Positions 1 through 58,534 of a DNA stretch of 58,534 nucleotides are shown here, in pieces. The translations under genes and the position numbers were made by a program. The number at the start of each line of letters is the position of its first letter. Positions within the stretch are counted from its first letter, which is position 1. Source of the stretch: Psammoneis japonica (Eukaryota); contig QPGO01000153.1 of assembly GCA_008632985.1 (NCBI GenBank), positions 124,001 through 182,534 on the forward strand, in the 5' to 3' direction. Below the pieces are notes generated by a model. It had not been told where the DNA came from and ran no database searches. It saw only the letters and a list, made by a program, of their open reading frames with translations.

Positions 1-16
1 AGGCTTTTTCGAGCAT

Positions 17-58
17 TCGTCGGTCTGTCGTCGGTCTGTCGTCGGTCTGTCGTCGGTC
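17..58 (+). repeat. Tandem 11-bp repeat (TCGTCGGTCTG, ~3.8 copies), probably subterminal to a transposon end
   Basis: Directly visible repeat; bases 1-197 contain no TpA but keep CpG, like the edges of the other transposon islands. Confidence 0.8.
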
Positions 59-362
59 ATTTTTGATGGCAAACTCAAACCAAAAGGAACCCGGAAGTGA
101 ACATTCACTGTCAGTGCGCGCGATTTGAATGCGCAAACACCAAAAACTGCTCGACTCGACTGTCGAAAGCACCATGACGACCCAAGCCGCTGCTTGTTAC
201 TAGGGCGTTTTACAAAACAGGGGTGTTTTACACATTTTGACAATCTGGGGTGAAAGTGGGGTCAGGGGCACCGCCCAATACGTGAGATTAATTCAGTGCG
301 CCCTATCGGAAAGCTTCATTTTACATGATACTTATGCATGCGCTTTTGTCACACTTTTACAG

Positions 363-1093
363 CGGCTCTCTATTTGGATAATAATGCCTTTAGCGGTTCC
401 ATTCCGTTTGAATGGTCCAGTCTTGTGTCTCTCAAGGATTTGCGCTTGAACCGAAACTACTTGACGGGAGAGTTGCCATCGACTCTGTTCAAGATGCCCC
501 GTTTGGAACTCATGTATTTGGGAAACAATATCTTTACGGGAACTGTCCCAGATTTGTTTTCTGGAACACCCCGCTTGCTGGAGGTCCAGCTGTACAAGAA
601 TGAGTTTACGGGCTCCGTGCCGGCTTCGTTGGGATCGTTGAGTCTGTTGCGTCTCTTGTATTTGGACACAAACGACTTTTCGGGAGAGCTCCCGGATACC
701 CTGGGTAACTTGGATGACTTGACGGCGCTTTATGCCTATGACAATTACTTGGAGGGCCAGTTACCCACGACGCTGGCCAAAATGAAGAATCTCAAGGACC
801 TGCGGGTCGACCAAAACTCGTTGACTGGAACGATTCATACAGAAATGAGTCAGTTGATCAATTTGGAGTATCTTCATTTACATAGTAACGAGCTGACAGG
901 TTCCGTGCCGGGCGAACTCCAGGAACTGGATCGCCTCAAGTCGTTCCGTTTTTATTGGAACCAATTTTCCGGCACGGTGCCGGATCAAGTCTGTGCTCTC
1001 AAGTCAAAGCATCAACTCGAGTTTATCGCTGCTGATTGCGATGAAACGGAAGGTAATATTGAATGCGAGTGCAGCAATGAGTGCTTTCCGTAA
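363..1093 (+). CDS. Leucine-rich-repeat protein, last exon only (5' part outside the window or disrupted)
   Basis: Plant-type LRR units (LxLxxNxF/LxGxxP) throughout; Cys-rich end ADC..IECECSNECF; acceptor ttttacAG at 361-362. Confidence 0.85.
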
Positions 1094-2306
1094 AGTTGAA
1101 TGGTTGAGATGCATTGTTGGTAGTTGGAAAAGTAGACGAAGTTAAAGTTACGAACTTACATATTGCAGCAAAATATTTGTCCTTGTGCAATCTATGGGAT
1201 GTTGTTCTTCTTGTGCCCGCAAATCGTGCACTTTCTGCACTAGCTTTTTGCGGTCTGCTTGAGCCCAGCAGGACTCCCGTCAATGCTCTTTACAAGCACC
1301 TTGAATTGATTCAGCATCTCGACAAATGACCGTAGTTGGTAGAAAAAGGAGAAAAAGTGCGTATCAGCAAAGCCTGATACCGCATAGATGGTGCTGTAAT
1401 TCCCACACCTCATCTTGGATGGACCGCCCAAATCGAGAGAAACTGTCGTTGACGCTTCGTTGGTGGAATTCGAGTTGCAGCTGTGCGCTCACAAAGGACT
1501 CAAGACAACTCGTTGCTGAGGATCAAACAATCATGCCGCCGGTGGATCTCCGTCGGTCGCATTGAGTCCGAACACTTTAGTCGAAATGATTGAAAACGTC
1601 TTGGACTCGGTGGATCATGTACTCCTCATCCCATCTGCAGCTGTGGCGGTCAACCCATAATTGGTGGACAGGACTACATTCCATGACGGACAAGATCAAA
1701 AAGATCCGAAAGCGGATTGTAGACCTAGACGAGGATACTGACTTTGAAGTTAGCCGTAAGAACAAGGCAACTAAGGATGCCATTGGCGCGTGTGCCGCTA
1801 CCAATCGCTTCATTGCCGGATCCGGTCTCTTGGCATGCGATGATACGGCACAAAGAGTAAAGGAGCTGCCTTACAAGGACAAGGCGTGAAGGTCGAAGAA
1901 AAAATGAAGCGGCACTAGCTAGAATGTTGTAACGACGCAATGCGCAACAGCATTCTATGTAAGCTCGTCGCACCATCTTGTTTTTGATCTCGTTTCCGCA
2001 CCGTACGGACGAATGTTCCATCTCAAACGGTCTTAAAGAGATGAAGATGCTTCCAACGAGGACAGCAGCAGTTTTTGAAGGCGTGCAGGTATACCACGAC
2101 GTCTCGCGTGATGAACTTTTTGTGCGTCGCGATAGCTATGATTTGTTTCGCGGAGAGCGTTCGCGCTGATCACCAAGTAGGTCAGATACACCATTTTGCA
2201 TTTCATGGACTCTTTTCCTCCGCCTCACCGATAGCGAAGAAGCCACGTCCTTCTCATCGGTCATTCTTCTATTCGAGATTTTGTCTAGCTTGACGAGTTG
2301 GACTTT

Positions 2307-4908
2307 TCACATTTGGCGAATGTTTTTGTTTGAAAATGCAGAAGGCTCGCCATTATGATCACGACGTGCTTCAGAAACACCAACTTGCTCTCCACCGCGT
2401 CTCTTCCTCAGACGCTCGGATTGCAACTTTTTCCACATTTCCACGACTTTGTCGCTTGCGACATAATTTGTTGGGCGGCTGCCGTTGTTGTTTAACAAGG
2501 TAGAATGCTCGCCAATGTGATCAAACAATGATACTTTTCGGTGATTCACGATGCCTTGAGATTGGAGGTACAGTTGCAATAGATAATCAATCGGAAGGAG
2601 AGTGTATCGCGTCGTGGCAAAACCAACGAATCCTTCGAGCAGCTGACGATGGATTACAAACGCCACATTACCCCACTCGTTCAGCGAGACAAACGGCTCG
2701 CCGAGCTCGATTATCTTATGAATAGCATGAATAACGAAACCATGTTTTTGTGCAAGCTTCGATATAACCGCATCGTCCTGAAGAAAGATAAACCAATCAG
2801 TGTTTGAGTGTTTGTTCAAACCATGCTGTGCTAGCTGGATAAAGTCGAGAGCCTCTTGAGTACGCCACTTCTTGCGGTCTCCGCTATCAAGTTCCGCTTC
2901 CTCGAACTGACTCGTATTCTTCTCCGGGACATCAAAGGTAAACGGTGGTTCGAGTGGATATCGTTTTGCATCCCGCTCAATCACGTTTACTTTGAAGTCC
3001 TTAAGGCCGTCTAGAAACTCAATGAGCAACTTATGCTCCCCGCCGCTAAAGTTGAGGACTTCGATGCTACTGGCGGGGACATTGGCCTGCTTCAGGGCTA
3101 GCAAGGTATCATTCGCGTAAAACGCACCATTAGTACGACACCCGGATGGGATCAGAAACGCAAAATCGTGTCTGGAATCGAATTCTTCGGTGTGGTTTGA
3201 TTCGTTTTCGCCGCTTTGCATCACACTCAAGCAATGTTTGTGATCGGCAGGGTGTCCAAAGCCCCCGTTTCCATATGGTGTCTTAAATTGACGCATGTGT
3301 GGGACACGTGGTCCAACAAAGGATTTGCCATGGAACTCAGGTAGCATTGTGGGTAGATCCATTTTAAGGTTCGGTGCGGGCAAACTGAGGTCATGCATGC
3401 CCTTTTCAACGCCAATGTGCCAGACTTGGGGAACAGTTGGACACAACACGCTAGATGGGAGCAACTGTAGGTCCATTAAATGGACCAAGCTCCAGTCCCA
3501 ATTGTAGTCATCAAATGTGCAGTATTCTTTTGCATTCCGGCGAATCTTCTTCCACATATCCCGAGTAAGAACCATTGGACCTGTTTTGAAGTTTCGTATG
3601 AACCACCCTTCTCTACCTTCCAGCGGAACGAATTCTCTGCCAAATGTCAAGCCAAAGAATCCCTTCTTATCTTGACGCGAAAATTTCTCATACAGGTTTA
3701 GGCCAGAGAGAATAGTTTCATAAATCGTTGGGGCTACCATGTAATCCTCCTCCATAAACATGAAAGCGTTGACGTCGACTCCCTTGAATTCCATATCAAA
3801 CACAGTCTTCATCATCCACGTGAAGTGATGCCGACAGCACGTAATACTCCCATTGCGCTTTTTGCCAAAGGCGTCTCCGGCATAGCCCTCATTCAGAGTC
3901 TCGTCATTCCCAGGAAATGAGTGAGGATGATCATAGCAGGAAAACGGATGAAAGATTTGTATCACTTTATCAAAGCGGGACTTTAAGCTTTCCACGTAGG
4001 AAATCATTTCAGGGACCTTGCCGTCGTGAGAGATAATGATTGGGACACGTTTCACGTCTACATCCGACGCCAACAAGCTTTCTACAGCAATTTTGAAGGA
4101 TTCGACACGCTTGTGAACCATGAATACAAAGGGAACAATAGGCTCTGAGGAATTTCTTGGTATGCTACTGTTTTTCTCGTGATCTTGAATTGATGGCAAG
4201 CCGTTTTTGACGTCTTGGGTCAGCTCATTCTGTGTAGTTGCTGACTTGTTATCAGCAGTTGCATCTCCATGGCTTTTATCTTTAAGATCTCTTTCTTTGG
4301 AATGGTTTGCGGGACCAGCATTACTCCTCGGATCTTCTGAACAAGAGAGAGAAACATAACTTTGTGAATTCAAACATAAGCAAAAGCGATGGAGACGTCA
4401 ATGGCTCATCTTTCATCTCGAGGTGATATACTTACCGCCATTACTTTTCCCTGCATGACGCATATTGTGAGTTATAACGTCACCATGCTCCGCCTTATCC
4501 ATGCTGTTCTTCTTTGATCCAGGTATGATCTTCTTTTCTTTTCTCTGTCGTCCACGTGTCGTCGCTGACTTGTTGTTGCTAGTTTTCCCTGCATCAAGGA
4601 GCTTTCTAGAAGCTTCAAAGTGCTCCTCTGGTCTCTCCTCGTTGACCTTTTCGGTTGTCTGCTTCGTTATGAGATTATTACTCTCTTTTATCGCCATGAT
4701 GACTGACTTCTCGAAACGCATCATTCTGTTGATCATTGGATTGGATCCGCAACGATGCCTCCTCTAGCACTTGAATACGTGAATGCATTGCCAGACTGTA
4801 ACCCATGCACAATACCAGTCCACTGACGCAAAACACATAAATGTACTCGACGTAAAAAACAAACCACGCACGGCGCTTCTCGCCATGGTTGTGTCTGCTT
4901 GACGTCAT
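2307..4908 (-). CDS. Type II membrane glycosyltransferase: GnT-II (MGAT2/GT16-like) domain followed by GnT-IV (MGAT4/GT54-like) domain
   Basis: N-terminal TM helix (from ATG 4908), one frameshift near 4700-4740, intron 4435-4337. MGAT2-like motifs IISHD, QIFHPFS, EEDY, YCTFDDYNWDWSL, GNGGFG. Second domain has WRTQEALDF, FLQDD, PIDYLL, SLFDHIGEHSTL. Confidence 0.8.
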
Positions 4909-5338
4909 GTTGTTGGACCTTGATGCAGCTTCCAAACAACTTTGTACTGCACGTTGGAACCGTGTTGTTGAAGGTCTAGCGACGACACCAAGTGCCCCAT
5001 CGTTCTCTCAGTAGTAATTAAAGCGCCCATCTTCTCGGGCAAGTTGTTTCCTTGTTGTTTCCCCGCGTAATTCGGGCTTAAAAATGGGGGGGCAGGAGTC
5101 CCCGCTTTTTTCCTTGGATCGTGCCTCCGTGCGTACAATATACGTGAATCAGAGTACGAGTATATACACTCAGGGCCCAAAATTGTACAGATACACGTCG
5201 TCCTACTACAATCTACTTACTTTCTACATACACACGCAGTGGGGGGGCCGTTGCGGGGCGGGAGCGGTCTCTTGTTGCGCGCGAAAAAGCGTCGGAAGGA
5301 CAGACAGGCAGTTGCTTTTGCGAAAAATTTAGTCTGTT

Positions 5339-5350
5339 GGTGACGTCACC
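5339..5350. promoter_or_regulatory. Palindromic GGTGACGTCACC (bZIP/CRE-type TGACGT box) between divergent glycosyltransferase and thioredoxin genes
   Basis: Perfect 12-bp palindrome; TGACGT is the known aureochrome/bZIP core. Function is inferred only. Confidence 0.3.
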
Positions 5351-5524
5351 ATGTCTGTCTCACGCACGAAAGAACAAAGGAAGCCAACAATCGCGCAAAA
5401 ACAGCAGGCATTCATGATCGCTGAAGAAGTTGCGTGTCAATGGCATTTTGATTTGTAACGAGAATACTGTGTAGCAAAAGACAATCGTTCACAAGCTGCA
5501 CATCATTGCCAATACAGTAGTACC

Positions 5525-6293
5525 ATGTATCCTCTTCTATCCATATCGCTGCTTTCTGTAATGTTGCTGTTTCACAATGTCTCATCTTTCTCAGTAACAA
5601 GTTCTGTTGCTGCGCATGCAAATTCTGAGAAAGCATCAACGGCTCTTTGTATGTGGGGACAAACCGAGCAGAGTAGCGTTCCCACTGTTGCTAAAATTAC
5701 AACCATTAAAAGCTTGGATGAGTACATGGATTTTCTGAAAGAGGATGATCGACTCTGTATTGTAAAGTGAGTGTGCTGTTTGTAAAATGAGAATCGATGA
5801 AACTCTTATGAGAAAGTAGTATGTATTTTGATTTGCTCATCATTACTCTGTTGCTCTCTCTATATATAGATTCCACGCAGCATGGTGCAAATCATGTCAA
5901 AAGTTTGGAGTCATGTTTCGTCAATTGGCCAAGGAGCAGGGTGATTTGATTTTGGAACGCGACGCGAAAAAGGCTCAGCCAAACATTTGCAGGCACGGCA
6001 AGGTGCGGTTTGCCGAGGTGGAATTTGGGGCAAATGTCAATCTCTGTCGCGCACTCGAGGTCAAGCGGCTTCCCACGGTGCACTTGTACAAGTCGCATTT
6101 TGGAAAATTAACGGGATTTGCGGCGGGACCCAAGAAATTTCAACTCGTGACCGATGCGGTGGAGCTGTACGTGGATTTGTCGGATTCTGAAATTGAGTTT
6201 GAAATGGAAATGGAGAAAGGATCCGAAATGGCAGACTCGATTGTTTCTAATGAAATGCGATCCTTGAAGAATGCAACGAGCAACAGTGCTTGA
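5525..6293 (+). CDS. Plastid-targeted thioredoxin-like protein (WCKSC)
   Basis: Signal peptide plus VSS-FSV presequence; intron 5767-5869 joins VK-FHAAWCKSCQK; LPT cis-Pro motif. Confidence 0.88.
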
Positions 6294-7023
6294 CTCTTCT
6301 AGATTGTCAGAAGAAGAGGACTAAGGATGACTTGCAAGCTGGTAACGGATACAGTAGAGATAGATGCCATGCTGTACTGTTTGAATTTTTCCATAGACTA
6401 CGCTTCTCGGGATACATAGCCTAGCTGCCACGGTCTTGAGCCACATGCACTGGTAACAGAAGTGGGTTTTGGTTGTCTATTGCAGCGCTAGCTTGTGAGA
6501 AGCGCTGTTCGGTAAAGTGACACTTGGAAGCAGCGCAGTAGCAGTACAGTGCATAACATCCCCCAAAAGCACACCAGAGCGGCCACGACTGTCTGTTGAC
6601 TCAACTGAAGAAAGAGTAGACTGAGTCGGCTCTAGAGGAGGGTGTGTAACTCTCTTGGAGTACATGCAGCGCTACCTTATTCAAAAGCGCCGCGCTCCGC
6701 ACGTTTCTAGGTGATAGTTTCAACGCCTCACAATCGCCAGAAGCACAGCGAAACAGAGGTAGCGCACAATATCACAGTCTCTTGACTCAACTAAAGAGGC
6801 TCCAGCGGACCGAGTCGTCTTGAGAATGTAAGTATTACCATGTTTCCCACATCTGGTCCCACCGTTCGACATTGGCATCATACAGTGACTCAAATAGTAC
6901 ACGCCAATGCTATCATACACCAGAAACAGATCCCGAAACATATCTTTGTTTCTCGGTGCCTTGCCTAAAAACTATAGTAATATTTGAGTAAGCCTAGTCT
7001 AGACAGCCTGGAAAGAATCTAGC

Positions 7024-8259
7024 TTACTCTGCAGCGTCCTTGCCTCTGTAGTTCTTGCACTCGTCCACGAGCCACCCAACAGCTTCTTCTGGTGTACCCT
7101 GCATAACTCCATGACCAAGATTCAAAAGATGCTTACCCGGTCCACCCGCTTTATCGATGCAATCCCGTACAGCTTGTTGGATCTGTTCCTTGGTACCAAA
7201 CAAAATGGTGGGATCAATGTTTCCGCTAATCGGCACATTGGGTCCCAACATTTGGCGTGCTTGAGCCATGTCGACACTCCAGTCCACGGCAATCATGTCC
7301 GCTCCCATGTCACGTTGAAGCTCCAAATACGATGATCCGCCATTGGCAAAGTAAATAACGGGAACGTCAGGATGCTTGTCCTTGATGATCTTGATGGCCT
7401 TTTGGGCAGCGGGTTTGGCATAGGCCTCAAAGTAGGCGGGAGACAATTGATGCGCCCAGCTTTCAAAGACTTGTACCACTTGTGCGCCGCATTCAATCTG
7501 ATGACAACCGTATTGGCCAATCATGTTGGCTAGTTTGTCCAGAAATTGAGACATGGCCATGTTGTTGCCATCCATGTCGGCCATGATTAGTTTCTTGGTT
7601 TCCAGACACGCCTTGGACGATTTGCCTTCAATCGTGTAGGCAGCCAGAGTAAAGGGAGCACCGACAAAACCAATCAAAGACGTGTTGGCTTCTTCGGCTT
7701 CCTTCGATAGGGTATTAAGAATCTTCTTGATAAAGGGAAGTTTGTCGTCAAAGTCAATGTTTTCATCCGACGTAAGGTTGGCAACATCCTCTTCTGTACG
7801 GATTTCTGTTGAGATTACCGGACCAATCCCCTTGACCACATCAAATTCAATTCCCAAGGTTGGAAGAGGCGTCAGAATATCAGAAAACATAATGATACCA
7901 TCCATACCGTACGCACGGTGGCACTGAAGACTTAGTTCGGTGGCCATTTCGGGTGTTTCCGATCTCTCCCGGAACGGGTACTTGTTGCTGTACTCACGAA
8001 AGGCAGCCATGTACCGACCAGCTTGACGCATCAACCAAACCGGTGTGCGTTCCACCTCTTCACCGCGAGCGGCACGAACCAAAATATCACGATCACCACT
8101 CGAAGCGGATGATGCACTGCTGCTGACCGCTGGTTCCTCCAACGTTGACGAGAACAAACGAGTGCTTGGCATGGAGTTTGGAGAAGCGACAAAGCTAAAG
8201 CCGTTTCCAAAAGTTGCAAAGCATGGTACTGCGACAAGTGATAGTGATGATACCCTCAT
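7024..8259 (-). CDS. hemE: Uroporphyrinogen decarboxylase, plastid-targeted
   Basis: PVWLMRQAGRY, FSDIL, GFVGAPFTLA, GNIDP, NLGHG motifs; bipartite presequence from ATG 8259. Confidence 0.96.
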   Translation of the reverse strand: MRVSSLSLVAVPCFATFGNGFSFVASPNSMPSTRLFSSTLEEPAVSSSASSASSGDRDILVRAARGEEVERTPVWLMRQAGRYMAAFREYSNKYPFRERSETPEMATELSLQCHRAYGMDGIIMFSDILTPLPTLGIEFDVVKGIGPVISTEIRTEEDVANLTSDENIDFDDKLPFIKKILNTLSKEAEEANTSLIGFVGAPFTLAAYTIEGKSSKACLETKKLIMADMDGNNMAMSQFLDKLANMIGQYGCHQIECGAQVVQVFESWAHQLSPAYFEAYAKPAAQKAIKIIKDKHPDVPVIYFANGGSSYLELQRDMGADMIAVDWSVDMAQARQMLGPNVPISGNIDPTILFGTKEQIQQAVRDCIDKAGGPGKHLLNLGHGVMQGTPEEAVGWLVDECKNYRGKDAAE

Positions 8260-8449
8260 GATTCCAACTGCAACAACCACACACAAGATCACGAAGTGTT
8301 GTCGTTCAACAAGGCGATCAACAATGAAGAGAAAATTGACCACTCAAAACTGACGATGGCCGATCCAAGTTGAACTTCAACATTTTTCGTAGTACATTTT
8401 CTACAGAGTATCAACGTAGCATCGGATGGGACCAGTCGACCTGTTCGAC

Positions 8450-9600
8450 TCAAATTCTTGCGCTCCCTCCACCTGGCACCGCTGTGCGCGGACATTGCAG
8501 CATGCGTGCACCGTGGCCACAACCATCGGAGCAACAAAATTTTTTAGGAACCATCCGCATCACCGGCACATGGGCACCACAACGTCTGCAATGTGCACTG
8601 TCTGTGTTCATTCTTTTCTGCAACCACAAAATGCCAAGCACTCTGTTTGTGTGCTGCTGCCTTCTTTCAAGCTCTGCTGTTTCGGGCAAAAGCAGCCAAC
8701 GAAAAGGCATGTGTTGGCGGTCATCTTGATTTTCTTGTTCATTTGGACTGTCTCTGCCAAAACCCAGGTGTGTTGCAATCTCTTGATGCAACACACCAGC
8801 ATCACCTGCATGTGTGCCCCAGCGCAGAAACTGTGCCACGCAAATCTTGCACATGCCCCCCTGGCGCGCAACATCTTTTTGTCATTGTTTTTGAAGCACC
8901 TTTTTTGTTCTTGTCACACTGCAACCATTGCAGCCTGCACAAGAATCTCACATCAGCAGGCTTCCTTGACAAATGCTCTGCATGCCTTGTTTGACAGGCT
9001 TGCTTTTGCTTGCCTCCTTTTCAGATTCTTTTCAATCTCCTCTAAAAGCAGCGCCGACAATGGCCCCATTCTAGAGAAAGTTGTTTTGATCATCAAGAAG
9101 CTAAAACTCAGATCTGGCAGCCTGCAGCCTCTGTGCCATCTGCTGCAGAGTGCTTGAGCCCAGCAGGAGCAGGATTTTGCTGGCCCCAACCCCAACCTCC
9201 AACCTCTGATGTGTGTTGTGTGTTGTTGCTCCACTGGCTGGGAGACACCATGTGGAAGCACCAGTGTGCTCAGAGCCATGAATGTGTTGTCGACATGGCA
9301 ACACCAGTGTTTTAGTTTGCAGTGCACTGCAATGTGAAAAAAAGCAAAGAAGAGGGTCCCAGCTGAGGCCGATGTGGGTGGGGCAGCAGGTCTCTCATCA
9401 CAAAGAACTCCCCTCCGCCATCCAGCAGGCTCACATGTGCACAAACCACCATCCACCATGAATGGAACACTCCTTGTGTGATCCTGTGTCAAAATTCTGC
9501 TTGTTGTTTCAGCCACATTTTCAACAAGTGATGCTCGTGTCTGTCAACAAAACCAACGATCCCCCGACGAGACCACACTGCATTTCGAGAGAGGCCTCCA
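8450..9600. mobile_element. Degenerate, hypermutated transposon relic between divergent hemE and aureochrome genes
   Basis: Abrupt loss of TAY/RTA and, internally, CpG; Tyr-free Cys/His-rich spurious ORFs; family not identifiable. Boundaries approximate. Confidence 0.6.
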
Positions 9601-9707
9601 TGGAGAACGGCCCATTTGGTCATCGGGACCCGAAGCTAAAACGCGCCGCTTTCCAGAGTATAATCATTAGAGTTACCGTATGTTTTGAATGATAAAGGAT
9701 TCTTTCG

Positions 9708-12061
9708 ATGACACGCCCATGTCTGAGTTTCTTCATTCTTTGTGTTCTTTGCGTTGCGAACACTGAAATTCCCAACACAAGAACGACCAAGTATCATTCG
9801 CGTGATATCGATGACACCATGGCTCATCAAGGCTGGCAACAGCCGCTGCTCCATCCAAGAGAGATGGATCAACATATGTCAAACAAACGCATGCTTGAGG
9901 AAGAAGAAAGTAGGATTGCCCATCAACAAGAACGCAATCGCCAGCACGCAAAACGTTCTCGTGAAAGAAAGAAGCAAGAAATGGCGCGATTACAGGAAGA
10001 AGCGAAGGAGCTCCGAAAAGAGAATGAGCTACTAAAGAAGGTCGTCAAGAAGTATATTCCAGATACGGATGCAAAGACAATTCTGGGAGAGTGCAGTGAC
10101 CTTCATCAGACTGACTACCAACTGATTGAAAGCTTGTCAAAGACTAAACAGAGTTTCGTCATCACGACCCTAGACTACCTGATAACCCTATTGTCTATGC
10201 TTCGGAAAAGTTTTTCAAGCTTACTGGTTATCCAAAAGATCAGACAATAGGAAGAAACTGTCGCTTTCTGCAGGGGCCGCAGACAGATCCCAATGCTGTT
10301 GAGGTTGTCCGAAACGCAATTAGCACAGGTGCTGACTGCACGACCGTCCTTGTCAATTACAAAGCCGACGGAACTCCCTTTGGAACCGTTTCTTTGTCGC
10401 AGCCCTGAGAGACTGGAACGGAAATATTACAAACTATGTTGGAGTGCAATCAAAGCAAGAAGGGCCAGATAGCGCAAGAAAAGCCAATGACAAGGAAGCC
10501 ATGTTGCGAAACGTTCCTCCGAAACCAATTGTTCAAACACCAGCAGCAGCATCCATGGTAGAAGAGAGAAGTAGAAAGAAAACTGAACTGGGTAAAGAAA
10601 AGGAAATTTTGACAGAAGTTGACTGGTCGATCCTGGCAGAAGTATTTGACGACCTTGCACAAGAGGATGATGATCTTATGAGCATCGAATCTGAGGGAAT
10701 GAGCCCCTTTCTTGCTCCTTCCCCACCCCCTCCATCCAGTAGTGCTGCACTGTTAAGTCAGCCTCTATCTCTTACTACGTTGCATCAACCTCCGCCGGTT
10801 ACATCAGGCTTCGATAAGACGGCTGTCGACCACTTTCTTGCGTTCCCTCTTGAAGTTACGGTCACAACAGCACGAAGCGACCTCATCGAATCCTTACTGA
10901 ATTCTGATGGAAATGTAAAGGACCAACGCTTTCTCTCGTCGCTCGCAGTGCTGTCGTCTCTTTACAAGTCTTTCGGACCCATTGCGTCCAGTACGATGCA
11001 TCACAATGGAGCTGTAACGGGGACATGGAGATGTATCTCTGTCAATCATTACGGCTCTTGTCTTGGAAGAAATTCAGATGGGGACTTTACGTACACCCTT
11101 GGGACAATGTCCTTTGATATGTTTAAACCAGGCCACTTGAAATGTAGTGTACAACGTACCCTGAGCCATATCGAGAGAGTATGTCGAATGGATGGGGCAC
11201 CATCGGCGGCTCCTTGGAGTTTACGACGAGAGCTTGCGGTATGGGATCAAACGGAGACTGACACCATCAACGATCCCGTTGCAAATCTGCATCAGCAAGC
11301 GCAGCAGTCAGCTACAATGCTCAAGTCGTACGAGTAAGCATTCGTTTTGTGTGATTTTTGTGTTTTTGTTTCACTTTCATCAGAAACTGACTTACGGATG
11401 AATATTGTCTCTCTTGTATAACCTTGTAGTATTGCTGTGGCGCTCACGATCGAACCGGATGACATTTCTCCTCAGCAAATCAACGGGCAATATCCTTTTA
11501 AATTACGTGCGCTCAACGTTACTCAGGGTTTCATGTTGCCCGATCCACAAAATCCAAATCGACTGACCGTGTGGTTTACAGGTGGCAAGCTGTCGCCGGT
11601 GCTTTCACAAGAACAGGGATTTGGTGGCCTCGACGAATGGAAGGCTGTATTCAGTGGAAAGCACAAGAGAACTTGGGGCGAGTCCTTTCGAGTCATGGGA
11701 GCCAAGTTAATGCTTGGTGCCGAATTGCCGGAAGGCATGGAAGCCGATGGGACAATGAGATATATGCTGCGTCGACCAATCGGAGGACACGGACGATCTT
11801 TTGTTGACGTAAGTAATGCGGAGATGCTTCAACTGTATTGTTGTGGACAAACCTCATCACTCTTTCTATCTTTGCGTGCTATCCTTTTTTCAGGTGCTCT
11901 ATCTTGACGACTATCTTCTTGTGTTGAAGAGTAGTAGCGGCGTTTATCATGTGATGGTACGAAGCACCGAGGTAGAGAGCAGGAGCAAGCCTTCTGCTGC
12001 TGGTTATACGGAAGTCAAGCCTGCATCTGTCTCTTCAATGGGAGTTGCGTACGGGAAATGA
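9708..12061 (+). CDS. Aureochrome-like bZIP-LOV photoreceptor with a long C-terminal extension
   Basis: bZIP ERNRQHAKRSRERKK; LOV DNPIVYAS..GRNCRFLQG..NYKADGTP(F)WN..YVGVQ after repairing 1-nt deletions at ~10166 and ~10380. Reads directly into ORF 10444-11337; introns 11334-11429 and 11809-11893. True start codon uncertain. Confidence 0.85.
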
Positions 12062-12252
12062 GAGGTGGCTTTACTTTGCGTTTGAAAGCAAGATTTTGTT
12101 TCCCCGAATCGACCATACGTAGAAAGAGTTGGCGAAAAATACACGCCACACTTGGTTCCTTTTGTAGATTAGATATTATGTACACACCAACGCATACTTC
12201 TGCTCTCCACTTCTCTAATGAGTGCTAGATTTACATCGTTTCTCACGGCTAC

Positions 12253-12913
12253 TCATGACCCAGTCCCGACCTGAACTAAGGCCTCTAACGCCGCCCGACT
12301 TGCCTTATATTCAAGAATCGGATCCTCATAATAGCTACGAATCAGTTCTTTTGTCGCCCCAGTCTTTCCCTCGGTTGTAATTGGATTGAAAACATTATTG
12401 TAAACCGCCATGTCGAGAAATCGCAAGTGAGTCGATGCCTCTTCCCGTGCCTCGAGAGCCTCCAACTCATCAAACCCCGCATCTCCAACCGCCTCAGCAT
12501 ATTTTTGTAGCAGCGGTTTGCCCGTCTTTGCCCAACAATCCGAAAGTGGTGGTGTAATGAGAATGGCACGCACCGAATCCCACTGTTCTTTTTCGATCAA
12601 GGCCGGGACTGCTTCAAGTTGGGATTGGGCTTGTTTGACTTGTTCCAACAATGGATCCAGCGACGACGAGTCAGCAAGACAATATTTGGAGAAGATACAG
12701 TTATAGCCAGGCAGCTTAGAATGTCGCTAATGACCTGACGCCGCTGACGATTCTCGCTGGTTTCAACATGTGTGGTGATTGTGAGGCAAACGCGACTGGT
12801 TTGCGTCTAGCAGCAGCGGTCTTGTGTTGTGTTGATAATGATGTGCCCAAGAAAGCGCCGCTTGGTAAGCAGAGAGCTGCCAATGTCACAACGATGGTTG
12901 CAAGCCTTGTCAT
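12253..12913 (-). CDS. Thylakoid lumen protein, PsbQ-like (signal peptide, transit peptide, twin-arginine signal)
   Basis: SGA-FLG presequence. Repairing two 1-nt frameshifts gives ENRQRRQVI..hydrophobic..CLA/DSS, then a helical mature domain (LIEKEQWDSVRAIL). Confidence 0.6.
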
Positions 12914-13411
12914 CTTCTGTCGTCAATCAAAGCGTCCCGACATCATCCATCATCGATGATGATGGATGATAGATTTTGGGATTGAAGATCAAAAAGAATA
13001 TCCAAGATATCCAAGATCATCAGATAGAGTCCATCGGGTCGTTCCATTGGTCCCCGCTTAGAGACAGACAACCCCCCTCTCCCCCCCTTTCTAACGAAAC
13101 ACATACTTTGGAATAACAAAAAGCTTCGGGGGGGATGGAGTTGTGGCTAAAACTTGAGATACTCTTTGCCTGCACTGCATCCGGTAGGCAGATGTCTAAA
13201 GATGAAAACGATGTCCTGCAACTATTGTAATCTCCTCGTTGCTGACAAAATGCAGGGAACGAATAATCTACCAGGTATGTGGTTACTTTCGTCCCATTTG
13301 GCTCTCTATGTGCGACTTTCAGCACACGTCAATGAACCAAGGAACTTTGCCGCCATGATTTTCCAAATGTCTCCGCCACACTGTTTCATTTAAAAAAAAT
13401 AACGTATTAAT

Positions 13412-14901
13412 CTAGAACTGGAACACGCGAACAGAATCCTTCTCACCATAGCTACTAGCTGCAACTCCAACGCGATCCCCATTAAAAGACAGAGAAAGCG
13501 AGATATCAGAAGGGTCGCCGGTGCCATCCGGAATTATTGTCCTTCCGTAGCTAGACCAAATTCCATTCTGAAATCTAAACACACGAACAGCTGACGATTC
13601 TTCAGTCACTGCGAGCACTTCTCCATCTCCGGAAAAGGCCATGGGGAATCGAGTAGCTGTGTTTTCCACATCTACCGGCACTCCAAGAGGTTTCCAGCCG
13701 CCATCATTGTTATCCTCGAGAACAGTGGTCCGAACCGTTGTCGAATTATTGATAACCACTTTACAGGAATAGGCAATGCGCTGCCCGTCGTGGGCCATCG
13801 CAACGGCACGCAGGTGTTTGAAACAATCGCCGCCTTCGGACTCAAAACCAGAGTCAATGATTCCAATCACATTCCAAGCTTCACTGCCGTCACTCGGCTG
13901 CTCATAGATTTTGATGTCACTGCTCGAGCCAACCAAAACGCGACGCCCGTCCGAAGAAATGGCTAGTCTTGTAGTCTTCTCGTGATAACTGATATGACTG
14001 GCGACTGGATTCCAAGTACTGTCTTCGCCATTGAACTGCACTACTTGTACCGAGAACTTTCCACTGTCGTCATTCTTTGTTTCTATAATCATTCGTGAGC
14101 CGTCCGCACTCATCGCCATGGCGTTGGCAATGTGATTGGAGTTCCCATCGTTAGCGGTGGCCAGCTCGCGCCATTCTTCTTTAGCGCTGTTTTCTGGACT
14201 TCGTTGAAAGGTGATTAGCTCACTTGGATCTGATGACTGATCAAGGAATACTACAAGACTAGCGTCACCTGACAAGGCGATAGAGGATGCGTTTCTCATC
14301 ACCGATTCAGTGTCAGACTCGCAGTTGTGTGAATCAAATTTGAGATCCCACCTTTTCGACGAAGACAATTTGAAGAGCCTTACTCGTCCGGTTTCTTTCC
14401 ATTTGCGTCATCTTCATCATCACTTGGAGAAATGGGGGTCGCCGACAACAACGCCATCGTTCTGCCATCGTCGGAAAGGACGATGCCTATTCTCGATGAC
14501 ATTACATGGCGAGGCTCGTCATCAAGACTAAGATTGCCAACAGGAAGCCATGTTGTCGAAGTCCAATAGAACCACAGGAAAATCATAACAACTCCAAATA
14601 GAATCCAGACAATGGTCCTCTTTCGAAACACAATAACATACCATGCCTTGTGTTCGATGACATCGAAAAATTCATCTTCTCCGATTTCATCCCGGGGAAT
14701 TTCAACAACATTGATGCAGGCCTCGTCTGCCAGTTCTTTTTCATCGCGCTCCTCTTCCTCTTCATTCACGTTGAGATCAACGGACGTGTAGACGCTCTTC
14801 ATGGCCAGTTTCTTCATGGGCATGTCGGGTCTGTGGATCTGCCTTGACACTTCAAAATTTCTTTGTTTGATATGCTCAGCTCTGGGACGCGGTGGCGGCA
14901 A
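13412..14901 (-). CDS. Type II membrane protein with beta-propeller (WD40/FG-GAP-like) repeats
   Basis: TM helix, then repeated xxLSxDGxxxx..VRVF units; ORFs 14380-14901 and 13412-14368 join with one missing base (GKETGRVRLF). Start uncertain. Confidence 0.7.
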
Positions 14902-15264
14902 AAAAGTGGATGGAGGTTATAAATAGTTCAGACATGAAAACGTTGAATTCTCATGCACGACTGCAACGGAAGACACGAATGAAAATTTTGAGTTCATTCT
15001 CATGTCTATGATCATGAATACGAAAATAACAAAATTTCGATTGCTACTTTTTGTCCGTTATCGCATACTTAAAAATATATATACCGTATACTCGTATGAT
15101 TCTGAATATTGTAGTAAAAGTCTCATGCCCCTCTATGCCAGATTGAAGATGCGGTCATTTTACAGCTTTTGCAGTAAGGCAGAAAGATCGTGCGAAGTCA
15201 TCCTCATTTTTCTTGCTTCTCGCGACGTGGCGGCAGTTTCCAGTTTCCGCTCTCCTGTTCCACG

Positions 15265-17249
15265 ATGACGAGAGAAGGTGGCGGCACCCTCAACGTTGGT
15301 AGCAGTGCTCCCTCAAGAGATTCTCAAGTACTTACTGAGGATGGAGAGCCCCTCAGAAACAGCAGTCTGGAGGACGCAGCAAACAATTTGTATTGTCCTC
15401 AAAAGGTTCTCATGTACTCGCTGAGGAAGGAGAGCCACTCAGAAACCGCAGTCAGAAAGAGGCTGTAAACAAAGTGTACGATAACGCCGAGAAAGGGCAA
15501 GACGGCGGCGAATTGGAGAAAGGACAAGATGATGATGAATTTGAATGGGTAGAATTGACGGAGGATATATACAGTCTCATTTTCACAGCTCCCTATCGAA
15601 GCTGGGGCTTTCTATTCTGTATCTTTATTTTTCTTTTTCAATTAACATTCATTGCCTTGGTTTTGTGGGACCTTCTGGACCATTACGACAATGAATCTAA
15701 TCCACTTAACGTTCCGCCTGGGGTAACGATACAGGTGCAAGTTGCTGCGGCAATGGCTTTACTACTGGCAGTTGCAACGCAGGGCGATGTCATTGTAGCT
15801 GCTATATTTTTACAACAAGGATATAATCCGAATGTACAAGAAGATTTCCCGAGCGCTACTAGATTCAAGTGGTTCTTGTCGGGTGGCAGTCAGTTTGTAG
15901 CTGGCTCGTCGTTTCTTTTGACAATCTTTGTGTTGGTAATGCAAAGCAGTGATGTTGTCGGCATGATGCTCAATTTTGCTGCATTGTCTTTTATTACGGA
16001 GATCGATGAGGTAGCCTTTGCAATGGCAAAGAACGGTTTTATTACAAATTCGTTGGAGCAACAGGTGAATGAGGTGATGGAATTCAGAATGCCGGTGCGA
16101 CGGACAACGAATCTACTGAGGAGAATGATCTTCCTTTTTATATTTTTTGGATTAATGACTGGCTATGCCGTCATCACGCAGCAGCAACGTGCGGGGAGAT
16201 TTCTGTGCCAGTCCATCTTCTTGCAACTTGGTGACAGTTTCTTTCCTGTTGCGTCATCCTTCTCTGGTATTTACGATCAGCAAAGCACTCTAATAAATGA
16301 CCGTGTAACGTACATTGAACGGACAACAAAGCGGGGAATGCTGGCATATTGCAAAGAAGAACACGCGTGGACCCTCACAACTTGGGATGATATTGAAGAC
16401 GATGACTTCCTTGCAGACCCTTGCGAGTGGGATGCTAGATCTCCAAGGACCCAGTCGTTTGACATTATATCGACAGCCGAATCAACATGGCTTATTTCCC
16501 AAACTGAGTCATCAAGGTCTCTCCCTCTCCAGACCTTTGAAATGTACTGTGCTGATTGTGAGCACGACGAAGACCCATGTAGCGGCCATGGAGAGTGCAT
16601 CAACAACAAATGCGTTTGTGATGACTACTCCTCTGGAGTCACTTGTGTGCAGGAATATCCCTGTGCCATTTTAGCAGTGGATGAGAGGACCAGCCGCTTT
16701 CCTGATGTTGAAGGACTGGATCTCGCGTCACATGTATACGGACTCTTGTTGGATGATGATGGGCACCTAGTAACGGTCTACGAGAAACCCGTGTTTGTTT
16801 TTGACCACGGTGGCTACTGGAGTGTCATTATGTTTACAGGAAGGCGCTGGATTTTTACGCTTTCGTTTTTCTTTGACACGTTGTTAGACAACGTTACATT
16901 CCCTGTGGACGCCAGCAAAAGCGAGGTCATTGATTTCCTTCGTAGCTATCATGCGTACTACCGGCCAATCATTGGCTTTTTCATCAGTGATCCTATGGAT
17001 GTAGGAACTCCGACAGACAAGGCGTCGCCAGTGGGACTCGGGTGGCACCGCACGAAACCACACACAATACTCGCTGACGTGTCTAATGTGATTGACACCA
17101 GTCAAGGAATTGGCACTGTGTTTCTTTGCTCTGTATGCGACTATGAGTCCAACAATTGCGGCTTTGGAGGCTCCTGCAACGAAAACAGTCTCTGCGAATG
17201 TGATGAGGGCTACAATGGGACATTATGCGAGGTTTCGCCATTCTCGTAG
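15265..17249 (+). CDS. Multi-pass membrane protein with C-terminal EGF-like domains, paralog 1
   Basis: Several hydrophobic helices, LNFAALSFITEIDEVAF motif, CSGHGECINNKCVC and CECDEGYNGTLCE; frameshift near 15390. Confidence 0.8.
15321..15480 (+). repeat. Internal tandem duplication (~86-87 bp unit, 2 copies) in the N-terminus of paralog 1
   Basis: SQVLTEDGEPLRNSS vs SHVLAEEGEPLRNRS; nucleotide similarity visible. Confidence 0.75.
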
Positions 17250-17592
17250 ACGTCGAAACTTTATACTAGAGTAGAGCATGCAGACAGCACCCTATCAAAG
17301 CTCGAGCTTTTCAAAAGGAGATCGTACCATAGCTACCGGTACTTATCCAGACTATGCTCTAGAGTTTTGTGAAAATGACTCACTTTACATTTCTCTTGAA
17401 TCGTTTCAAATTTTTGGAATTTCGGATTGTGCCGGCGCGCGAATCTCAGATCCTTCGAAGTAGAGAAAATAACAATAAGAAACGGAACAAACGTCGTCTG
17501 TTTTATTGAAGTGCTCTTGTGAACTGGTGACAAAAGCCATCACTGTAAATAATTATTTCGCCAGACCTTCGCCGCACTTGCGATCCGACATC

Positions 17593-19551
17593 ATGAATAC
17601 TAAAGCTGTTTCGATCGACAGCTTGACTGACGAAGGCAAAGTAGATCCCGAGAAAGGGAGCCTGATCAGTCCACAGATTGCTGCAGGTTCCACTCACGAT
17701 ATCTCCCAAGATGCAGAAGAAGAACCTCCTGTTGTTGGACAAGATCTCAAGAACAAGGCAGTTCTCTCGGGCACGGAAGAAGATTCCATTTTCAAGAGCG
17801 AAAGCACTGTGGTCGCTAAAGAGGAAGACATCGAATGGGTGGAGCTGACCGAGGATGTTTTCAGTCTGATTTTTACGTGTCACTACCACAGCGCTGGTTT
17901 GGCCTTTTGCTTGTTCGCGATATCAATTCAAATGGCGATTGTAGGTTTGATACTGGCGGATCTCTTTTACCATTACGACTTTGATTATAATCCATTTAGC
18001 ATCCCTGCAGGCGTTTCCATTTCGGTGAAAGTGGCGAGTGCACTGGCGTTGCTACTGGCGGTCGCAACGCAGGACGATGTTCTGACTGCGCTTGTGTTTT
18101 TCCAACATGGATACGATCCAATGGTGCTGGAAGTCAATCCAAGCGCTACTAAATTTAAGTGGGTCTTATCAGGCACTTGTCAGCTCCTGGCAGGATCGGG
18201 GTTGCTATTGACAATCTTTATTTTGGTAATGCAAAGCAGTACTGTCGTGAATATGATGCTAAACTTTGCTGCTTTGTCCTTCATCTCGGAAATCGATGAC
18301 GTGGCTTTTGCATTGGCAAAGCGCGGCTTCATTACCGATTCGGTGGAACGACAAGTCAATGAAGTGGCAGAAATCAGAATGCGTTCCAAACGCAAATCTA
18401 AAATACCACGAAGGGTGGGGTTCTTACTGGTCTTTTCTGGCCTCATGGTGGGCTTTGGTGTACTTACGCATCAACAATATTCAGGAAGGTTCTTGTGCCA
18501 GTCGATCTATCTTCAGGTTGGTGATAGCTTCTTTCCTGCCACTGCAACCCTTTCAGGGATATATGACCAGACTGACACCATTGTCAACAACCGAGTAACC
18601 TACATCGAACGACGGTTCAAACAGAGCATGCTTGGATACTGTCGGAAAGAATTTGCCTGGACCCTTTCGGTTTGGAACGGCACAAGTGATAGAGAAAATT
18701 CGAAGCAAAACCCTTGCTCATGGGTAGCAAGATCCGAAAGGACAGAATCATTTGATGTCATACCAACCGCCGATTCGGAGTGGCTTATTTCTCAAACGTC
18801 GGGCTCGAGAGTCATGCCATTGCAGACTTTCAACATGTTTTGTGGGGACTGTCATGGCCACGATTTCGAATGTGGCCGCCTTGGCGAGTGTATCAACAAC
18901 GAGTGTGACTGTTATGACACCTCCTTCGGCCCTACTTGTGCCCAAAGTTATCCGTGCGAAAGGCTCGCTGTGGATCTAAACTCATTGCCCTTTCCCAGCT
19001 TTACTGGGTTCGGTGTCGTACCTGATAGGTTCGAATTGCTACGAGAGGAAAATGGTGACTTGGTCACGGTATACGAAAAGCCAGTGTATGTGTTCAATCA
19101 CGACGGCGAATACTGGACTGTTATTTTGTTTTCGGGTAGACGATGGATAGTCACATTTTCCTACCTCTTTGACGCATTGATTAACGACTTCACATTCCCA
19201 CAAAATGCTACTCGCACTCAAGTCATTGATTTCCTCTGGAACTACCATGGATTCTTTACGCCTGTATTTGGCGCTTTTGTAAGCGATCCTATGGATGCTG
19301 GTACTCCTTCTGATAAGTCAAGTCCTGTTGGATTGCAGTGGTACAGAACCAGAACAAAATCTGGTTTGTCCATTTTGTTCAATGAGCGCGATTCAACCCA
19401 ATCCGTTGGGACTCAACTCCTATGTTCCGTTTGTGATGACCGATCCAATGCTTGTGGAATAGCTGGAACTGGCGGGAACTGTACCGCTGATGGTGTCTGC
19501 AAATGCGAGGTGGGTTTCAATGGAACCATGTGCGAGCTTAAGTCTGTATAG
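17593..19551 (+). CDS. Multi-pass membrane protein with C-terminal EGF-like domains, paralog 2 (tandem duplicate)
   Basis: Colinear with 15265-17249 (EWVELTED, LNFAALSFISEIDDVAF, FLCQSI, VTVYEKPV, SDPMD.GTP.DK.SPVGL.W). Confidence 0.85.
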   Translation: MNTKAVSIDSLTDEGKVDPEKGSLISPQIAAGSTHDISQDAEEEPPVVGQDLKNKAVLSGTEEDSIFKSESTVVAKEEDIEWVELTEDVFSLIFTCHYHSAGLAFCLFAISIQMAIVGLILADLFYHYDFDYNPFSIPAGVSISVKVASALALLLAVATQDDVLTALVFFQHGYDPMVLEVNPSATKFKWVLSGTCQLLAGSGLLLTIFILVMQSSTVVNMMLNFAALSFISEIDDVAFALAKRGFITDSVERQVNEVAEIRMRSKRKSKIPRRVGFLLVFSGLMVGFGVLTHQQYSGRFLCQSIYLQVGDSFFPATATLSGIYDQTDTIVNNRVTYIERRFKQSMLGYCRKEFAWTLSVWNGTSDRENSKQNPCSWVARSERTESFDVIPTADSEWLISQTSGSRVMPLQTFNMFCGDCHGHDFECGRLGECINNECDCYDTSFGPTCAQSYPCERLAVDLNSLPFPSFTGFGVVPDRFELLREENGDLVTVYEKPVYVFNHDGEYWTVILFSGRRWIVTFSYLFDALINDFTFPQNATRTQVIDFLWNYHGFFTPVFGAFVSDPMDAGTPSDKSSPVGLQWYRTRTKSGLSILFNERDSTQSVGTQLLCSVCDDRSNACGIAGTGGNCTADGVCKCEVGFNGTMCELKSV

Positions 19552-19619
19552 CTGTGCGTTGTCAGTCTCAGGGTCTTCACACTATAAAAAAGTAGTTTCG
19601 TAGAAAGTAACGTTTTAGA

Positions 19620-20253
19620 ACTCCAATGCTGCTTCAGCACGCAACAACAAGCGCAGCACCAACTTTTTTCGGTTAGCTCAAATCAACCATTTCGCCTTCA
19701 ATTTGAGGCGTTCACTTCCTTTCCAGCTGGAAGGAGATGCTGAACTCAATTCAGCGATCCTAATTGAACAGCAGCATGGGATTTGTCAGAGCTGTCTGTG
19801 GCAGACACTTGATGCCGATTCACAAAATGGGTTTGTTGTTTTAGAGCAAACCAAAATGATGGCTTCAAAAAAATCCCAGGAAGCGACTGAAAAGGGTGAG
19901 AGCTCAGAGATTCATCCACTGGCAGGAGTCCATTGCATTGTCTGACAGCTCTCCTTTTTTGCACTCATTTCAAGCATTGGGATTGAAAGCAGCCAATCTG
20001 CCAACTGAAGGTTCCAAACTTTCCCTCTCCTTTTCAACAAGCTTGAGAGCTGGCTGGCCATCAACAGGAGTGCTGCTGGAGTTTCATCTGCAACCACCAA
20101 AGGTTGCCCATGCCATGACTTGTGTTGGATCCATTGACCTGTCTGGCTGGACAACAGAGAGTTCCAAGACTGCCACTCCCTCCTGCACTTGCATGATGTG
20201 CACAAGAAGACACTTGGACGGGTTCCAGTCCTAGGTGGGACTTTTTGTGACAT
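19620..20253 (-). pseudogene. Hypermutated ORF relic beginning MSQKVPPRTGTRP
   Basis: TAY/CpG-depleted; N-terminus matches the divergent relic starting at 20557. Confidence 0.45.
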
Positions 20254-20556
20254 TTGCCCCGTAGAATTCTACGTGCGAGCTCTGTAGTTCGTACTCTGGT
20301 TAATGCATATATTTATCTTCGACATAAAAAAACGGCCAAGTTTGTAGTACATCTATCCCTGTCTGTACTCGAAGTTTTGGACAATGCGCCTGCCCTACGC
20401 CATTCTTAAGACACTCGAGAATGGCGTAGAAGAAAAAAATATTAAAAGTTGTTCAATGGATAGCCCGATAATTGTACTATAAAATCATACAAAATTACGC
20501 CAAAATCACGTAGAAATGTACGTGCGCGACATACGACGCGATTCAAAAAACTATCG
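20254..20556. promoter_or_regulatory. Unmutated symmetric spacer (candidate bidirectional promoter) with a central hairpin
   Basis: 12-bp stem 20395-20406/20418-20429 at the centre; near-identical CGTAGAAwtsTACGTGCG motif at 20260-20277 and 20509-20526; TpA and CpG retained. Confidence 0.45.
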
Positions 20557-21200
20557 ATGTCACAGTTCAGTAGCACGAGGTCCCACCTAGACCTGGAACG
20601 CGTCCTTGGCCATTTCAGCAACATCAGCAGTGGCAAACTCCAGCACAACTTCAGCATTGTCAACCATGATGAAACATCTTTCATTGTCATTGACATTTAA
20701 GCAGGTTGTGTGGGCAGTGCCATGGCTGCCTGTTCTGCAACAAGCGACCATGCAGAGTCACAAGGCCTGCTTGTTGTAAGAGGGGTGTCTCAAGAAATGT
20801 GAGAGAAAATTCACAATTTTCTGCACACAAGCAGCAGCTGGTGTGTGTCCCATGTGCTGTGCATTCTCTGGCATGCAATGGGAGCTGGTGTCAAACCCCA
20901 TGCCATTTTGTTCTAAGAGCCGCCGCAGATCAGACACACAGCATGGCTGGCAGACTTGTTGCCATTTGACATGCCGAGAACAGTGGCAACATTTGAGGGC
21001 ATGCACCAGAGGCTGTTCAAGTCCACATTCACTCTAGAAAGTTCCTTGTCACACATTGTCACATGGTGTCATGCTTGCACTCTCTGCGTGCCATTTTGGG
21101 TGGCGGCATTTCGGGGTGGGGGTGAGGAGAGCTGCTGCTTTCTGTGTGCGCACACGAACACAAAACAAGTCAAAGCTTGAGCAAATTCTGCTGGTCTCTC
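20557..21200 (+). pseudogene. Hypermutated ORF relic beginning MSQ..VPPRPGTRP
   Basis: 20580-20605 is an inverted copy of 20216-20241; downstream sequence is TAY/CpG-depleted. Confidence 0.45.
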
Positions 21201-21484
21201 CTTTCCAAAGATGAGCAAAGCCTGCAACAAAGTAAAGAACAGTCAACATTCTTACGAAACAACAGGAGCCGGGTAAGTGTCACCACCAGCACCTGCCAGT
21301 GGAGACTGAGAACAAACACCACCACCAAAAGAACAAGACAGGAGGGACGGGCAGACCATTGGTTTTTTTTTCCGCAGGCTCTTGGCTGGGTTTCCTGCGA
21401 TCTGGATCGTTTCCTCTATCATCTGCAAATCTCTCATCTATTATATCTTATATCCAACAGCAATCCTTGTAGTCAGTACACACT

Positions 21485-21948
21485 ATGATTCCGTTTGTTT
21501 CTGATGCTGCAGCCATTGGTGCAGGTGCTGTATGCGGTGCACTCTGTCGGTATCAAGTAGGCCGGTATGCTGCCGACCGCATCGCCAGCAATCCAAAACG
21601 GTGGGGAGCGTATTCGGGTTGGCATACAGCCGGAATTAATGTATTGGGGAGCTTTTGTTTGGGTGCGGTTGCCGGTTCGCCGGTTGTACAGCCAACAACA
21701 GGTCAGCAAATAAGCACCACGGCCTTACCCAAAGTAATGCCATCTGGATTGACGCCTCGAGCAAACTCATGTTGGGAATTGGATTCTGTGGGTCTTTCAC
21801 CACGTTTAGTACTTATTCTGTGGATATTGTAACTTGGATTGCTGGTGGACAAGTCAAGAAAGCTTTATCCTATGCCATGGTGAATAATGTTGGATCCGTT
21901 TCTGCTGCAGCTGCTGGTATGATGCTTGTCAAGAGAATCTCCAAGTAA
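21485..21948 (+). CDS. crcB: Fluc/CrcB fluoride channel (single domain)
   Basis: GAVCGALCRY, TAGINVLGSF, GFCGSFTTFSTY signature; one missing A near 21763. Confidence 0.88.
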
Positions 21949-22358
21949 GAACAAGAAAGTGGGAAGCATTTGTTTGAAAGCAAAGTAGCCAAGTTTGGTC
22001 GTCCCTTCAATAAACAACAGAAATTATCAATTTGTCTTCTACTTCCAAAATGATGTTTGGTTTGTTTATTGACCGCATTCACCTCGGATACTCTGAAGCC
22101 TGGAACGAAAAGTAATAGTCTTGCATCGGGTTGAAATCCTGCTACAAAACTAACATGGTGAGATTCATTTCCGAACAAAAAAAACACAAACTTCCTTTGC
22201 TAACTTAAATGGGAACTAAACAAGCAGGTAACACGCAATCCAGAGGCAACATTGAACAATGAATCAATCCCTCGAGAACCACAACATGGATACAGAAGAG
22301 CGCGCAATTACTCAATTTTCACAAAGCAGAACCACCGCAGGAAGTTCCTTTGCTACTC

Positions 22359-24942
22359 TCATACGACAATGAATTCATCATTAGCCGTATAGTATCGTCT
22401 GCCGCCCTTGCGACGATATTTTCGTCCTTTGTTGTAGCGGCGGCGGTACCACTTGTTATTGTTTGGACGAAGCCACCATGGACCCTTTTTGGTGGGAGTG
22501 CCCTTTATTGGACGAGAGGGTCCCCAGTTGGTAGGGGAAGGCTTTAGAGGCTTTGCTGGGGGCGGTCCCCAAATCCATCGTCGCGTGGGTCGAGGAGTAG
22601 GTGGGTTGTCTGGCAATGGCGAGGCGGAGCGTTGGAAATAGAAGGGGAGTTTGAGGGTTCGCTACTTGGACGACGTTCCGATGGTGTGTTGGATGGTGTT
22701 GGACGGAACGATGCTGGGCTCACTGCTTGGGGACCCTGAAGGCTCACTGCTTTGAAGTTTCGATGGTGTGTAAGAAGGGGTGTTGGATGGCGCACTGGAC
22801 GGAACGATGCTGGGCTCAAACGAAGGAAGCGCGGTTGGGAAAGCCACAGGAGGCAGTATATAATCCCCTCGGTCGGTGACAAAGAAGGAATGCTGCTTGG
22901 ACTCACTGACGGCAAATCACTCGGGCTTGCAAATGGAAGAGAGCTAGGGGTGATCGAAGGAGAGGTTGAAGGTTGCATAGTGCCTGCTTGCGCTATTGCG
23001 GCGTTAACGGCAGCCTCTCCGTCAATGAGGCCGTAACCACTGTCAAAGTCAAAGCCAGCAACATCCATATTGATTGCAGTGTTCTCCAATATAGAGTATA
23101 TCTGAGCTGGTGTCAACGTTGGGTTGACCTGAAGTAACAGAATAGCCACTGCTGCTGCGTTTGGCGCGGCAGCCGAGGTTCCTAGGGCAAGCAACATTAT
23201 GCGTCGTTAGAAAAAGAAGCTACATGATTTAGAAAAAGATAGAACACAGACCAACTTACCGGCAAAGTAGTACCCAAAGCCATTTGGTGAATAGGAAGTG
23301 AAGCTTCCAAAGAAAGTGTTGATACAACGATCGGGTGCTACAAAGCGGGGTTGATTTCTAATTTCATCTGTCGGCTTTCTTGATCCATCTCGCTCAAATA
23401 GAACTGGCGTACCACCGCGACTAGAAAACGACTCCAAGAGTGGAGGGTCTATCCCAAAGGCTGGTGTTTCTTGAAAAAAGGATGCACCGACAGCAGCAGT
23501 GAACCTCTGGTTCTTATGCCCGAAAGAAGTTGACGATTGAGTGTCGAAATCAACAATGTCGACGATGTTGCTAAAACCAATCCATTTCATTCGGGGAGAA
23601 GTGGCGACGGTGGTGCATAAAGAAATTCAAGTTCCACTTCAATGTTGGTGAAGAAAAGCATTGGTCACAAAAAGAAGGACGGCTGGTCATTACCGGTTTC
23701 AATTGAAATGTCTTGGGTTCTCAAAGTTCCGTCGGAATTGTAAATGCGGACATCCATGTCTAGGGATGCACCAGGGGAGCCACTTACAGAGAAGAACGGA
23801 TCTTCCCACTGAAAGCTGATTCGCGATGTACCAGGACGGATCTCGACTCTTTGGCGAGTCACGCCAGGACTGAATTCATGGATTTCGCATCCTTTGGCAT
23901 CAGAAACTCCGGAGCCAGAAAAGTTCCTTCCCAGGAAATTTTCCAGCGTTCCCGACAGATGAAAAGTAAGGGACACCTCTTCCCTCTGCCACATCATTTG
24001 CCGACTGTGCAATTACTCCGTCCTGGAAAAATGGCTCAAGCAAGTTAACTGGCAACCATGGAGTAGAGTTGGACGGGAAAGCTGTGAAAACGAATCTCTG
24101 CGGGTGGCATGCACGTCACGTTGACAGGCCACACCAAGACTTACCTACGTCATCGACAATGACATTGCATCCAGCATTAGCCAGCGCCGTGATGCCGCTC
24201 GCAAATCGTCCGCTCCTTCAAATGCCGTATAAAACAAAATTTCTGCGCCTGGGATCAGGTCATGGACTAGTTGCGCCATGGCTCGCCCTTCATCACTCCC
24301 AAGCCTCGACAGCTCTTTGATGATTGTGACACCTGCTAGGGGCAAATCTCCAGAATCCTGATCGTCCGAAAGCCCACCTAGAGTATTGAAGCTGTCTGAT
24401 AGGATTCCAATCTTTAACCCAGACCCCGTCAAAGTGCATCTGCTTGACGCACAAGATCGATTCGAAGAGCCTGTAGTGCCTCACTCACAACCGAACCGGC
24501 CTGTTCTGACACAGAAACAGACGGACGAATAGCTCTGACCTCATCTCGAGCCTCAAACTCAGGAAATTTCTCGATTGGTAGGTATCCGCAGCATCGGTGC
24601 TTACTGCATCCGGTGACGTCGAAATCGAAGTCATCAAAAGCTGTCTTTAGGAGTTCCACAGCGCCTTCGTCGTCTGCGGCTGGTGTCACTTCCACCAATA
24701 TAGCACTCTTGTCTTTGTTCCACGAAAATGCGTCTAGTAATGGAGTTGATACGGAAGATTGGTCTGCTTCTGGCTCAACGCCCTTCGCTGACATGTATTC
24801 GTCGTAATGTTGCGAAGCATTCCGTTGGTCTGCTTTTCTTCATCTTGCGACGCTTGCACGATCCAGATGGTCTTCCCGAGAGCAAAATACCCACAATGCT
24901 CACAGCCACGAGCAATGAGCTCGAATGAACTTTGTTTCTCAT
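22359..24942 (-). CDS. Secreted subtilase (S8-like) with Ser/Pro/Thr-rich stalk and basic Trp/Tyr-rich tail; several frameshifts
   Basis: Signal peptide; KIGILSDSF, DEGRAMAQLVHD, FSSRGG, FVAPD, FAGTSAAAP (across intron 23259-23182), GFDFDSGYGLID; PSxxPS repeats. Confidence 0.75.
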
Positions 24943-25755
24943 GGCTACGAATAAAAAGCGAGGTTCGCAAGACAATTACAGTACTGCTGTTGTTGTTGTT
25001 GTTGTCCATACAAGAACTCCTTTTATGGCTTGCGTAAGATAATGGACTCCTTGAAAGGAGTATGTTGCAAAGAATTCGAAACAATGAAACGATTGTTGGG
25101 CCTCAGTAAATATTCTGATTAGTGATTAAGGAAACATTCTTTGGTTGATCCCTATGTAACTCCACGCAATGACATTTTAAACTTGATAGAATAGAAGAAA
25201 TTTGGAAAGGGGCAATGAAAATAAGTAATGGATCCATTAAGTAGGCTTAACGAAAATAGCAATAAAAAAGTACATTGTTTCGATAGTGTAGAAAGAATTA
25301 TATGATTACTATATCAAAATAAACTTTATTAATGACATATGTAAACGTACATATATGATTAGTTTTCCCGCCAAAAATGCCATGCACAATTCGAGCTTGC
25401 TTGCGTCCATTTCAGTTGGGCCGCGCGGCCGTACCGTACCGTACTGTACAGTACCGCCCGGCACCGTAGGCCCCCATGCCATGTGCTGCGCTGGTGGCAC
25501 GATTTCGAACGCACGGGCACAGCAGTCCTGCCGGCACGGTAGAGCACAAAAAAAAGAATTCGAGCATCACACTTGCCTGCAGCAGTGCCCAGTCTGTTGG
25601 TGATCTTGGTGATCGCACAGTGCGCATTCGTGCAGTGTGCTTGCTCCTTGTCAACGAATGTGTTGAGAGATGTCAGCTGTCCACATTCCCCCATTAAAAG
25701 CGCTGTGCTGCTGTTCGAGATAAATTTGCACACTTCGCACATTTTTTTTTAATTT

Positions 25756-26260
25756 TCAGCACCTTGAAAACTTTCTGCACATTCTGACAAATTCGTGGCA
25801 CCGCTTGTGCTCAGAACCCAACAGAACAACAACATGACCATGGCACAAATGCCGTTTGTTGAGCGCAATGGAGGTGGCACATCGTCAAAGTCTCTTCGCA
25901 AGATCATCTCAGCTGTCATGCTCGACAAACTTTCGAAGAGAGTTGAGCACCATGCACCCCACATTGCGCTCAACGAATGGCACTTGTGCCATTTTCATGA
26001 TTGCACTTGCACGGTGAGTGCAAATGCTCACATCAGTTTTTTCCACAAATGATGCATGATTGAGCAAAACCATGGCTCTCATTCAACGCTCTTTCAACAC
26101 ACACATGTGAAAAACGAGGGCATTTGCTGACTTGTGAAGGTGCTCAGTTTTTAAAAAAGGTGCTGGATTTTTAAATCTTTTTAAAAGGTGCTAAAAATGA
26201 ACAAAGGTGCCAACGTTTTGGGTGTTTTTTTAAAAGGTGCTGGGTTTTCAAGGGTGCTGA
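25756..26260. mobile_element. MITE-like element with terminal inverted repeats
   Basis: TCAGCACCTTGAAAAC (25756-25771) is inverted at GTTTTCAAGGGTGCTGA (26244-26260, one extra base); several subterminal AAGGTGCT repeats at 26137-26258; no clear TSD. Confidence 0.5.
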
Positions 26261-27024
26261 GAGCAGCACGTCATCTGTTCGTGCGCGGTGGCCCCACGAA
26301 ACCGGAGTGCTGGCATGCGTGGGCAACGCCACTTTTTGGGTTTGGTGGTGTGGCACAAAAAATGGATTTCCACATGGATTTGTGTGCACAGCTTTGAACA
26401 AACAAAAAACAGCTGTGTCTGCTGACCACAATGGGCGTTCAAGGCAACGGCGGTGTGGTCCTCCCCACAGCATCTCCCGTCTGCAACATGTTTCTGCTCT
26501 TGACCTGAACAGCACTGGTTGGTTGTGAAAATTTTCACATTTGTGCTGATTGTTTCCACAATTGCTCAATTTCTGCAAATGCCAATTTTGTGAGTCTTTT
26601 GATGATTTTTAACAAATTGACAATCAAATTTTTTGTGCTCATTTGAAGTCCCTCTCTGCTGAGGACAATGACTGTTGCACCCCTGAAAAAGATGATGGCT
26701 TGCAATGCTTTGATGCACTGGACCAAGTGGGGATGGAAGAAGCTCAACTGTTGCAGCCACCATGCGTTCATAAAACCAATGCTGCCAAGAAGCTTCATCC
26801 AGTTGAGGAAGAGTTGGCTGTGATGATGAAGAAGCAACATCTCTCTCGCAGTTTGTGCAAGGCCTTTCTGTCTTGGGCCAGACATGCCAAGGAGAGTGAC
26901 TGCGAGTGCAAGCATTTGTCCTTCTTTGCTGCCTTGCAAGATGCACAAAAGCCAGGTGTGCTCATTGTGTGGTGCCAAATCCCATCCACTCTGCTGTGCA
27001 TGTGGCACCCGAATTCTCCCCAAA

Positions 27025-30000
27025 GCACATCTGGGACACCAACAACCTGGGTGTCGCACCTGCTGTCAAGATTTTGTGAATCAAAACCAGGCAAATTCTT
27101 TGTTTGGTCCAAGATTGTGCCAATTTGCCAAATCTGCATTTGTGAAATGTTCAAAAACAAATGTCTTCATTCCTGAAGTTGACAATTTCTCTGCCACATG
27201 TGCAAGTCTGCTGTGTGGATTGTGTTCATGTCAAATCTTGAATGAAGCATCTCCCACTTTCCTGGTCCCAAAACTCTGCAGCCACACATCAAGTTAGATT
27301 CTTCTTGCCTCCAATTTTTTTCTCCCTGTCCATGCCATTCTTTGCTTTTGTGCAATGCCCCCTGTGCATTGCTCTTCTTCATTTGCTCCCATCTTGCGGC
27401 CCTGCTCTTCACCAAGTGATTGCTCTGCAAAGCAAGATTGATGTTTGCTTTCAATGCATTCCTTCCATCACATTCTTGTCTTGATGTTTCTCCAGCATGC
27501 TTCATTGGCAATGCAGTCCAATGGTCTTGTTGTTCATCCTTGGTGCAAACATTCTGGGTTTCTTTCCAAGCACAGTCTCAGTCAGCATGTTGCCCACCAA
27601 CTGCCTCCCTTCCATTGGTCCAACCAAGTCTTTCAGTTCTCTGCATTGCAAACAATGTTGCTCTGACTTGGAAATCCAGTTGCAGTGTCACCTTTCTCAT
27701 CACTGCACTGCTTCCACTGTTTTCCCTTTGCCAGCAACACAGCTGTGCTCAAGAACAGAATCATCCTCCCTGTCTGGTCAGACATTCGTTTCTTTGCTTC
27801 CCTGGGATGCTGCCTCTGTTGCCTCACTTGGGTCCAACACCAACAGACCCAAATGTCCTCACTGCCAAGTTCTCTTTTCCAACATTGCCCTGCAACTCCA
27901 GAAGTGTGCACCCTGCTGTGAGAAGGAGGAAGTGTCCTTTGATGCTCTGCTGCTGTCTCAAATGCATCAATTCATTTTCCCCTCAAGACAATGACACATT
28001 TGGTGACAGTGACTGCAACTCAATGTTTGGTTTTGCCAAGGATGAACCCCAGCCTCTCCTTCCTGAAGTCTGCTTGAATCTGGATCCAGCTCCTCCCGTG
28101 CAACCCGACAATGCTTGTCCTGCCAGCTCCTGCACCTCCAGTGGAAACAGTCTGTGCCCCCCCCCTGTCAGATGCTCTGGTTGCTTGCACGCCACTGCCA
28201 ATGCAGCTGCCACCAATGCAGCCACAGTGAATGCCCGCTGATTTGTCTTGTTTGCTGATGACAGTGTGTCTGCCCTTGGAGAGGACAGTCCTGTGAAAGA
28301 AGAGGGGGTGGTCAATTCAGCCTTGAACAAACAATCATTGTGGGGTTATGAGCAAATCTTAAAACCACATGAATCTGCAGTTGTGTCAGAAAAGAAGATG
28401 GAATGGGGTGCACACAATTGCAAGCAAACAACTCTGGGGCCAGGAAAACAATGGAAAGCTGCACAAATCTGTGGTTGCATGTGTGGATCACTTGTGATGG
28501 AACACAATTCAAAATGGTGGAAGTTTTTGAAAAATTCAAATGTTGAGTTAGACACACATGCACTCAAAAATGATGCATGCACTCAAAAATGACACAAACA
28601 CCAGGTTGAATCAATGTGGGAGAAGTGAGCAGTGGCAAAATGGAGAAGAACACTTGCAAAATGCACTCATTTTGTGACTTCTTGTGTCATGAACCAGACG
28701 CAATGTGGCAAACAGTGCAACACAAGAGCCGCCAGTTGGAACGCGAAAGAAGATGGGAGATGGAGGAAACAGTTGCCACAAGAGTGAAAATGCAAGATGG
28801 TGGAGCACAATGTCAAGCAGCAAGTTGGGCAGAAGGGGGCAGGACAAAGACCAACAGTTGTGCCAACAAGTCAGAGTTGGCCACTTTGGCATGCTTTGCA
28901 GTTGCCGCGAGTCCTGCAGCAGTGGCGCGTTGTTGTTCAATGTGCAAACAAACAAGTGCAGGGAATTGAGCCAATTCCAGTTGGTGGGCAGGGATTCAAG
29001 TCCTGTTGTGACTCCTGCGGAAAGATGTCATGTGATGGATTGAGCTCCAGCAGTTGGCCAGAAATTGACAGGGTCCATGTTGACAAAGGTGGTCAATGAA
29101 AGTGTGTGGCTGCATCCCAAGTTCACAGTCTTTGATGGAGAACTGGAAGTGGGAGGAGCACGCATGAAAATGTTTCTGCGGGAGTCAAGGAGCATGGCAT
29201 CTGCACCAGAGGCATTCTGGGATGCATGCAAAGAGGTCTTCAGGAAAAATGCCAACTGCTGAAGGAACAGTGCAGGACAACACAAGGAGGAGGATGACAG
29301 GTGAGCAACACAGTGCATGTGTTTGACAGTCATGGACAGGATTGTTCAGCAGGTCTCAAGTTTGAGAGCTCTGTTGTTTTCATCAGTGCAGTTGCAGCTT
29401 TGGAGGGGTTGATGGTTGAGTGCAATGATTTGATCAAGGGCAGGGCTGACAAAGACATGTGTGCATGGTTCTTGGAAACAGCAGTGCTGACTGTGGTGGG
29501 CCAAGTTCAGTTTGGCAGAAGCACAATGGATTTGCTCCAAGAGCAGCTCACCATGTCATTGGAGAACTTTGCTCTGCTGGCACACTCAAGCTGCTGTGAC
29601 AAGGTGGGTGACATGGCAGAAAAATTGAAGAACAGTGACATTGCAAGGCAATGAAAGCTGACACAGCAGAAGATGCTGCAGCTGCAAAACACACGGCAAT
29701 GGCTGTGGGGGGATTGGCTGAGAGGAACCAAGGGTGAAACAACAAGGAGGGGTCAAGAAGCACAATGAGCTGCACAATTGGGAGATGAAAGACTGAGAGA
29801 ACAACAAAGGATTTGGTGCATGGCTCAGGAATGGAGACAAGAGAAGGCAAGTTTGTCCAAGGAGGCAGAGAAGAAATGCAAGAGAGAAGACAAGAGAAAG
29901 GAGAGAGAGGACAGATGTGCCACGCCGATGGGAGAGGACCTGCCCTTTTGCCAGTGGCTGCCAGCAGTGGCACAGAAGTGATTGCAGCCATGGCAACAAG

Positions 30001-30445
30001 CCAAATGGTTGTGTGAACATAAGTTGCAGCAAACAACAAAATCCAGAACACAGCAAAAACAAAGATGCAAGCTGCAAGGCATTTGCAAGTCAAGAACAAA
30101 CAGCAGTTGCAACATTTGCATTTTTTAAAAACAACAATGCAAAGAGACAAAATGCAGAAGGACACCACAGGCAAGGATGGTGGGTTGCAAGTGGCAGGAG
30201 ATGTGATGAAGGAACAAGGAACAGCAAATATAAAAGGGCTGGCTGAGATTAAAATCATGGGCAAGAATGTTCATGCTTCAAAGTGGGGTGTGATTTAGAA
30301 TCAAGAAGCTTTTGAACTTGGTTGGTTCTGAACTGATGTGTTCAAAGAAAGATTTGGCTCACAAGTCCACAACAATCTGGGATTGCAGTCAAGAAACACC
30401 CAGATATGACAGGTGGTCAGACCCAGATTGTTGGTGCCCCAGATG
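27025..30445 (+). repeat. Copy A of a dispersed transposon segment
   Basis: Colinear with 44573-45830 and 47750-49803, e.g. GTGTGTCTGCCCTTGGAGAGGACAGTC and CAACAATCTGGGATTGCAGTCAAGAAA are shared. Confidence 0.85.
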
Positions 30446-30599
30446 CCAAGTGCACCAATTTTCCTTTCTGCACCATGTTGGGAGGGTCTTCCACAATTTC
30501 CAGGTTCTCCAGCCTTGCTCGGAAGCAAGCAGAGCACGCATGTCCTCAAATCTTCCCTGGCTGAACTTGGCAATGGCTGCCCTTCTGGGTCACACTTTG

Positions 30600-31620
30600 T
30601 TTGCCTTGTCATGTTGTTTGATGACTCCACTCTTTGTGACAACATGGGTCATCTGCACAAGCACAACCTGTTCTTGCAACTTGGGCAGTTTTGAGCAGCA
30701 GTTGGTGTTGTCACAGTCACTCCCTTTGGTTGACACTGGGCACAGTGCTGCCATGCCCAAAGACCAGCAAAATGAGCAAGCTGCAACAGGAGACATGTGT
30801 TCAATGTCAAGTTCCACCACAGCACACTGCAGGAGAAATTTGCTGAGTTGCTTCACCTTTCAAAGCAGCAAAAGACTGGTTTCCCCATTGCAGCCCCTCT
30901 CCAGGTTTTGTCCATCTTCACTTTCATCTGTGCCTGAGGACAATTGGCAACGCAAAAGGTCACAATGAAATGGCTTGTCACTGCAACTCCCATCCCAGCA
31001 ACACATCTTGGATGAATTGGGGCTGTGACACACCACAGTGCTTTGGCGATGACCCCATGTTCAGCTGCAACATGTGGTGAAACAAGACAATGTCCAGGGG
31101 ACATCATGGGCTGCAACAACAGCTGTGGAGGAAAGGCAAAATGGCAAAGCAACTGCAGCTCACAAACAGTGCTGGGACATTTCACAGCACTTTGCTTGTC
31201 CCATTTTTGGGATGTGCCTCATGGCAGAGGAAGGCATGGCAAGTTTGGCATGCTCCCATGGGAGCTGTTGCATGCCTTGCACTTGGGCCTTTGAAAATCT
31301 CCACTTCATGCCTTCTTCAACCTTTGCCAAGTTCCAGAAACCATGATGTCATGGTGTCGTGACCGTTTTGGTGATGGGGAGTGCACAATGGACAATTGTT
31401 CTTCTGTTGCCTTCAAAAAGCTCCCCAAGGTTTTTGACAAGGCTGAGTTCAAGAAACATTTCAGAGTTGTCACACATGCACCCAGAAGGCAAAGTGAGCG
31501 GAAGATGCCAAGAACTCCATTCAAGAATGGAGTCACCAACCAAACTCATCCATCAGGCCAAGAGCATCCCGATCTTTTGATGGCGACACTTGCTGCAATT
31601 AACCTGGAGACACAGGAGAG
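30600..31620 (+). pseudogene. Plavaka/CACTA(EnSpm)-like transposase relic
   Basis: Degenerate motifs GDIMGCNNSCG, FWDVPHG, PWELLHALHLGL, RQSERKMPRTPFKNG..GQEHPDLL, broken by frameshifts. Confidence 0.6.
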
Positions 31621-34600
31621 TCACTTTTCCCACCTCATGTTCATGTCTTTGGGATTGGATGTGGCATTGTCTCTCTCATCAAACAAGGAAAGCTTTCACA
31701 CTTGGCTTCAGAAATGCACCCTCAAGCACGTCAAATTGTTCCAATTTGTTGTTTGCCCATTCCAAGAGTGCAATTCTTGATCCAGATTTTGCATGTCCAA
31801 GCTCCACAGTTTTCTTCATTTTCTCTTTTGCACTCATCAGTGTGGCAATGCCAACAATTTTTTTGGCAGTTTCTGTGAAGCTCTTCTTCTGAGGATGCTT
31901 TTGAAACAATCCACTAAAAACACAAGTCATTGGCAAGATTGTCTTGACCTTGATGTGGTGAATTGCCACCATGAGGACCTCATGGCAAGGGAATCTAAGA
32001 AGCATCTTCTGGATGTGCTGCCCACACCAGAGCACAAGGCACTGGCATCTCCATCAACATGTCATGGATGCACAGACCCTGTCACTGGATTCAAACCATC
32101 ACACAAACCCATCATGACAGCCACTTGAAATGCAAAAGTGGTGCAGTCTTTAAAGTGTGGAGACAATCAGCTGAATGCTTCATTGCATCCATTTGTTCCT
32201 GGACATTCTTGAGATGACCATGCAGGACAAAATGAAGCCTTTCCCATTGATCTTGTTGACTTTCACTTTGGATGCAATGCTCTGGTTCAGCTGATGATGA
32301 ACATGTCATTCAAAGATGTCATGCAAACTTCCACTCACATCCATGGAAACATGGCAGGAGTTTGCATGACTGGGTCACATGGCAAATTGGGATGAAAATG
32401 CAATGAGCTGCTTGGTTGCAGCTGGGCAACCTCAGAGAATCAAAACAATGGAACAGAAATCCATCATGTGCACCATTCAGTTGCTTTGGAGCTTCACACC
32501 AACCCAAGATTCTCTCTTGAACTTTTTTTGCAGGGGATGAAATGGAGTCTGAAATTTGAGTTGTTGAGGCTGCACAGATGTTGTCCATGGCATTTGTTTT
32601 TCCATCTGTGAGGTTGCCACTTGACCAACTTCAAGACAGTTTTAGAGGACATCACACTCACTTTGTCATCATTCCACTGAGAATTGACTGGTGTGACATG
32701 ACCCTTGACCCTTGCATTGATGGAGGAATGTTTGGACACTGAAAATTTGGATGAGTGCTGGTGACTGTTGACAAGTGTGCAACAGTGGGGCAACTTCAAG
32801 TCAACTGTCACAAAACTGCACATGTCCAAGGCTTTTTGTTCACCATTTCCAATGAAAAGGATCCAACAGAGATCAAATGTTCTGTGCTGTCATCAGGAAG
32901 ATCAACCAACAGCAAGTTGCACTTTGTGAATGCTTTTCTGAAATCTGTCTTGTGTTGTGATGAATCTGTGAGATGGACATGTCCATGAAAAATTCTTGAA
33001 ATGGCAAAGCAGCAGTTGTGGCTTGTCTCCATTGCAGTTGTCAACAGATGCATCATCAATGAAAATCTCAGCTTTTTCTTCCCTGCACCACTCTTCTTCT
33101 CCAACAACGTTTGCCTCTTTGACAATGTTCTTGGCCAGAGATCCCACCTCTTTCACTGCACTCTCAGCCAGATTCCCAACAACGTCATTGCCCAGCAGAG
33201 CAACAAGATTGCCAGCCTGACAGAGGATCCCAGGTTGGCAGCCAGCACTGCAGCAGCTTGGGCTGCAGAGCCTGGATGTCCCTGAGGGCTCATCCTGGTG
33301 CCTTGCCTTGAAGAAAGTTGAGCTTGAGCTTTGCGAGCCCCACCTCTGTGGCGCGGTTGGCAGCACTGCAGGCTTCACCACCTCCACCTTGTTTTGGGTG
33401 CTCCTTCTTTTTGGCAGCATGCTTGAAACACAACGAATGGCAAAGGCAGTTGTGAGGGTGTCAATGCAGCATCAAACAGTGAGAGCATCAAGCAGATTGG
33501 GCAGAGCAAAGTCCCAGAACAATTGAAAGAAGATGAAGTGGTGTGCCAACAAGAACATGTCAACATGATGAAAAATTAAATTAAATCTGATTCAAACAGT
33601 TTTTTTGCATGCACATGTTAGTCAGAGGGCAGTGGAGCAGATCAACATTGTCAAATTGGTGCAGAACATCAATGACTTGATGATTCACTCAAGCAATTTC
33701 AAATCATTCAAACCCAGCAAAGATGCTGAGCATGGAATTTAAAACAACAATGGCACTTTAAAAGAGACACCAACAACTGGAGTCACCAGACAGACAGACA
33801 GGCTCAACGTTGTTGTCACAAAAACACAAATCATCATTGCCTCACAAGACACAAAATGCAACACACAGGGCACATCCAACATCCTGACAATGACAGCAGT
33901 GGGGAGAAGGCAATGGCAGAGCCAAGGGGAAGGATGCCAATGTGGGACAAAAGGCAAGAGCAAGCAGCTGAGTGGCAAACAATGCATGGAGCTCAGGCAA
34001 ACAATGTGCAAATGACTGATGCTTTTGCAGGTCTTTTGACACATGGACATCTTGACACACAAAAGCAGAGGAGCTGGAAGAAAAGATGGTGCTGCTTGGG
34101 TGGCACAAAGGTGAGCAGAAACAGCATTTGCACCAAGCCAATTCAAAACAAAACACACAGAGAACTCCAATCTGTCCCACACTGTTTTCTCTTCTTTTGC
34201 AGGCAATGCTTTGGCAAGCCAAAAGCCAAGGAATGATGCAGGAAACAAGAGAAAAGCAGCAACATGGAACAAGATGATTGTGGAGAGCCACAGCAATTGC
34301 AAGGGACAACATCATGTGCTGACAGCAAATCAAGCAAAGAAGAGAGAGCTGATGGAATGCACAAAAGAACAAAGGAGGAAAGAGCAGGAAAGAGATGACA
34401 AAAGCAGATTCAGTGTGAAAAATCAAAAGACAACATGTGAGAATCAGATTGCAATCAGGAGCACACAGCCAATGTGCATGCACACATTGACAAGACATGC
34501 AAACATGAACACATTGTTGTTGCAAGACATGAAAAATGCTGGAAATTTGTTGCACCAACTGTGCGGTTGCTCAGGACAAACAGTTGCAAGTCATGAGCTT

Positions 34601-35818
34601 CATTCATTGTCATTTCCTGCTTTGCATGTCACATTGGTTGTGGACAGCAGAAACCAAACAATGTCAAAAAAAGCACCAATGTTCACTTGTCAAGAAGATC
34701 ATGTGCATCATGAGACAAATTTGATTCAAGTGCCATGCCCCACTTTGCACAGAAGAACAATTGTGGAAAGCCCTTTTGTCACAATTGACCAGCACTCATC
34801 AAGAAGACAGGACACTTGCCCAGCACAGACCAACTCTGAACAATGTTCCATGTGCCTTCTTTTCCACAAAACAACCTGAGAGACTTCAGGACAAAGAGGA
34901 GTGAGCCCACTCCATCCAATCCTTGGGATGATGACAAGCCAGAAGAAGCACACCCAAGAACCAAGCACTCTCCTCTCAAACAAGTGCAAGTTGCTCACTT
35001 GGCACAATGCAGGAAAAGTCTCATGCCTTTGATGTGTTTGGGGAGTTGTCATCTTGCCATCACTTCAACCCATGTGTCTTTTCCTGCAGGTGCTTGCATC
35101 ATGTGTCCCTGCCATTGCTGCTTGATTTTCTGAGTTCAATGGGGGCATGTGCTTGATTGCCCAGACAAGGAGACAATGAAGCAGCTCAAGCAGGTGCTCC
35201 AATTCTTCAGGAGAAAGAGAAGCAAGCCTGTTCCAACCCTTGTGGAGAGCAAGAAGCACTCAAGCCAGCACTCCTTTCAAAATGCAAGTCAACAACTTGG
35301 CGCACTTGTGTCTTGCATTTTGCTGCATTTGGGGTGTCGTCATCTCAAAGTCATCTCAATCTAATGTTTTGCCTTTGTTTGCAGCACTCTCTTTGTTGAT
35401 CAGTGCAGCTCCACTCTGTGGGTTGAGAGATGCTGCAACACAGCTTTGACCATGTTTGATGATGTTTGTTGTGAAGAAAAAAGGGATTTTTGTGAACATT
35501 GCTCTCTTTGTGGGGTTTGTCACTTAGATTGCTGTGGGTTCACTGCTGCATTTTGGTGGAACAAAGATCACCAAACATGATTTTTTTCTGTGACAGCCAC
35601 AGATCCTCATTGTGGAGATCCAGGCAGGATTGGCGCACAACCACCATTTGTTCAATGCATTGTTTGGCAGAGTGAAGATTGCTCGATGACATTTTTTGTG
35701 GATCGGCTGGCGCTCTGGATTGTTGTGGAGATGCAGGTGAGATTGGCATGCACAACAACCCCAGCTCCTCTGACAATGGCAGAAAAATGCAACTGCCCCC
35801 CAACAGCACATGATTGAT

Positions 35819-36023
35819 GCTGTCGAGTTTGTCCAGAGAATCACCCCTCTGTCGCTGTGCGATGGACACAGAAAGTTCGTTGTGCGGGGTTTTTGCTGTT
35901 GAGTTTGTTGGGAGAATCACCCCTGCTGCACAGAAAGCTCATTGTGGGGTTGCTGTTGAGTTTGTCAGGAGCATTGCCCCTGTTGCAATGCAGTGGACAA
36001 AGAAAGTTCATTGTGGGGTTGCT
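35819..36023 (+). repeat. Three degenerate tandem units (~55-75 bp; GCTGTTGAGTTTG...AGAAAG.TCATTGTGGGGTT)
   Basis: Directly visible. Confidence 0.7.
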
Positions 36024-36579
36024 TGGGTGGTGTGCCACACGGGTGCCCTTGGTGTTCCCATTGGCGTGCTTGGAGCAGGATTGTTTGTAGAGATTGTTGA
36101 GGAGGAAAACAAGGAGAACAGCATGAGCTGGAGCAAGAGTGCAGCTTGTGCTGGTGTTCCAAAGAAAGGGTTGGCATGTTCTTTGAGAACTCGTGATGCC
36201 ACAACTTTGCCGCCGACGGCATTGGAATCCAAGGCAGCCACGATTTTTTTTAGCTTTCCACGACCCATGCTCTCATTTTTGCAGCCATCACCGTGCATGT
36301 CTGCCAGATGATGCAGGGCCACAAACAAGACTTTCTTGCAGTCAAGTGGTTTGCCATTGTCACTCTTGCCTTGTTGAGCACTTGTTGGCTGTTCTGCCCT
36401 TTCATGTGAAAGTCGCAATGACAATCCCCGCAATTGCTCGAACTTGATACGTGCTCCCGCCGCGCGCAGCGACTTCGCTGATGAGTTATTCTGATTTTCT
36501 GATGCTGCGCATTGAGCATGCTGCCAACCACGAAAAGAGAAAGAGCAGAGCGACAAAAGTGTACCTTGTAACAACAAAC

Positions 36580-37122
36580 ATGTGGTCCGACATTAAAAGT
36601 GAAGACGTATTGGTGCCAAAGAAGAATTCACCAAAAATCGAGATACTTTCGTTTGCCGTTTCGCTCGATCCACAGCAAAGTTTAGTAGTAGTTGGGACTA
36701 TTACGTGTTTGAGCACAACCTCCGCCATGGTTTGGATGGGCTGGGGATCTCCTTCTTCTTCACAAGCCGAGTCGTCTAATGTTATTGGCACTGGCGTTCC
36801 TCCAAGTATGGGGCCCTTGGTTGTGGCCATGCCTCAAACCACCTTTCGCGGTGCATTTCCAGACGCGGCAGCATCGTCGCTGCTCATTTCTCAGGGAGTC
36901 GATGAAGAGGACGGTATGCTTGCCAATCAAGCCTCAACACGATTGACAAAGAAACTGGGGAGACCAATTTTTGTGTCGTGTTGTTTGAATGGTGGATCAG
37001 CACAACAGCAGTCTGACGAGCTGGGAGGAGGAGCAGACGATGCGTCGTCCATAGCTCAGCATGCAGCCGCCTTAGCAGAACGAGAAGTTGCAAGAATATT
37101 GAAGGAGAAGTGGAAATGCTAG
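36580..37122 (+). CDS. Proteasome assembly chaperone 4 (PAC4/PSMG4)-like protein
   Basis: SAMVWMG, MGPLVVAMP, ASTRLTKKLGRPIFVSC, LAEREVARIL pattern. Confidence 0.65.
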   Translation: MWSDIKSEDVLVPKKNSPKIEILSFAVSLDPQQSLVVVGTITCLSTTSAMVWMGWGSPSSSQAESSNVIGTGVPPSMGPLVVAMPQTTFRGAFPDAAASSLLISQGVDEEDGMLANQASTRLTKKLGRPIFVSCCLNGGSAQQQSDELGGGADDASSIAQHAAALAEREVARILKEKWKC

Positions 37123-37252
37123 ACAAATAGAATAGCAGAGACCTTTCATAATAACAAAAGAGTGCTACTACGTTCTCAATTTCATCGCATCTGCCTTTCA
37201 TACGTATGCTGTTGGTCACTCCCACACTCACATACATTAATATCCCCAAACA

Positions 37253-40081
37253 TCAATCACTGTTCTGTGCGCCGCTGTCGTGATAGATCGTAAAGTCATC
37301 AAGGCCTGTTGAATCCAATCGTAAGCCTTTCTCATTAGCCAAATGAAGCAGACAGATAAAGTAAAAGGCCAACGAGACATCCGACTGGGATTGCGAGGAT
37401 TCCAGCTGTAGTACAGCCTCCTTGAATGATAGACACTTCTCCGTCGTAGGGTCGTCTTCCGTTTCGTCCTCCATATCAATCGACTTCTCCTCCTCGGCTT
37501 CTAAAGATTCATCCTTATCCTCTCCGATTTCGTCCGTAGCTGCTTTCGGTTTCGGAACAATAACAGTTTCGATTTCATTCCACAAATCCTTCTTGAGACG
37601 CTTGACGTCCACCTTTTTTGCCACAGTTGCATACCCGACTTGGATCTTGTCAACCTTTCGAATCCCCTCCAGTTCGCCAACAACAAAATCATCGTCGTCA
37701 TCCTCCCCGTATCCATCGTCATTCGCAAACATAAATCCCGGGCCATCGTCGTCATCCCCGTTAGAATCATTATCCCCGTCGTCGAAACCAAAGTAGTCGT
37801 GTCACTGAAACCTGTAGCAATGGATAAGGACGTAAACAGAGACTCAGGTATAAGTGGATGGAACGTAAGAGCTGTGGAATAAAGAGAATGATACTCACCA
37901 ACCGTCTTTGTATTCTTCTGGATTGAATCTTCTCCCGAAACAACTGAGGCAGTCGGACGCAGAAACAACTTGGACAGCTGCTCCATTCCAATACCAGCGT
38001 CAAGCGGCAGTAAGTTATCTTCCTTTGAATATTTCGTCTTTGTAGCATTAGGAAACGCAAGAGGGTCGGACGCAGCTCCACGTTTTGACTTCTTCGCCGC
38101 TGGTTTCTTTAAGATCTCCTTCAAGACGTTGGAAGACGGCGCGGATAAGTCCACAAGACACTTCTGCTCTTTTTTACTAGTCTTCTTCTTTCGGGCCTTC
38201 TTCTTGGTTGTCTTCTTTGCCTTTTCTTTCGCTGTCTTTGTCTTTTTCCAATGTGCCGATCCGGCCCACATGTTGCCACCAGTAATCTTATCAATTGCTG
38301 ACTGGTCAAAGTACTCATAGTCACCGCCTTGAGATATGGCTTCCCCAGAGGCCAGAGCATCCAGCAGAACGGTCGTATTGGACGGTCCAGAATCAAAAGC
38401 ATCTGCTGCATTTTCATCGGTGGTAGCAAAATCTGCGCCTTGGAAACTGACTCCAGAATACCGTGGGGCATTTTCATCCGAAGCCACAAAATCGTTGAAG
38501 GCAACGTCGTCGTCGTCATCATCATCAAAATCATCGTCCCCTCCACCAAAGTCGTCTGGAGCGTATTGGTTTTCACCTTCCTCGTCTTCTGTAAACAACG
38601 TTCTTCCACTCATCAAAGAGAGACTCGAACGGCCACCCATGTCCTTCAAGATGGACTTTTCCGCCTCTCTTTCTTCCTTGCGGGGAGTTGCGTACCGCTG
38701 CGACTGCATTTCAAAAGGGAACGGACAGCAAAGCAACGTAAGTCATAAGGTACACCCGCGTATGCAAGTTATACACGATAAGAACTTACCTTGGCTTTTG
38801 GAGTTAAATCTTCTACGTATCCATCGGCCTCCAACATTTCCTTTTCCTCGCGAAGAGCCTTGAGCTGTGGGACCAAAGAAAGCGATTCAAGTGTGGAATC
38901 ACCAATGAGGCTCTTGAGTTTGGTGGTGAGCAATGAAATGTCCACCATACCTTCTTCAGAACGGCGGTTCTCCTCGTCTTCTGGATTCTCTTCTTCCTTG
39001 CCTTCCTCTTTTTCGGGCTCTTCTTCCTCCTCTTTGGAGTCAAAGACGATACCACATCCGTCACTTCCAACACTAAGATTGACGAGCAAAAGACCCTTGG
39101 CTCCACCCTCATCGAACGTTTTCGACATTTTATGAAAGAGCGGATCAATATCGAAAGCCGAATCCAACTTGTTCATGTTGATGTTGGCTGCAATAGACAG
39201 CGTAGGAAGAGTACCAGTGAGATTCGCGAAACGAGAAAACAATACAATTCAAGGCCAATTTCTCTCTTACCGAGATTTGTTTCCAGGGTTTCCACATTGT
39301 TCTTACTGCTGCGAGACGCCGTGGGCCTCTCGTTGGAATCGTCCTGGGTAGCCTGTTCGTTGCGATCATCGCTTTCCTGACTGGATGATTTGTTGTTATC
39401 GGTACGATTCAGATTCGCCAACACCTTGTAAGACGTCAAGTGGACATCATCCACACGATACGAATAAATCTTGACACTAGCGTCAAGCGTACAGCTCGCC
39501 TTTGTAAAGTTGACACGGCGTTCTGTTGGTTGCGTGCTGTTGGCTGAAGCATGCGCTGTAGTACTCGTTGGGGAAGAGCGCCTATCGCTATCGTCGTCGT
39601 CCGCCAAGAACTTGTCAATGTTATCAATCAGATTCAGACCCCACGAGTTACCTGCATTGATTCTATTTTCGGCATTCATACGAATAGCACGGCGATACAT
39701 TTCACCCAATTGCTCCGAGTTTTGAGAAATCGCCTCCGTCTCATCATCCTCATCATCATCTGCAGTGTCGAATCGTCCAGAGAGCCTCAAGAATCTGGCA
39801 GACGAGCGACGACGGCGGCGTTGATATGTCTGACGCTTGTCCTTTTTCGCCGAGGATGGCGTCATGGTCTTTCGCTTCATGGCTTCCTCCAGCGTCAAAC
39901 TCCTTTCGTTTTCATCCTCCGATTCAATCGATTCATCGCTGTCTTCTTCATCACTGCTCTCCATGACAAGCAGATTCTTCTTGTTCTTGGAGCTCGTCTT
40001 TAACATAACATCCTCGTCACTACTATCATCATTGTGACGGTTCTCGATATTGTCCAGGTCGGCCAAGACGGACGACGCCAT
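37253..40081 (-). CDS. NCAPH: Condensin I kleisin subunit H (barren)
   Basis: NRINAGNSWGLNLID, NFTKASCTLDASVKIYSYRVD, DPLFHKMSKTFDEGGAKGLL, NMWAGSAHWK, YATVAKKVDVKRLK, FICLLHLANEKGL; introns 39270-39188, 38789-38704, 37898-37812; one frameshift near 37800. Confidence 0.93.
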
Positions 40082-40414
40082 GGTGCTGTCTGTTATTTGC
40101 CGCTGCAGCCAAGTTTTGAGCTCGGCGATTTTTTTTGCCGTTGGTTTTTTTCGATCGGTCAAAATTCAAAAAATGATGACGTCGAAATGACGTTTCTCTT
40201 TTTATGTTGTATGGGCAATTGTGCTGTGCTCGCATCGCGCGCGCTCGCTCGCTCTTCTTTTTGCACATTCGCGCGAGATATGATGACGTGTTCCCGCTTT
40301 CAGCTTGCCGATGATCCCACTTTTTCTTCGCCGAGCGCTTCACCATGGCCAATAGCGGCACCTATGATCAGTAAAGAAGACTTCAGACGCACTAGGAAAA
40401 GAGGTCTTTGAACC

Positions 40415-42217
40415 ATGCACTACACCAGTTTAGTCCTTACAATTCTTGCAAGCAGATGTTTGGCGGCAGATGCTTTTTCATCGAGTGCAAAGCGCAGTCA
40501 CAAAATACAATCCGTACGACCAAAACGAGGGGTATGTTTTTCTTCTTCTGAAAACAAGGAGTGGACGTCTGATTTTGAGGATTTCTACAATGAAAATGAC
40601 AATGACAATGATTTTGAGCTACCCGACTTTTCCTTGAATAGCAATGAGGAGGACGACAAGCCCCAGTCAACCAAGGAGCAGTCGGACTTGTTGGAATCTC
40701 TGGCAAAAGCGGTATCCGCCAACACCCGACAAGACTTGGCCGGGATTCAACAACGACAGTTTGGCTTGGGTGAAGATATCATCCTGGTAGACTTTGCTGG
40801 TAGCATGGGTTTTGATGAAGTAACAGATTGGGAGTACTATCGACAAGACGAGGACACGGGAGATCGTCAAGTGGTTGAGCCTCCGCCGTTGGACCCCTCA
40901 AAACCAAAGCGAACAAGGGAACGCGTTGGATCAGTGGTATGTATCGCACTTGCGACTGAACCCTGAATATATTATGTAAGACGTGACATAGGTCTTCTCA
41001 CACAAAGTTTTCCCTTGCTTTGTTGAACTGCAGGTTCGAATTTTTCGTGGAGAATTCATTGGAACACTTGCCGGAGCGCTCCGATCTCAGGGACTCGATT
41101 CACGTGTTCTGGTCAAGGAGTTTTCCGGTGACCTTGCAGTGGATTTGGCAAGAGCAGAACTCGCCTCTGTAGCAAAGCTGCAGTCGTCGATATGCAATGA
41201 CGAGGATTGGAGTGGCTCAGCATTGGGGAGACGATCCTCCACGTCGACCCAACAACGGCAAGATAATACGCGGGTATGTACTTTGGTACAGAAACTACAA
41301 GAGGAAGCGCCCTACTTGGGTATTTTGGGTCAGATAAATATTGCAGAGTTGCAGGAAAATGATGATTTGGATGCCAACGAGTGGTATCGTGCCTTGAGCG
41401 TGGCTCCACCAAAACAGAATTCAATTTGGGTTGTTTACGAATATGCGGGCTTGTCGACCACTCAAATGTATTGCCAACCAGCATTGATGCGAAGAGCCAG
41501 TATGCCTCCAAAACGAGGCTTTTTTGGTACTGTGGTAGAGCCACCTGCCTTGCCAAAGTGGAGCGAGAGGTCAAATTATGTTGTCAAGGGCGTGATGAAG
41601 GGTGCGTTAGAGGCACTAGCTACACTTCACGAAGCGGGTATTGTTCACAAGAGCATTGGACGAACGTCTCTCTTACTTAGCAGCACTGCCATGGATAAAA
41701 CTGAAGCTGCTTCACCGTTTGCCACCTTAACATCCATGCTACGCATGAAACTTGCAGACTTTGGCTTTTCTCAGCCCATTCAAGAATCCATCTTGGACGA
41801 GGACTTACGTCGCCGTGCAAGAGGCTTTGGGTTGTCTCTGGTGAACAGACAAGATGCGGAAGCGCTAACAGACTACGCCCAGGCGGAAGACTTGCATGCA
41901 TTGGGATTTGTCTTTTTAGGGTTGTTGCTAACGTCCTTAGCGGAACCACCCTCTGCAGAATACACCATGCCCAGCGTGGATGACGATGCGCTGAAGAGAC
42001 AACTGGGCGACATCTTCAACAATGAAATGTACGAATTTCGATCTTATGTCAAAGCCGAGGGTGATTTGTGGGCTAACGTTGTGGATCTTCTAGATCAACA
42101 TGATGGAGCTGGTTGGCAGCTTCTTCAATCCATGTGTACGGCACGCGAAGATGCGGCGAAACAAAAAATTGTAAAAGTGCCCGGGAGTTGCTGTCGAGTC
42201 CATTCTTTACCAAATAG
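40415..42217 (+). CDS. Plastid-targeted protein-kinase-like protein, probable pseudokinase
   Basis: ADA-FSS presequence; intron 40937-41033; VLVKEF, WVVYEY, VHKSIG (no HRD Asp), LADFG, EDLHALG; C-terminal frameshift gives SARELLSSPFF* at 42217. Confidence 0.8.
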
Positions 42218-42360
42218 TTGACAGGGCAAGTAAACTCGTGTACAATAGAGATGTTCTTGTTCATGTACCATGGATTTCTTAACTATCCACTAAACATGCA
42301 TGCGTCCACTTACGGTATCGACTTCGCTGACTCCATCCCAACGTCTCGTTACAATCTTGA

Positions 42361-42660
42361 TCAGGTCCATTGGCTCGCGAGAGGTCCCACTGCTAGACTC
42401 GGAATCAGACCCCAGACCTGGACCTGAAGTACCTACAAGAGACCGAGATAGTGCCAGGCGGGTGGGATGTAGAAGATAGCACCGGAAAAAAGTGAACCCG
42501 GCATCCACCGCCGAGTTCTGGTCGGCGGGATAGCCACGCATTCGAAACTTGAGACTGGCCAAAGGAGCTTGAACGACGAACCTAACGAAGTTTGGCTCGC
42601 ACCCAACGCAACGGCGAGCAAGAAAATTTGACGATCAAGCCAGACGCCTGTTGCAGCTTT
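42361..42660 (-). pseudogene. Truncated duplicate of the 3' end of the FMO gene
   Basis: Matches 51281-51610 (CVGCEPNFVRF, FRMRG, same stop context TCAGGTCCATTG) with deletions. Confidence 0.85.
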
Positions 42661-43082
42661 GCAGCTGCGATCATCCCTTGGTGCCTGGCCACGACCGTTC
42701 TTCGCCTTCGTAACTCCCATCGCTCTCGTTTTGAGTCTGATGTGTTAATCCACTCCAACTTACTTGCCATACCTTGAAAGATACTCCAGCCGCTAGTCCA
42801 TTCCCGAGCGTGGGGCGGGGGGATATTGTACTCGTTGTCTGTCGTTGCCGCATGATCTGTGCACCACATTTTGCATAGCAATCCACTTAATTCCGTGAAA
42901 CAAAGAGCTGATGATTGAATTCAAAAGACTTCTTATCACTTTAGAGTAGTTCGTAGGCTCCTATCGATATTGGAACTAAATGATCATTCTCATTTTCGTC
43001 AGATTCAAAGTAAACCTGTTACCAAAACTGTTGCTTAGAAACAGACGATCACGTGTGGGACAAAGAATTGCGACAACTGAAA

Positions 43083-43640
43083 TCAGACGCACGAGTATCC
43101 CGTGTTTTCGTCTCCGACACAAACCTGCCCTTCAGGACATCCCGCGTTGAAATCCTTAAAGCATTGGCATGTGCCTTTGAAGCACTTAGTTGTACTACAG
43201 TCAAAGGGAATATTAGGATCACACGGTGCACCAACAGGCAAACCACAAAAGGGCGGTAAATCGGGCAAAAACTGCAGCAAGGTACAGGTGCGGCCACTCG
43301 TGCAGCCGACGTTGGTGTTTAGGTTGCATCGGCAGCTTCCGGGCGCACCAGGAAGGATCTCTCCAAAAAAGCAATTTTTGCTTTCGCAAACAGCATCATC
43401 GCGGCACTCTGAACCAACTGGCAAGCCTTGTGCTGGAGGAGGTGAGGGAGCAAGACTGGTTATTTGAAGGATCCTCCTCTCCCAGTATTGGCTTTCTTCA
43501 TCGTCCAACAAAGCGGATTCAAATGTAAGCGAGTTTTTGGAAAGGCTTTCGCTTTTATCCCTGTCGGCATGGCTGACAACTCCATCAGAGGAAACTAAAA
43601 GACAGGTTGCAGCCAGTGCCCTTGCAGATGACAATCTCAT
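43083..43640 (-). CDS. Small secreted Cys-rich protein, single-module paralog of 53821-55956
   Basis: Signal peptide, WERRILQ (RxL-type) site, then a near-copy of the last Cys modules of the large gene; no hydrophobic tail. Confidence 0.8.
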   Translation of the reverse strand: MRLSSARALAATCLLVSSDGVVSHADRDKSESLSKNSLTFESALLDDEESQYWERRILQITSLAPSPPPAQGLPVGSECRDDAVCESKNCFFGEILPGAPGSCRCNLNTNVGCTSGRTCTLLQFLPDLPPFCGLPVGAPCDPNIPFDCSTTKCFKGTCQCFKDFNAGCPEGQVCVGDENTGYSCV

Positions 43641-44572
43641 CTTGCTCCTGCAGTCGCGCTCATCCCTGGTTCAAAAAATGTGAGACGAAAAAAGACGGTT
43701 GGGTGAACGGGGAATAACACGATAAGGAATAACGGATTCATTCGTAGTATTGTCTTTACTCAAGGACCGTTATTTGGATAGACTAAAAACAGCATAATAA
43801 CATTATATACGTTATCTGGATTGTTAGATCTACGAACCTGAAGGCCAAATCCTCATTTGAATGTGCTGATGATGGCCACAGTTGCCTCCTGAGATGGCCA
43901 AAAACCTGTTGCGGCTGGCGCAGCCGCAGGCAGCAACAGACAGCATTTGCTTCACTGCTCCAGGCAGCACGGCAAAATTCACGCACCAAACCCAGATGAG
44001 GGATGTGCTGTGTGGCAGCAGCGGCGTTGACTTCTCGTCCAAGCCCCCTTGTGTGCCATTTTGTTGTGGCAAGCGGCAATCATCTCGCTTTGCACCTCCC
44101 CTGGTCCCCGATGCGAGTGACAAAATTCAAATGTGCTGCTGGCTCTGATTTCTCAAGCAAGTGTGATGCACTCCAGCTCTGGGTGGGACCTTGCACACCA
44201 CTGCACTGCTGTGACATCAGAGTTTTTTGGCCATGCGCCACCACATGTGTTGTGCATGGCACACATTTGCACATGCTGTCTTTTGCAATTTTTTTCATGC
44301 ATGATGTCCATTTGCAAGAACAAAAATGGGCTGGGGGGTGCACTCTTCAATGTCTTGAAAATGCACCTGACCAAAACAGGAAATCAGAGAAAATGTGCTT
44401 CAAGTGTGGAGGAGTTTGTGCACCCGCAAAGTCGCTGCTTTTTTTTATTCTGTTGACAATTGTCAGCTTTTTGGTTGCCAAACAATTTCACTGCAGAGCT
44501 CTTGGAGGGCAAAAATCTGCTGCAGGCTTGGTGGAAAACACATCAAGCAAGCACAACAAAGAACATCTCTCC

Positions 44573-47500
44573 AACATCTGGGACCAATGATCCAGGTGTT
44601 GCTCCAGCCGTCAAAATTTTTTTAAGTGGAGCCGTCAGCCAGACACATTCTCCATTTGATCCAAGATTGTGCTGATTTGTCAAATCTGCGTGTGTGAAAC
44701 ATTCAACAACAAACATCTTCATCCCCAAAGTCAACAATTTTCTGTCCTCACGACAAGACTGATGTGCATGTTTAATTTCATGTTAATTCCTTGATGATTG
44801 GTCAATCAATTTTCTTCCTCCAAATCTCTGCATGCATCTGTCAAGTTAGATTCTTCAAATGTTTTCTCCCTGCCCAGCATCATGCCATCATTCTGCCCAT
44901 GACGGCCCCCCCCAGCATTCCTTTTTCTTGTTGTTTGCTTCTGCCCTGTGTTGCTGCTCTGTCCCAAGTGATCATTGCCACACATGGTGTGCCACCTGAT
45001 TTCTTCTTAACACTTCTTCATCTCTGCACATTGGCAATGCCGTCTGATGGTCTTGGTTGTCCTTGGTGCAAACAAACTGGTTTTTTTCTGACCGCAGTCT
45101 CAGTGGGCACATCGCAACCAACTGCCTCTCCATTCTGCTGTTCCAACCAAGTCTTTTGGTTGTCCTCATTGTGGACAATGTGGTTTTGACTCAGAAAACA
45201 ATGTGCAGCATCACCTTTCTTGGCACTGCACTGCTGCATCTGTTCTCCCTTCACCATTGACACAGTTGCATGGCAGAACCCAATCGCCCTCCCTCTCTGG
45301 TGGGAAATCTGTTTCCTCACATCCTCTGGATGCCGCCTCCATTGCCTCTCTTGGGTCCAACACCAACAGACCCAAATGCCCCCATTGCCAAGTTCCCTTT
45401 TCCAACATTGTCCTTATCTTCAGAAGTGCGCACCCTGCCATGAAAAGGAGGAAACGTTTCTTTGACCATTTGCCACATCTTCAAATGCTGTCAATTCATT
45501 GCCCCCTCCAGATTGCAAAACACTTGGCAACCATGATGATCATGCTGTGTTTGGTTTTGCCAATGATGGACCCCAGCCTCCCCTTCTCAAAGTCTTTTTG
45601 ATCCAGATTCACCTCCTCCCACACAATCGGACAATGCTTCTCTAGCGGGCCTTCCCTCTGCTGGAAATGGTCTGCACCCCCCCCCCCCCCCCCCTCCGTC
45701 AGATGCCCTGGTTGATTGCGTGTTGCCACCAATGTTGCTGCCACCAGTGCAGCCACTGAAACTCTTGCCGATTTGTCTTGTTTGCAGATGATGGTGTGTC
45801 TGCCCTTGGAGAGGACAGTCTTGTGGATGTTGCTGAGTTCGCTGGAGCAGAATGTCTTGATGGCAGTTTTGGTCCACCCTTGATGTCACGCCTGATGGAA
45901 GAGCCAGCTCCTCCTCCCCAGGTGTTGACTCTGTTTCAGTTTCTTCCTTTGATCCACACAATCCTCTGCAACTGGCATGGCATGTTGCCCCTGATGAGGA
46001 CTTTGATGTCCCTCCAGTCTGCTCACCCAGCATTGCTGCTTACAAAAATTCAAAATGCTGCAACTCTTGCCAAACCAGATTGCTGCTCTGGCGAACAAAG
46101 CACCAAGAAACAAACAGGATAAAGAAGGACACCATTTTGTCAGAGAGTTTGCTGCAAACAAAAAGGACGAGGTGGAAGGCATTGAGTTGGCAGAAAAAAT
46201 GTTGGACTTCATTCCAGACTTTCCACTGGCGGAGGACGTGGACAAAAAGACAACCGGGTCAAAGGGGGAAATGCATCATGATCATGCAGAAAAACAGAGT
46301 TGTTTCCTGGAAACAAAATGTCCACCATGTTTCTGTTCCTTGACGACACCACAAAGGACAATGGCACCATCGAGACATGGCCGGATGGTTGCAAGGTGGT
46401 TTTGAATGAGAAAGAGCATGATGAAGACACTTGGTTGGGTTGGGTTTGGAAAAACAATTGTTGGTGGGAGAAGCAGGTGCATCATTTGTTTTTGATGCTA
46501 GAATATTGCTTTGCCAAACAAAACCAACTCAGATCAAAGGAACATGGCATGTCCAGCCCACAATTTTGATGCTGCAAGCACATGGTGTCTTGTGAACAAT
46601 TGTGAGAGAAAAAAGAAGTTGTTGGTCATCAAAAGCAGGCAGCATCTTTGTCAACATAGAAAGCAAGTTTGTGGAAATGGCAACTGACAACACAATGTTC
46701 AAATGGAAAAGAGTTGCCAGATGGAAATGAGATGGCAACATGCCACCCATGTTGTTGGAAGGGTGGAACTTTCATTTGATGTCCATTGCAAGATTGTTTC
46801 CAGTGGAATGCCTTTTGGCTTGATGGCGCCATCTCTTTTTTTGGTGCACTTGTGAAAGAGGTGCCTGTTGACACTGCCTCCCCATGACAGATCGGTTTGG
46901 CAGGCAGGAACAAAAAAGGATGCATGCGTCCATTTGTGGTGCACCCACAAAACATCATGTCAAATGAAATGACAACAGTTCCTTCAGCACACTCATTGGA
47001 CAGAATCTCCTCAAGGTGGTTCTGTGTCCCATTCTTGCCAAAAAGCATCACCAGCCCATTGCAGTTGCCAAAGAAAATCTTGGCATTGTTCTGATGGTGC
47101 AAACAGCAAACTGCATCATCTTCAGCAAGGAATGACTGATTGATCAGGGCAGGATGACTGCCAGGAGAGTTGGGCCAGATGCCAGCACACCAGTCACAGC
47201 CCAAGTTGTGACAAGGACTGTGGAGCTCCATGCTGCAGGCCTTGCAGGATGGAACAAGCAAATGACAGGCAATTGCAAAACTGGCACAACCACCACCAAC
47301 GTTGATGAAATTAAACTGGCTTTGAGTCTGAGTGCCAAAGAGTGCGGGGTGACAAATGACCTTGGCAAAAAAATTGAAGCTTGCAGCACCACAGTGAGAT
47401 CTCACGCTGCCACCAGCAACATGACCAAATTGATGCTCAGTTGGTGGCATGTGATGGCAATGCAGGGAACGCATGTTCCTGGTGGTTGATGCAATTCACT

Positions 47501-49803
47501 GCTGCCATGTCTCAGCAACAATGAGATGTGTCAGTGACCATTGGATGAGTGACAGAGAATGTGCAAAATTGTGGACAGGTGCGTTCCTGAATTTGCACAC
47601 ACACATCATGTGTTGTCACAATGTGAAATGGACCAGTTTGGGTGATGGAGAGAGTGGTTGGTGGAGAGAGATGGCATCAGACAAGCAGAGGGAATGATCA
47701 AACAAGTTGCAAACAAATGAAAAAGAGGCAACGGCACATGTGGTTTGGCACAAAAAAAATGTGGGGTCAAGCACAAATTTTGAACCATGTGAAACTGATG
47801 TTGCATCAGAAAAGAAGTGGAGTGCATGTTTTGTGACAATGAGAAAAAAATGTGGTGTTTGGGGTTAATTTGAAGAGTGTGCCAATCTTCATTTGCATGT
47901 TGGATTGGCTTGCAATGGAACACAATTCAAAACAGTGGAAGGTTGATGGACATTCAAACATGGGGTTGGTGGAAATGAGTGCTCAAAAATGATGCAAACA
48001 CCTGTTTGAATCAAGAGAGGATGCGTGAGCAATGAGAAAACAGAGAAAATCACATGCAAAGTGCACTCATTTCACAACTTTCCTTGTCATGAACCGGGCA
48101 AGATGAGGCCAACAGCGCAACACAAGAGCTGCCTGTTGGGAAGGGAAAGATGATGGAGGACACAGTTGTCACAGGTGCAACAGAGGGAGGAAGCACAACT
48201 TCGAGCAGCAAGTTGGGTTGAGAAGGGCATGACAAAGAGATGCTGATGCACTGATGACTTGTGATTTGCCGCTGTGGTGTGACACACAGTTGCAATGAGT
48301 CCTGCGGCCTGGTGGCGGCCTTGTTCAATGCACAAACAAACAAACAAACATGGGGAACTGAATCGACTCCAGTTTGTGGGTGGGGACTTGAGTTCAGTGG
48401 TGACTCCCATGGAGCATTGCCATGTGTTGGATCAAGCTCCAGCAGTGGGCAAGAAATTGACTGGGTCCATGCTGGCAAAGGCAATCAATGAAAGTGTTTT
48501 GCTGCATCACAAGTTCACAATCTTCAACAAAGAAATGGCTGGCAGGAAAAGATTTCATGAAAACGGTTCTGCATGAGTTGAGGAGCATGGTGTCTTTGCC
48601 AGAGGCATTCTGGGAAGAATGCAGAGAGGTGTCCAGAACCAAACTCAACTGCAAGAGGAACAATGTGCAGGACAACATGAGGAGGAGGATGACAGGCAAG
48701 CAGCAATGTGCGTGCATTCAAGTGTGTTGGAGGGGATTGTCTGATGGGTTGAGTGTCGCTTCCATTGATTTCATCTGTGCAGCTGCTGCTTTAGAGGGGT
48801 TGCTGCTGGCGAAGTGCAAAGATTTGACAAAGGGAAGAGAGCTGACAAAGACACGTGCACGTGGTTCTTAGAAACTCTGGTGCAGACTGTGGTGGGACAA
48901 GCACAGTTTGGTGGAAGCACAGCAAATTTGCTCCAAGAGTGGCTCTCCATTTCATCAAGGCATTTGCTCTGCTGGAGCACTTGAGCTGCTGCAACAAGGT
49001 GATGGACACAGCAGAGAAATTGGAAAAGGAAAATGACATTGGAAGGAGGAGGAAGCTGACAGTGCAGGATGCTGCTCCTGCAAAGTGCATGGCACAGGCA
49101 GTGGGGGATTTGGCAAAGAGGAGCCAAGGATGGAGCAAGGAGGGGATCAAAAAGTGCAATGATCTGTGTGAGTGGGTGGTGAAAGACCAAGAGAGCAACA
49201 AAGGATTTGGCGCATGGTTCAAGGAGAGAAGGCAAGAGAAGACAAACTTGTCCAGGGAGGAAAACAAAAAACACAAGAGAGAGGAAGGAAGGGCAGCGCC
49301 AATGGGAGAGGACCTGCCATTGCAGGTGGTGGCTGCCAGCAACAAAGCAGAAGCAATTGCTGCCATGGCAACCAACCAAACTGGTGTGTGAGTGCAAATT
49401 GCAGCAAACAACAAAATCCAGATGACAAAAAAAAGGCATTCTGCAAAGCAATTCAAATTCAAGAACATGTGGCAGTTGCACATTTGGCTTTTAAAACAAC
49501 AAAGCAAAGAGACAAAATGCAAATTGCAGACAAGGAGGGTGGGTTGTGAGCAGCAACAAATGTGTTCAATGAACAAGGAACTGCAAATGTCAACAGGGGT
49601 CAAGATTGTGGTCATGTGCAAAAAGGTTCACACTTGAAAGTGGGGAGCAATTTGGACTTTAGAAGCTTGTGAACTTGTGTGGTTCTCATCTTGCATTTGG
49701 GGAGGACTTGGCTTGCAGCAAGTTTGCAACAATCTGGGATTGCAGTCAAGAAATTCCCAGATTGTGGCAGACGGTCAGACCCAGATTTTTGGTGTCCCAG
49801 ATG
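44573..49803 (+). repeat. Copy B of the dispersed transposon segment, with ~1.9 kb extra sequence (45830-47750)
   Basis: Colinear with 27025-30445; includes the ORF relic QGWSKEGIKKCNDLCEW. Confidence 0.85.
46950..47330 (-). pseudogene. Class I SAM-dependent (DOT1-like) methyltransferase relic
   Basis: FINVGGGCAS..ACSMELHSPCH..KIFFGN..GTVVISF reverts by the local mutation rules to FIDVGGGY..AYSMELHSPRH. Confidence 0.45.
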
Positions 49804-51280
49804 AAGCAGCTTTTGGGTGCCCAGCTCTGTGCTTGCACATTTTCTTGGCTGTGTTGTCTGCAAACAAAATTTGTTTTAGAGCCAGCCAGACAGCAATCTG
49901 TGCCACATGAAAAAGCTGGAGCTTCCAAGACAAAGGTGGCTTTCCCACCAACACAGAAATGAAAAAGCAAGATGCCAAAGGCACATGTGTGTTGTCACTC
50001 CCCCCTTGCTTGCGCTTGTTGTTGACTTGCCCCATGCAAAAACACTGTGGTGTGGGTGTGCTCATGCTGAGATGTGAGCAAAGAAAGAAGAAGTTTGCTT
50101 CTCTTCAAACAAGATGTGGGTGTTTTTTGCACACACACTTCAGAAAAGGTGGGAACAGAATGTGTGTTTTCTGTGCTGCAATTTTTTTTAGTTCATGCTG
50201 GGCAAGGAGGGTGAGGCATGGCAGGCAGCAAGATGGTGAGCTGCATTTCTTGCACAAGAACCAACCAACACAATGTGCTGGTTGCATCAGGTGTTTGTGC
50301 AACAACGCCAAACTCCACTTTCCTTGCTTTTGTTTGCCGCACTTGCCAGCATCATGGCACCATTGTCAAAGTGTTGTGTGTGAGCACAAGCTTGCACTCA
50401 TCAAGAACAAGAAAATGGCATCATTCAATGCAGCCACTGCATTGTTGCCAAAGTGTGACAATGGAAAAAAATTCTCTGACAATGTCTGACTGAGTGCATG
50501 TCTCAAGCAGAAAAAGACATCAAAGCACCACTGCACAATGACCTGACATCAAAACAACATAAAACTCAGCCACGTCACTTCATGACAACCCCAGAACATT
50601 TCCACACAATCAGCTTTTCACATGCTGCAGCAGCCTCCTGCTTTGGGTGCCACTCAACCACAGTCTTGCTGCACATGCCAACCAAAACTGGCCAGGTGGT
50701 GCCAACAGCTCTTGCAGAGAAGGGGGGATCAAAGCAGTGAGTGCTGCCAGCATGCTTTTTAGTTGGGTCTTTGCATGGTGAGGACCTGGAGGTTCCTTAC
50801 CCATCAAAGACAAGCCTCAGAAACTTGGACTCCACAACAGCATGCTCACATGGAGAAGCTCAGGTGCTTGCCACTTGAAACAAGTCAGTGGTGTTGGGTG
50901 GCAGTGTTGGAAAAATGCATGCAGATCCAATTTAAACAAGGCCGCTTTTGCAATGGCTTCAAAATAACGGCGCCTTGTGCAATTCGCAAACACCAGATTT
51001 CCAAGTCCCAAGTCCCTTTCATCCAGAAGTCTGTCGTCGTGTTGAAGGGAAGGCACCGAGACTTGCTGTCAAGTCTGCTTTTACCAAATGTCAATAGACG
51101 CACTCACATAAGTGCACAAGATGAGTTTGTTCATTCACCAGTGGCTTATGAAATTATGCACTAGAATGAATTGAAGGGAAAACATGTACCTAGGGTGGGA
51201 ACGTCGCATCCTAACACATGCCAGCAACAATTTATGCAGTTGGCTGGATCGTTGCAACGTTCCCCCGGCTACAACCTTGC

Positions 51281-53385
51281 TCAGGTCCATTGACTCAAAA
51301 GCGGTGCCAGATACACTGCTAGACCCGGAATCAGACCCCAGACCTCAAAGCAAAAGCCCTGAAGTACCCACAAGAGATCGAGACAGTGCCAGGCGGGTAG
51401 CATGTAGATTATACCGTCGGAAAGAGCATAACCATCCACCACTGACTGAGGGTCGGAGTGAGGGCCACGCATTCGAAACTGGTATGCGGCAAATTGGGAG
51501 CAGTAAGCCTTGACACAGGCCACAGGAGCATGCAAGAAGAACCTCACGAAGTTTGGCTCGCAGCCGACGCAGTGGCGAGCAAGATAGTTTGTATAAAACC
51601 AGACACCTGACGTGGCGTTGTAACAGTAATGAGTCCTCGCTGACTCGCATATATGGGCTTGCATCTCTACCTCACTGATAAGGTTTCTCTTCTTGGAACA
51701 TATCAAGGCAAACCAGCGTGCCTGCATTTCAAAACCCATAATGAGGGAGCCCACTTGTCCTCGCATAAAGCCAATGAATGCCATGTCTCGAAGATCCGGG
51801 TGGAATACTCCAAGATACCGTTCACATACCTTATTTGTCATGTGCGCTTTCGGAAGGAATGGAAACTTTGACGGCTGATATCCCGTCATTAGCAGAATGG
51901 CATCGTACTGCTGTATGCTGCCGTCATCCAGAACAACCGCTCCATCATTGTTGATGCATTTGACACCACTTCGAATGCTGCACTTCTCTTTGTTCTGACT
52001 CAGCGCAAAGACAAGGTTGTCGCTCTTGGTGGTTTGGACCGATGAGCAAATCGTTCTTACACCTGTCAAGCATTCAGATATGTATTTTTTGGTGAAGAGT
52101 AACCGTAGGTTCCACCAGATGGATGGAGCCCAAAGCATTTTGCCTCCATACTGACGAGCAAACGCGTTGTTGAAGAAGGCGGTGGTCACTATGACGAGCT
52201 TGTAGGTTGCCCAGCGAGCAAAACGAGGTGCTTGATAGAGAACACGGGTCTCGTAATAGTCAGGTGGAAGTCCCCACATGCTCCGCGGTAGAACTTGAAG
52301 CGGATTTCGGAGTGACACGTCACAAACGTTTACCTTGTCACAGAGATCCAAGACAACATCTGACGCGGTCTCCCCGCCTCCAACCACCAAGACCCGTTTG
52401 TCTCTGAACCTTTCAAAATCGTCTTCATCAAAAAGCTCGGACGAATGGATAATGTTTCCTTTGAAATTATCCTGACCCTCAAACTTAATAATCCTTGGAA
52501 CAGCTGTTTGCCCAGAGCAGACAGCTACTTTGTCAAACTCCTGCACAGTTTCAACTTTGCTACTTGTCTGTACCGTCTTGATCTGCCATCGACCGTCCTT
52601 CATCTTTGTAACTTCCTTCACAATCGTGTTGAGTTTGACGTACTGATCAACTCCAAAGTACTTGGCATACCTTGAAAGATAGTCCATGAAGGCTTCTTGA
52701 CTCGCAAAGTAGGGATCTGGTCCTGGATACTCGGCTTGAATGGGAAAGTCCGAAAAGGCCGTGTTTAATGCTGAGCTTGAGGTCATTGTGTTTGCAAGAG
52801 CTTGTCCTCGGCCGCACTGCTTTCCAGTTCGCTGCCAGACTCCGCCAATGGCAGAGCTCTGTTCAAAGACCACGGGTACATGACCTTCGGCAATCAACTC
52901 TTTGGCTGTCACCAAACCAGCTTTCAAAAAGTAGCAGCAGAAGACGTGCCAGTGAGATATGCGAGTTGTAGAAGGTGACGCGTTGAAGTCGATTACGTAC
53001 CTGGGCCCGCACCGATCACAGCAACTGTTAGTTTCTCTTTTGGAGGAACACTGTCCTTTGGATCCTCGTCGGGCTGAAGGTATAGTAGCACTACCCGCGC
53101 AAACACATACGTCAAGATCAGGTAAAGAATGGAATCAAGGGACATTACCTTCATGCGATAGCTCAAAACTAGTGGCCAGGCCGCGAGAAGAAGGATCAGC
53201 ACATTGAGTGGTATCAAGGTGATCAACATTATGAAATTGACAAATGCCTGGTACAACGGACTCCACCAACCATCACCGCGTGAAGCCCACTCCAAATCAG
53301 CCTGGTGGAGAGCGTTTCGTCGCGTGGGTGTCAAACCCGATCGACACTTCAAGCTTTCATCGCGTCCCATCACGGTTGATGTCAT
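51281..53385 (-). CDS. Flavin-containing monooxygenase with N-terminal TM helices
   Basis: GAGPAGL across intron 53000-52921, GGVW, FKGNIIHS, VLVVGGGETASD, MTGY, EMQARW. Confidence 0.92.
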
Positions 53386-53820
53386 ATATCTTCTCTCGCT
53401 TTATGTTGCGGAGGGTTAAGCCTTTGTTTCACTTTAAAATATTATAGTCAATGAAAGGTGATTCGATCCGAACAGATGATTTTATTGTGTCGAGCAATCC
53501 TATCGCAACCCAAAATACTGATGTTTTTTTCCCGTCATCACGGAAAACTGCACAGCAATCGTAAAGAAGGATCAACACGCGATGTTCTGATTGCTTTGAT
53601 GGATTCAGGGTTCGGAGGTGTCAACTGGATCGTTAGAACGTAGAAGATGTACGTGAATTTCTCGTAGAAAGTTGAGGCGCGAAAGATCGCAAGCTATCTG
53701 TCGCAGCCATCACCCGGAAAGTTTGTACGGGGCGCAACAGCTCTAGCTACTAGCTCTAGAGAGTAGAGCAGAAGGTCCTACTGCGGGAACATTTAAGTAG
53801 CGTCAGATCTCAGATCAGAT

Positions 53821-55956
53821 TTACATAATTATTATCATTGCCAAACAAACACTTAGAAACAGGAGATAGCTTGTAGGACGAAGAGTGGCGGTTGCGGACG
53901 TCGAGGTGCATGAATAGCCCGTGCTTTCGTCTCCAACACAAACTTGTCCTTCACTACACCCCGCGTTGAATTCCTCAAGGCATTGGCATGTGCCTTCGAA
54001 GCACCGAGTTGTACTACAGTCAAGGGTAATTTCAGGATCGCACGTTGCCCCGACCGGCAAGCCGCAAAAGGGAGGCGCGTCTGGCAAAAACTGCAAGACA
54101 GTACAGGTGCGGCCACTGTTGCAACCATCGTTGGTGTCCAGGTTGCATTGGCAGTTTCCTGGTGTACCAGGAGGGACCAAGCCAAAAAAGCAAACGTTGC
54201 TTTCACAGTCAGCATTTTCGCGACATGTTGAACCGACCGGTAATAAAGCAGAAACTGTTTCGCAAGTCCCGTTCTGCAAACAACTTCCTCGGCAACAGCC
54301 ATCCTGAAGAAAACACTCGGTATCAGGAGCAGGTGGCTGACAGGCAGCACCGTCCGGAAGAGCACAATAGGGAGGCACAGTTGCCCTTGATTCGGAAATG
54401 CCAGCAACACACTCGGTCGCACTATCGCATCCGGTATTGAGCCTTGTGTTGCACGAACAAACGCCGCCGTCTCCAAAACCAAAAAAGCAATTATCGCTTA
54501 AACAATCCATGTTTTGTTTGCATACTGATCCAATCGGTGAGCCTTCTCCTGGCTCGGACGTATCGTCGTTACAGGTATACCCGGTATTTTCATCTCCCAC
54601 ACAAACCTGCCCTTCCGCACAACCGGCGTTGAAGTCCTTGTGGCATTGGCATGTTCCGTTGAAGCACTGAGTTGAACTGCAGTCCAATGGATTTTCAGCA
54701 TCACAACTTGCCCCAATAGGTAATCCACAAAAGGCTGGTGCATCCATCACAGTCTCCACAAATGTACACGTACGACCACCCGTACAACCAACGTTGGTAT
54801 CTACATTGCATTGACAGCTTCCCGGCGAGCCGGGAGGGATCAAGCCATAAAAGCAAACATTGCTTTCACAGTCTGTATTAATGCGACATGGAGATCCAAA
54901 CGGTAAATTGGAGATTGTTTCACAGGTTCCATCCTGCAAACAACTTGCTCGGCAACAACCACCGTCTTGAAGAAAGCACTCGGTATCTACAGCCGGTTGA
55001 CTACACGCAGCGCCGTCTGGGAGAGCACAATAGGGAGGGACAGCTGACGATGATTCGGAAATACCAACAACACACTCGGTTCCAGTATTGCATCCAGTAT
55101 TGAGCCGCGGGTTGCACGTACACACGCCGCCGTCTCCAAAACCAACAAAGCAAAAGTCGCTAACGCATTCTGACTTTTCTTGGCAAGCCGCTCCAATCGG
55201 CAAGAGTTCACCAACCAGTTCGGACGTATCCTTACAGGTATACCCCACCTCTTCGTCACCAACACAAACGTCATCACCCGTACATCCCAAATTGACCAAG
55301 TTGATGTTGCACTGACAGGTCCCATTCCAACAAACCGTCGTGTCACAATCCAACGCTCTTGTGTCATTGCACGCGGCACCCATGGGAAGCGCACAGGCCG
55401 GAGGTCCATCGGCAAAGAATTCAAAAAATTGACACGTGCGATTCTCATTGGGAGGACAACCCGCATTGGTATTGACATTGCATTGACAACGTCCCGGTGT
55501 ATCGGCAGGTTGAATGGATCGAAAACAAAAATTAGAATCACAATCCGAAGCTATGCCGCATGTTTCTCCAATCGGTCGAGGAATATATGCTTTACAAATT
55601 CCTCCGTCGGTGCTACATTTGCCCTTGCAACATTGTTCTGTCAAGAAACAATCGGATCCTTGTTGTTGTAAATCACAAGGCTGTCCCTCTTGCAAGGCAC
55701 AGAACGGAGGCAGTGCCGGACTTGGCTGTGAAATGTCAATACTGCAAGTCGCAGGACTGGAGCAGCCTTGGTTTGTATCCGTGTTGCAGGTACAAACTCC
55801 TTCGGTTTCAAATCCAAAAAAGCAAGCTCTCGTTTCACAATCAGAATCTTGTCGACAGACCGATCCAATCGGCTCTTGAGCGAAAACTGTTGTTGTTGTT
55901 GTTGAGAGGAGAGCAACAACAATGAGGAGGGTAGCGGCGAGATGCTGCAAATTCAT
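53821..55956 (-). CDS. Cys-rich repeat cell-surface protein, probably GPI-anchored
   Basis: Signal peptide from ATG 55956; three tandem super-repeats of P(I/V)GxxCxxxxDCxSxxCF..CxCN..PPFC modules; hydrophobic C-terminus after a Ser/Thr linker. Confidence 0.88.
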   Translation of the reverse strand: MNLQHLAATLLIVVALLSTTTTTVFAQEPIGSVCRQDSDCETRACFFGFETEGVCTCNTDTNQGCSSPATCSIDISQPSPALPPFCALQEGQPCDLQQQGSDCFLTEQCCKGKCSTDGGICKAYIPRPIGETCGIASDCDSNFCFRSIQPADTPGRCQCNVNTNAGCPPNENRTCQFFEFFADGPPACALPMGAACNDTRALDCDTTVCWNGTCQCNINLVNLGCTGDDVCVGDEEVGYTCKDTSELVGELLPIGAACQEKSECVSDFCFVGFGDGGVCTCNPRLNTGCNTGTECVVGISESSSAVPPYCALPDGAACSQPAVDTECFLQDGGCCRASCLQDGTCETISNLPFGSPCRINTDCESNVCFYGLIPPGSPGSCQCNVDTNVGCTGGRTCTFVETVMDAPAFCGLPIGASCDAENPLDCSSTQCFNGTCQCHKDFNAGCAEGQVCVGDENTGYTCNDDTSEPGEGSPIGSVCKQNMDCLSDNCFFGFGDGGVCSCNTRLNTGCDSATECVAGISESRATVPPYCALPDGAACQPPAPDTECFLQDGCCRGSCLQNGTCETVSALLPVGSTCRENADCESNVCFFGLVPPGTPGNCQCNLDTNDGCNSGRTCTVLQFLPDAPPFCGLPVGATCDPEITLDCSTTRCFEGTCQCLEEFNAGCSEGQVCVGDESTGYSCTSTSATATLRPTSYLLFLSVCLAMIIIM

Positions 55957-56435
55957 GGTAAGACACAATAAAAATTCCTCTCTGGCAAAATAGAAGAAAA
56001 TTTTTGTAGGGTATTTCCTCAAGGACAGTCACCAGTAGACTCTGAGAAATTGTGTCAACCTATGGCGGCTTTTTGTTCTTGATGAGACGTGACGCTGTTC
56101 GTTGTTGCTGCGGCTGCTGCAACACCCGTCGCTGTTGGTTTGTTTTGAAGCAAGAGAAAAAAGGGACGTGTGAACTTGGAACGGGCGCAGTCTGAAAGTC
56201 GCGCGAAGATCGATCGGTTCTCGCTGGTCATGGATTGATTCGTGACTAGCGATCACGACTAAAAACATTAGCTTTTATCCATAAATGGATAAAACGGAAA
56301 AATTATGGTCCCACATTTTCTCCAAAAACGTGACACGGTCCCTCATTTTTTGGCCTTTGATGCGAACCCTCTCGTGCCGATCAGCTTCGTCCATGTTCTC
56401 ACAAAAAAAACTACCTTTCTCAAAAACAGCTCAAC

Positions 56436-58086
56436 ATGAATCTGTTCTTCCTTTGTTCACTACTCCTTCCGATTTCCAAGGAAAGCCCAGTCGTCGTTAC
56501 GGCCTTTTCGGCACAACCCGTTTCTTTGAAAACAACAAGCCCCTTTGTGTCTAGACGGATCGTTCCGAAAAATCCCATACACAGCAGCGCTTTATTAATG
56601 TCGGCAAGCAACGGTTCATTTGAAAAACGACGACGACCACCACGATTGGTGGTGGTGGGTGGTGGCGTGGGTGGCTTGTCCACCGCTTTGGATGCGCGCA
56701 ACGAACTTGGAACCAAAGTTGAGGTGATTGTCGTTTCCGATCGAGACATTTTCAGCTTTACACCGAGCAATCCGTGGGTGGCCGTCAAGACGAGGGAACC
56801 AAAGGATATTCAACTAAATTTGCAAGATCTTCTTCCCAAACATGGCATTGAGTTTGTGCATGGCCGTGCACAAAGGTTGGATCCGAAACGACAGCAATTG
56901 ACATTGACTGACAATAACAAGCAAACGACGATTGTCGATTATGACTACTTGGTCATTGCCACGGGCCCACGGTTGGCCTTTGAAGAAATAGCTGGCATGA
57001 AGGAATCGGGAAAATCGGTTTGTACCACTCCCCACGCACAAGACGCCGCCACGGCGTTGCAACGATTGATTGCGCAACCGGGACCCGTCGTGGTGGGTGC
57101 GACACAGGGTGCATCGTGTTTTGGACCCGCCTATGAATACGCCTTTTTGTTACAAATGCCCTAAAGGAGGCCGGGGGGCAATCCTTGGTCGATCAATGCC
57201 CCATGACCTTTGTCACGCCCGAACCGTACATTGGTCATTTGGGTTTGGATGGAGCTGGAATTCTCGTAATGTCTTGATTGAAACGTTGGGTCGGCACAAT
57301 GTCGAGTACATGGCGAATTCTCGAGTGAAAAAGGTGGAACCCGACAGTGTTCACGTTCAAGAATTGCACAAGAAAACCGGCAAGGTCATCAAGGACGCCA
57401 AGTTGACTAGCCGATTGACCATGTTGATTCCACCCTTTCGTGGATACGACGTTTGGAAGTCCGTTCCCGGTCTGACCGATGAAAAAGGTCTGGTGTTGGT
57501 GAATGATCACCAGCAATCCAAAGCCTTTGATAACATTTTTGCAGTCGGAGTGTGTGTTCACTTATCCAGACTCCCGTCATTCGATACTCCCGTAGCTCTT
57601 GGCGTGCCAAAGACTGGGTATGTGTAGTTTTGTGTTGTCCGTGCACATTTCGTATACTGTCGTTTGCTCGTTTTTCACTCACAATGTACTCCTTGCTTTT
57701 GCATTTCTAGATACATGATTGAAAGCATGGGTACCGCCGTTGTTCACAATATTGATCGCTTGATTGAAGAATCCAAAAACAAAAAGGAAGAGCGGGGTAA
57801 AGTGAAACTGACGAGTAAGCCCTCCTTGCATGGATTGTGTATAACGGATTTTGGTGGCGGCGAAGGCGCCATTTTTCTTACGGTTCCTCAAATATCACCA
57901 CGATCGATTGACGTAACGGTCGACAATGGATTTGTCTCGTGGCTATCCAAAGTACTTTTCGAAAAATACTTTTTGTTGAAACTAAAATTGGGCGACACCA
58001 ATCCTTGGATTGAACAGGTGCTTTTGAAGTTTGTTGGGATTGAACGTACGCGAGAAGAGCGTGTGACACCGGGCATTGCCACCTAG
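56436..58086 (+). CDS. sqr: Sulfide:quinone oxidoreductase, bacterial type I/IV-like, with a bipartite presequence
   Basis: GGGVGG, FTPSNPWV, YDYLVIATGP, SVC, SCFGPAYE, EPYIGHLGLDG, PPFRG, VPKTGYMIESM (across intron 57618-57710), CITDFG; 1-nt deletions at ~57155 and ~57260. Confidence 0.9.
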
Positions 58087-58342
58087 GGACAAACAAAAGG
58101 ACTCGTTCAAACCTCGTTCTAGGAAATATGTGTAAAAGCAGCCCCTCCAGAGGTTCATATCACGGCTGAGGAACAAAATGAAATCCCATTTGGTTTTCTA
58201 TTCTATGCTCAATTCGCTATTTCACATGCGTCCATGAAAATCATCGCTAGGGACTACGTTGGAAAAGCAATCCATCTGCTATACTGTCTTATGAATAATG
58301 AATAAACTCTATTGATGCGATTGAATCGCACCTTGTACCTAC

Positions 58343-58534
58343 TTAGGCTAGAAAGAAAATGGCACAGCAAATGGAAAAAGTGCATCCAAACAAGATGGTA
58401 GAACTTGACGGGGCTGCCGATTCGTCATCAATACCTAGATTGTTCGCTGTCTTTGTGATAGAAAATGACGAAGGTGAAGGTGCACTGGAACCAACTTGTG
58501 TAGGTGCAACGGATGTCGAAACAGGTGCACTTGT
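58343..58534 (-). CDS. C-terminus of a Ser/Pro/Thr-rich, probably GPI-anchored protein (continues beyond the window)
   Basis: Open frame TSAPVSTSVAPT...TILFGCTFSICCAIFFLA* from the window end. Confidence 0.6.
   Translation of the reverse strand, partial: TSAPVSTSVAPTQVGSSAPSPSSFSITKTANNLGIDDESAAPSSSTILFGCTFSICCAIFFLA

Follow-up and report, generated by a model that had tools for sequence, protein, structure and literature searches.

The 58,534-nt stretch of DNA analyzed here (the window) carries long tracts that have almost no TpA steps and lie beside genes of ordinary composition, and it raises the question of what process removed these steps, in which direction, and on what kind of DNA. 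We approached this question by comparing the tracts, termed islands, with the flanking host genes, with one another, and with the one intact relative of an island piece that the window contains.

Composition and boundaries of the islands

Dinucleotide profiles in 1-kb windows revealed observed/expected (o/e) ratios of 0.00-0.10 for TpA and 0.00-0.36 for CpG at 26-36 kb and 44-51 kb, with mean TG/CA ratios of 1.71-2.05, compared to 0.36-0.73 for TpA and 0.8-1.3 for CpG in host windows. For pooled counts, the islands were represented by positions 26001-36200 and 44001-51000 (17,200 nt) and the host by a set of 35,838 nt. The islands contain 57 TA, 145 CG, 1941 TG, and 1937 CA steps, and the host set contains 1397, 1888, 2654, and 2623, respectively, which corresponds to o/e ratios of 0.05 versus 0.56 for TpA, 0.15 versus 0.95 for CpG, and 1.8 versus 1.18 for TpG/CpA. 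The original prediction that TAC and TAT are nearly absent and TG/CA is in excess in the islands, next to normal flanking genes, is thus confirmed by both the windowed and the pooled ratios. The total of pyrimidine-purine (YR) steps is unchanged (237 per kb in the islands and 239 per kb in the host), whereas TA plus CG falls from 92 to 12 per kb and TG plus CA rises from 147 to 225 per kb, indicating a conversion inside the pyrimidine-purine class. Other adenine-bearing steps remain near their host values (AA, 1.25 versus 1.18; AG, 1.00 versus 0.93), so the loss of adenine is specific to TpA, that is, to an adenine with a 5' thymine. The elevated GpC ratio (1.23 in the islands, 1.02 in the host) agrees with a change of TAC to TGC.

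Island 1 (25600..36400, without strand assignment, as for all islands below) loses TA from approximately position 25600 and CG from approximately 26000-26400, and both losses stop at approximately 36400. Island 2 (43950..51050), delimited by its dinucleotide profile and by homology, is partly homologous to island 1: the section 27027..30445 (plus strand) aligns with 44574..49803 (plus strand) at 70-73% identity, or 86% in purine/pyrimidine space. The alignment falls into two pieces, 27027-28295 with 44574-45825 and 28339-30445 with 47760-49803, which are separated by an extra ~1.9 kb in island 2. The small islands originally placed at 8.45-9.6 kb and 19.6-21.2 kb are real at the 200-bp scale, where they resolve into 8560-9600, 19780-20216, and 20606-21230. 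The first of them (8560..9600), located upstream of a URO-D gene, contains 4 TA (o/e 0.06) and 19 CG (o/e 0.30). The second is hypermutated on both flanks, as claimed, but it is interrupted by an unmutated insertion at 20217-20604; its left half (19780..20216) has 1 TA and 2 CG in 437 nt, and its right half, taken in the feature map as 20605..21230, has 4 TA and 9 CG in 625 nt. In 200-bp profiles, the island edges are sharp to within 200 bp. The 1-kb windows had suggested that TA loss and CG loss lie in different places, but this was rejected, as the two coincide at the 200-bp scale; at left edges only, TA loss extends 200-800 bp beyond CG loss.

The assembled sequence was checked against contigs built from the reads of one public run, which may be derived from the same sample as the assembly. 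These contigs differ from the island pieces by 2-7 letters per 0.8-1.3 kb and have a word depth of 58-70, compared to 59 in the flanking genes, and a 7,765-nt contig bridges the island edge from position 35635 in island 1 to position 43392 in the host genes. The island sequence is therefore reproduced at single-copy depth by read-derived contigs, within the bounds of a run that may share the sample of the assembly. For the section 27027-30445, the read set contains contigs of at least 80% likeness that amount to approximately 6-14 copies (summed depth 370-816 versus 59), and the most repeated part of island 1 spans 26.7-31.3 kb (6-14 copies' worth by depth).

Direction, sequence context, and persistence of TpA loss

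The insertion at 20217..20604 is an intact 388-bp MITE-like element with terminal inverted repeats (TIRs) of ~25 nt and a 4-bp target site duplication, CTTG, at 20213-20216 and 20605-20608. It has exact borders inside a mutated island, and its own composition is unmutated, with 32 TA (o/e 1.0) and 25 CG (o/e 1.4). One end of the element (20507-20604) is homologous to a hypermutated copy at the left edge of island 2 (44165..44292, minus strand, in the opposite orientation); this match scored 124.5, versus 70-80 for shuffled sequences, and it was recovered with an E-value of 3.7e-15 when the YR steps were treated as equivalent. An RY-coded BLAST search with the short element returned a flood of chance matches with meaningless E-values and was discarded. 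Self-comparisons of the window in purine/pyrimidine-coded and YR-levelled form found no further homology beyond the two aligned blocks and this element end.

We used the intact element as a proxy ancestor for polarizing the substitutions. Over 113 aligned nucleotides, all 6 TA sites of the element correspond to TG or CA in the island copy, as do 11 of the 12 CG sites, and TG/CA is unchanged at 11 of 13 sites; the motif CTAGG, present in both TIRs of the intact element, reads CTGGG in island 2. With the intact copy standing in for the ancestor, this single 113-nt comparison shows, at one element, a direction of change from TA and CG to TG and CA. In our reading of the alignment, two of the six TA sites (both CTAC, now CCAC or GCAC) were altered on the strand disfavored by the context rule described below. 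The presence of an intact element in a mutated island means that the process does not spread automatically to DNA lying there. Either the process is inactive at present, or the insertion is very recent.

The loss of TA depends strongly on the neighboring bases. Relative to the numbers expected from host density, TTAA survives (22 against 26.4 expected), TTAG/CTAA survives in part (17 against 47.0), and CTAG is lost (2 against 31.7). The earlier statement that TpA survives mostly as YTAR accordingly holds for 41 of the 57 remaining TA steps, but it fails for CTAG, which is unprotected. Per-strand survival of the adenine in T-A-N is 0.93 before A, 0.31 before G, 0.13 before T, and 0.02 before C (likelihood ratio 128 against a uniform effect, p 1e-27), giving an order of loss by the base 3' of the adenine of TAC > TAT > TAG >> TAA. 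The proposed change of A to G in TAY on both strands, as a second process beside CpG decay, is thereby supported, although the rule is graded and not a simple division between TAY and YTAR.

Tetranucleotide bookkeeping, which takes host density as a proxy ancestor and assumes that the repeats began with host-like, mostly coding frequencies, led to a similar picture. A model with A-to-G change in TAY and a 50:50 split of CG products predicts 74.9 YTGY+RCAR and 46.5 YCAY+RTGR per kb, in comparison with 74.4 and 46.8 observed, whereas a context-free model of TA loss predicts 64.9 and 56.5. The ratio of the two classes is 1280:805 in the islands versus 1528:1228 in the host (chi-square 17.0, p 3.7e-5). 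Comparison of the island copies with each other gives 137 concordant sites with predicted products, versus 62 other concordant sites; the discordance by flank class (20% for YY/RR, 30% for RY, and 21% for YR) did not separate the context-specific from the context-free model.

The copies also differ from each other in a characteristic way. All eight sites with TA in one copy and another step in the other have TG or CA as the alternative, and TA/TG differences (9 of 212 sites) and TA/CA differences (3 of 208) are scarce compared to the 11-13% recorded for other transitions. This shortage indicates that the process persisted and removed new TA. The existence of a second process converting TA to TG/CA is therefore upheld by the element comparison, the tetranucleotide bookkeeping, the 3'-neighbor gradient, and the scarcity of TA/TG and TA/CA differences between copies.

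Proposed mechanism and alternative explanations

Starting from the observed composition, direction at one element, context dependence, strand symmetry, confinement to islands, and persistence, we consider it probable that the islands are silenced repeat and mobile DNA mutated in place by transition processes at CpG and TpA, the latter being a mark-guided deamination of adenine. According to this reconstruction, old silenced repeats and mobile elements would have been mutated on the double-stranded chromosome by two transition processes that are confined to common tracts and whose limits are sharp, at 200 bp or less. The first, the decay to be expected of methylated CpG, would convert CpG to TpG/CpA and would slightly favor sites with a 5' T. 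The second would convert TpA to TpG/CpA, that is, A:T to G:C at an adenine following T, with a relative mutability set by the next base of approximately 52 (TAC) to 27 (TAT) to 16 (TAG) to 1 (TAA). As TA is its own complement, either strand is open to attack, and a change of the top-strand adenine gives TG, whereas a change on the bottom strand gives CA. The process would have run to saturation, clearing newly arising TA. As has been suggested for Bigelowiella natans, its chemistry may be an enzymatic deamination that turns adenine in DNA into inosine. The putative deaminase would have a TadA/ADAT-like preference for T-A-C and would be guided to foreign or repeated DNA by a mark of chromatin or methylation rather than by sequence pairing. 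None of the 14 host ORFs scanned in the window was a deaminase.

The original description of the tracts as transposon islands is not supported as it stands, the one degraded end of a TIR element being the sole evidence for it. Pfam scans of 233 island ORFs (34 of at least 120 aa at E up to 1, and 199 of 55-119 aa at E up to 0.01) detected no transposon or viral domain, including transposase, reverse transcriptase, integrase, and capsid. With respect to a viral origin, the scans likewise yielded no viral or transposable-element domain in the 233 ORFs, and one island piece derives from a TIR element.

An alternative chemistry with the same targeting would act on the thymine: the T of R-T-A would be modified (5-hydroxymethyluracil or base-J-like) or wrongly excised and then read as C. 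The sequence by itself cannot show which base of the A:T pair was attacked, and the context fit is identical when written as the 5' neighbor of T (G > A > C >> T). Other protists possess thymine-modifying enzymes and carry 5hmU at TpA. However, where TA once stood, only transitions are seen (6 of 6 in the element comparison and 8 of 8 between the island copies), as from deaminated adenine, whereas repair of abasic sites would be expected to add transversions, and the literature that we found documents no thymine modification in diatoms. We regard the thymine route as unlikely.

A true analogue of repeat-induced point mutation (RIP), whereby duplicates sensed by homology, for example before meiosis, are both mutated by a DNMT4/RID-like enzyme acting on C and a second activity acting on A, appears quite unlikely. 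It would account for the hypermutation of the most repeated part of island 1 (26.7-31.3 kb, 6-14 copies' worth), and DNMT4 occurs in many diatoms, where it groups with fungal RID, with no known function given in the available part of the source (PMC9998398). In contrast, the near single-copy parts at 32.0-33.3 and 34.7-36.4 kb, with a summed depth of 68-130 versus 59, are equally depleted, and the 388-bp element is untouched in spite of its relative in the window. Host duplications of 300-400 nt with 72-82% identity are also untouched; these control fragments (42173..43436, plus strand, alike to 51049-54552) retain TA ratios of 0.52-0.65 and CG ratios of 0.77-1.01 and are situated 0.5 kb from island 2. 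Moreover, C-to-T change is confined to CpG and does not affect CpA, TpA is destroyed rather than made, and strand-biased tracts are absent. The description of the process as repeat-targeted and RIP-like is thus not supported here: island parts that are near single-copy at present, although they may once have had more copies, are as depleted as multi-copy parts, and diverged host duplications in the window are spared.

The absence of any special mutation, with the foreign DNA having always avoided TA and CG, like viruses that avoid UpA and CpG, or with selection having removed these steps, is very unlikely. TA is under-represented in the host as well (o/e 0.56), but the island ratio of 0.05 is far below the values given for virus genomes in the available part of the source, where the mean for Phycodnaviridae is 0.75 and the B. 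natans insert has 0.45 (bioRxiv 10.64898/2026.01.13.699255). The intact relative of an island piece is rich in TA and CG, and the island reads TG/CA at the corresponding sites; the sum of YR steps is unchanged, and the product classes are asymmetric.

Hypermutation away from the chromosome, in which the RNA or cDNA of an element is edited by an ADAR- or APOBEC-like enzyme and the mutated copies are then inserted, is extremely unlikely. Edges coinciding with element borders would follow naturally from it, and A-to-G editing by ADAR favors a 5' U (Discussion of bioRxiv 10.64898/2026.01.13.699255). However, editing confined to one strand should leave either TG or CA but not both, whereas the pooled islands are even (1941 TG, 1937 CA), and no patches of either step are evident (runs-test z -0.84 and -1.47; block overdispersion 1.63 and 1.38, with a host range of 1.18-1.90); equal strands without patches argue against RNA or cDNA editing. 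The two island copies show 111 TG-versus-CA double differences in 3,111 aligned nucleotides, as produced by independent change after copying. These doublets, which come from the two copies in the window and are not assignable to CG or TA ancestors, suggest that mutation continued after the copies split. The single identified source is a DNA (TIR) element, no reverse transcriptase was detected among the 233 ORFs, and the 3' preference of C > T > G >> A differs from that of ADAR, which prefers a 3' G.

An error of sequencing or assembly, such as the miscalling of modified bases, can practically be dismissed: the signature is limited to regions likely to carry DNA modification and no record names the platform used for the assembly or for the run, but k-mer contigs reproduce the island at a depth of 58-70 versus 59 and reach into host genes, and paralogous contigs differ mainly by two-way transitions (A>G 246, G>A 273, C>T 239, T>C 276; 43-82 for each transversion), the pattern of real diverged copies.

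Comparison with known systems

In the chlorarachniophyte B. natans, TpA hypermutation of integrated NCLDV and virophage DNA has been described (Mettrop et al., bioRxiv 10.64898/2026.01.13.699255). Two integrated viral regions received 231 of the 302 nuclear mutations in mutation-accumulation lines, nearly all mutations in these regions were A>G or T>C and all were on TpA, the de novo rate was raised ~1000-fold, and adenine deamination was proposed, with an ADAT2-like candidate named (bioRxiv 10.64898/2026.01.13.699255). The islands share with this system the conversion of TpA to TpG/CpA on both strands, the restriction to stretches of foreign or silent DNA whose neighboring genes mutate normally, and, in the long term, clusters poor in TpA and rich in CpA and TpG, which in the available text on B. 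natans partly contain transposon-type domains. They differ in host (a diatom-like stramenopile here, a rhizarian there), in saturation (TpA o/e of 0.05, versus a Rho of 0.45 for the B. natans NCLDV insert), and in the nature of the targets, which here are repeats and a TIR element without a viral domain; rates have been measured only in B. natans. Two further differences are the near-complete loss of CpG and the graded 3'-neighbor effect seen here; the term CpG has no occurrence in the available text of the preprint, so the cases may differ in this respect, and the same text does not contain the words context, flanking, or trinucleotide.

Fungal RIP resembles the present case as a local, transition-only decay of repeated or mobile DNA that affects both strands in the long run and is presumed to serve genome defense. 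In RIP, C-to-T change falls mainly on CpA and thereby creates TpA (PMC2621366), whereas in the islands TpA is lost and CpA is among the products. Decay of methylated CpG matches the change of CpG to TpG/CpA in the islands (o/e 0.15; 11 of 12 sites at the element copy), and methylation of transposable elements in diatoms is DNMT5a-dependent (PMC9998398), but the loss of TpA is beyond the reach of CpG decay. DNA editing has been reported for amphioxus and trypanosome ADAT2 (cited in bioRxiv 10.64898/2026.01.13.699255). TadA and ADAT2-ADAT3 require a 5' T(U), as in U33-A34 of tRNA, and the islands lose adenine only after T, although the natural substrate of these enzymes is a tRNA loop and not chromosomal DNA. 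The substrate loop of bacterial TadA contains U-A-C, matching the best island context, T-A-C. Unlike ADAR-type editing, the islands have no strand asymmetry and show a 3' order of C > T > G >> A.

The original statement that no described diatom pathway of this kind was known holds in our literature searches, which found no publication describing TpA loss or A-to-G hypermutation for diatoms. However, a direct measurement of this TpA signature exists for a chlorarachniophyte, B. natans. The islands point to a targeted A-to-G process known so far from a single 2026 preprint, which deals with a distantly related alga, and represent a new case of B. natans-type TpA hypermutation, saturated and combined with CpG decay. 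A more far-reaching proposal, which we put forward tentatively and rate as rather doubtful, is a diatom 'adenine RIP', in which a nuclear DNA adenine deaminase that prefers T-A-C and descends from TadA/ADAT would be sent to methylated or silenced mobile DNA and erase TpA, with methyl-CpG decay erasing CpG, the same pathway operating in chlorarachniophytes. If the two pathways were the same, they would constitute an old genome-defense system of the SAR supergroup. Finding the signature saturated in a diatom-like genome would imply that the process is more than the oddity of a single lineage, the motif TAC > TAT > TAG >> TAA provides a sharper test for candidate deaminases, and the unmutated young element within a mutated island can serve as a natural time marker.

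A degenerate 32-nt motif taken from the block of best conservation had no matches in a scan of metagenomes. In metagenome loci around URO-D relatives (59 loci, 295 kb, 503 1-kb windows), no window united depletion of TpA and CpG with an excess of TG/CA at normal G+C; being short and gene-centered, these contigs are uninformative on the repeats of other diatoms.

The signature has consequences for genome annotation. Repeat libraries and transposable-element dating based on ordinary substitution models would be misled in such genomes, and islands that lose TAA and TAG stops together with tyrosine codons acquire long false ORFs that gene finders may call. Counted on both strands, the islands have 72 TAA and 23 TAG versus 796 TGA, and 3 TAC and 16 TAT versus 1200 TGC and 1019 TGT. 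The long island ORFs are a by-product of this loss of TA, which removed both stops and tyrosine codons; the two ORFs singled out originally as tyrosine-free and cysteine-rich, 27420-28241 and 48791-49621, indeed have no tyrosine and contain 26 and 23 cysteines, respectively.

Composition and borders of the islands

The window is gene-dense with few introns, and its uroporphyrinogen decarboxylase showed the greatest likeness to Bacillariophyta homologues. Two large islands, at about 25.6-36.4 kb (island 1) and 43.95-51.05 kb (island 2), and three small islands (8560-9600, 19780-20216, and 20606-21230) differ in composition from all surrounding DNA. Dinucleotide counts over both large islands (17.2 kb) were 57 for TA, 145 for CG, 1941 for TG, and 1937 for CA, giving observed/expected (o/e) ratios of 0.05, 0.15, 1.82, and 1.81, respectively, compared to 0.56, 0.95, 1.18, and 1.19 in the flanking host DNA (35.8 kb). 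The obtained ratios confirm the original prediction of islands poor in TA and CG and rich in TG and CA between normal flanks. G+C content was 0.47 in islands and host alike, and the density of pyrimidine-purine (YR) steps was equal (237/kb versus 239/kb). The loss of TA and CG, the gain of TG and CA, and the unchanged YR total are expected if CG and TA were converted to TG or CA by single transitions. Island borders are sharp to 200 bp, with TA loss extending 200-800 bp past CG loss at the left borders. At the left border of island 1 (25400-26400), TA is lost from ~25600, whereas CG falls below the host level only from ~26000-26400; 18 CG were counted in the 200 nt starting at 25400.

Contigs built from one public read run, which may share its sample with the assembly and is no independent isolate, reproduced the island sequence. 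They differed from the island pieces by 2-7 letters at a word depth of 58-70 (59 in flanking genes), and the run contained 85% of the words sampled from 26001-36000. A 1,116-nt contig (24809-25920) connects host DNA with the start of the TA-depleted zone, and the right border of island 1 is spanned by a contig of 7,765 nt (35635-43392). An assembly or consensus artefact is excluded by these contigs, possibly from the same sample as the assembly.

Direction and sequence context of the changes

An intact 388-bp MITE-like element (20217-20604; 20213-20608 with its 4-bp target-site duplication CTTG) carries terminal inverted repeats (TIRs) of ~25 nt, GACG[G/C]GTTCCAG..CTAGGTGGGAC, and contains 32 TA (o/e 1.0) and 25 CG (o/e 1.4), although the small island around it is fully depleted. 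Sequence homology revealed a degraded copy of the element's end at the left border of island 2 (44165-44292; score 124.5 versus 70-80 for shuffles; E 3.7e-15). In the 113-nt alignment of the intact element with this island copy, 11 of 12 CG sites and 6 of 6 TA sites of the intact element were TG or CA in the copy, and 11 of 13 TG/CA sites were kept; the CTAGG present in both TIRs of the intact element appears as CTGGG in the copy. These counts indicate that TA and CG were the starting states and TG/CA the products; this one small comparison is the sole directly polarised evidence. Together with the conserved YR total, it excludes intrinsic composition as the explanation. The unmutated element, inserted in an already hypermutated island, also marks relative time: either the process does not spread automatically to sequence placed there, or it is no longer active, or the element inserted very recently.

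The analyses of NTAN survival, product classes, GpC, and CpG context all assume ancestors with host-like word frequencies. With host density as the ancestral stand-in, NTAN survival fits the product of two per-strand factors set by the base 3' of A (likelihood ratio of 128 versus uniform loss). Per-strand survival of A in T-A-N was 0.93 before A, 0.31 before G, 0.13 before T, and 0.02 before C, a gradation supporting and sharpening the core of the original prediction, namely A>G change at TpA that favours a pyrimidine on the 3' side and adds to CpG decay. Its further claim that YTAR survives held for TTAA (22 observed, 26.4 expected from host density) and partly for TTAG/CTAA (17 versus 47.0 expected), but CTAG was lost (2 versus 31.7). 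No GTAC (52.3 expected) or ATAC/GTAT (103.7 expected) is left. The YTGY+RCAR products were observed at 74.4/kb, compared to 74.9 under A>G in TAY with a 50:50 CG split and 64.9 under a context-free TA model; the respective values for YCAY+RTGR were 46.8, 46.5, and 56.5 (ratio test of the two classes, chi-square 17.0, p 3.7e-5). When the homologous blocks of islands 1 and 2 were aligned, 137 concordant sites belonged to the predicted product class versus 62 to the other. GpC o/e was 1.23 in islands versus 1.02 in host, the rise expected of TAC>TGC. The context effect on CpG loss was milder, with survival of 0.62, 0.42, 0.37, and 0.24 after G, A, C, and T, respectively.

Timing, targeting, and candidate chemistry

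Both strands were affected equally (TG 1941 versus CA 1937) and no tracts were detected (runs-test z of -0.84 and -1.47; block overdispersion inside the host range). Across 3,111 aligned nt, islands 1 and 2 differ by TG against CA at 111 doublets; much of the change thus occurred in place after the copies separated. The strand symmetry and this change after copying exclude editing of RNA or cDNA. Single differences between the copies were few for TA/TG (9/212) and TA/CA (3/208) compared to other transitions (11-13%), showing that newly arising TA was also removed and that the process was long-lasting. For CG/TG and CG/CA, the frequency of differences (7-10%) was near background, which fits the less complete loss of CpG.

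No depletion of TA or CG was seen in the host-like duplicates at 42173-43436, which are 72-82% alike to 51049-54552, or in the tandem paralogues at 15311-19548 (636 and 690 aa; 69% alike in DNA). Thus, neutrality alone or duplication alone cannot account for the depletion. The islands are best read as the product of A:T>G:C hypermutation at TpA that is restricted to certain loci, acts at chromosome level, and adds to methyl-CpG decay. Summed read depth reached 370-816 over 26.7-31.3 kb, corresponding to some 6-14 copies' worth of relatives with at least 80% likeness, and just 68-130 over 32.0-33.3 kb and 34.7-36.4 kb; the island differs from its relatives in the reads mostly by transitions in both directions. 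Parts that are low-copy at present are equally affected, which favours targeting by a chromatin or methylation mark over homology sensing. A candidate chemistry is deamination of adenine to inosine, which gives pure A>G transitions. The 5' T requirement and the best context, T-A-C, in the islands resemble those of TadA/ADAT enzymes, a candidate type of activity. Alternatively, the paired T (in R-T-A) may be attacked rather than A, both routes leaving the same sequence.

Fungal RIP is described as converting CpA to TpA (PMC2621366); it creates TpA, the opposite of the outcome in the islands. Diatom transposons are reported to be methylated via DNMT5a, and many diatoms to encode a RID-like DNMT4 with no known function (PMC9998398); of the island changes, such methylation can explain only the CpG loss. 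The pattern closely matches that reported for Bigelowiella natans in a 2026 preprint, according to which two regions of integrated viral DNA took up 231 of the 302 nuclear mutations seen in mutation-accumulation lines; nearly all of these were A>G or T>C changes, and every one was on TpA. The preprint also reports 124 TpA-poor and CpA+TpG-rich clusters in the genome and proposes an ADAT2-like candidate (10.64898/2026.01.13.699255). The main text of that preprint makes no mention of diatoms, CpG, or flanking context. No diatom report of TpA loss or A-to-G hypermutation was found in the literature searched. The islands extend to a second lineage, and to saturation, a type of system first described in 2026.

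Identity of the islands and neighbouring features

Islands 1 and 2 have two collinear blocks in common with 70-73% identity (86% in purine/pyrimidine scoring). No transposon or viral Pfam domains were detected among the 233 island ORFs. The long island ORFs are Tyr-free and Cys-rich, a by-product of TA loss, which leaves almost no TAA/TAG stops and no TAY codons. As judged by homology, the TIR element is the only identifiable source of island sequence. Possible remnants of element termini are a palindromic stretch of ~150 nt at the left border of island 1 (25840-25992) and, close to the right border (35527-36023), short tandem repeats (~70 and ~112 nt).

Island 2 is flanked by direct, diverged duplicates, and its left flank contains fragments matching the 3' parts of an FMO-like gene (51284-53134, minus strand) and of a 735-aa ORF (53824-56028, minus strand), pseudogene-like pieces with normal TA and CG. 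The 735-aa ORF has no Pfam match and contains an internal tandem duplication of ~663 nt (53889-55547). The first of the tandem paralogues has an EGF-like domain. In read run X2 (same sample as run X1), summed word depth was ~1550 at 42010-42676 and ~8 nearby, suggesting that a short piece within this interval is highly repeated or common to something abundant in the library.

What the first reader, a model, noticed from the sequence alone, without database searches (positions are those of the whole stretch)
56436..58086. Plastid-targeted bacterial-type sulfide:quinone oxidoreductase in an alga
Seen: an SQR with three Cys motifs (SVC, SCFGPAYE, CITDFG) and PKTGYMIESM, a spliceosomal intron, and a signal peptide followed by TA-FSAQP and a basic/Ser-rich stretch. 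Established: these motifs typify bacterial SqrA/SqrD (Aquifex, Rhodobacter, cyanobacteria, Acidithiobacillus), not mitochondrial type II SQOR. Cyanobacterial SqrA feeds sulfide electrons to plastoquinone for anoxygenic photosynthesis. Inference: a horizontally acquired, domesticated SQR that could detoxify sulfide or support PSII-independent electron flow in the plastid of a sediment-dwelling diatom.
Basis: partly seen in the sequence, partly recalled or inferred. Interest (0 to 1): 0.78.

Follow-up and report, generated by a model that had tools for sequence, protein, structure and literature searches.

The report
Diatom plastid-type sulfide:quinone oxidoreductase gene
A diatom nuclear gene encodes a bacterial-style enzyme that oxidises hydrogen sulfide and carries a chloroplast address label; the gene is intact (its two apparent breaks are assembly errors) and belongs to a family shared by many diatoms that is annotated in databases but seems unstudied.

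Summary
Window 56436-58086 (+) encodes a 519-residue sulfide:quinone oxidoreductase (SQR) in two exons, with a GT-AG intron at 57618-57710. The two frameshifts are assembly errors. An independent contig built from a DNA run (depth about 53) carries one extra A behind 57153 and one behind 57258, which restores the frame. All pieces match solved SQRs recalled as type I (3hyv, 3sz0/3kpk; E 1e-43, 1e-17, 1e-17). Human SQOR scores only 6e-6. The three catalytic cysteines are present. The contig is eukaryotic and diatom-like.

The N-terminus has a hydrophobic signal segment, then VTA|F, then a Ser-rich basic stretch. The same layout occurs in 49 of 49 full-length relatives and in the plastid enzyme URO-D of this window. 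Plastid targeting is therefore well supported, but it remains a prediction.

The protein sits in a single eukaryotic clade whose named members are all diatoms. The Thalassiosira pseudonana member is already annotated as SQR. The bacterial donor is unresolved, and a sister relation to cyanobacteria is not rejected (AU p 0.59). "Horizontally acquired" and "sediment-dwelling" are not shown. Nine literature searches found no study of this family. Verdict: a real, intact new member of a known but uncharacterised family.

The parts
56436..57617 (+). Exon 1 of the SQR gene (residues 1-395 plus the first two bases of the Gly396 codon). The window sequence lacks one A in each of two A-runs.
   Evidence: ORF listing and translations. 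PDB alignments are colinear with 3kpk_A residues 4-171 and 208-322.
56436..56504 (+). Predicted signal peptide (residues 1-23, MNLFFLCSLLLPISKESPVVVTA), with predicted cleavage before Phe24.
   Evidence: Hydrophobic 8-residue window averages 2.81 (Kyte-Doolittle), followed by VTA|FSAQP. The same layout is found in 49 of 49 full-length homologues, against a shuffle mean of 8.0. This is my own heuristic; SignalP and ASAFind were not available.
56505..56633 (+). Transit-peptide-like stretch (residues 24-66): 9 Ser, 2 Thr, 7 Lys+Arg and 1 acidic residue among 43.
   Evidence: Composition count. Two alleles here differ by 6 substitutions and two in-frame 3-nt indels.
57153..57157 (+). Apparent frameshift 1. 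The A-run is one base short in the assembly; reads give CAA AAT GCC.
   Evidence: table 4: 'put in behind 57153: A', depth 53.2 of 53.2. Frame change seen.
57258..57261 (+). Apparent frameshift 2. The A-run is one base short in the assembly; reads give GGA AAT TCT.
   Evidence: table 4: 'put in behind 57258: A', depth 53.2 of 53.2. Frame change seen.
57021..57023 (+). Cys196 codon (SVC), aligned to Cys128 of the 3kpk-type SQR (native numbering).
   Evidence: Counted along the alignment. Conserved in 59/59 eukaryotic-clade, 30/30 cyanobacterial and 93/93 proteobacterial rows.
57117..57119 (+). Cys228 codon (GASCFGPAYE), aligned to Cys160 of the 3kpk-type SQR.
   Evidence: alignment. Conserved in 58/59, 30/30 and 93/93 rows.
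57197..57199 (+). Cys255 codon (QCPMTF), a cysteine specific to the eukaryotic clade.
   Evidence: Cys in 59/59 eukaryotic-clade rows. Val in 28/30 cyanobacterial and 89/93 proteobacterial rows.
57618..57710 (+). Spliceosomal intron, 93 nt, GTATGT...CTAG, phase 2.
   Evidence: Sequence. Read-through hits a stop. The spliced junction is colinear with 3kpk_A residues 322|323. The DNA contig keeps the intron (no joints).
57711..58086 (+). Exon 2 (last base of the Gly396 codon, residues 397-519, stop TAG).
   Evidence: Aligns to 3szf_A residues 326-431, E 1.2e-17.
57838..57840 (+). Cys438 codon (GLCITDFG), aligned to Cys356 of 3kpk_A.
   Evidence: Counted along the alignment. Conserved in 58/59 (the other row has a gap), 30/30 and 93/93 rows.
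57940..58059 (+). C-terminal segment WLSKVLFEKYFLLKLKLGDTNPWIEQVLLKFVGIERTREE. It matches the C-terminal part of the solved bacterial SQR, which I recall forms the membrane-binding amphipathic helices.
   Evidence: Aligned to about residues 390-431 of 3szf_A. The membrane-anchor role of this region is recalled from the structure papers and was not tested here.

Best explanation
This is an intact, nuclear, two-exon diatom gene for a type I (SqrA-like) sulfide:quinone oxidoreductase made as a 519-residue precursor.

Shown:
- The gene is whole in reads.
- Its sequence is colinear with solved bacterial SQRs.
- It keeps the FAD-binding GxGxxG motif and the three redox cysteines.
- It belongs to one eukaryotic clade whose named members are all diatoms.

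Inferred:
- The N-terminal signal peptide (1-23) takes the precursor into the ER that surrounds the plastid. Cleavage exposes Phe24, and the Ser-rich basic stretch (24 to about 66) carries the protein across the inner plastid membranes.
- The mature flavoprotein of about 450 residues sits on a stroma-facing membrane through its C-terminal amphipathic helices.
- There it oxidises H2S/HS- at the Cys228/Cys438 pair to sulfane sulfur and passes two electrons through FAD to plastoquinone.
- Plastoquinol is then re-oxidised by cytochrome b6f and PSI in the light, or by a plastid terminal oxidase in the dark.
- The most likely role is removal of sulfide, which poisons PSII and comes from the surroundings or from plastid sulfite reduction. 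Sulfide-fed PSI electron flow would be a possible by-product.
For: Intactness: an extra A at both break sites in a contig of word depth 53. A second allele differs only by in-frame changes.

Family: PDB hits of 4.6e-43 (3hyv), 8.2e-43 (3szf), 1.1e-17 and 1.2e-17 for three pieces, colinear with chain residues 4-171, 208-322 and 323-428. Human SQOR scores 5.7e-6 and flavocytochrome c 2e-7. The three cysteines are conserved in 59/59, 58/59 and 58/59 eukaryotic-clade rows.

Eukaryotic, diatom host: the intron. Neighbours are condensin Cnd2, MGAT2, URO-D and LRR genes. Every named hit in the URO-D listing is a diatom, at 74-87% identity.

Clade: eukaryotic rows form one clade with support 100 in FastTree (59 rows of 215) and in IQ-TREE LG+C20 (26 rows of 81).

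Targeting: 49 of 49 full-length homologues have a hydrophobic segment followed by [ASGCT]|[F35, W8, L5, Y1]. 44 of 49 are aromatic at +1, against shuffle means of 8.0 (maximum 15) and 20.6 (maximum 31). The plastid tetrapyrrole enzyme URO-D in the same window carries GNG|FSF after a signal-like segment.

Transcription in relatives: the Thalassiosira, Amphora and Nitzschia members come from culture transcriptomes (MMETSP).
Against: - No RNA data exist for this gene.
- Localisation rests on my own rule, not on SignalP or ASAFind, and on no experiment.
- In 4 of the 49 homologues only 5-10 residues lie between the predicted cleavage site and the first beta-strand, which is short for a transit peptide.
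- 7 of 59 rows have only 8-15 residues before the Rossmann fold. They may be truncated gene models or untargeted forms.
- No enzymatic activity, quinone preference or membrane association was tested.
- Plastoquinone as the acceptor is inferred only from the predicted compartment.
- Phaeodactylum does not appear among the named hits, so the enzyme may be dispensable in some diatoms.
Confidence: 0.7

Rival explanations
1. Same enzyme, different compartment. The signal peptide delivers it only to the ER or secretory path or to the periplastidial space, or the protein goes to mitochondria. There it would feed ubiquinone or act on sulfide outside the plastid.
For: Localisation is only predicted. 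4 of 49 homologues have 5-10 residues between the predicted cleavage site and the fold. Eukaryotic SQRs known so far are mitochondrial (recalled).
Against: An aromatic residue or Leu at +1 after the signal segment occurs in 49 of 49 homologues, and the window's own plastid enzyme URO-D has the same layout. From recall, periplastidial and secreted diatom proteins lack the +1 aromatic. A cleavable hydrophobic N-terminus is not a mitochondrial presequence.
Confidence: 0.15
2. Origin rival. The gene is not a late horizontal transfer. It descends from the cyanobacterial ancestor of plastids, through the red-algal endosymbiont, and was lost from most other algae.
For: With eukaryotes and cyanobacteria forced into one clade, the log-likelihood was 7.6 higher than for the free quick tree, and AU p was 0.586. 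32 of 301 sampled cyanobacterial genomes carry a homologue at E<=1e-40.
Against: Among named hits in two searches, every eukaryote is a diatom, apart from one Alexandrium-labelled protein that is nearly identical to the T. pseudonana sequence. No red or green alga was listed. Identity to the best cyanobacterium is 41%, no higher than to proteobacteria at 45%. FastTree instead puts the clade beside the 3hyv-like pair (98).
Confidence: 0.2
3. Decaying pseudogene. The two frameshifts are real and the locus is not expressed.
For: The window sequence as given has two frame changes. No RNA run was listed for the stretch.
Against: A read-derived contig at word depth 53 carries the missing A at both sites. 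Both sites are A-runs. All catalytic residues are kept. The second allele differs by in-frame indels only.
Confidence: 0.02
4. Bacterial contaminant contig or mis-assembly carrying a bacterial sqr.
For: The mature part is 45% identical to proteobacterial SQRs.
Against: A GT-AG intron interrupts the frame. There is a 70-residue presequence. Neighbours are eukaryote-only genes such as condensin subunit 2 and MGAT2. GC content is an even 0.45-0.49 across the window. The protein is nested in a eukaryotic clade.
Confidence: 0.01

Closest known systems
Thalassiosira pseudonana CCMP1335 'sulfide:quinone oxidoreductase, partial' (XP_002289088.1 / EED94524.1; full 489-aa model in EukProt)
   Same: It falls in the same eukaryotic clade. 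It keeps the same three cysteines and the clade-specific Cys, and has the same kind of presequence (ASS|FVANG).
   Different: It lies in a different sub-branch of the clade. The best members of the clade reach only 56-57% identity to the window protein. By its coordinates (1470 nt for 489 codons plus stop) the T. pseudonana model has no intron. Its function has not been studied as far as my searches show.
Acidithiobacillus ferrooxidans SQR, type I
   Same: Colinear over chain residues 4-428. Cys128, Cys160 and Cys356 all have counterparts. The C-terminal FEKYF...helical segment is conserved.
   Different: It is a bacterial protein that reduces ubiquinone (recalled) and has no presequence and no intron. 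The window protein has a 9-residue insert before the third Cys and the extra Cys255.
Aquifex aeolicus SQR, type I (PDB 3hyv; organism recalled)
   Same: Best N-terminal hit, E 4.6e-43. Its close relative P0138 (E 1e-234 to 3hyv) is sister to the eukaryotic clade in FastTree (98).
   Different: That sister position is lost under the LG+C20 model. Identity is 41.6%. The C-terminal match is weaker, at 1.5e-7.
Cyanobacterial type I SQR, used for sulfide-driven PSI photosynthesis (Oscillatoria limnetica and Geitlerinema, recalled; general role stated in passages of PMC11350084)
   Same: It would work in the same way if the diatom enzyme sits on thylakoids, passing electrons from sulfide to plastoquinone to PSI. 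It has the same three cysteines (30/30).
   Different: It forms a separate, fully supported clade at 36-41% identity. The diatom protein is nuclear-encoded and would have to be imported across four membranes.
Mitochondrial type II SQOR (human, PDB 6oi5, 6mp5)
   Same: Same flavoprotein disulfide reductase superfamily and same overall reaction.
   Different: E is only 5.7e-6, and only over the Rossmann part (query residues 71-191). The C-terminal pieces give no hit. The window protein is not a member.

Membership tests
Type I sulfide:quinone oxidoreductase (SqrA) | N-terminal FAD-binding Rossmann fold with GxGxxG | tested here: met
   VVVGGGVGG at residues 72-80. Pfam Pyr_redox_2 scores 1.5e-15 over residues 70-222.
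Type I sulfide:quinone oxidoreductase (SqrA) | Three conserved cysteines (A. ferrooxidans Cys128, Cys160, Cys356) | tested here: met
   Cys196, Cys228 and Cys438 align to these positions. They are conserved in 59/59, 58/59 and 58/59 clade rows.
Type I sulfide:quinone oxidoreductase (SqrA) | Closer in sequence to type I structures than to other SQR types or to flavocytochrome c | tested here: met
   E 1e-43 for 3hyv and 3sz0-type chains, against 4.6e-17 (3h8i), 2e-7 (flavocytochrome c) and 6e-6 (human SQOR) for the same piece. The C-terminal pieces hit almost only the type I chains. The type labels of these entries are recalled.
Type I sulfide:quinone oxidoreductase (SqrA) | Falls inside the type I clade in a rooted tree that includes types II-VI | tested here: inconclusive
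   It groups with 3hyv-like, Rhodobacter-type proteobacterial and cyanobacterial sequences. No labelled type II-VI outgroup was in the tree, and the root is a midpoint only.
Type I sulfide:quinone oxidoreductase (SqrA) | C-terminal amphipathic helices for monotopic membrane binding | tested here: met
   Residues 472-511 align to about residues 390-431 of 3szf_A with FEKYF, K.K.G and the following helix conserved. The membrane role of this region is recalled.
Type I sulfide:quinone oxidoreductase (SqrA) | Sulfide-dependent quinone reduction with micromolar sulfide affinity | not testable with these tools
   Needs an enzyme assay.
Diatom plastid-targeted nuclear proteins (bipartite presequence, ASAFAP-type motif) | Signal peptide followed by F, W, Y or L at +1 of the cleavage site | tested here: met
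   VTA|FSAQP after a hydrophobic segment. The layout is found in 49/49 homologues and is far above the shuffle controls. URO-D of the same window has GNG|FSF. This is my own heuristic rule, not ASAFind.
Diatom plastid-targeted nuclear proteins (bipartite presequence, ASAFAP-type motif) | Transit-peptide-like stretch: hydroxylated, net positive, few acidic residues | tested here: met
   11 Ser+Thr, 7 Lys+Arg and 1 Glu among 43 residues.
Diatom plastid-targeted nuclear proteins (bipartite presequence, ASAFAP-type motif) | Experimental plastid localisation | not testable with these tools
   Needs a GFP fusion or proteomics.
Mitochondrial type II SQOR | Sequence membership in the SQOR/type II group | tested here: not met
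   E is 5.7e-6 and limited to the Rossmann region. The C-terminal pieces give no hit.

The most novel reading that the evidence does not exclude
Diatom plastids contain an active type I SQR that feeds electrons from sulfide into the plastoquinone pool. Diatoms exposed to sulfide could then keep PSI turning and make ATP, and perhaps fix carbon, without PSII. That would be a cyanobacterium-style, sulfide-driven photosynthetic mode inside a eukaryotic organelle, conserved since before the split of thalassiosiroid and pennate diatoms.
Probability: 0.25. Interest if true: 0.8.

Novelty: new member of a known kind. Interest (0 to 1): 0.5.

Why it matters
Sulfide blocks PSII and cytochrome oxidase. 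Diatoms nevertheless thrive at oxic-sulfidic interfaces such as mats, sediments and upwelling zones. A plastid-addressed, high-affinity bacterial-type SQR conserved across diatoms would give them a dedicated plastid sulfide sink and a route from sulfide to plastoquinone. A 2024 review of plant sulfur metabolism states that SQR and the other oxidative dissimilatory sulfur enzymes were not integrated into plants (passage read in PMC11350084), so a plastid SQR in a major algal group would amend that picture. The hypothesis can be tested directly in T. pseudonana, which is transformable and carries an orthologue. For this window the practical lesson is smaller: the assembly carries homopolymer indel errors that break real genes.

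Tried and rejected
- Whole-genome search of the window's own assembly: no genome is held. A second SQR copy or a type II SQOR in this organism could therefore not be sought.
- RNA evidence: no RNA holder was listed for the stretch. Expression and splicing of this gene are untested.
- Runs X2 and X3 laid nothing on the stretch.
- Intron comparison in other diatoms: the single metagenome scan, made with a eukaryote-only profile, returned 80 loci that are all bacterial-length relatives at 39-47% identity. Only the coordinates of the T. pseudonana model bear on intron age.
- The careful IQ-TREE search (bootstraps) did not finish in two 300-s calls. I report the quick tree (SH-aLRT only), FastTree and the AU test.
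- NDH-2-like ORFs from two cyanobacterial genomes were considered as an outgroup and rejected as too distant.
- NCBIfam holds no type I SQR model. The best hit was the type III selenoprotein model, at 54.5 bits against a cut-off of 525.
- Earlier notes of this scan: there were none for this genome and none on diatom SQRs. The sequence look-up gave only bacterial sqr loci.
- Literature: nine searches and passages read in nine papers found no study of a diatom type I or plastid SQR. Subscription journals and supplements were not searched.
- Structure prediction and complex prediction were not run. Sequence identity to solved SQRs made them unnecessary, and the joined protein is not accepted by those tools.
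Full report
**What is in the sequence**

Window 56436-58086 on the + strand holds an open frame that starts at the first ATG after a stop. It reads MNLFFLCSLLLPISKESPVVVTAFSAQP... and continues into a flavoprotein with VVVGGGVGG, SVC, GASCFGPAYEYA, PKTG, YMIESM and GLCITDFG. As given, the sequence changes frame twice, near 57155 and near 57260. It also needs one intron, because read-through after PKTG gives YV-stop. The intron is 57618-57710: 93 nt, GTATGT...CTAG, phase 2. The split codon GG|A encodes Gly396. The two exons join residues that align to consecutive residues 322 and 323 of the solved chain 3kpk_A, so nothing is missing or added at the junction.

**The frameshifts are assembly errors**

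One public DNA run (coded X1) holds 92% of the sampled words of this stretch. Its read-derived contig covers 56639-58250 at a word depth of 53.2. Across that span it differs from the window by one substitution and two insertions: an A behind 57153 and an A behind 57258. Both sites are A-runs. With the extra bases the codons read CAA AAT GCC and GGA AAT TCT. This puts ...FLLQ-N-ALKEAGG... and ...GAG-N-SRNV... in register with every homologue. X1 may come from the same organism as the assembly, so it is not an independent strain. It is an independent reconstruction from reads.

The same run shows two alleles over 56546-56668, at depths 32 and 31. They differ by six substitutions and two 3-nt indels, all in frame and all within the presequence. 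The gene is therefore intact, and the pseudogene reading is rejected.

**What family it is**

- The N-terminal piece hits chain 3hyv_A at E 4.6e-43 and the 3sz0/3kpk group at about 1e-42. The next hits are 3h8i at 4.6e-17, flavocytochrome c subunits at about 1e-7 and human SQOR at 5.7e-6.
- The third and fourth pieces hit the 3sz0/3kpk group at about 1e-17 and 3hyv more weakly. They hit essentially nothing else.
- From memory, 3hyv is the Aquifex aeolicus type I enzyme, 3sz0 and 3kpk are the Acidithiobacillus ferrooxidans type I enzyme, and human SQOR is type II.
- Counting along the printed alignments, Cys196, Cys228 and Cys438 of the 519-residue model correspond to Cys128, Cys160 and Cys356 of the A. 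ferrooxidans enzyme.
- In my alignment of 214 rows these cysteines are kept in 59/59, 58/59 and 58/59 rows of the eukaryotic clade, and in all 30 cyanobacterial and 93 proteobacterial rows.
- The C-terminal FEKYF...helical segment is also conserved.

This is a type I, SqrA-like SQR and not a type II SQOR. One caveat applies: my trees held no labelled outgroup of types II-VI, so placement inside type I in a rooted sense is inferred from the E-value ranking.

**Host and context**

No whole genome is held for the window. The other long frames of the window include condensin subunit 2, N-acetylglucosaminyltransferase II, uroporphyrinogen decarboxylase, an LRR protein and an FMO-like protein. GC content is an even 0.45-0.49. 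In the URO-D search, every named hit among the 120 listed is a diatom (Chaetoceros, Trieres, Thalassiosira, Cyclotella, Attheya, Seminavis and others), at 74-87% identity. The organism is a diatom whose own proteins are not in the collection at 90% identity. Nothing tells whether it lives in sediment.

**Relatives**

A search with the N-terminal piece scored 8000 candidates and listed the best 120. The top 58 rows or so are 427-569 residues long, at 49-66% identity. The named ones are Amphora coffeiformis, Nitzschia sp. RCC80, N. inconspicua, a Bacillariaceae MAG, Cyclotella cf. meneghiniana and C. atomus. Bacterial proteins of 425-426 residues follow.

A cluster look-up showed that one of these clusters holds the Thalassiosira pseudonana CCMP1335 protein, annotated 'sulfide:quinone oxidoreductase, partial' (XP_002289088.1). 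It also holds a full 489-residue EukProt model whose coordinates span 1470 nt, which means no intron.

A profile search added Epithemia clementina and an 'Alexandrium tamarense' entry. That entry is almost identical to the T. pseudonana sequence and is most simply a mislabelled contaminant. Phaeodactylum does not appear among the named hits. I can only say it was not found in these listings.

**Presequence**

I applied my own rule. It asks for a hydrophobic 8-residue window averaging at least 2.0 (Kyte-Doolittle), then a small residue, then F, W or Y at +1 (L as a fall-back), outside the hydrophobic core.

- Of the 59 rows of the eukaryotic clade, 49 start with Met and have at least 20 residues before the Rossmann fold. 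All 49 satisfy the rule (F 35, W 8, L 5, Y 1).
- 44 of the 49 satisfy the rule with an aromatic residue at +1. Shuffled presequences give a mean of 8.0 (maximum 15). Shuffles that keep the hydrophobic segment give a mean of 20.6 (maximum 31).
- The other ten rows were set aside. Seven have only 8-15 residues upstream, one starts with Val, one starts inside the Rossmann motif, and one has no Rossmann motif by my pattern.
- The window protein gives VTA|FSAQP, followed by 43 residues with 11 Ser+Thr, 7 Lys+Arg and one Glu.
- As an internal control, the plastid tetrapyrrole enzyme URO-D of this window begins MRVSSLSLVAVPCFATFGNG|FSFVASP.

From established knowledge, this is the bipartite 'ASAFAP' layout used by diatoms for stromal import. 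It is a strong prediction, not a localisation. In four homologues only 5-10 residues separate the predicted cleavage site from the fold, which is a caveat.

**Origin**

- Prokaryote genomes: among 600 matching stretches, the best 80 are at 39-46% identity to a diatom member. Two are cyanobacteria, and most of the rest are Pseudomonadota.
- Cyanobacteria: of 301 sampled genomes, 32 have a homologue at E<=1e-40.
- FastTree on 215 rows: the eukaryotic clade (59 rows, 100) sits beside a pair that includes P0138 (98). P0138 scores E 1.4e-234 to 3hyv. Cyanobacteria (100) and proteobacteria lie apart. Two rows need comment. One mis-extracted ORF, L055, showed a branch length of 6.2 and was dropped afterwards. 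P0120, first labelled eukaryotic by its length, fell among Woeseiaceae and was relabelled bacterial.
- IQ-TREE on a thinned set: I reduced the rows to 81 by identity thresholds of about 0.6 and ran the quick IQ-TREE search under LG+C20+F+G4. It keeps the eukaryotic clade (26 rows, 100, stem 0.78) and the cyanobacterial clade (100). It leaves the eukaryotes in an unresolved bush with proteobacteria and several unnamed lineages. The careful search did not finish.
- AU test: forcing eukaryotes and cyanobacteria together gave a log-likelihood 7.6 higher than the free quick tree, with AU p 0.586.
- Nine further long eukaryote-like proteins also fall inside the clade (35 tips, 99).

So the family has one origin in eukaryotes, older than the split of Thalassiosirales and raphid pennates, and it came from a bacterial type I SQR. 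Whether that was a horizontal transfer or inheritance through the plastid is open. The diatom-only distribution among named hits favours transfer, and I put endosymbiotic inheritance at about 0.2.

**Is it known?**

The protein family and its chemistry are textbook. The diatom branch is present in public annotation. Nine full-text searches and passages read in nine papers turned up no work on a diatom type I or plastid SQR. The papers were PMC11736642, PMC11350084, PMC8651085, PMC13384644, PMC4582958, PMC3749208, PMC5462543 and the two preprints 10.1101/2020.01.24.918219 and 10.1101/2023.01.30.526236. Neither the diatom HGT survey nor the ochrophyte plastid-proteome paper mentions sulfide or quinone in its main text; their supplements were not read. 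PMC11350084 states that SQR and related oxidative enzymes were not integrated into plants. Subscription journals are outside the library, so 'unstudied' means 'not found in these searches'.

**How it most likely works**

Shown here: an intact gene, a type I SQR sequence with its full catalytic equipment, and a conserved plastid-type presequence.

Inferred: co-translational entry into the chloroplast ER; cleavage before Phe24; import to the stroma; monotopic binding to thylakoid or inner-envelope membrane; oxidation of sulfide to sulfane sulfur at Cys228/Cys438; two-electron reduction of plastoquinone through FAD.

Sulfide could come from outside the cell or from plastid sulfite reduction. The conservative reading is detoxification and sulfide homeostasis. 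The bold reading is sulfide-fed PSI electron flow as in some cyanobacteria, to which I give about 0.25.

**Verdict**

It is a new member of an annotated but uncharacterised diatom family. The interest lies in the family rather than in this locus.

Noticed in passing
window 57197-57199 (Cys255, motif QCP[IM]TF): A fourth cysteine is invariant in 59/59 rows of the eukaryotic clade. The same column is Val in 28/30 cyanobacterial and 89/93 proteobacterial rows. It is a clade signature that could be a redox-regulation site. Two divergent long relatives (P0447, P0128) seem to lack the motif.
   Followed up: partly
window 56546-56668: The reads hold two alleles at about equal depth (32 and 31). They differ by 6 substitutions and two in-frame 3-nt indels, in an AGC repeat and a CGA/CCA repeat, all inside the presequence. 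The organism is heterozygous here, and the transit peptide tolerates length change.
   Followed up: partly
window 57153-57157 and 57258-57261, and probably elsewhere: Both assembly errors are one-base deletions in A-runs. Other genes of this assembly may be broken in the same way. For example, condensin Cnd2 is split between frames 37501-38742 and 39173-40165 on the - strand, which could be an intron or an indel.
   Followed up: no
window 53821-56028 (-): The divergent neighbour, about 480 bp upstream of the SQR start codon, is a 735-residue frame. It has a signal-like N-terminus and many repeats of a Cys-rich module (C..D/N.C.S..C.F...G.C.CN...N.GC). It has no Pfam match at E<=1e-5.
   Followed up: no
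window 7024-8343 (-): This is uroporphyrinogen decarboxylase (Pfam 4.8e-110), with a presequence MRVSSLSLVAVPCFATFGNG|FSFV of the plastid type. It served as an internal control for the targeting rule.
   Followed up: yes
window 51281-53134 (-): An FMO-like flavin monooxygenase (Pfam 1.1e-49) lies two genes upstream of the SQR. No link to sulfur metabolism was examined.
   Followed up: no
protein P0442 (EukProt label Alexandrium tamarense): This protein is almost identical to the T. pseudonana SQR cluster sequence except for an internal gap. It is probably a diatom contaminant in a dinoflagellate data set, not a dinoflagellate SQR.
   Followed up: partly
L116 (G133:C3:189670-190929) and L117 (G194:C21:9725-10984): Two cyanobacterial SQR homologues each carry one in-frame TGA inside the match. 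This could be a selenocysteine, a sequencing error or a pseudogene. NCBIfam knows a selenoprotein subtype only for type III SQR.
   Followed up: no
eukaryotic SQR clade: The clade splits into two branches. One (97-99 support) holds Thalassiosira, Cyclotella, Nitzschia and the Bacillariaceae MAG. The other (weakly supported) holds the window protein and Amphora. Raphid pennates occur in both, which hints at an old duplication or at poor resolution.
   Followed up: no
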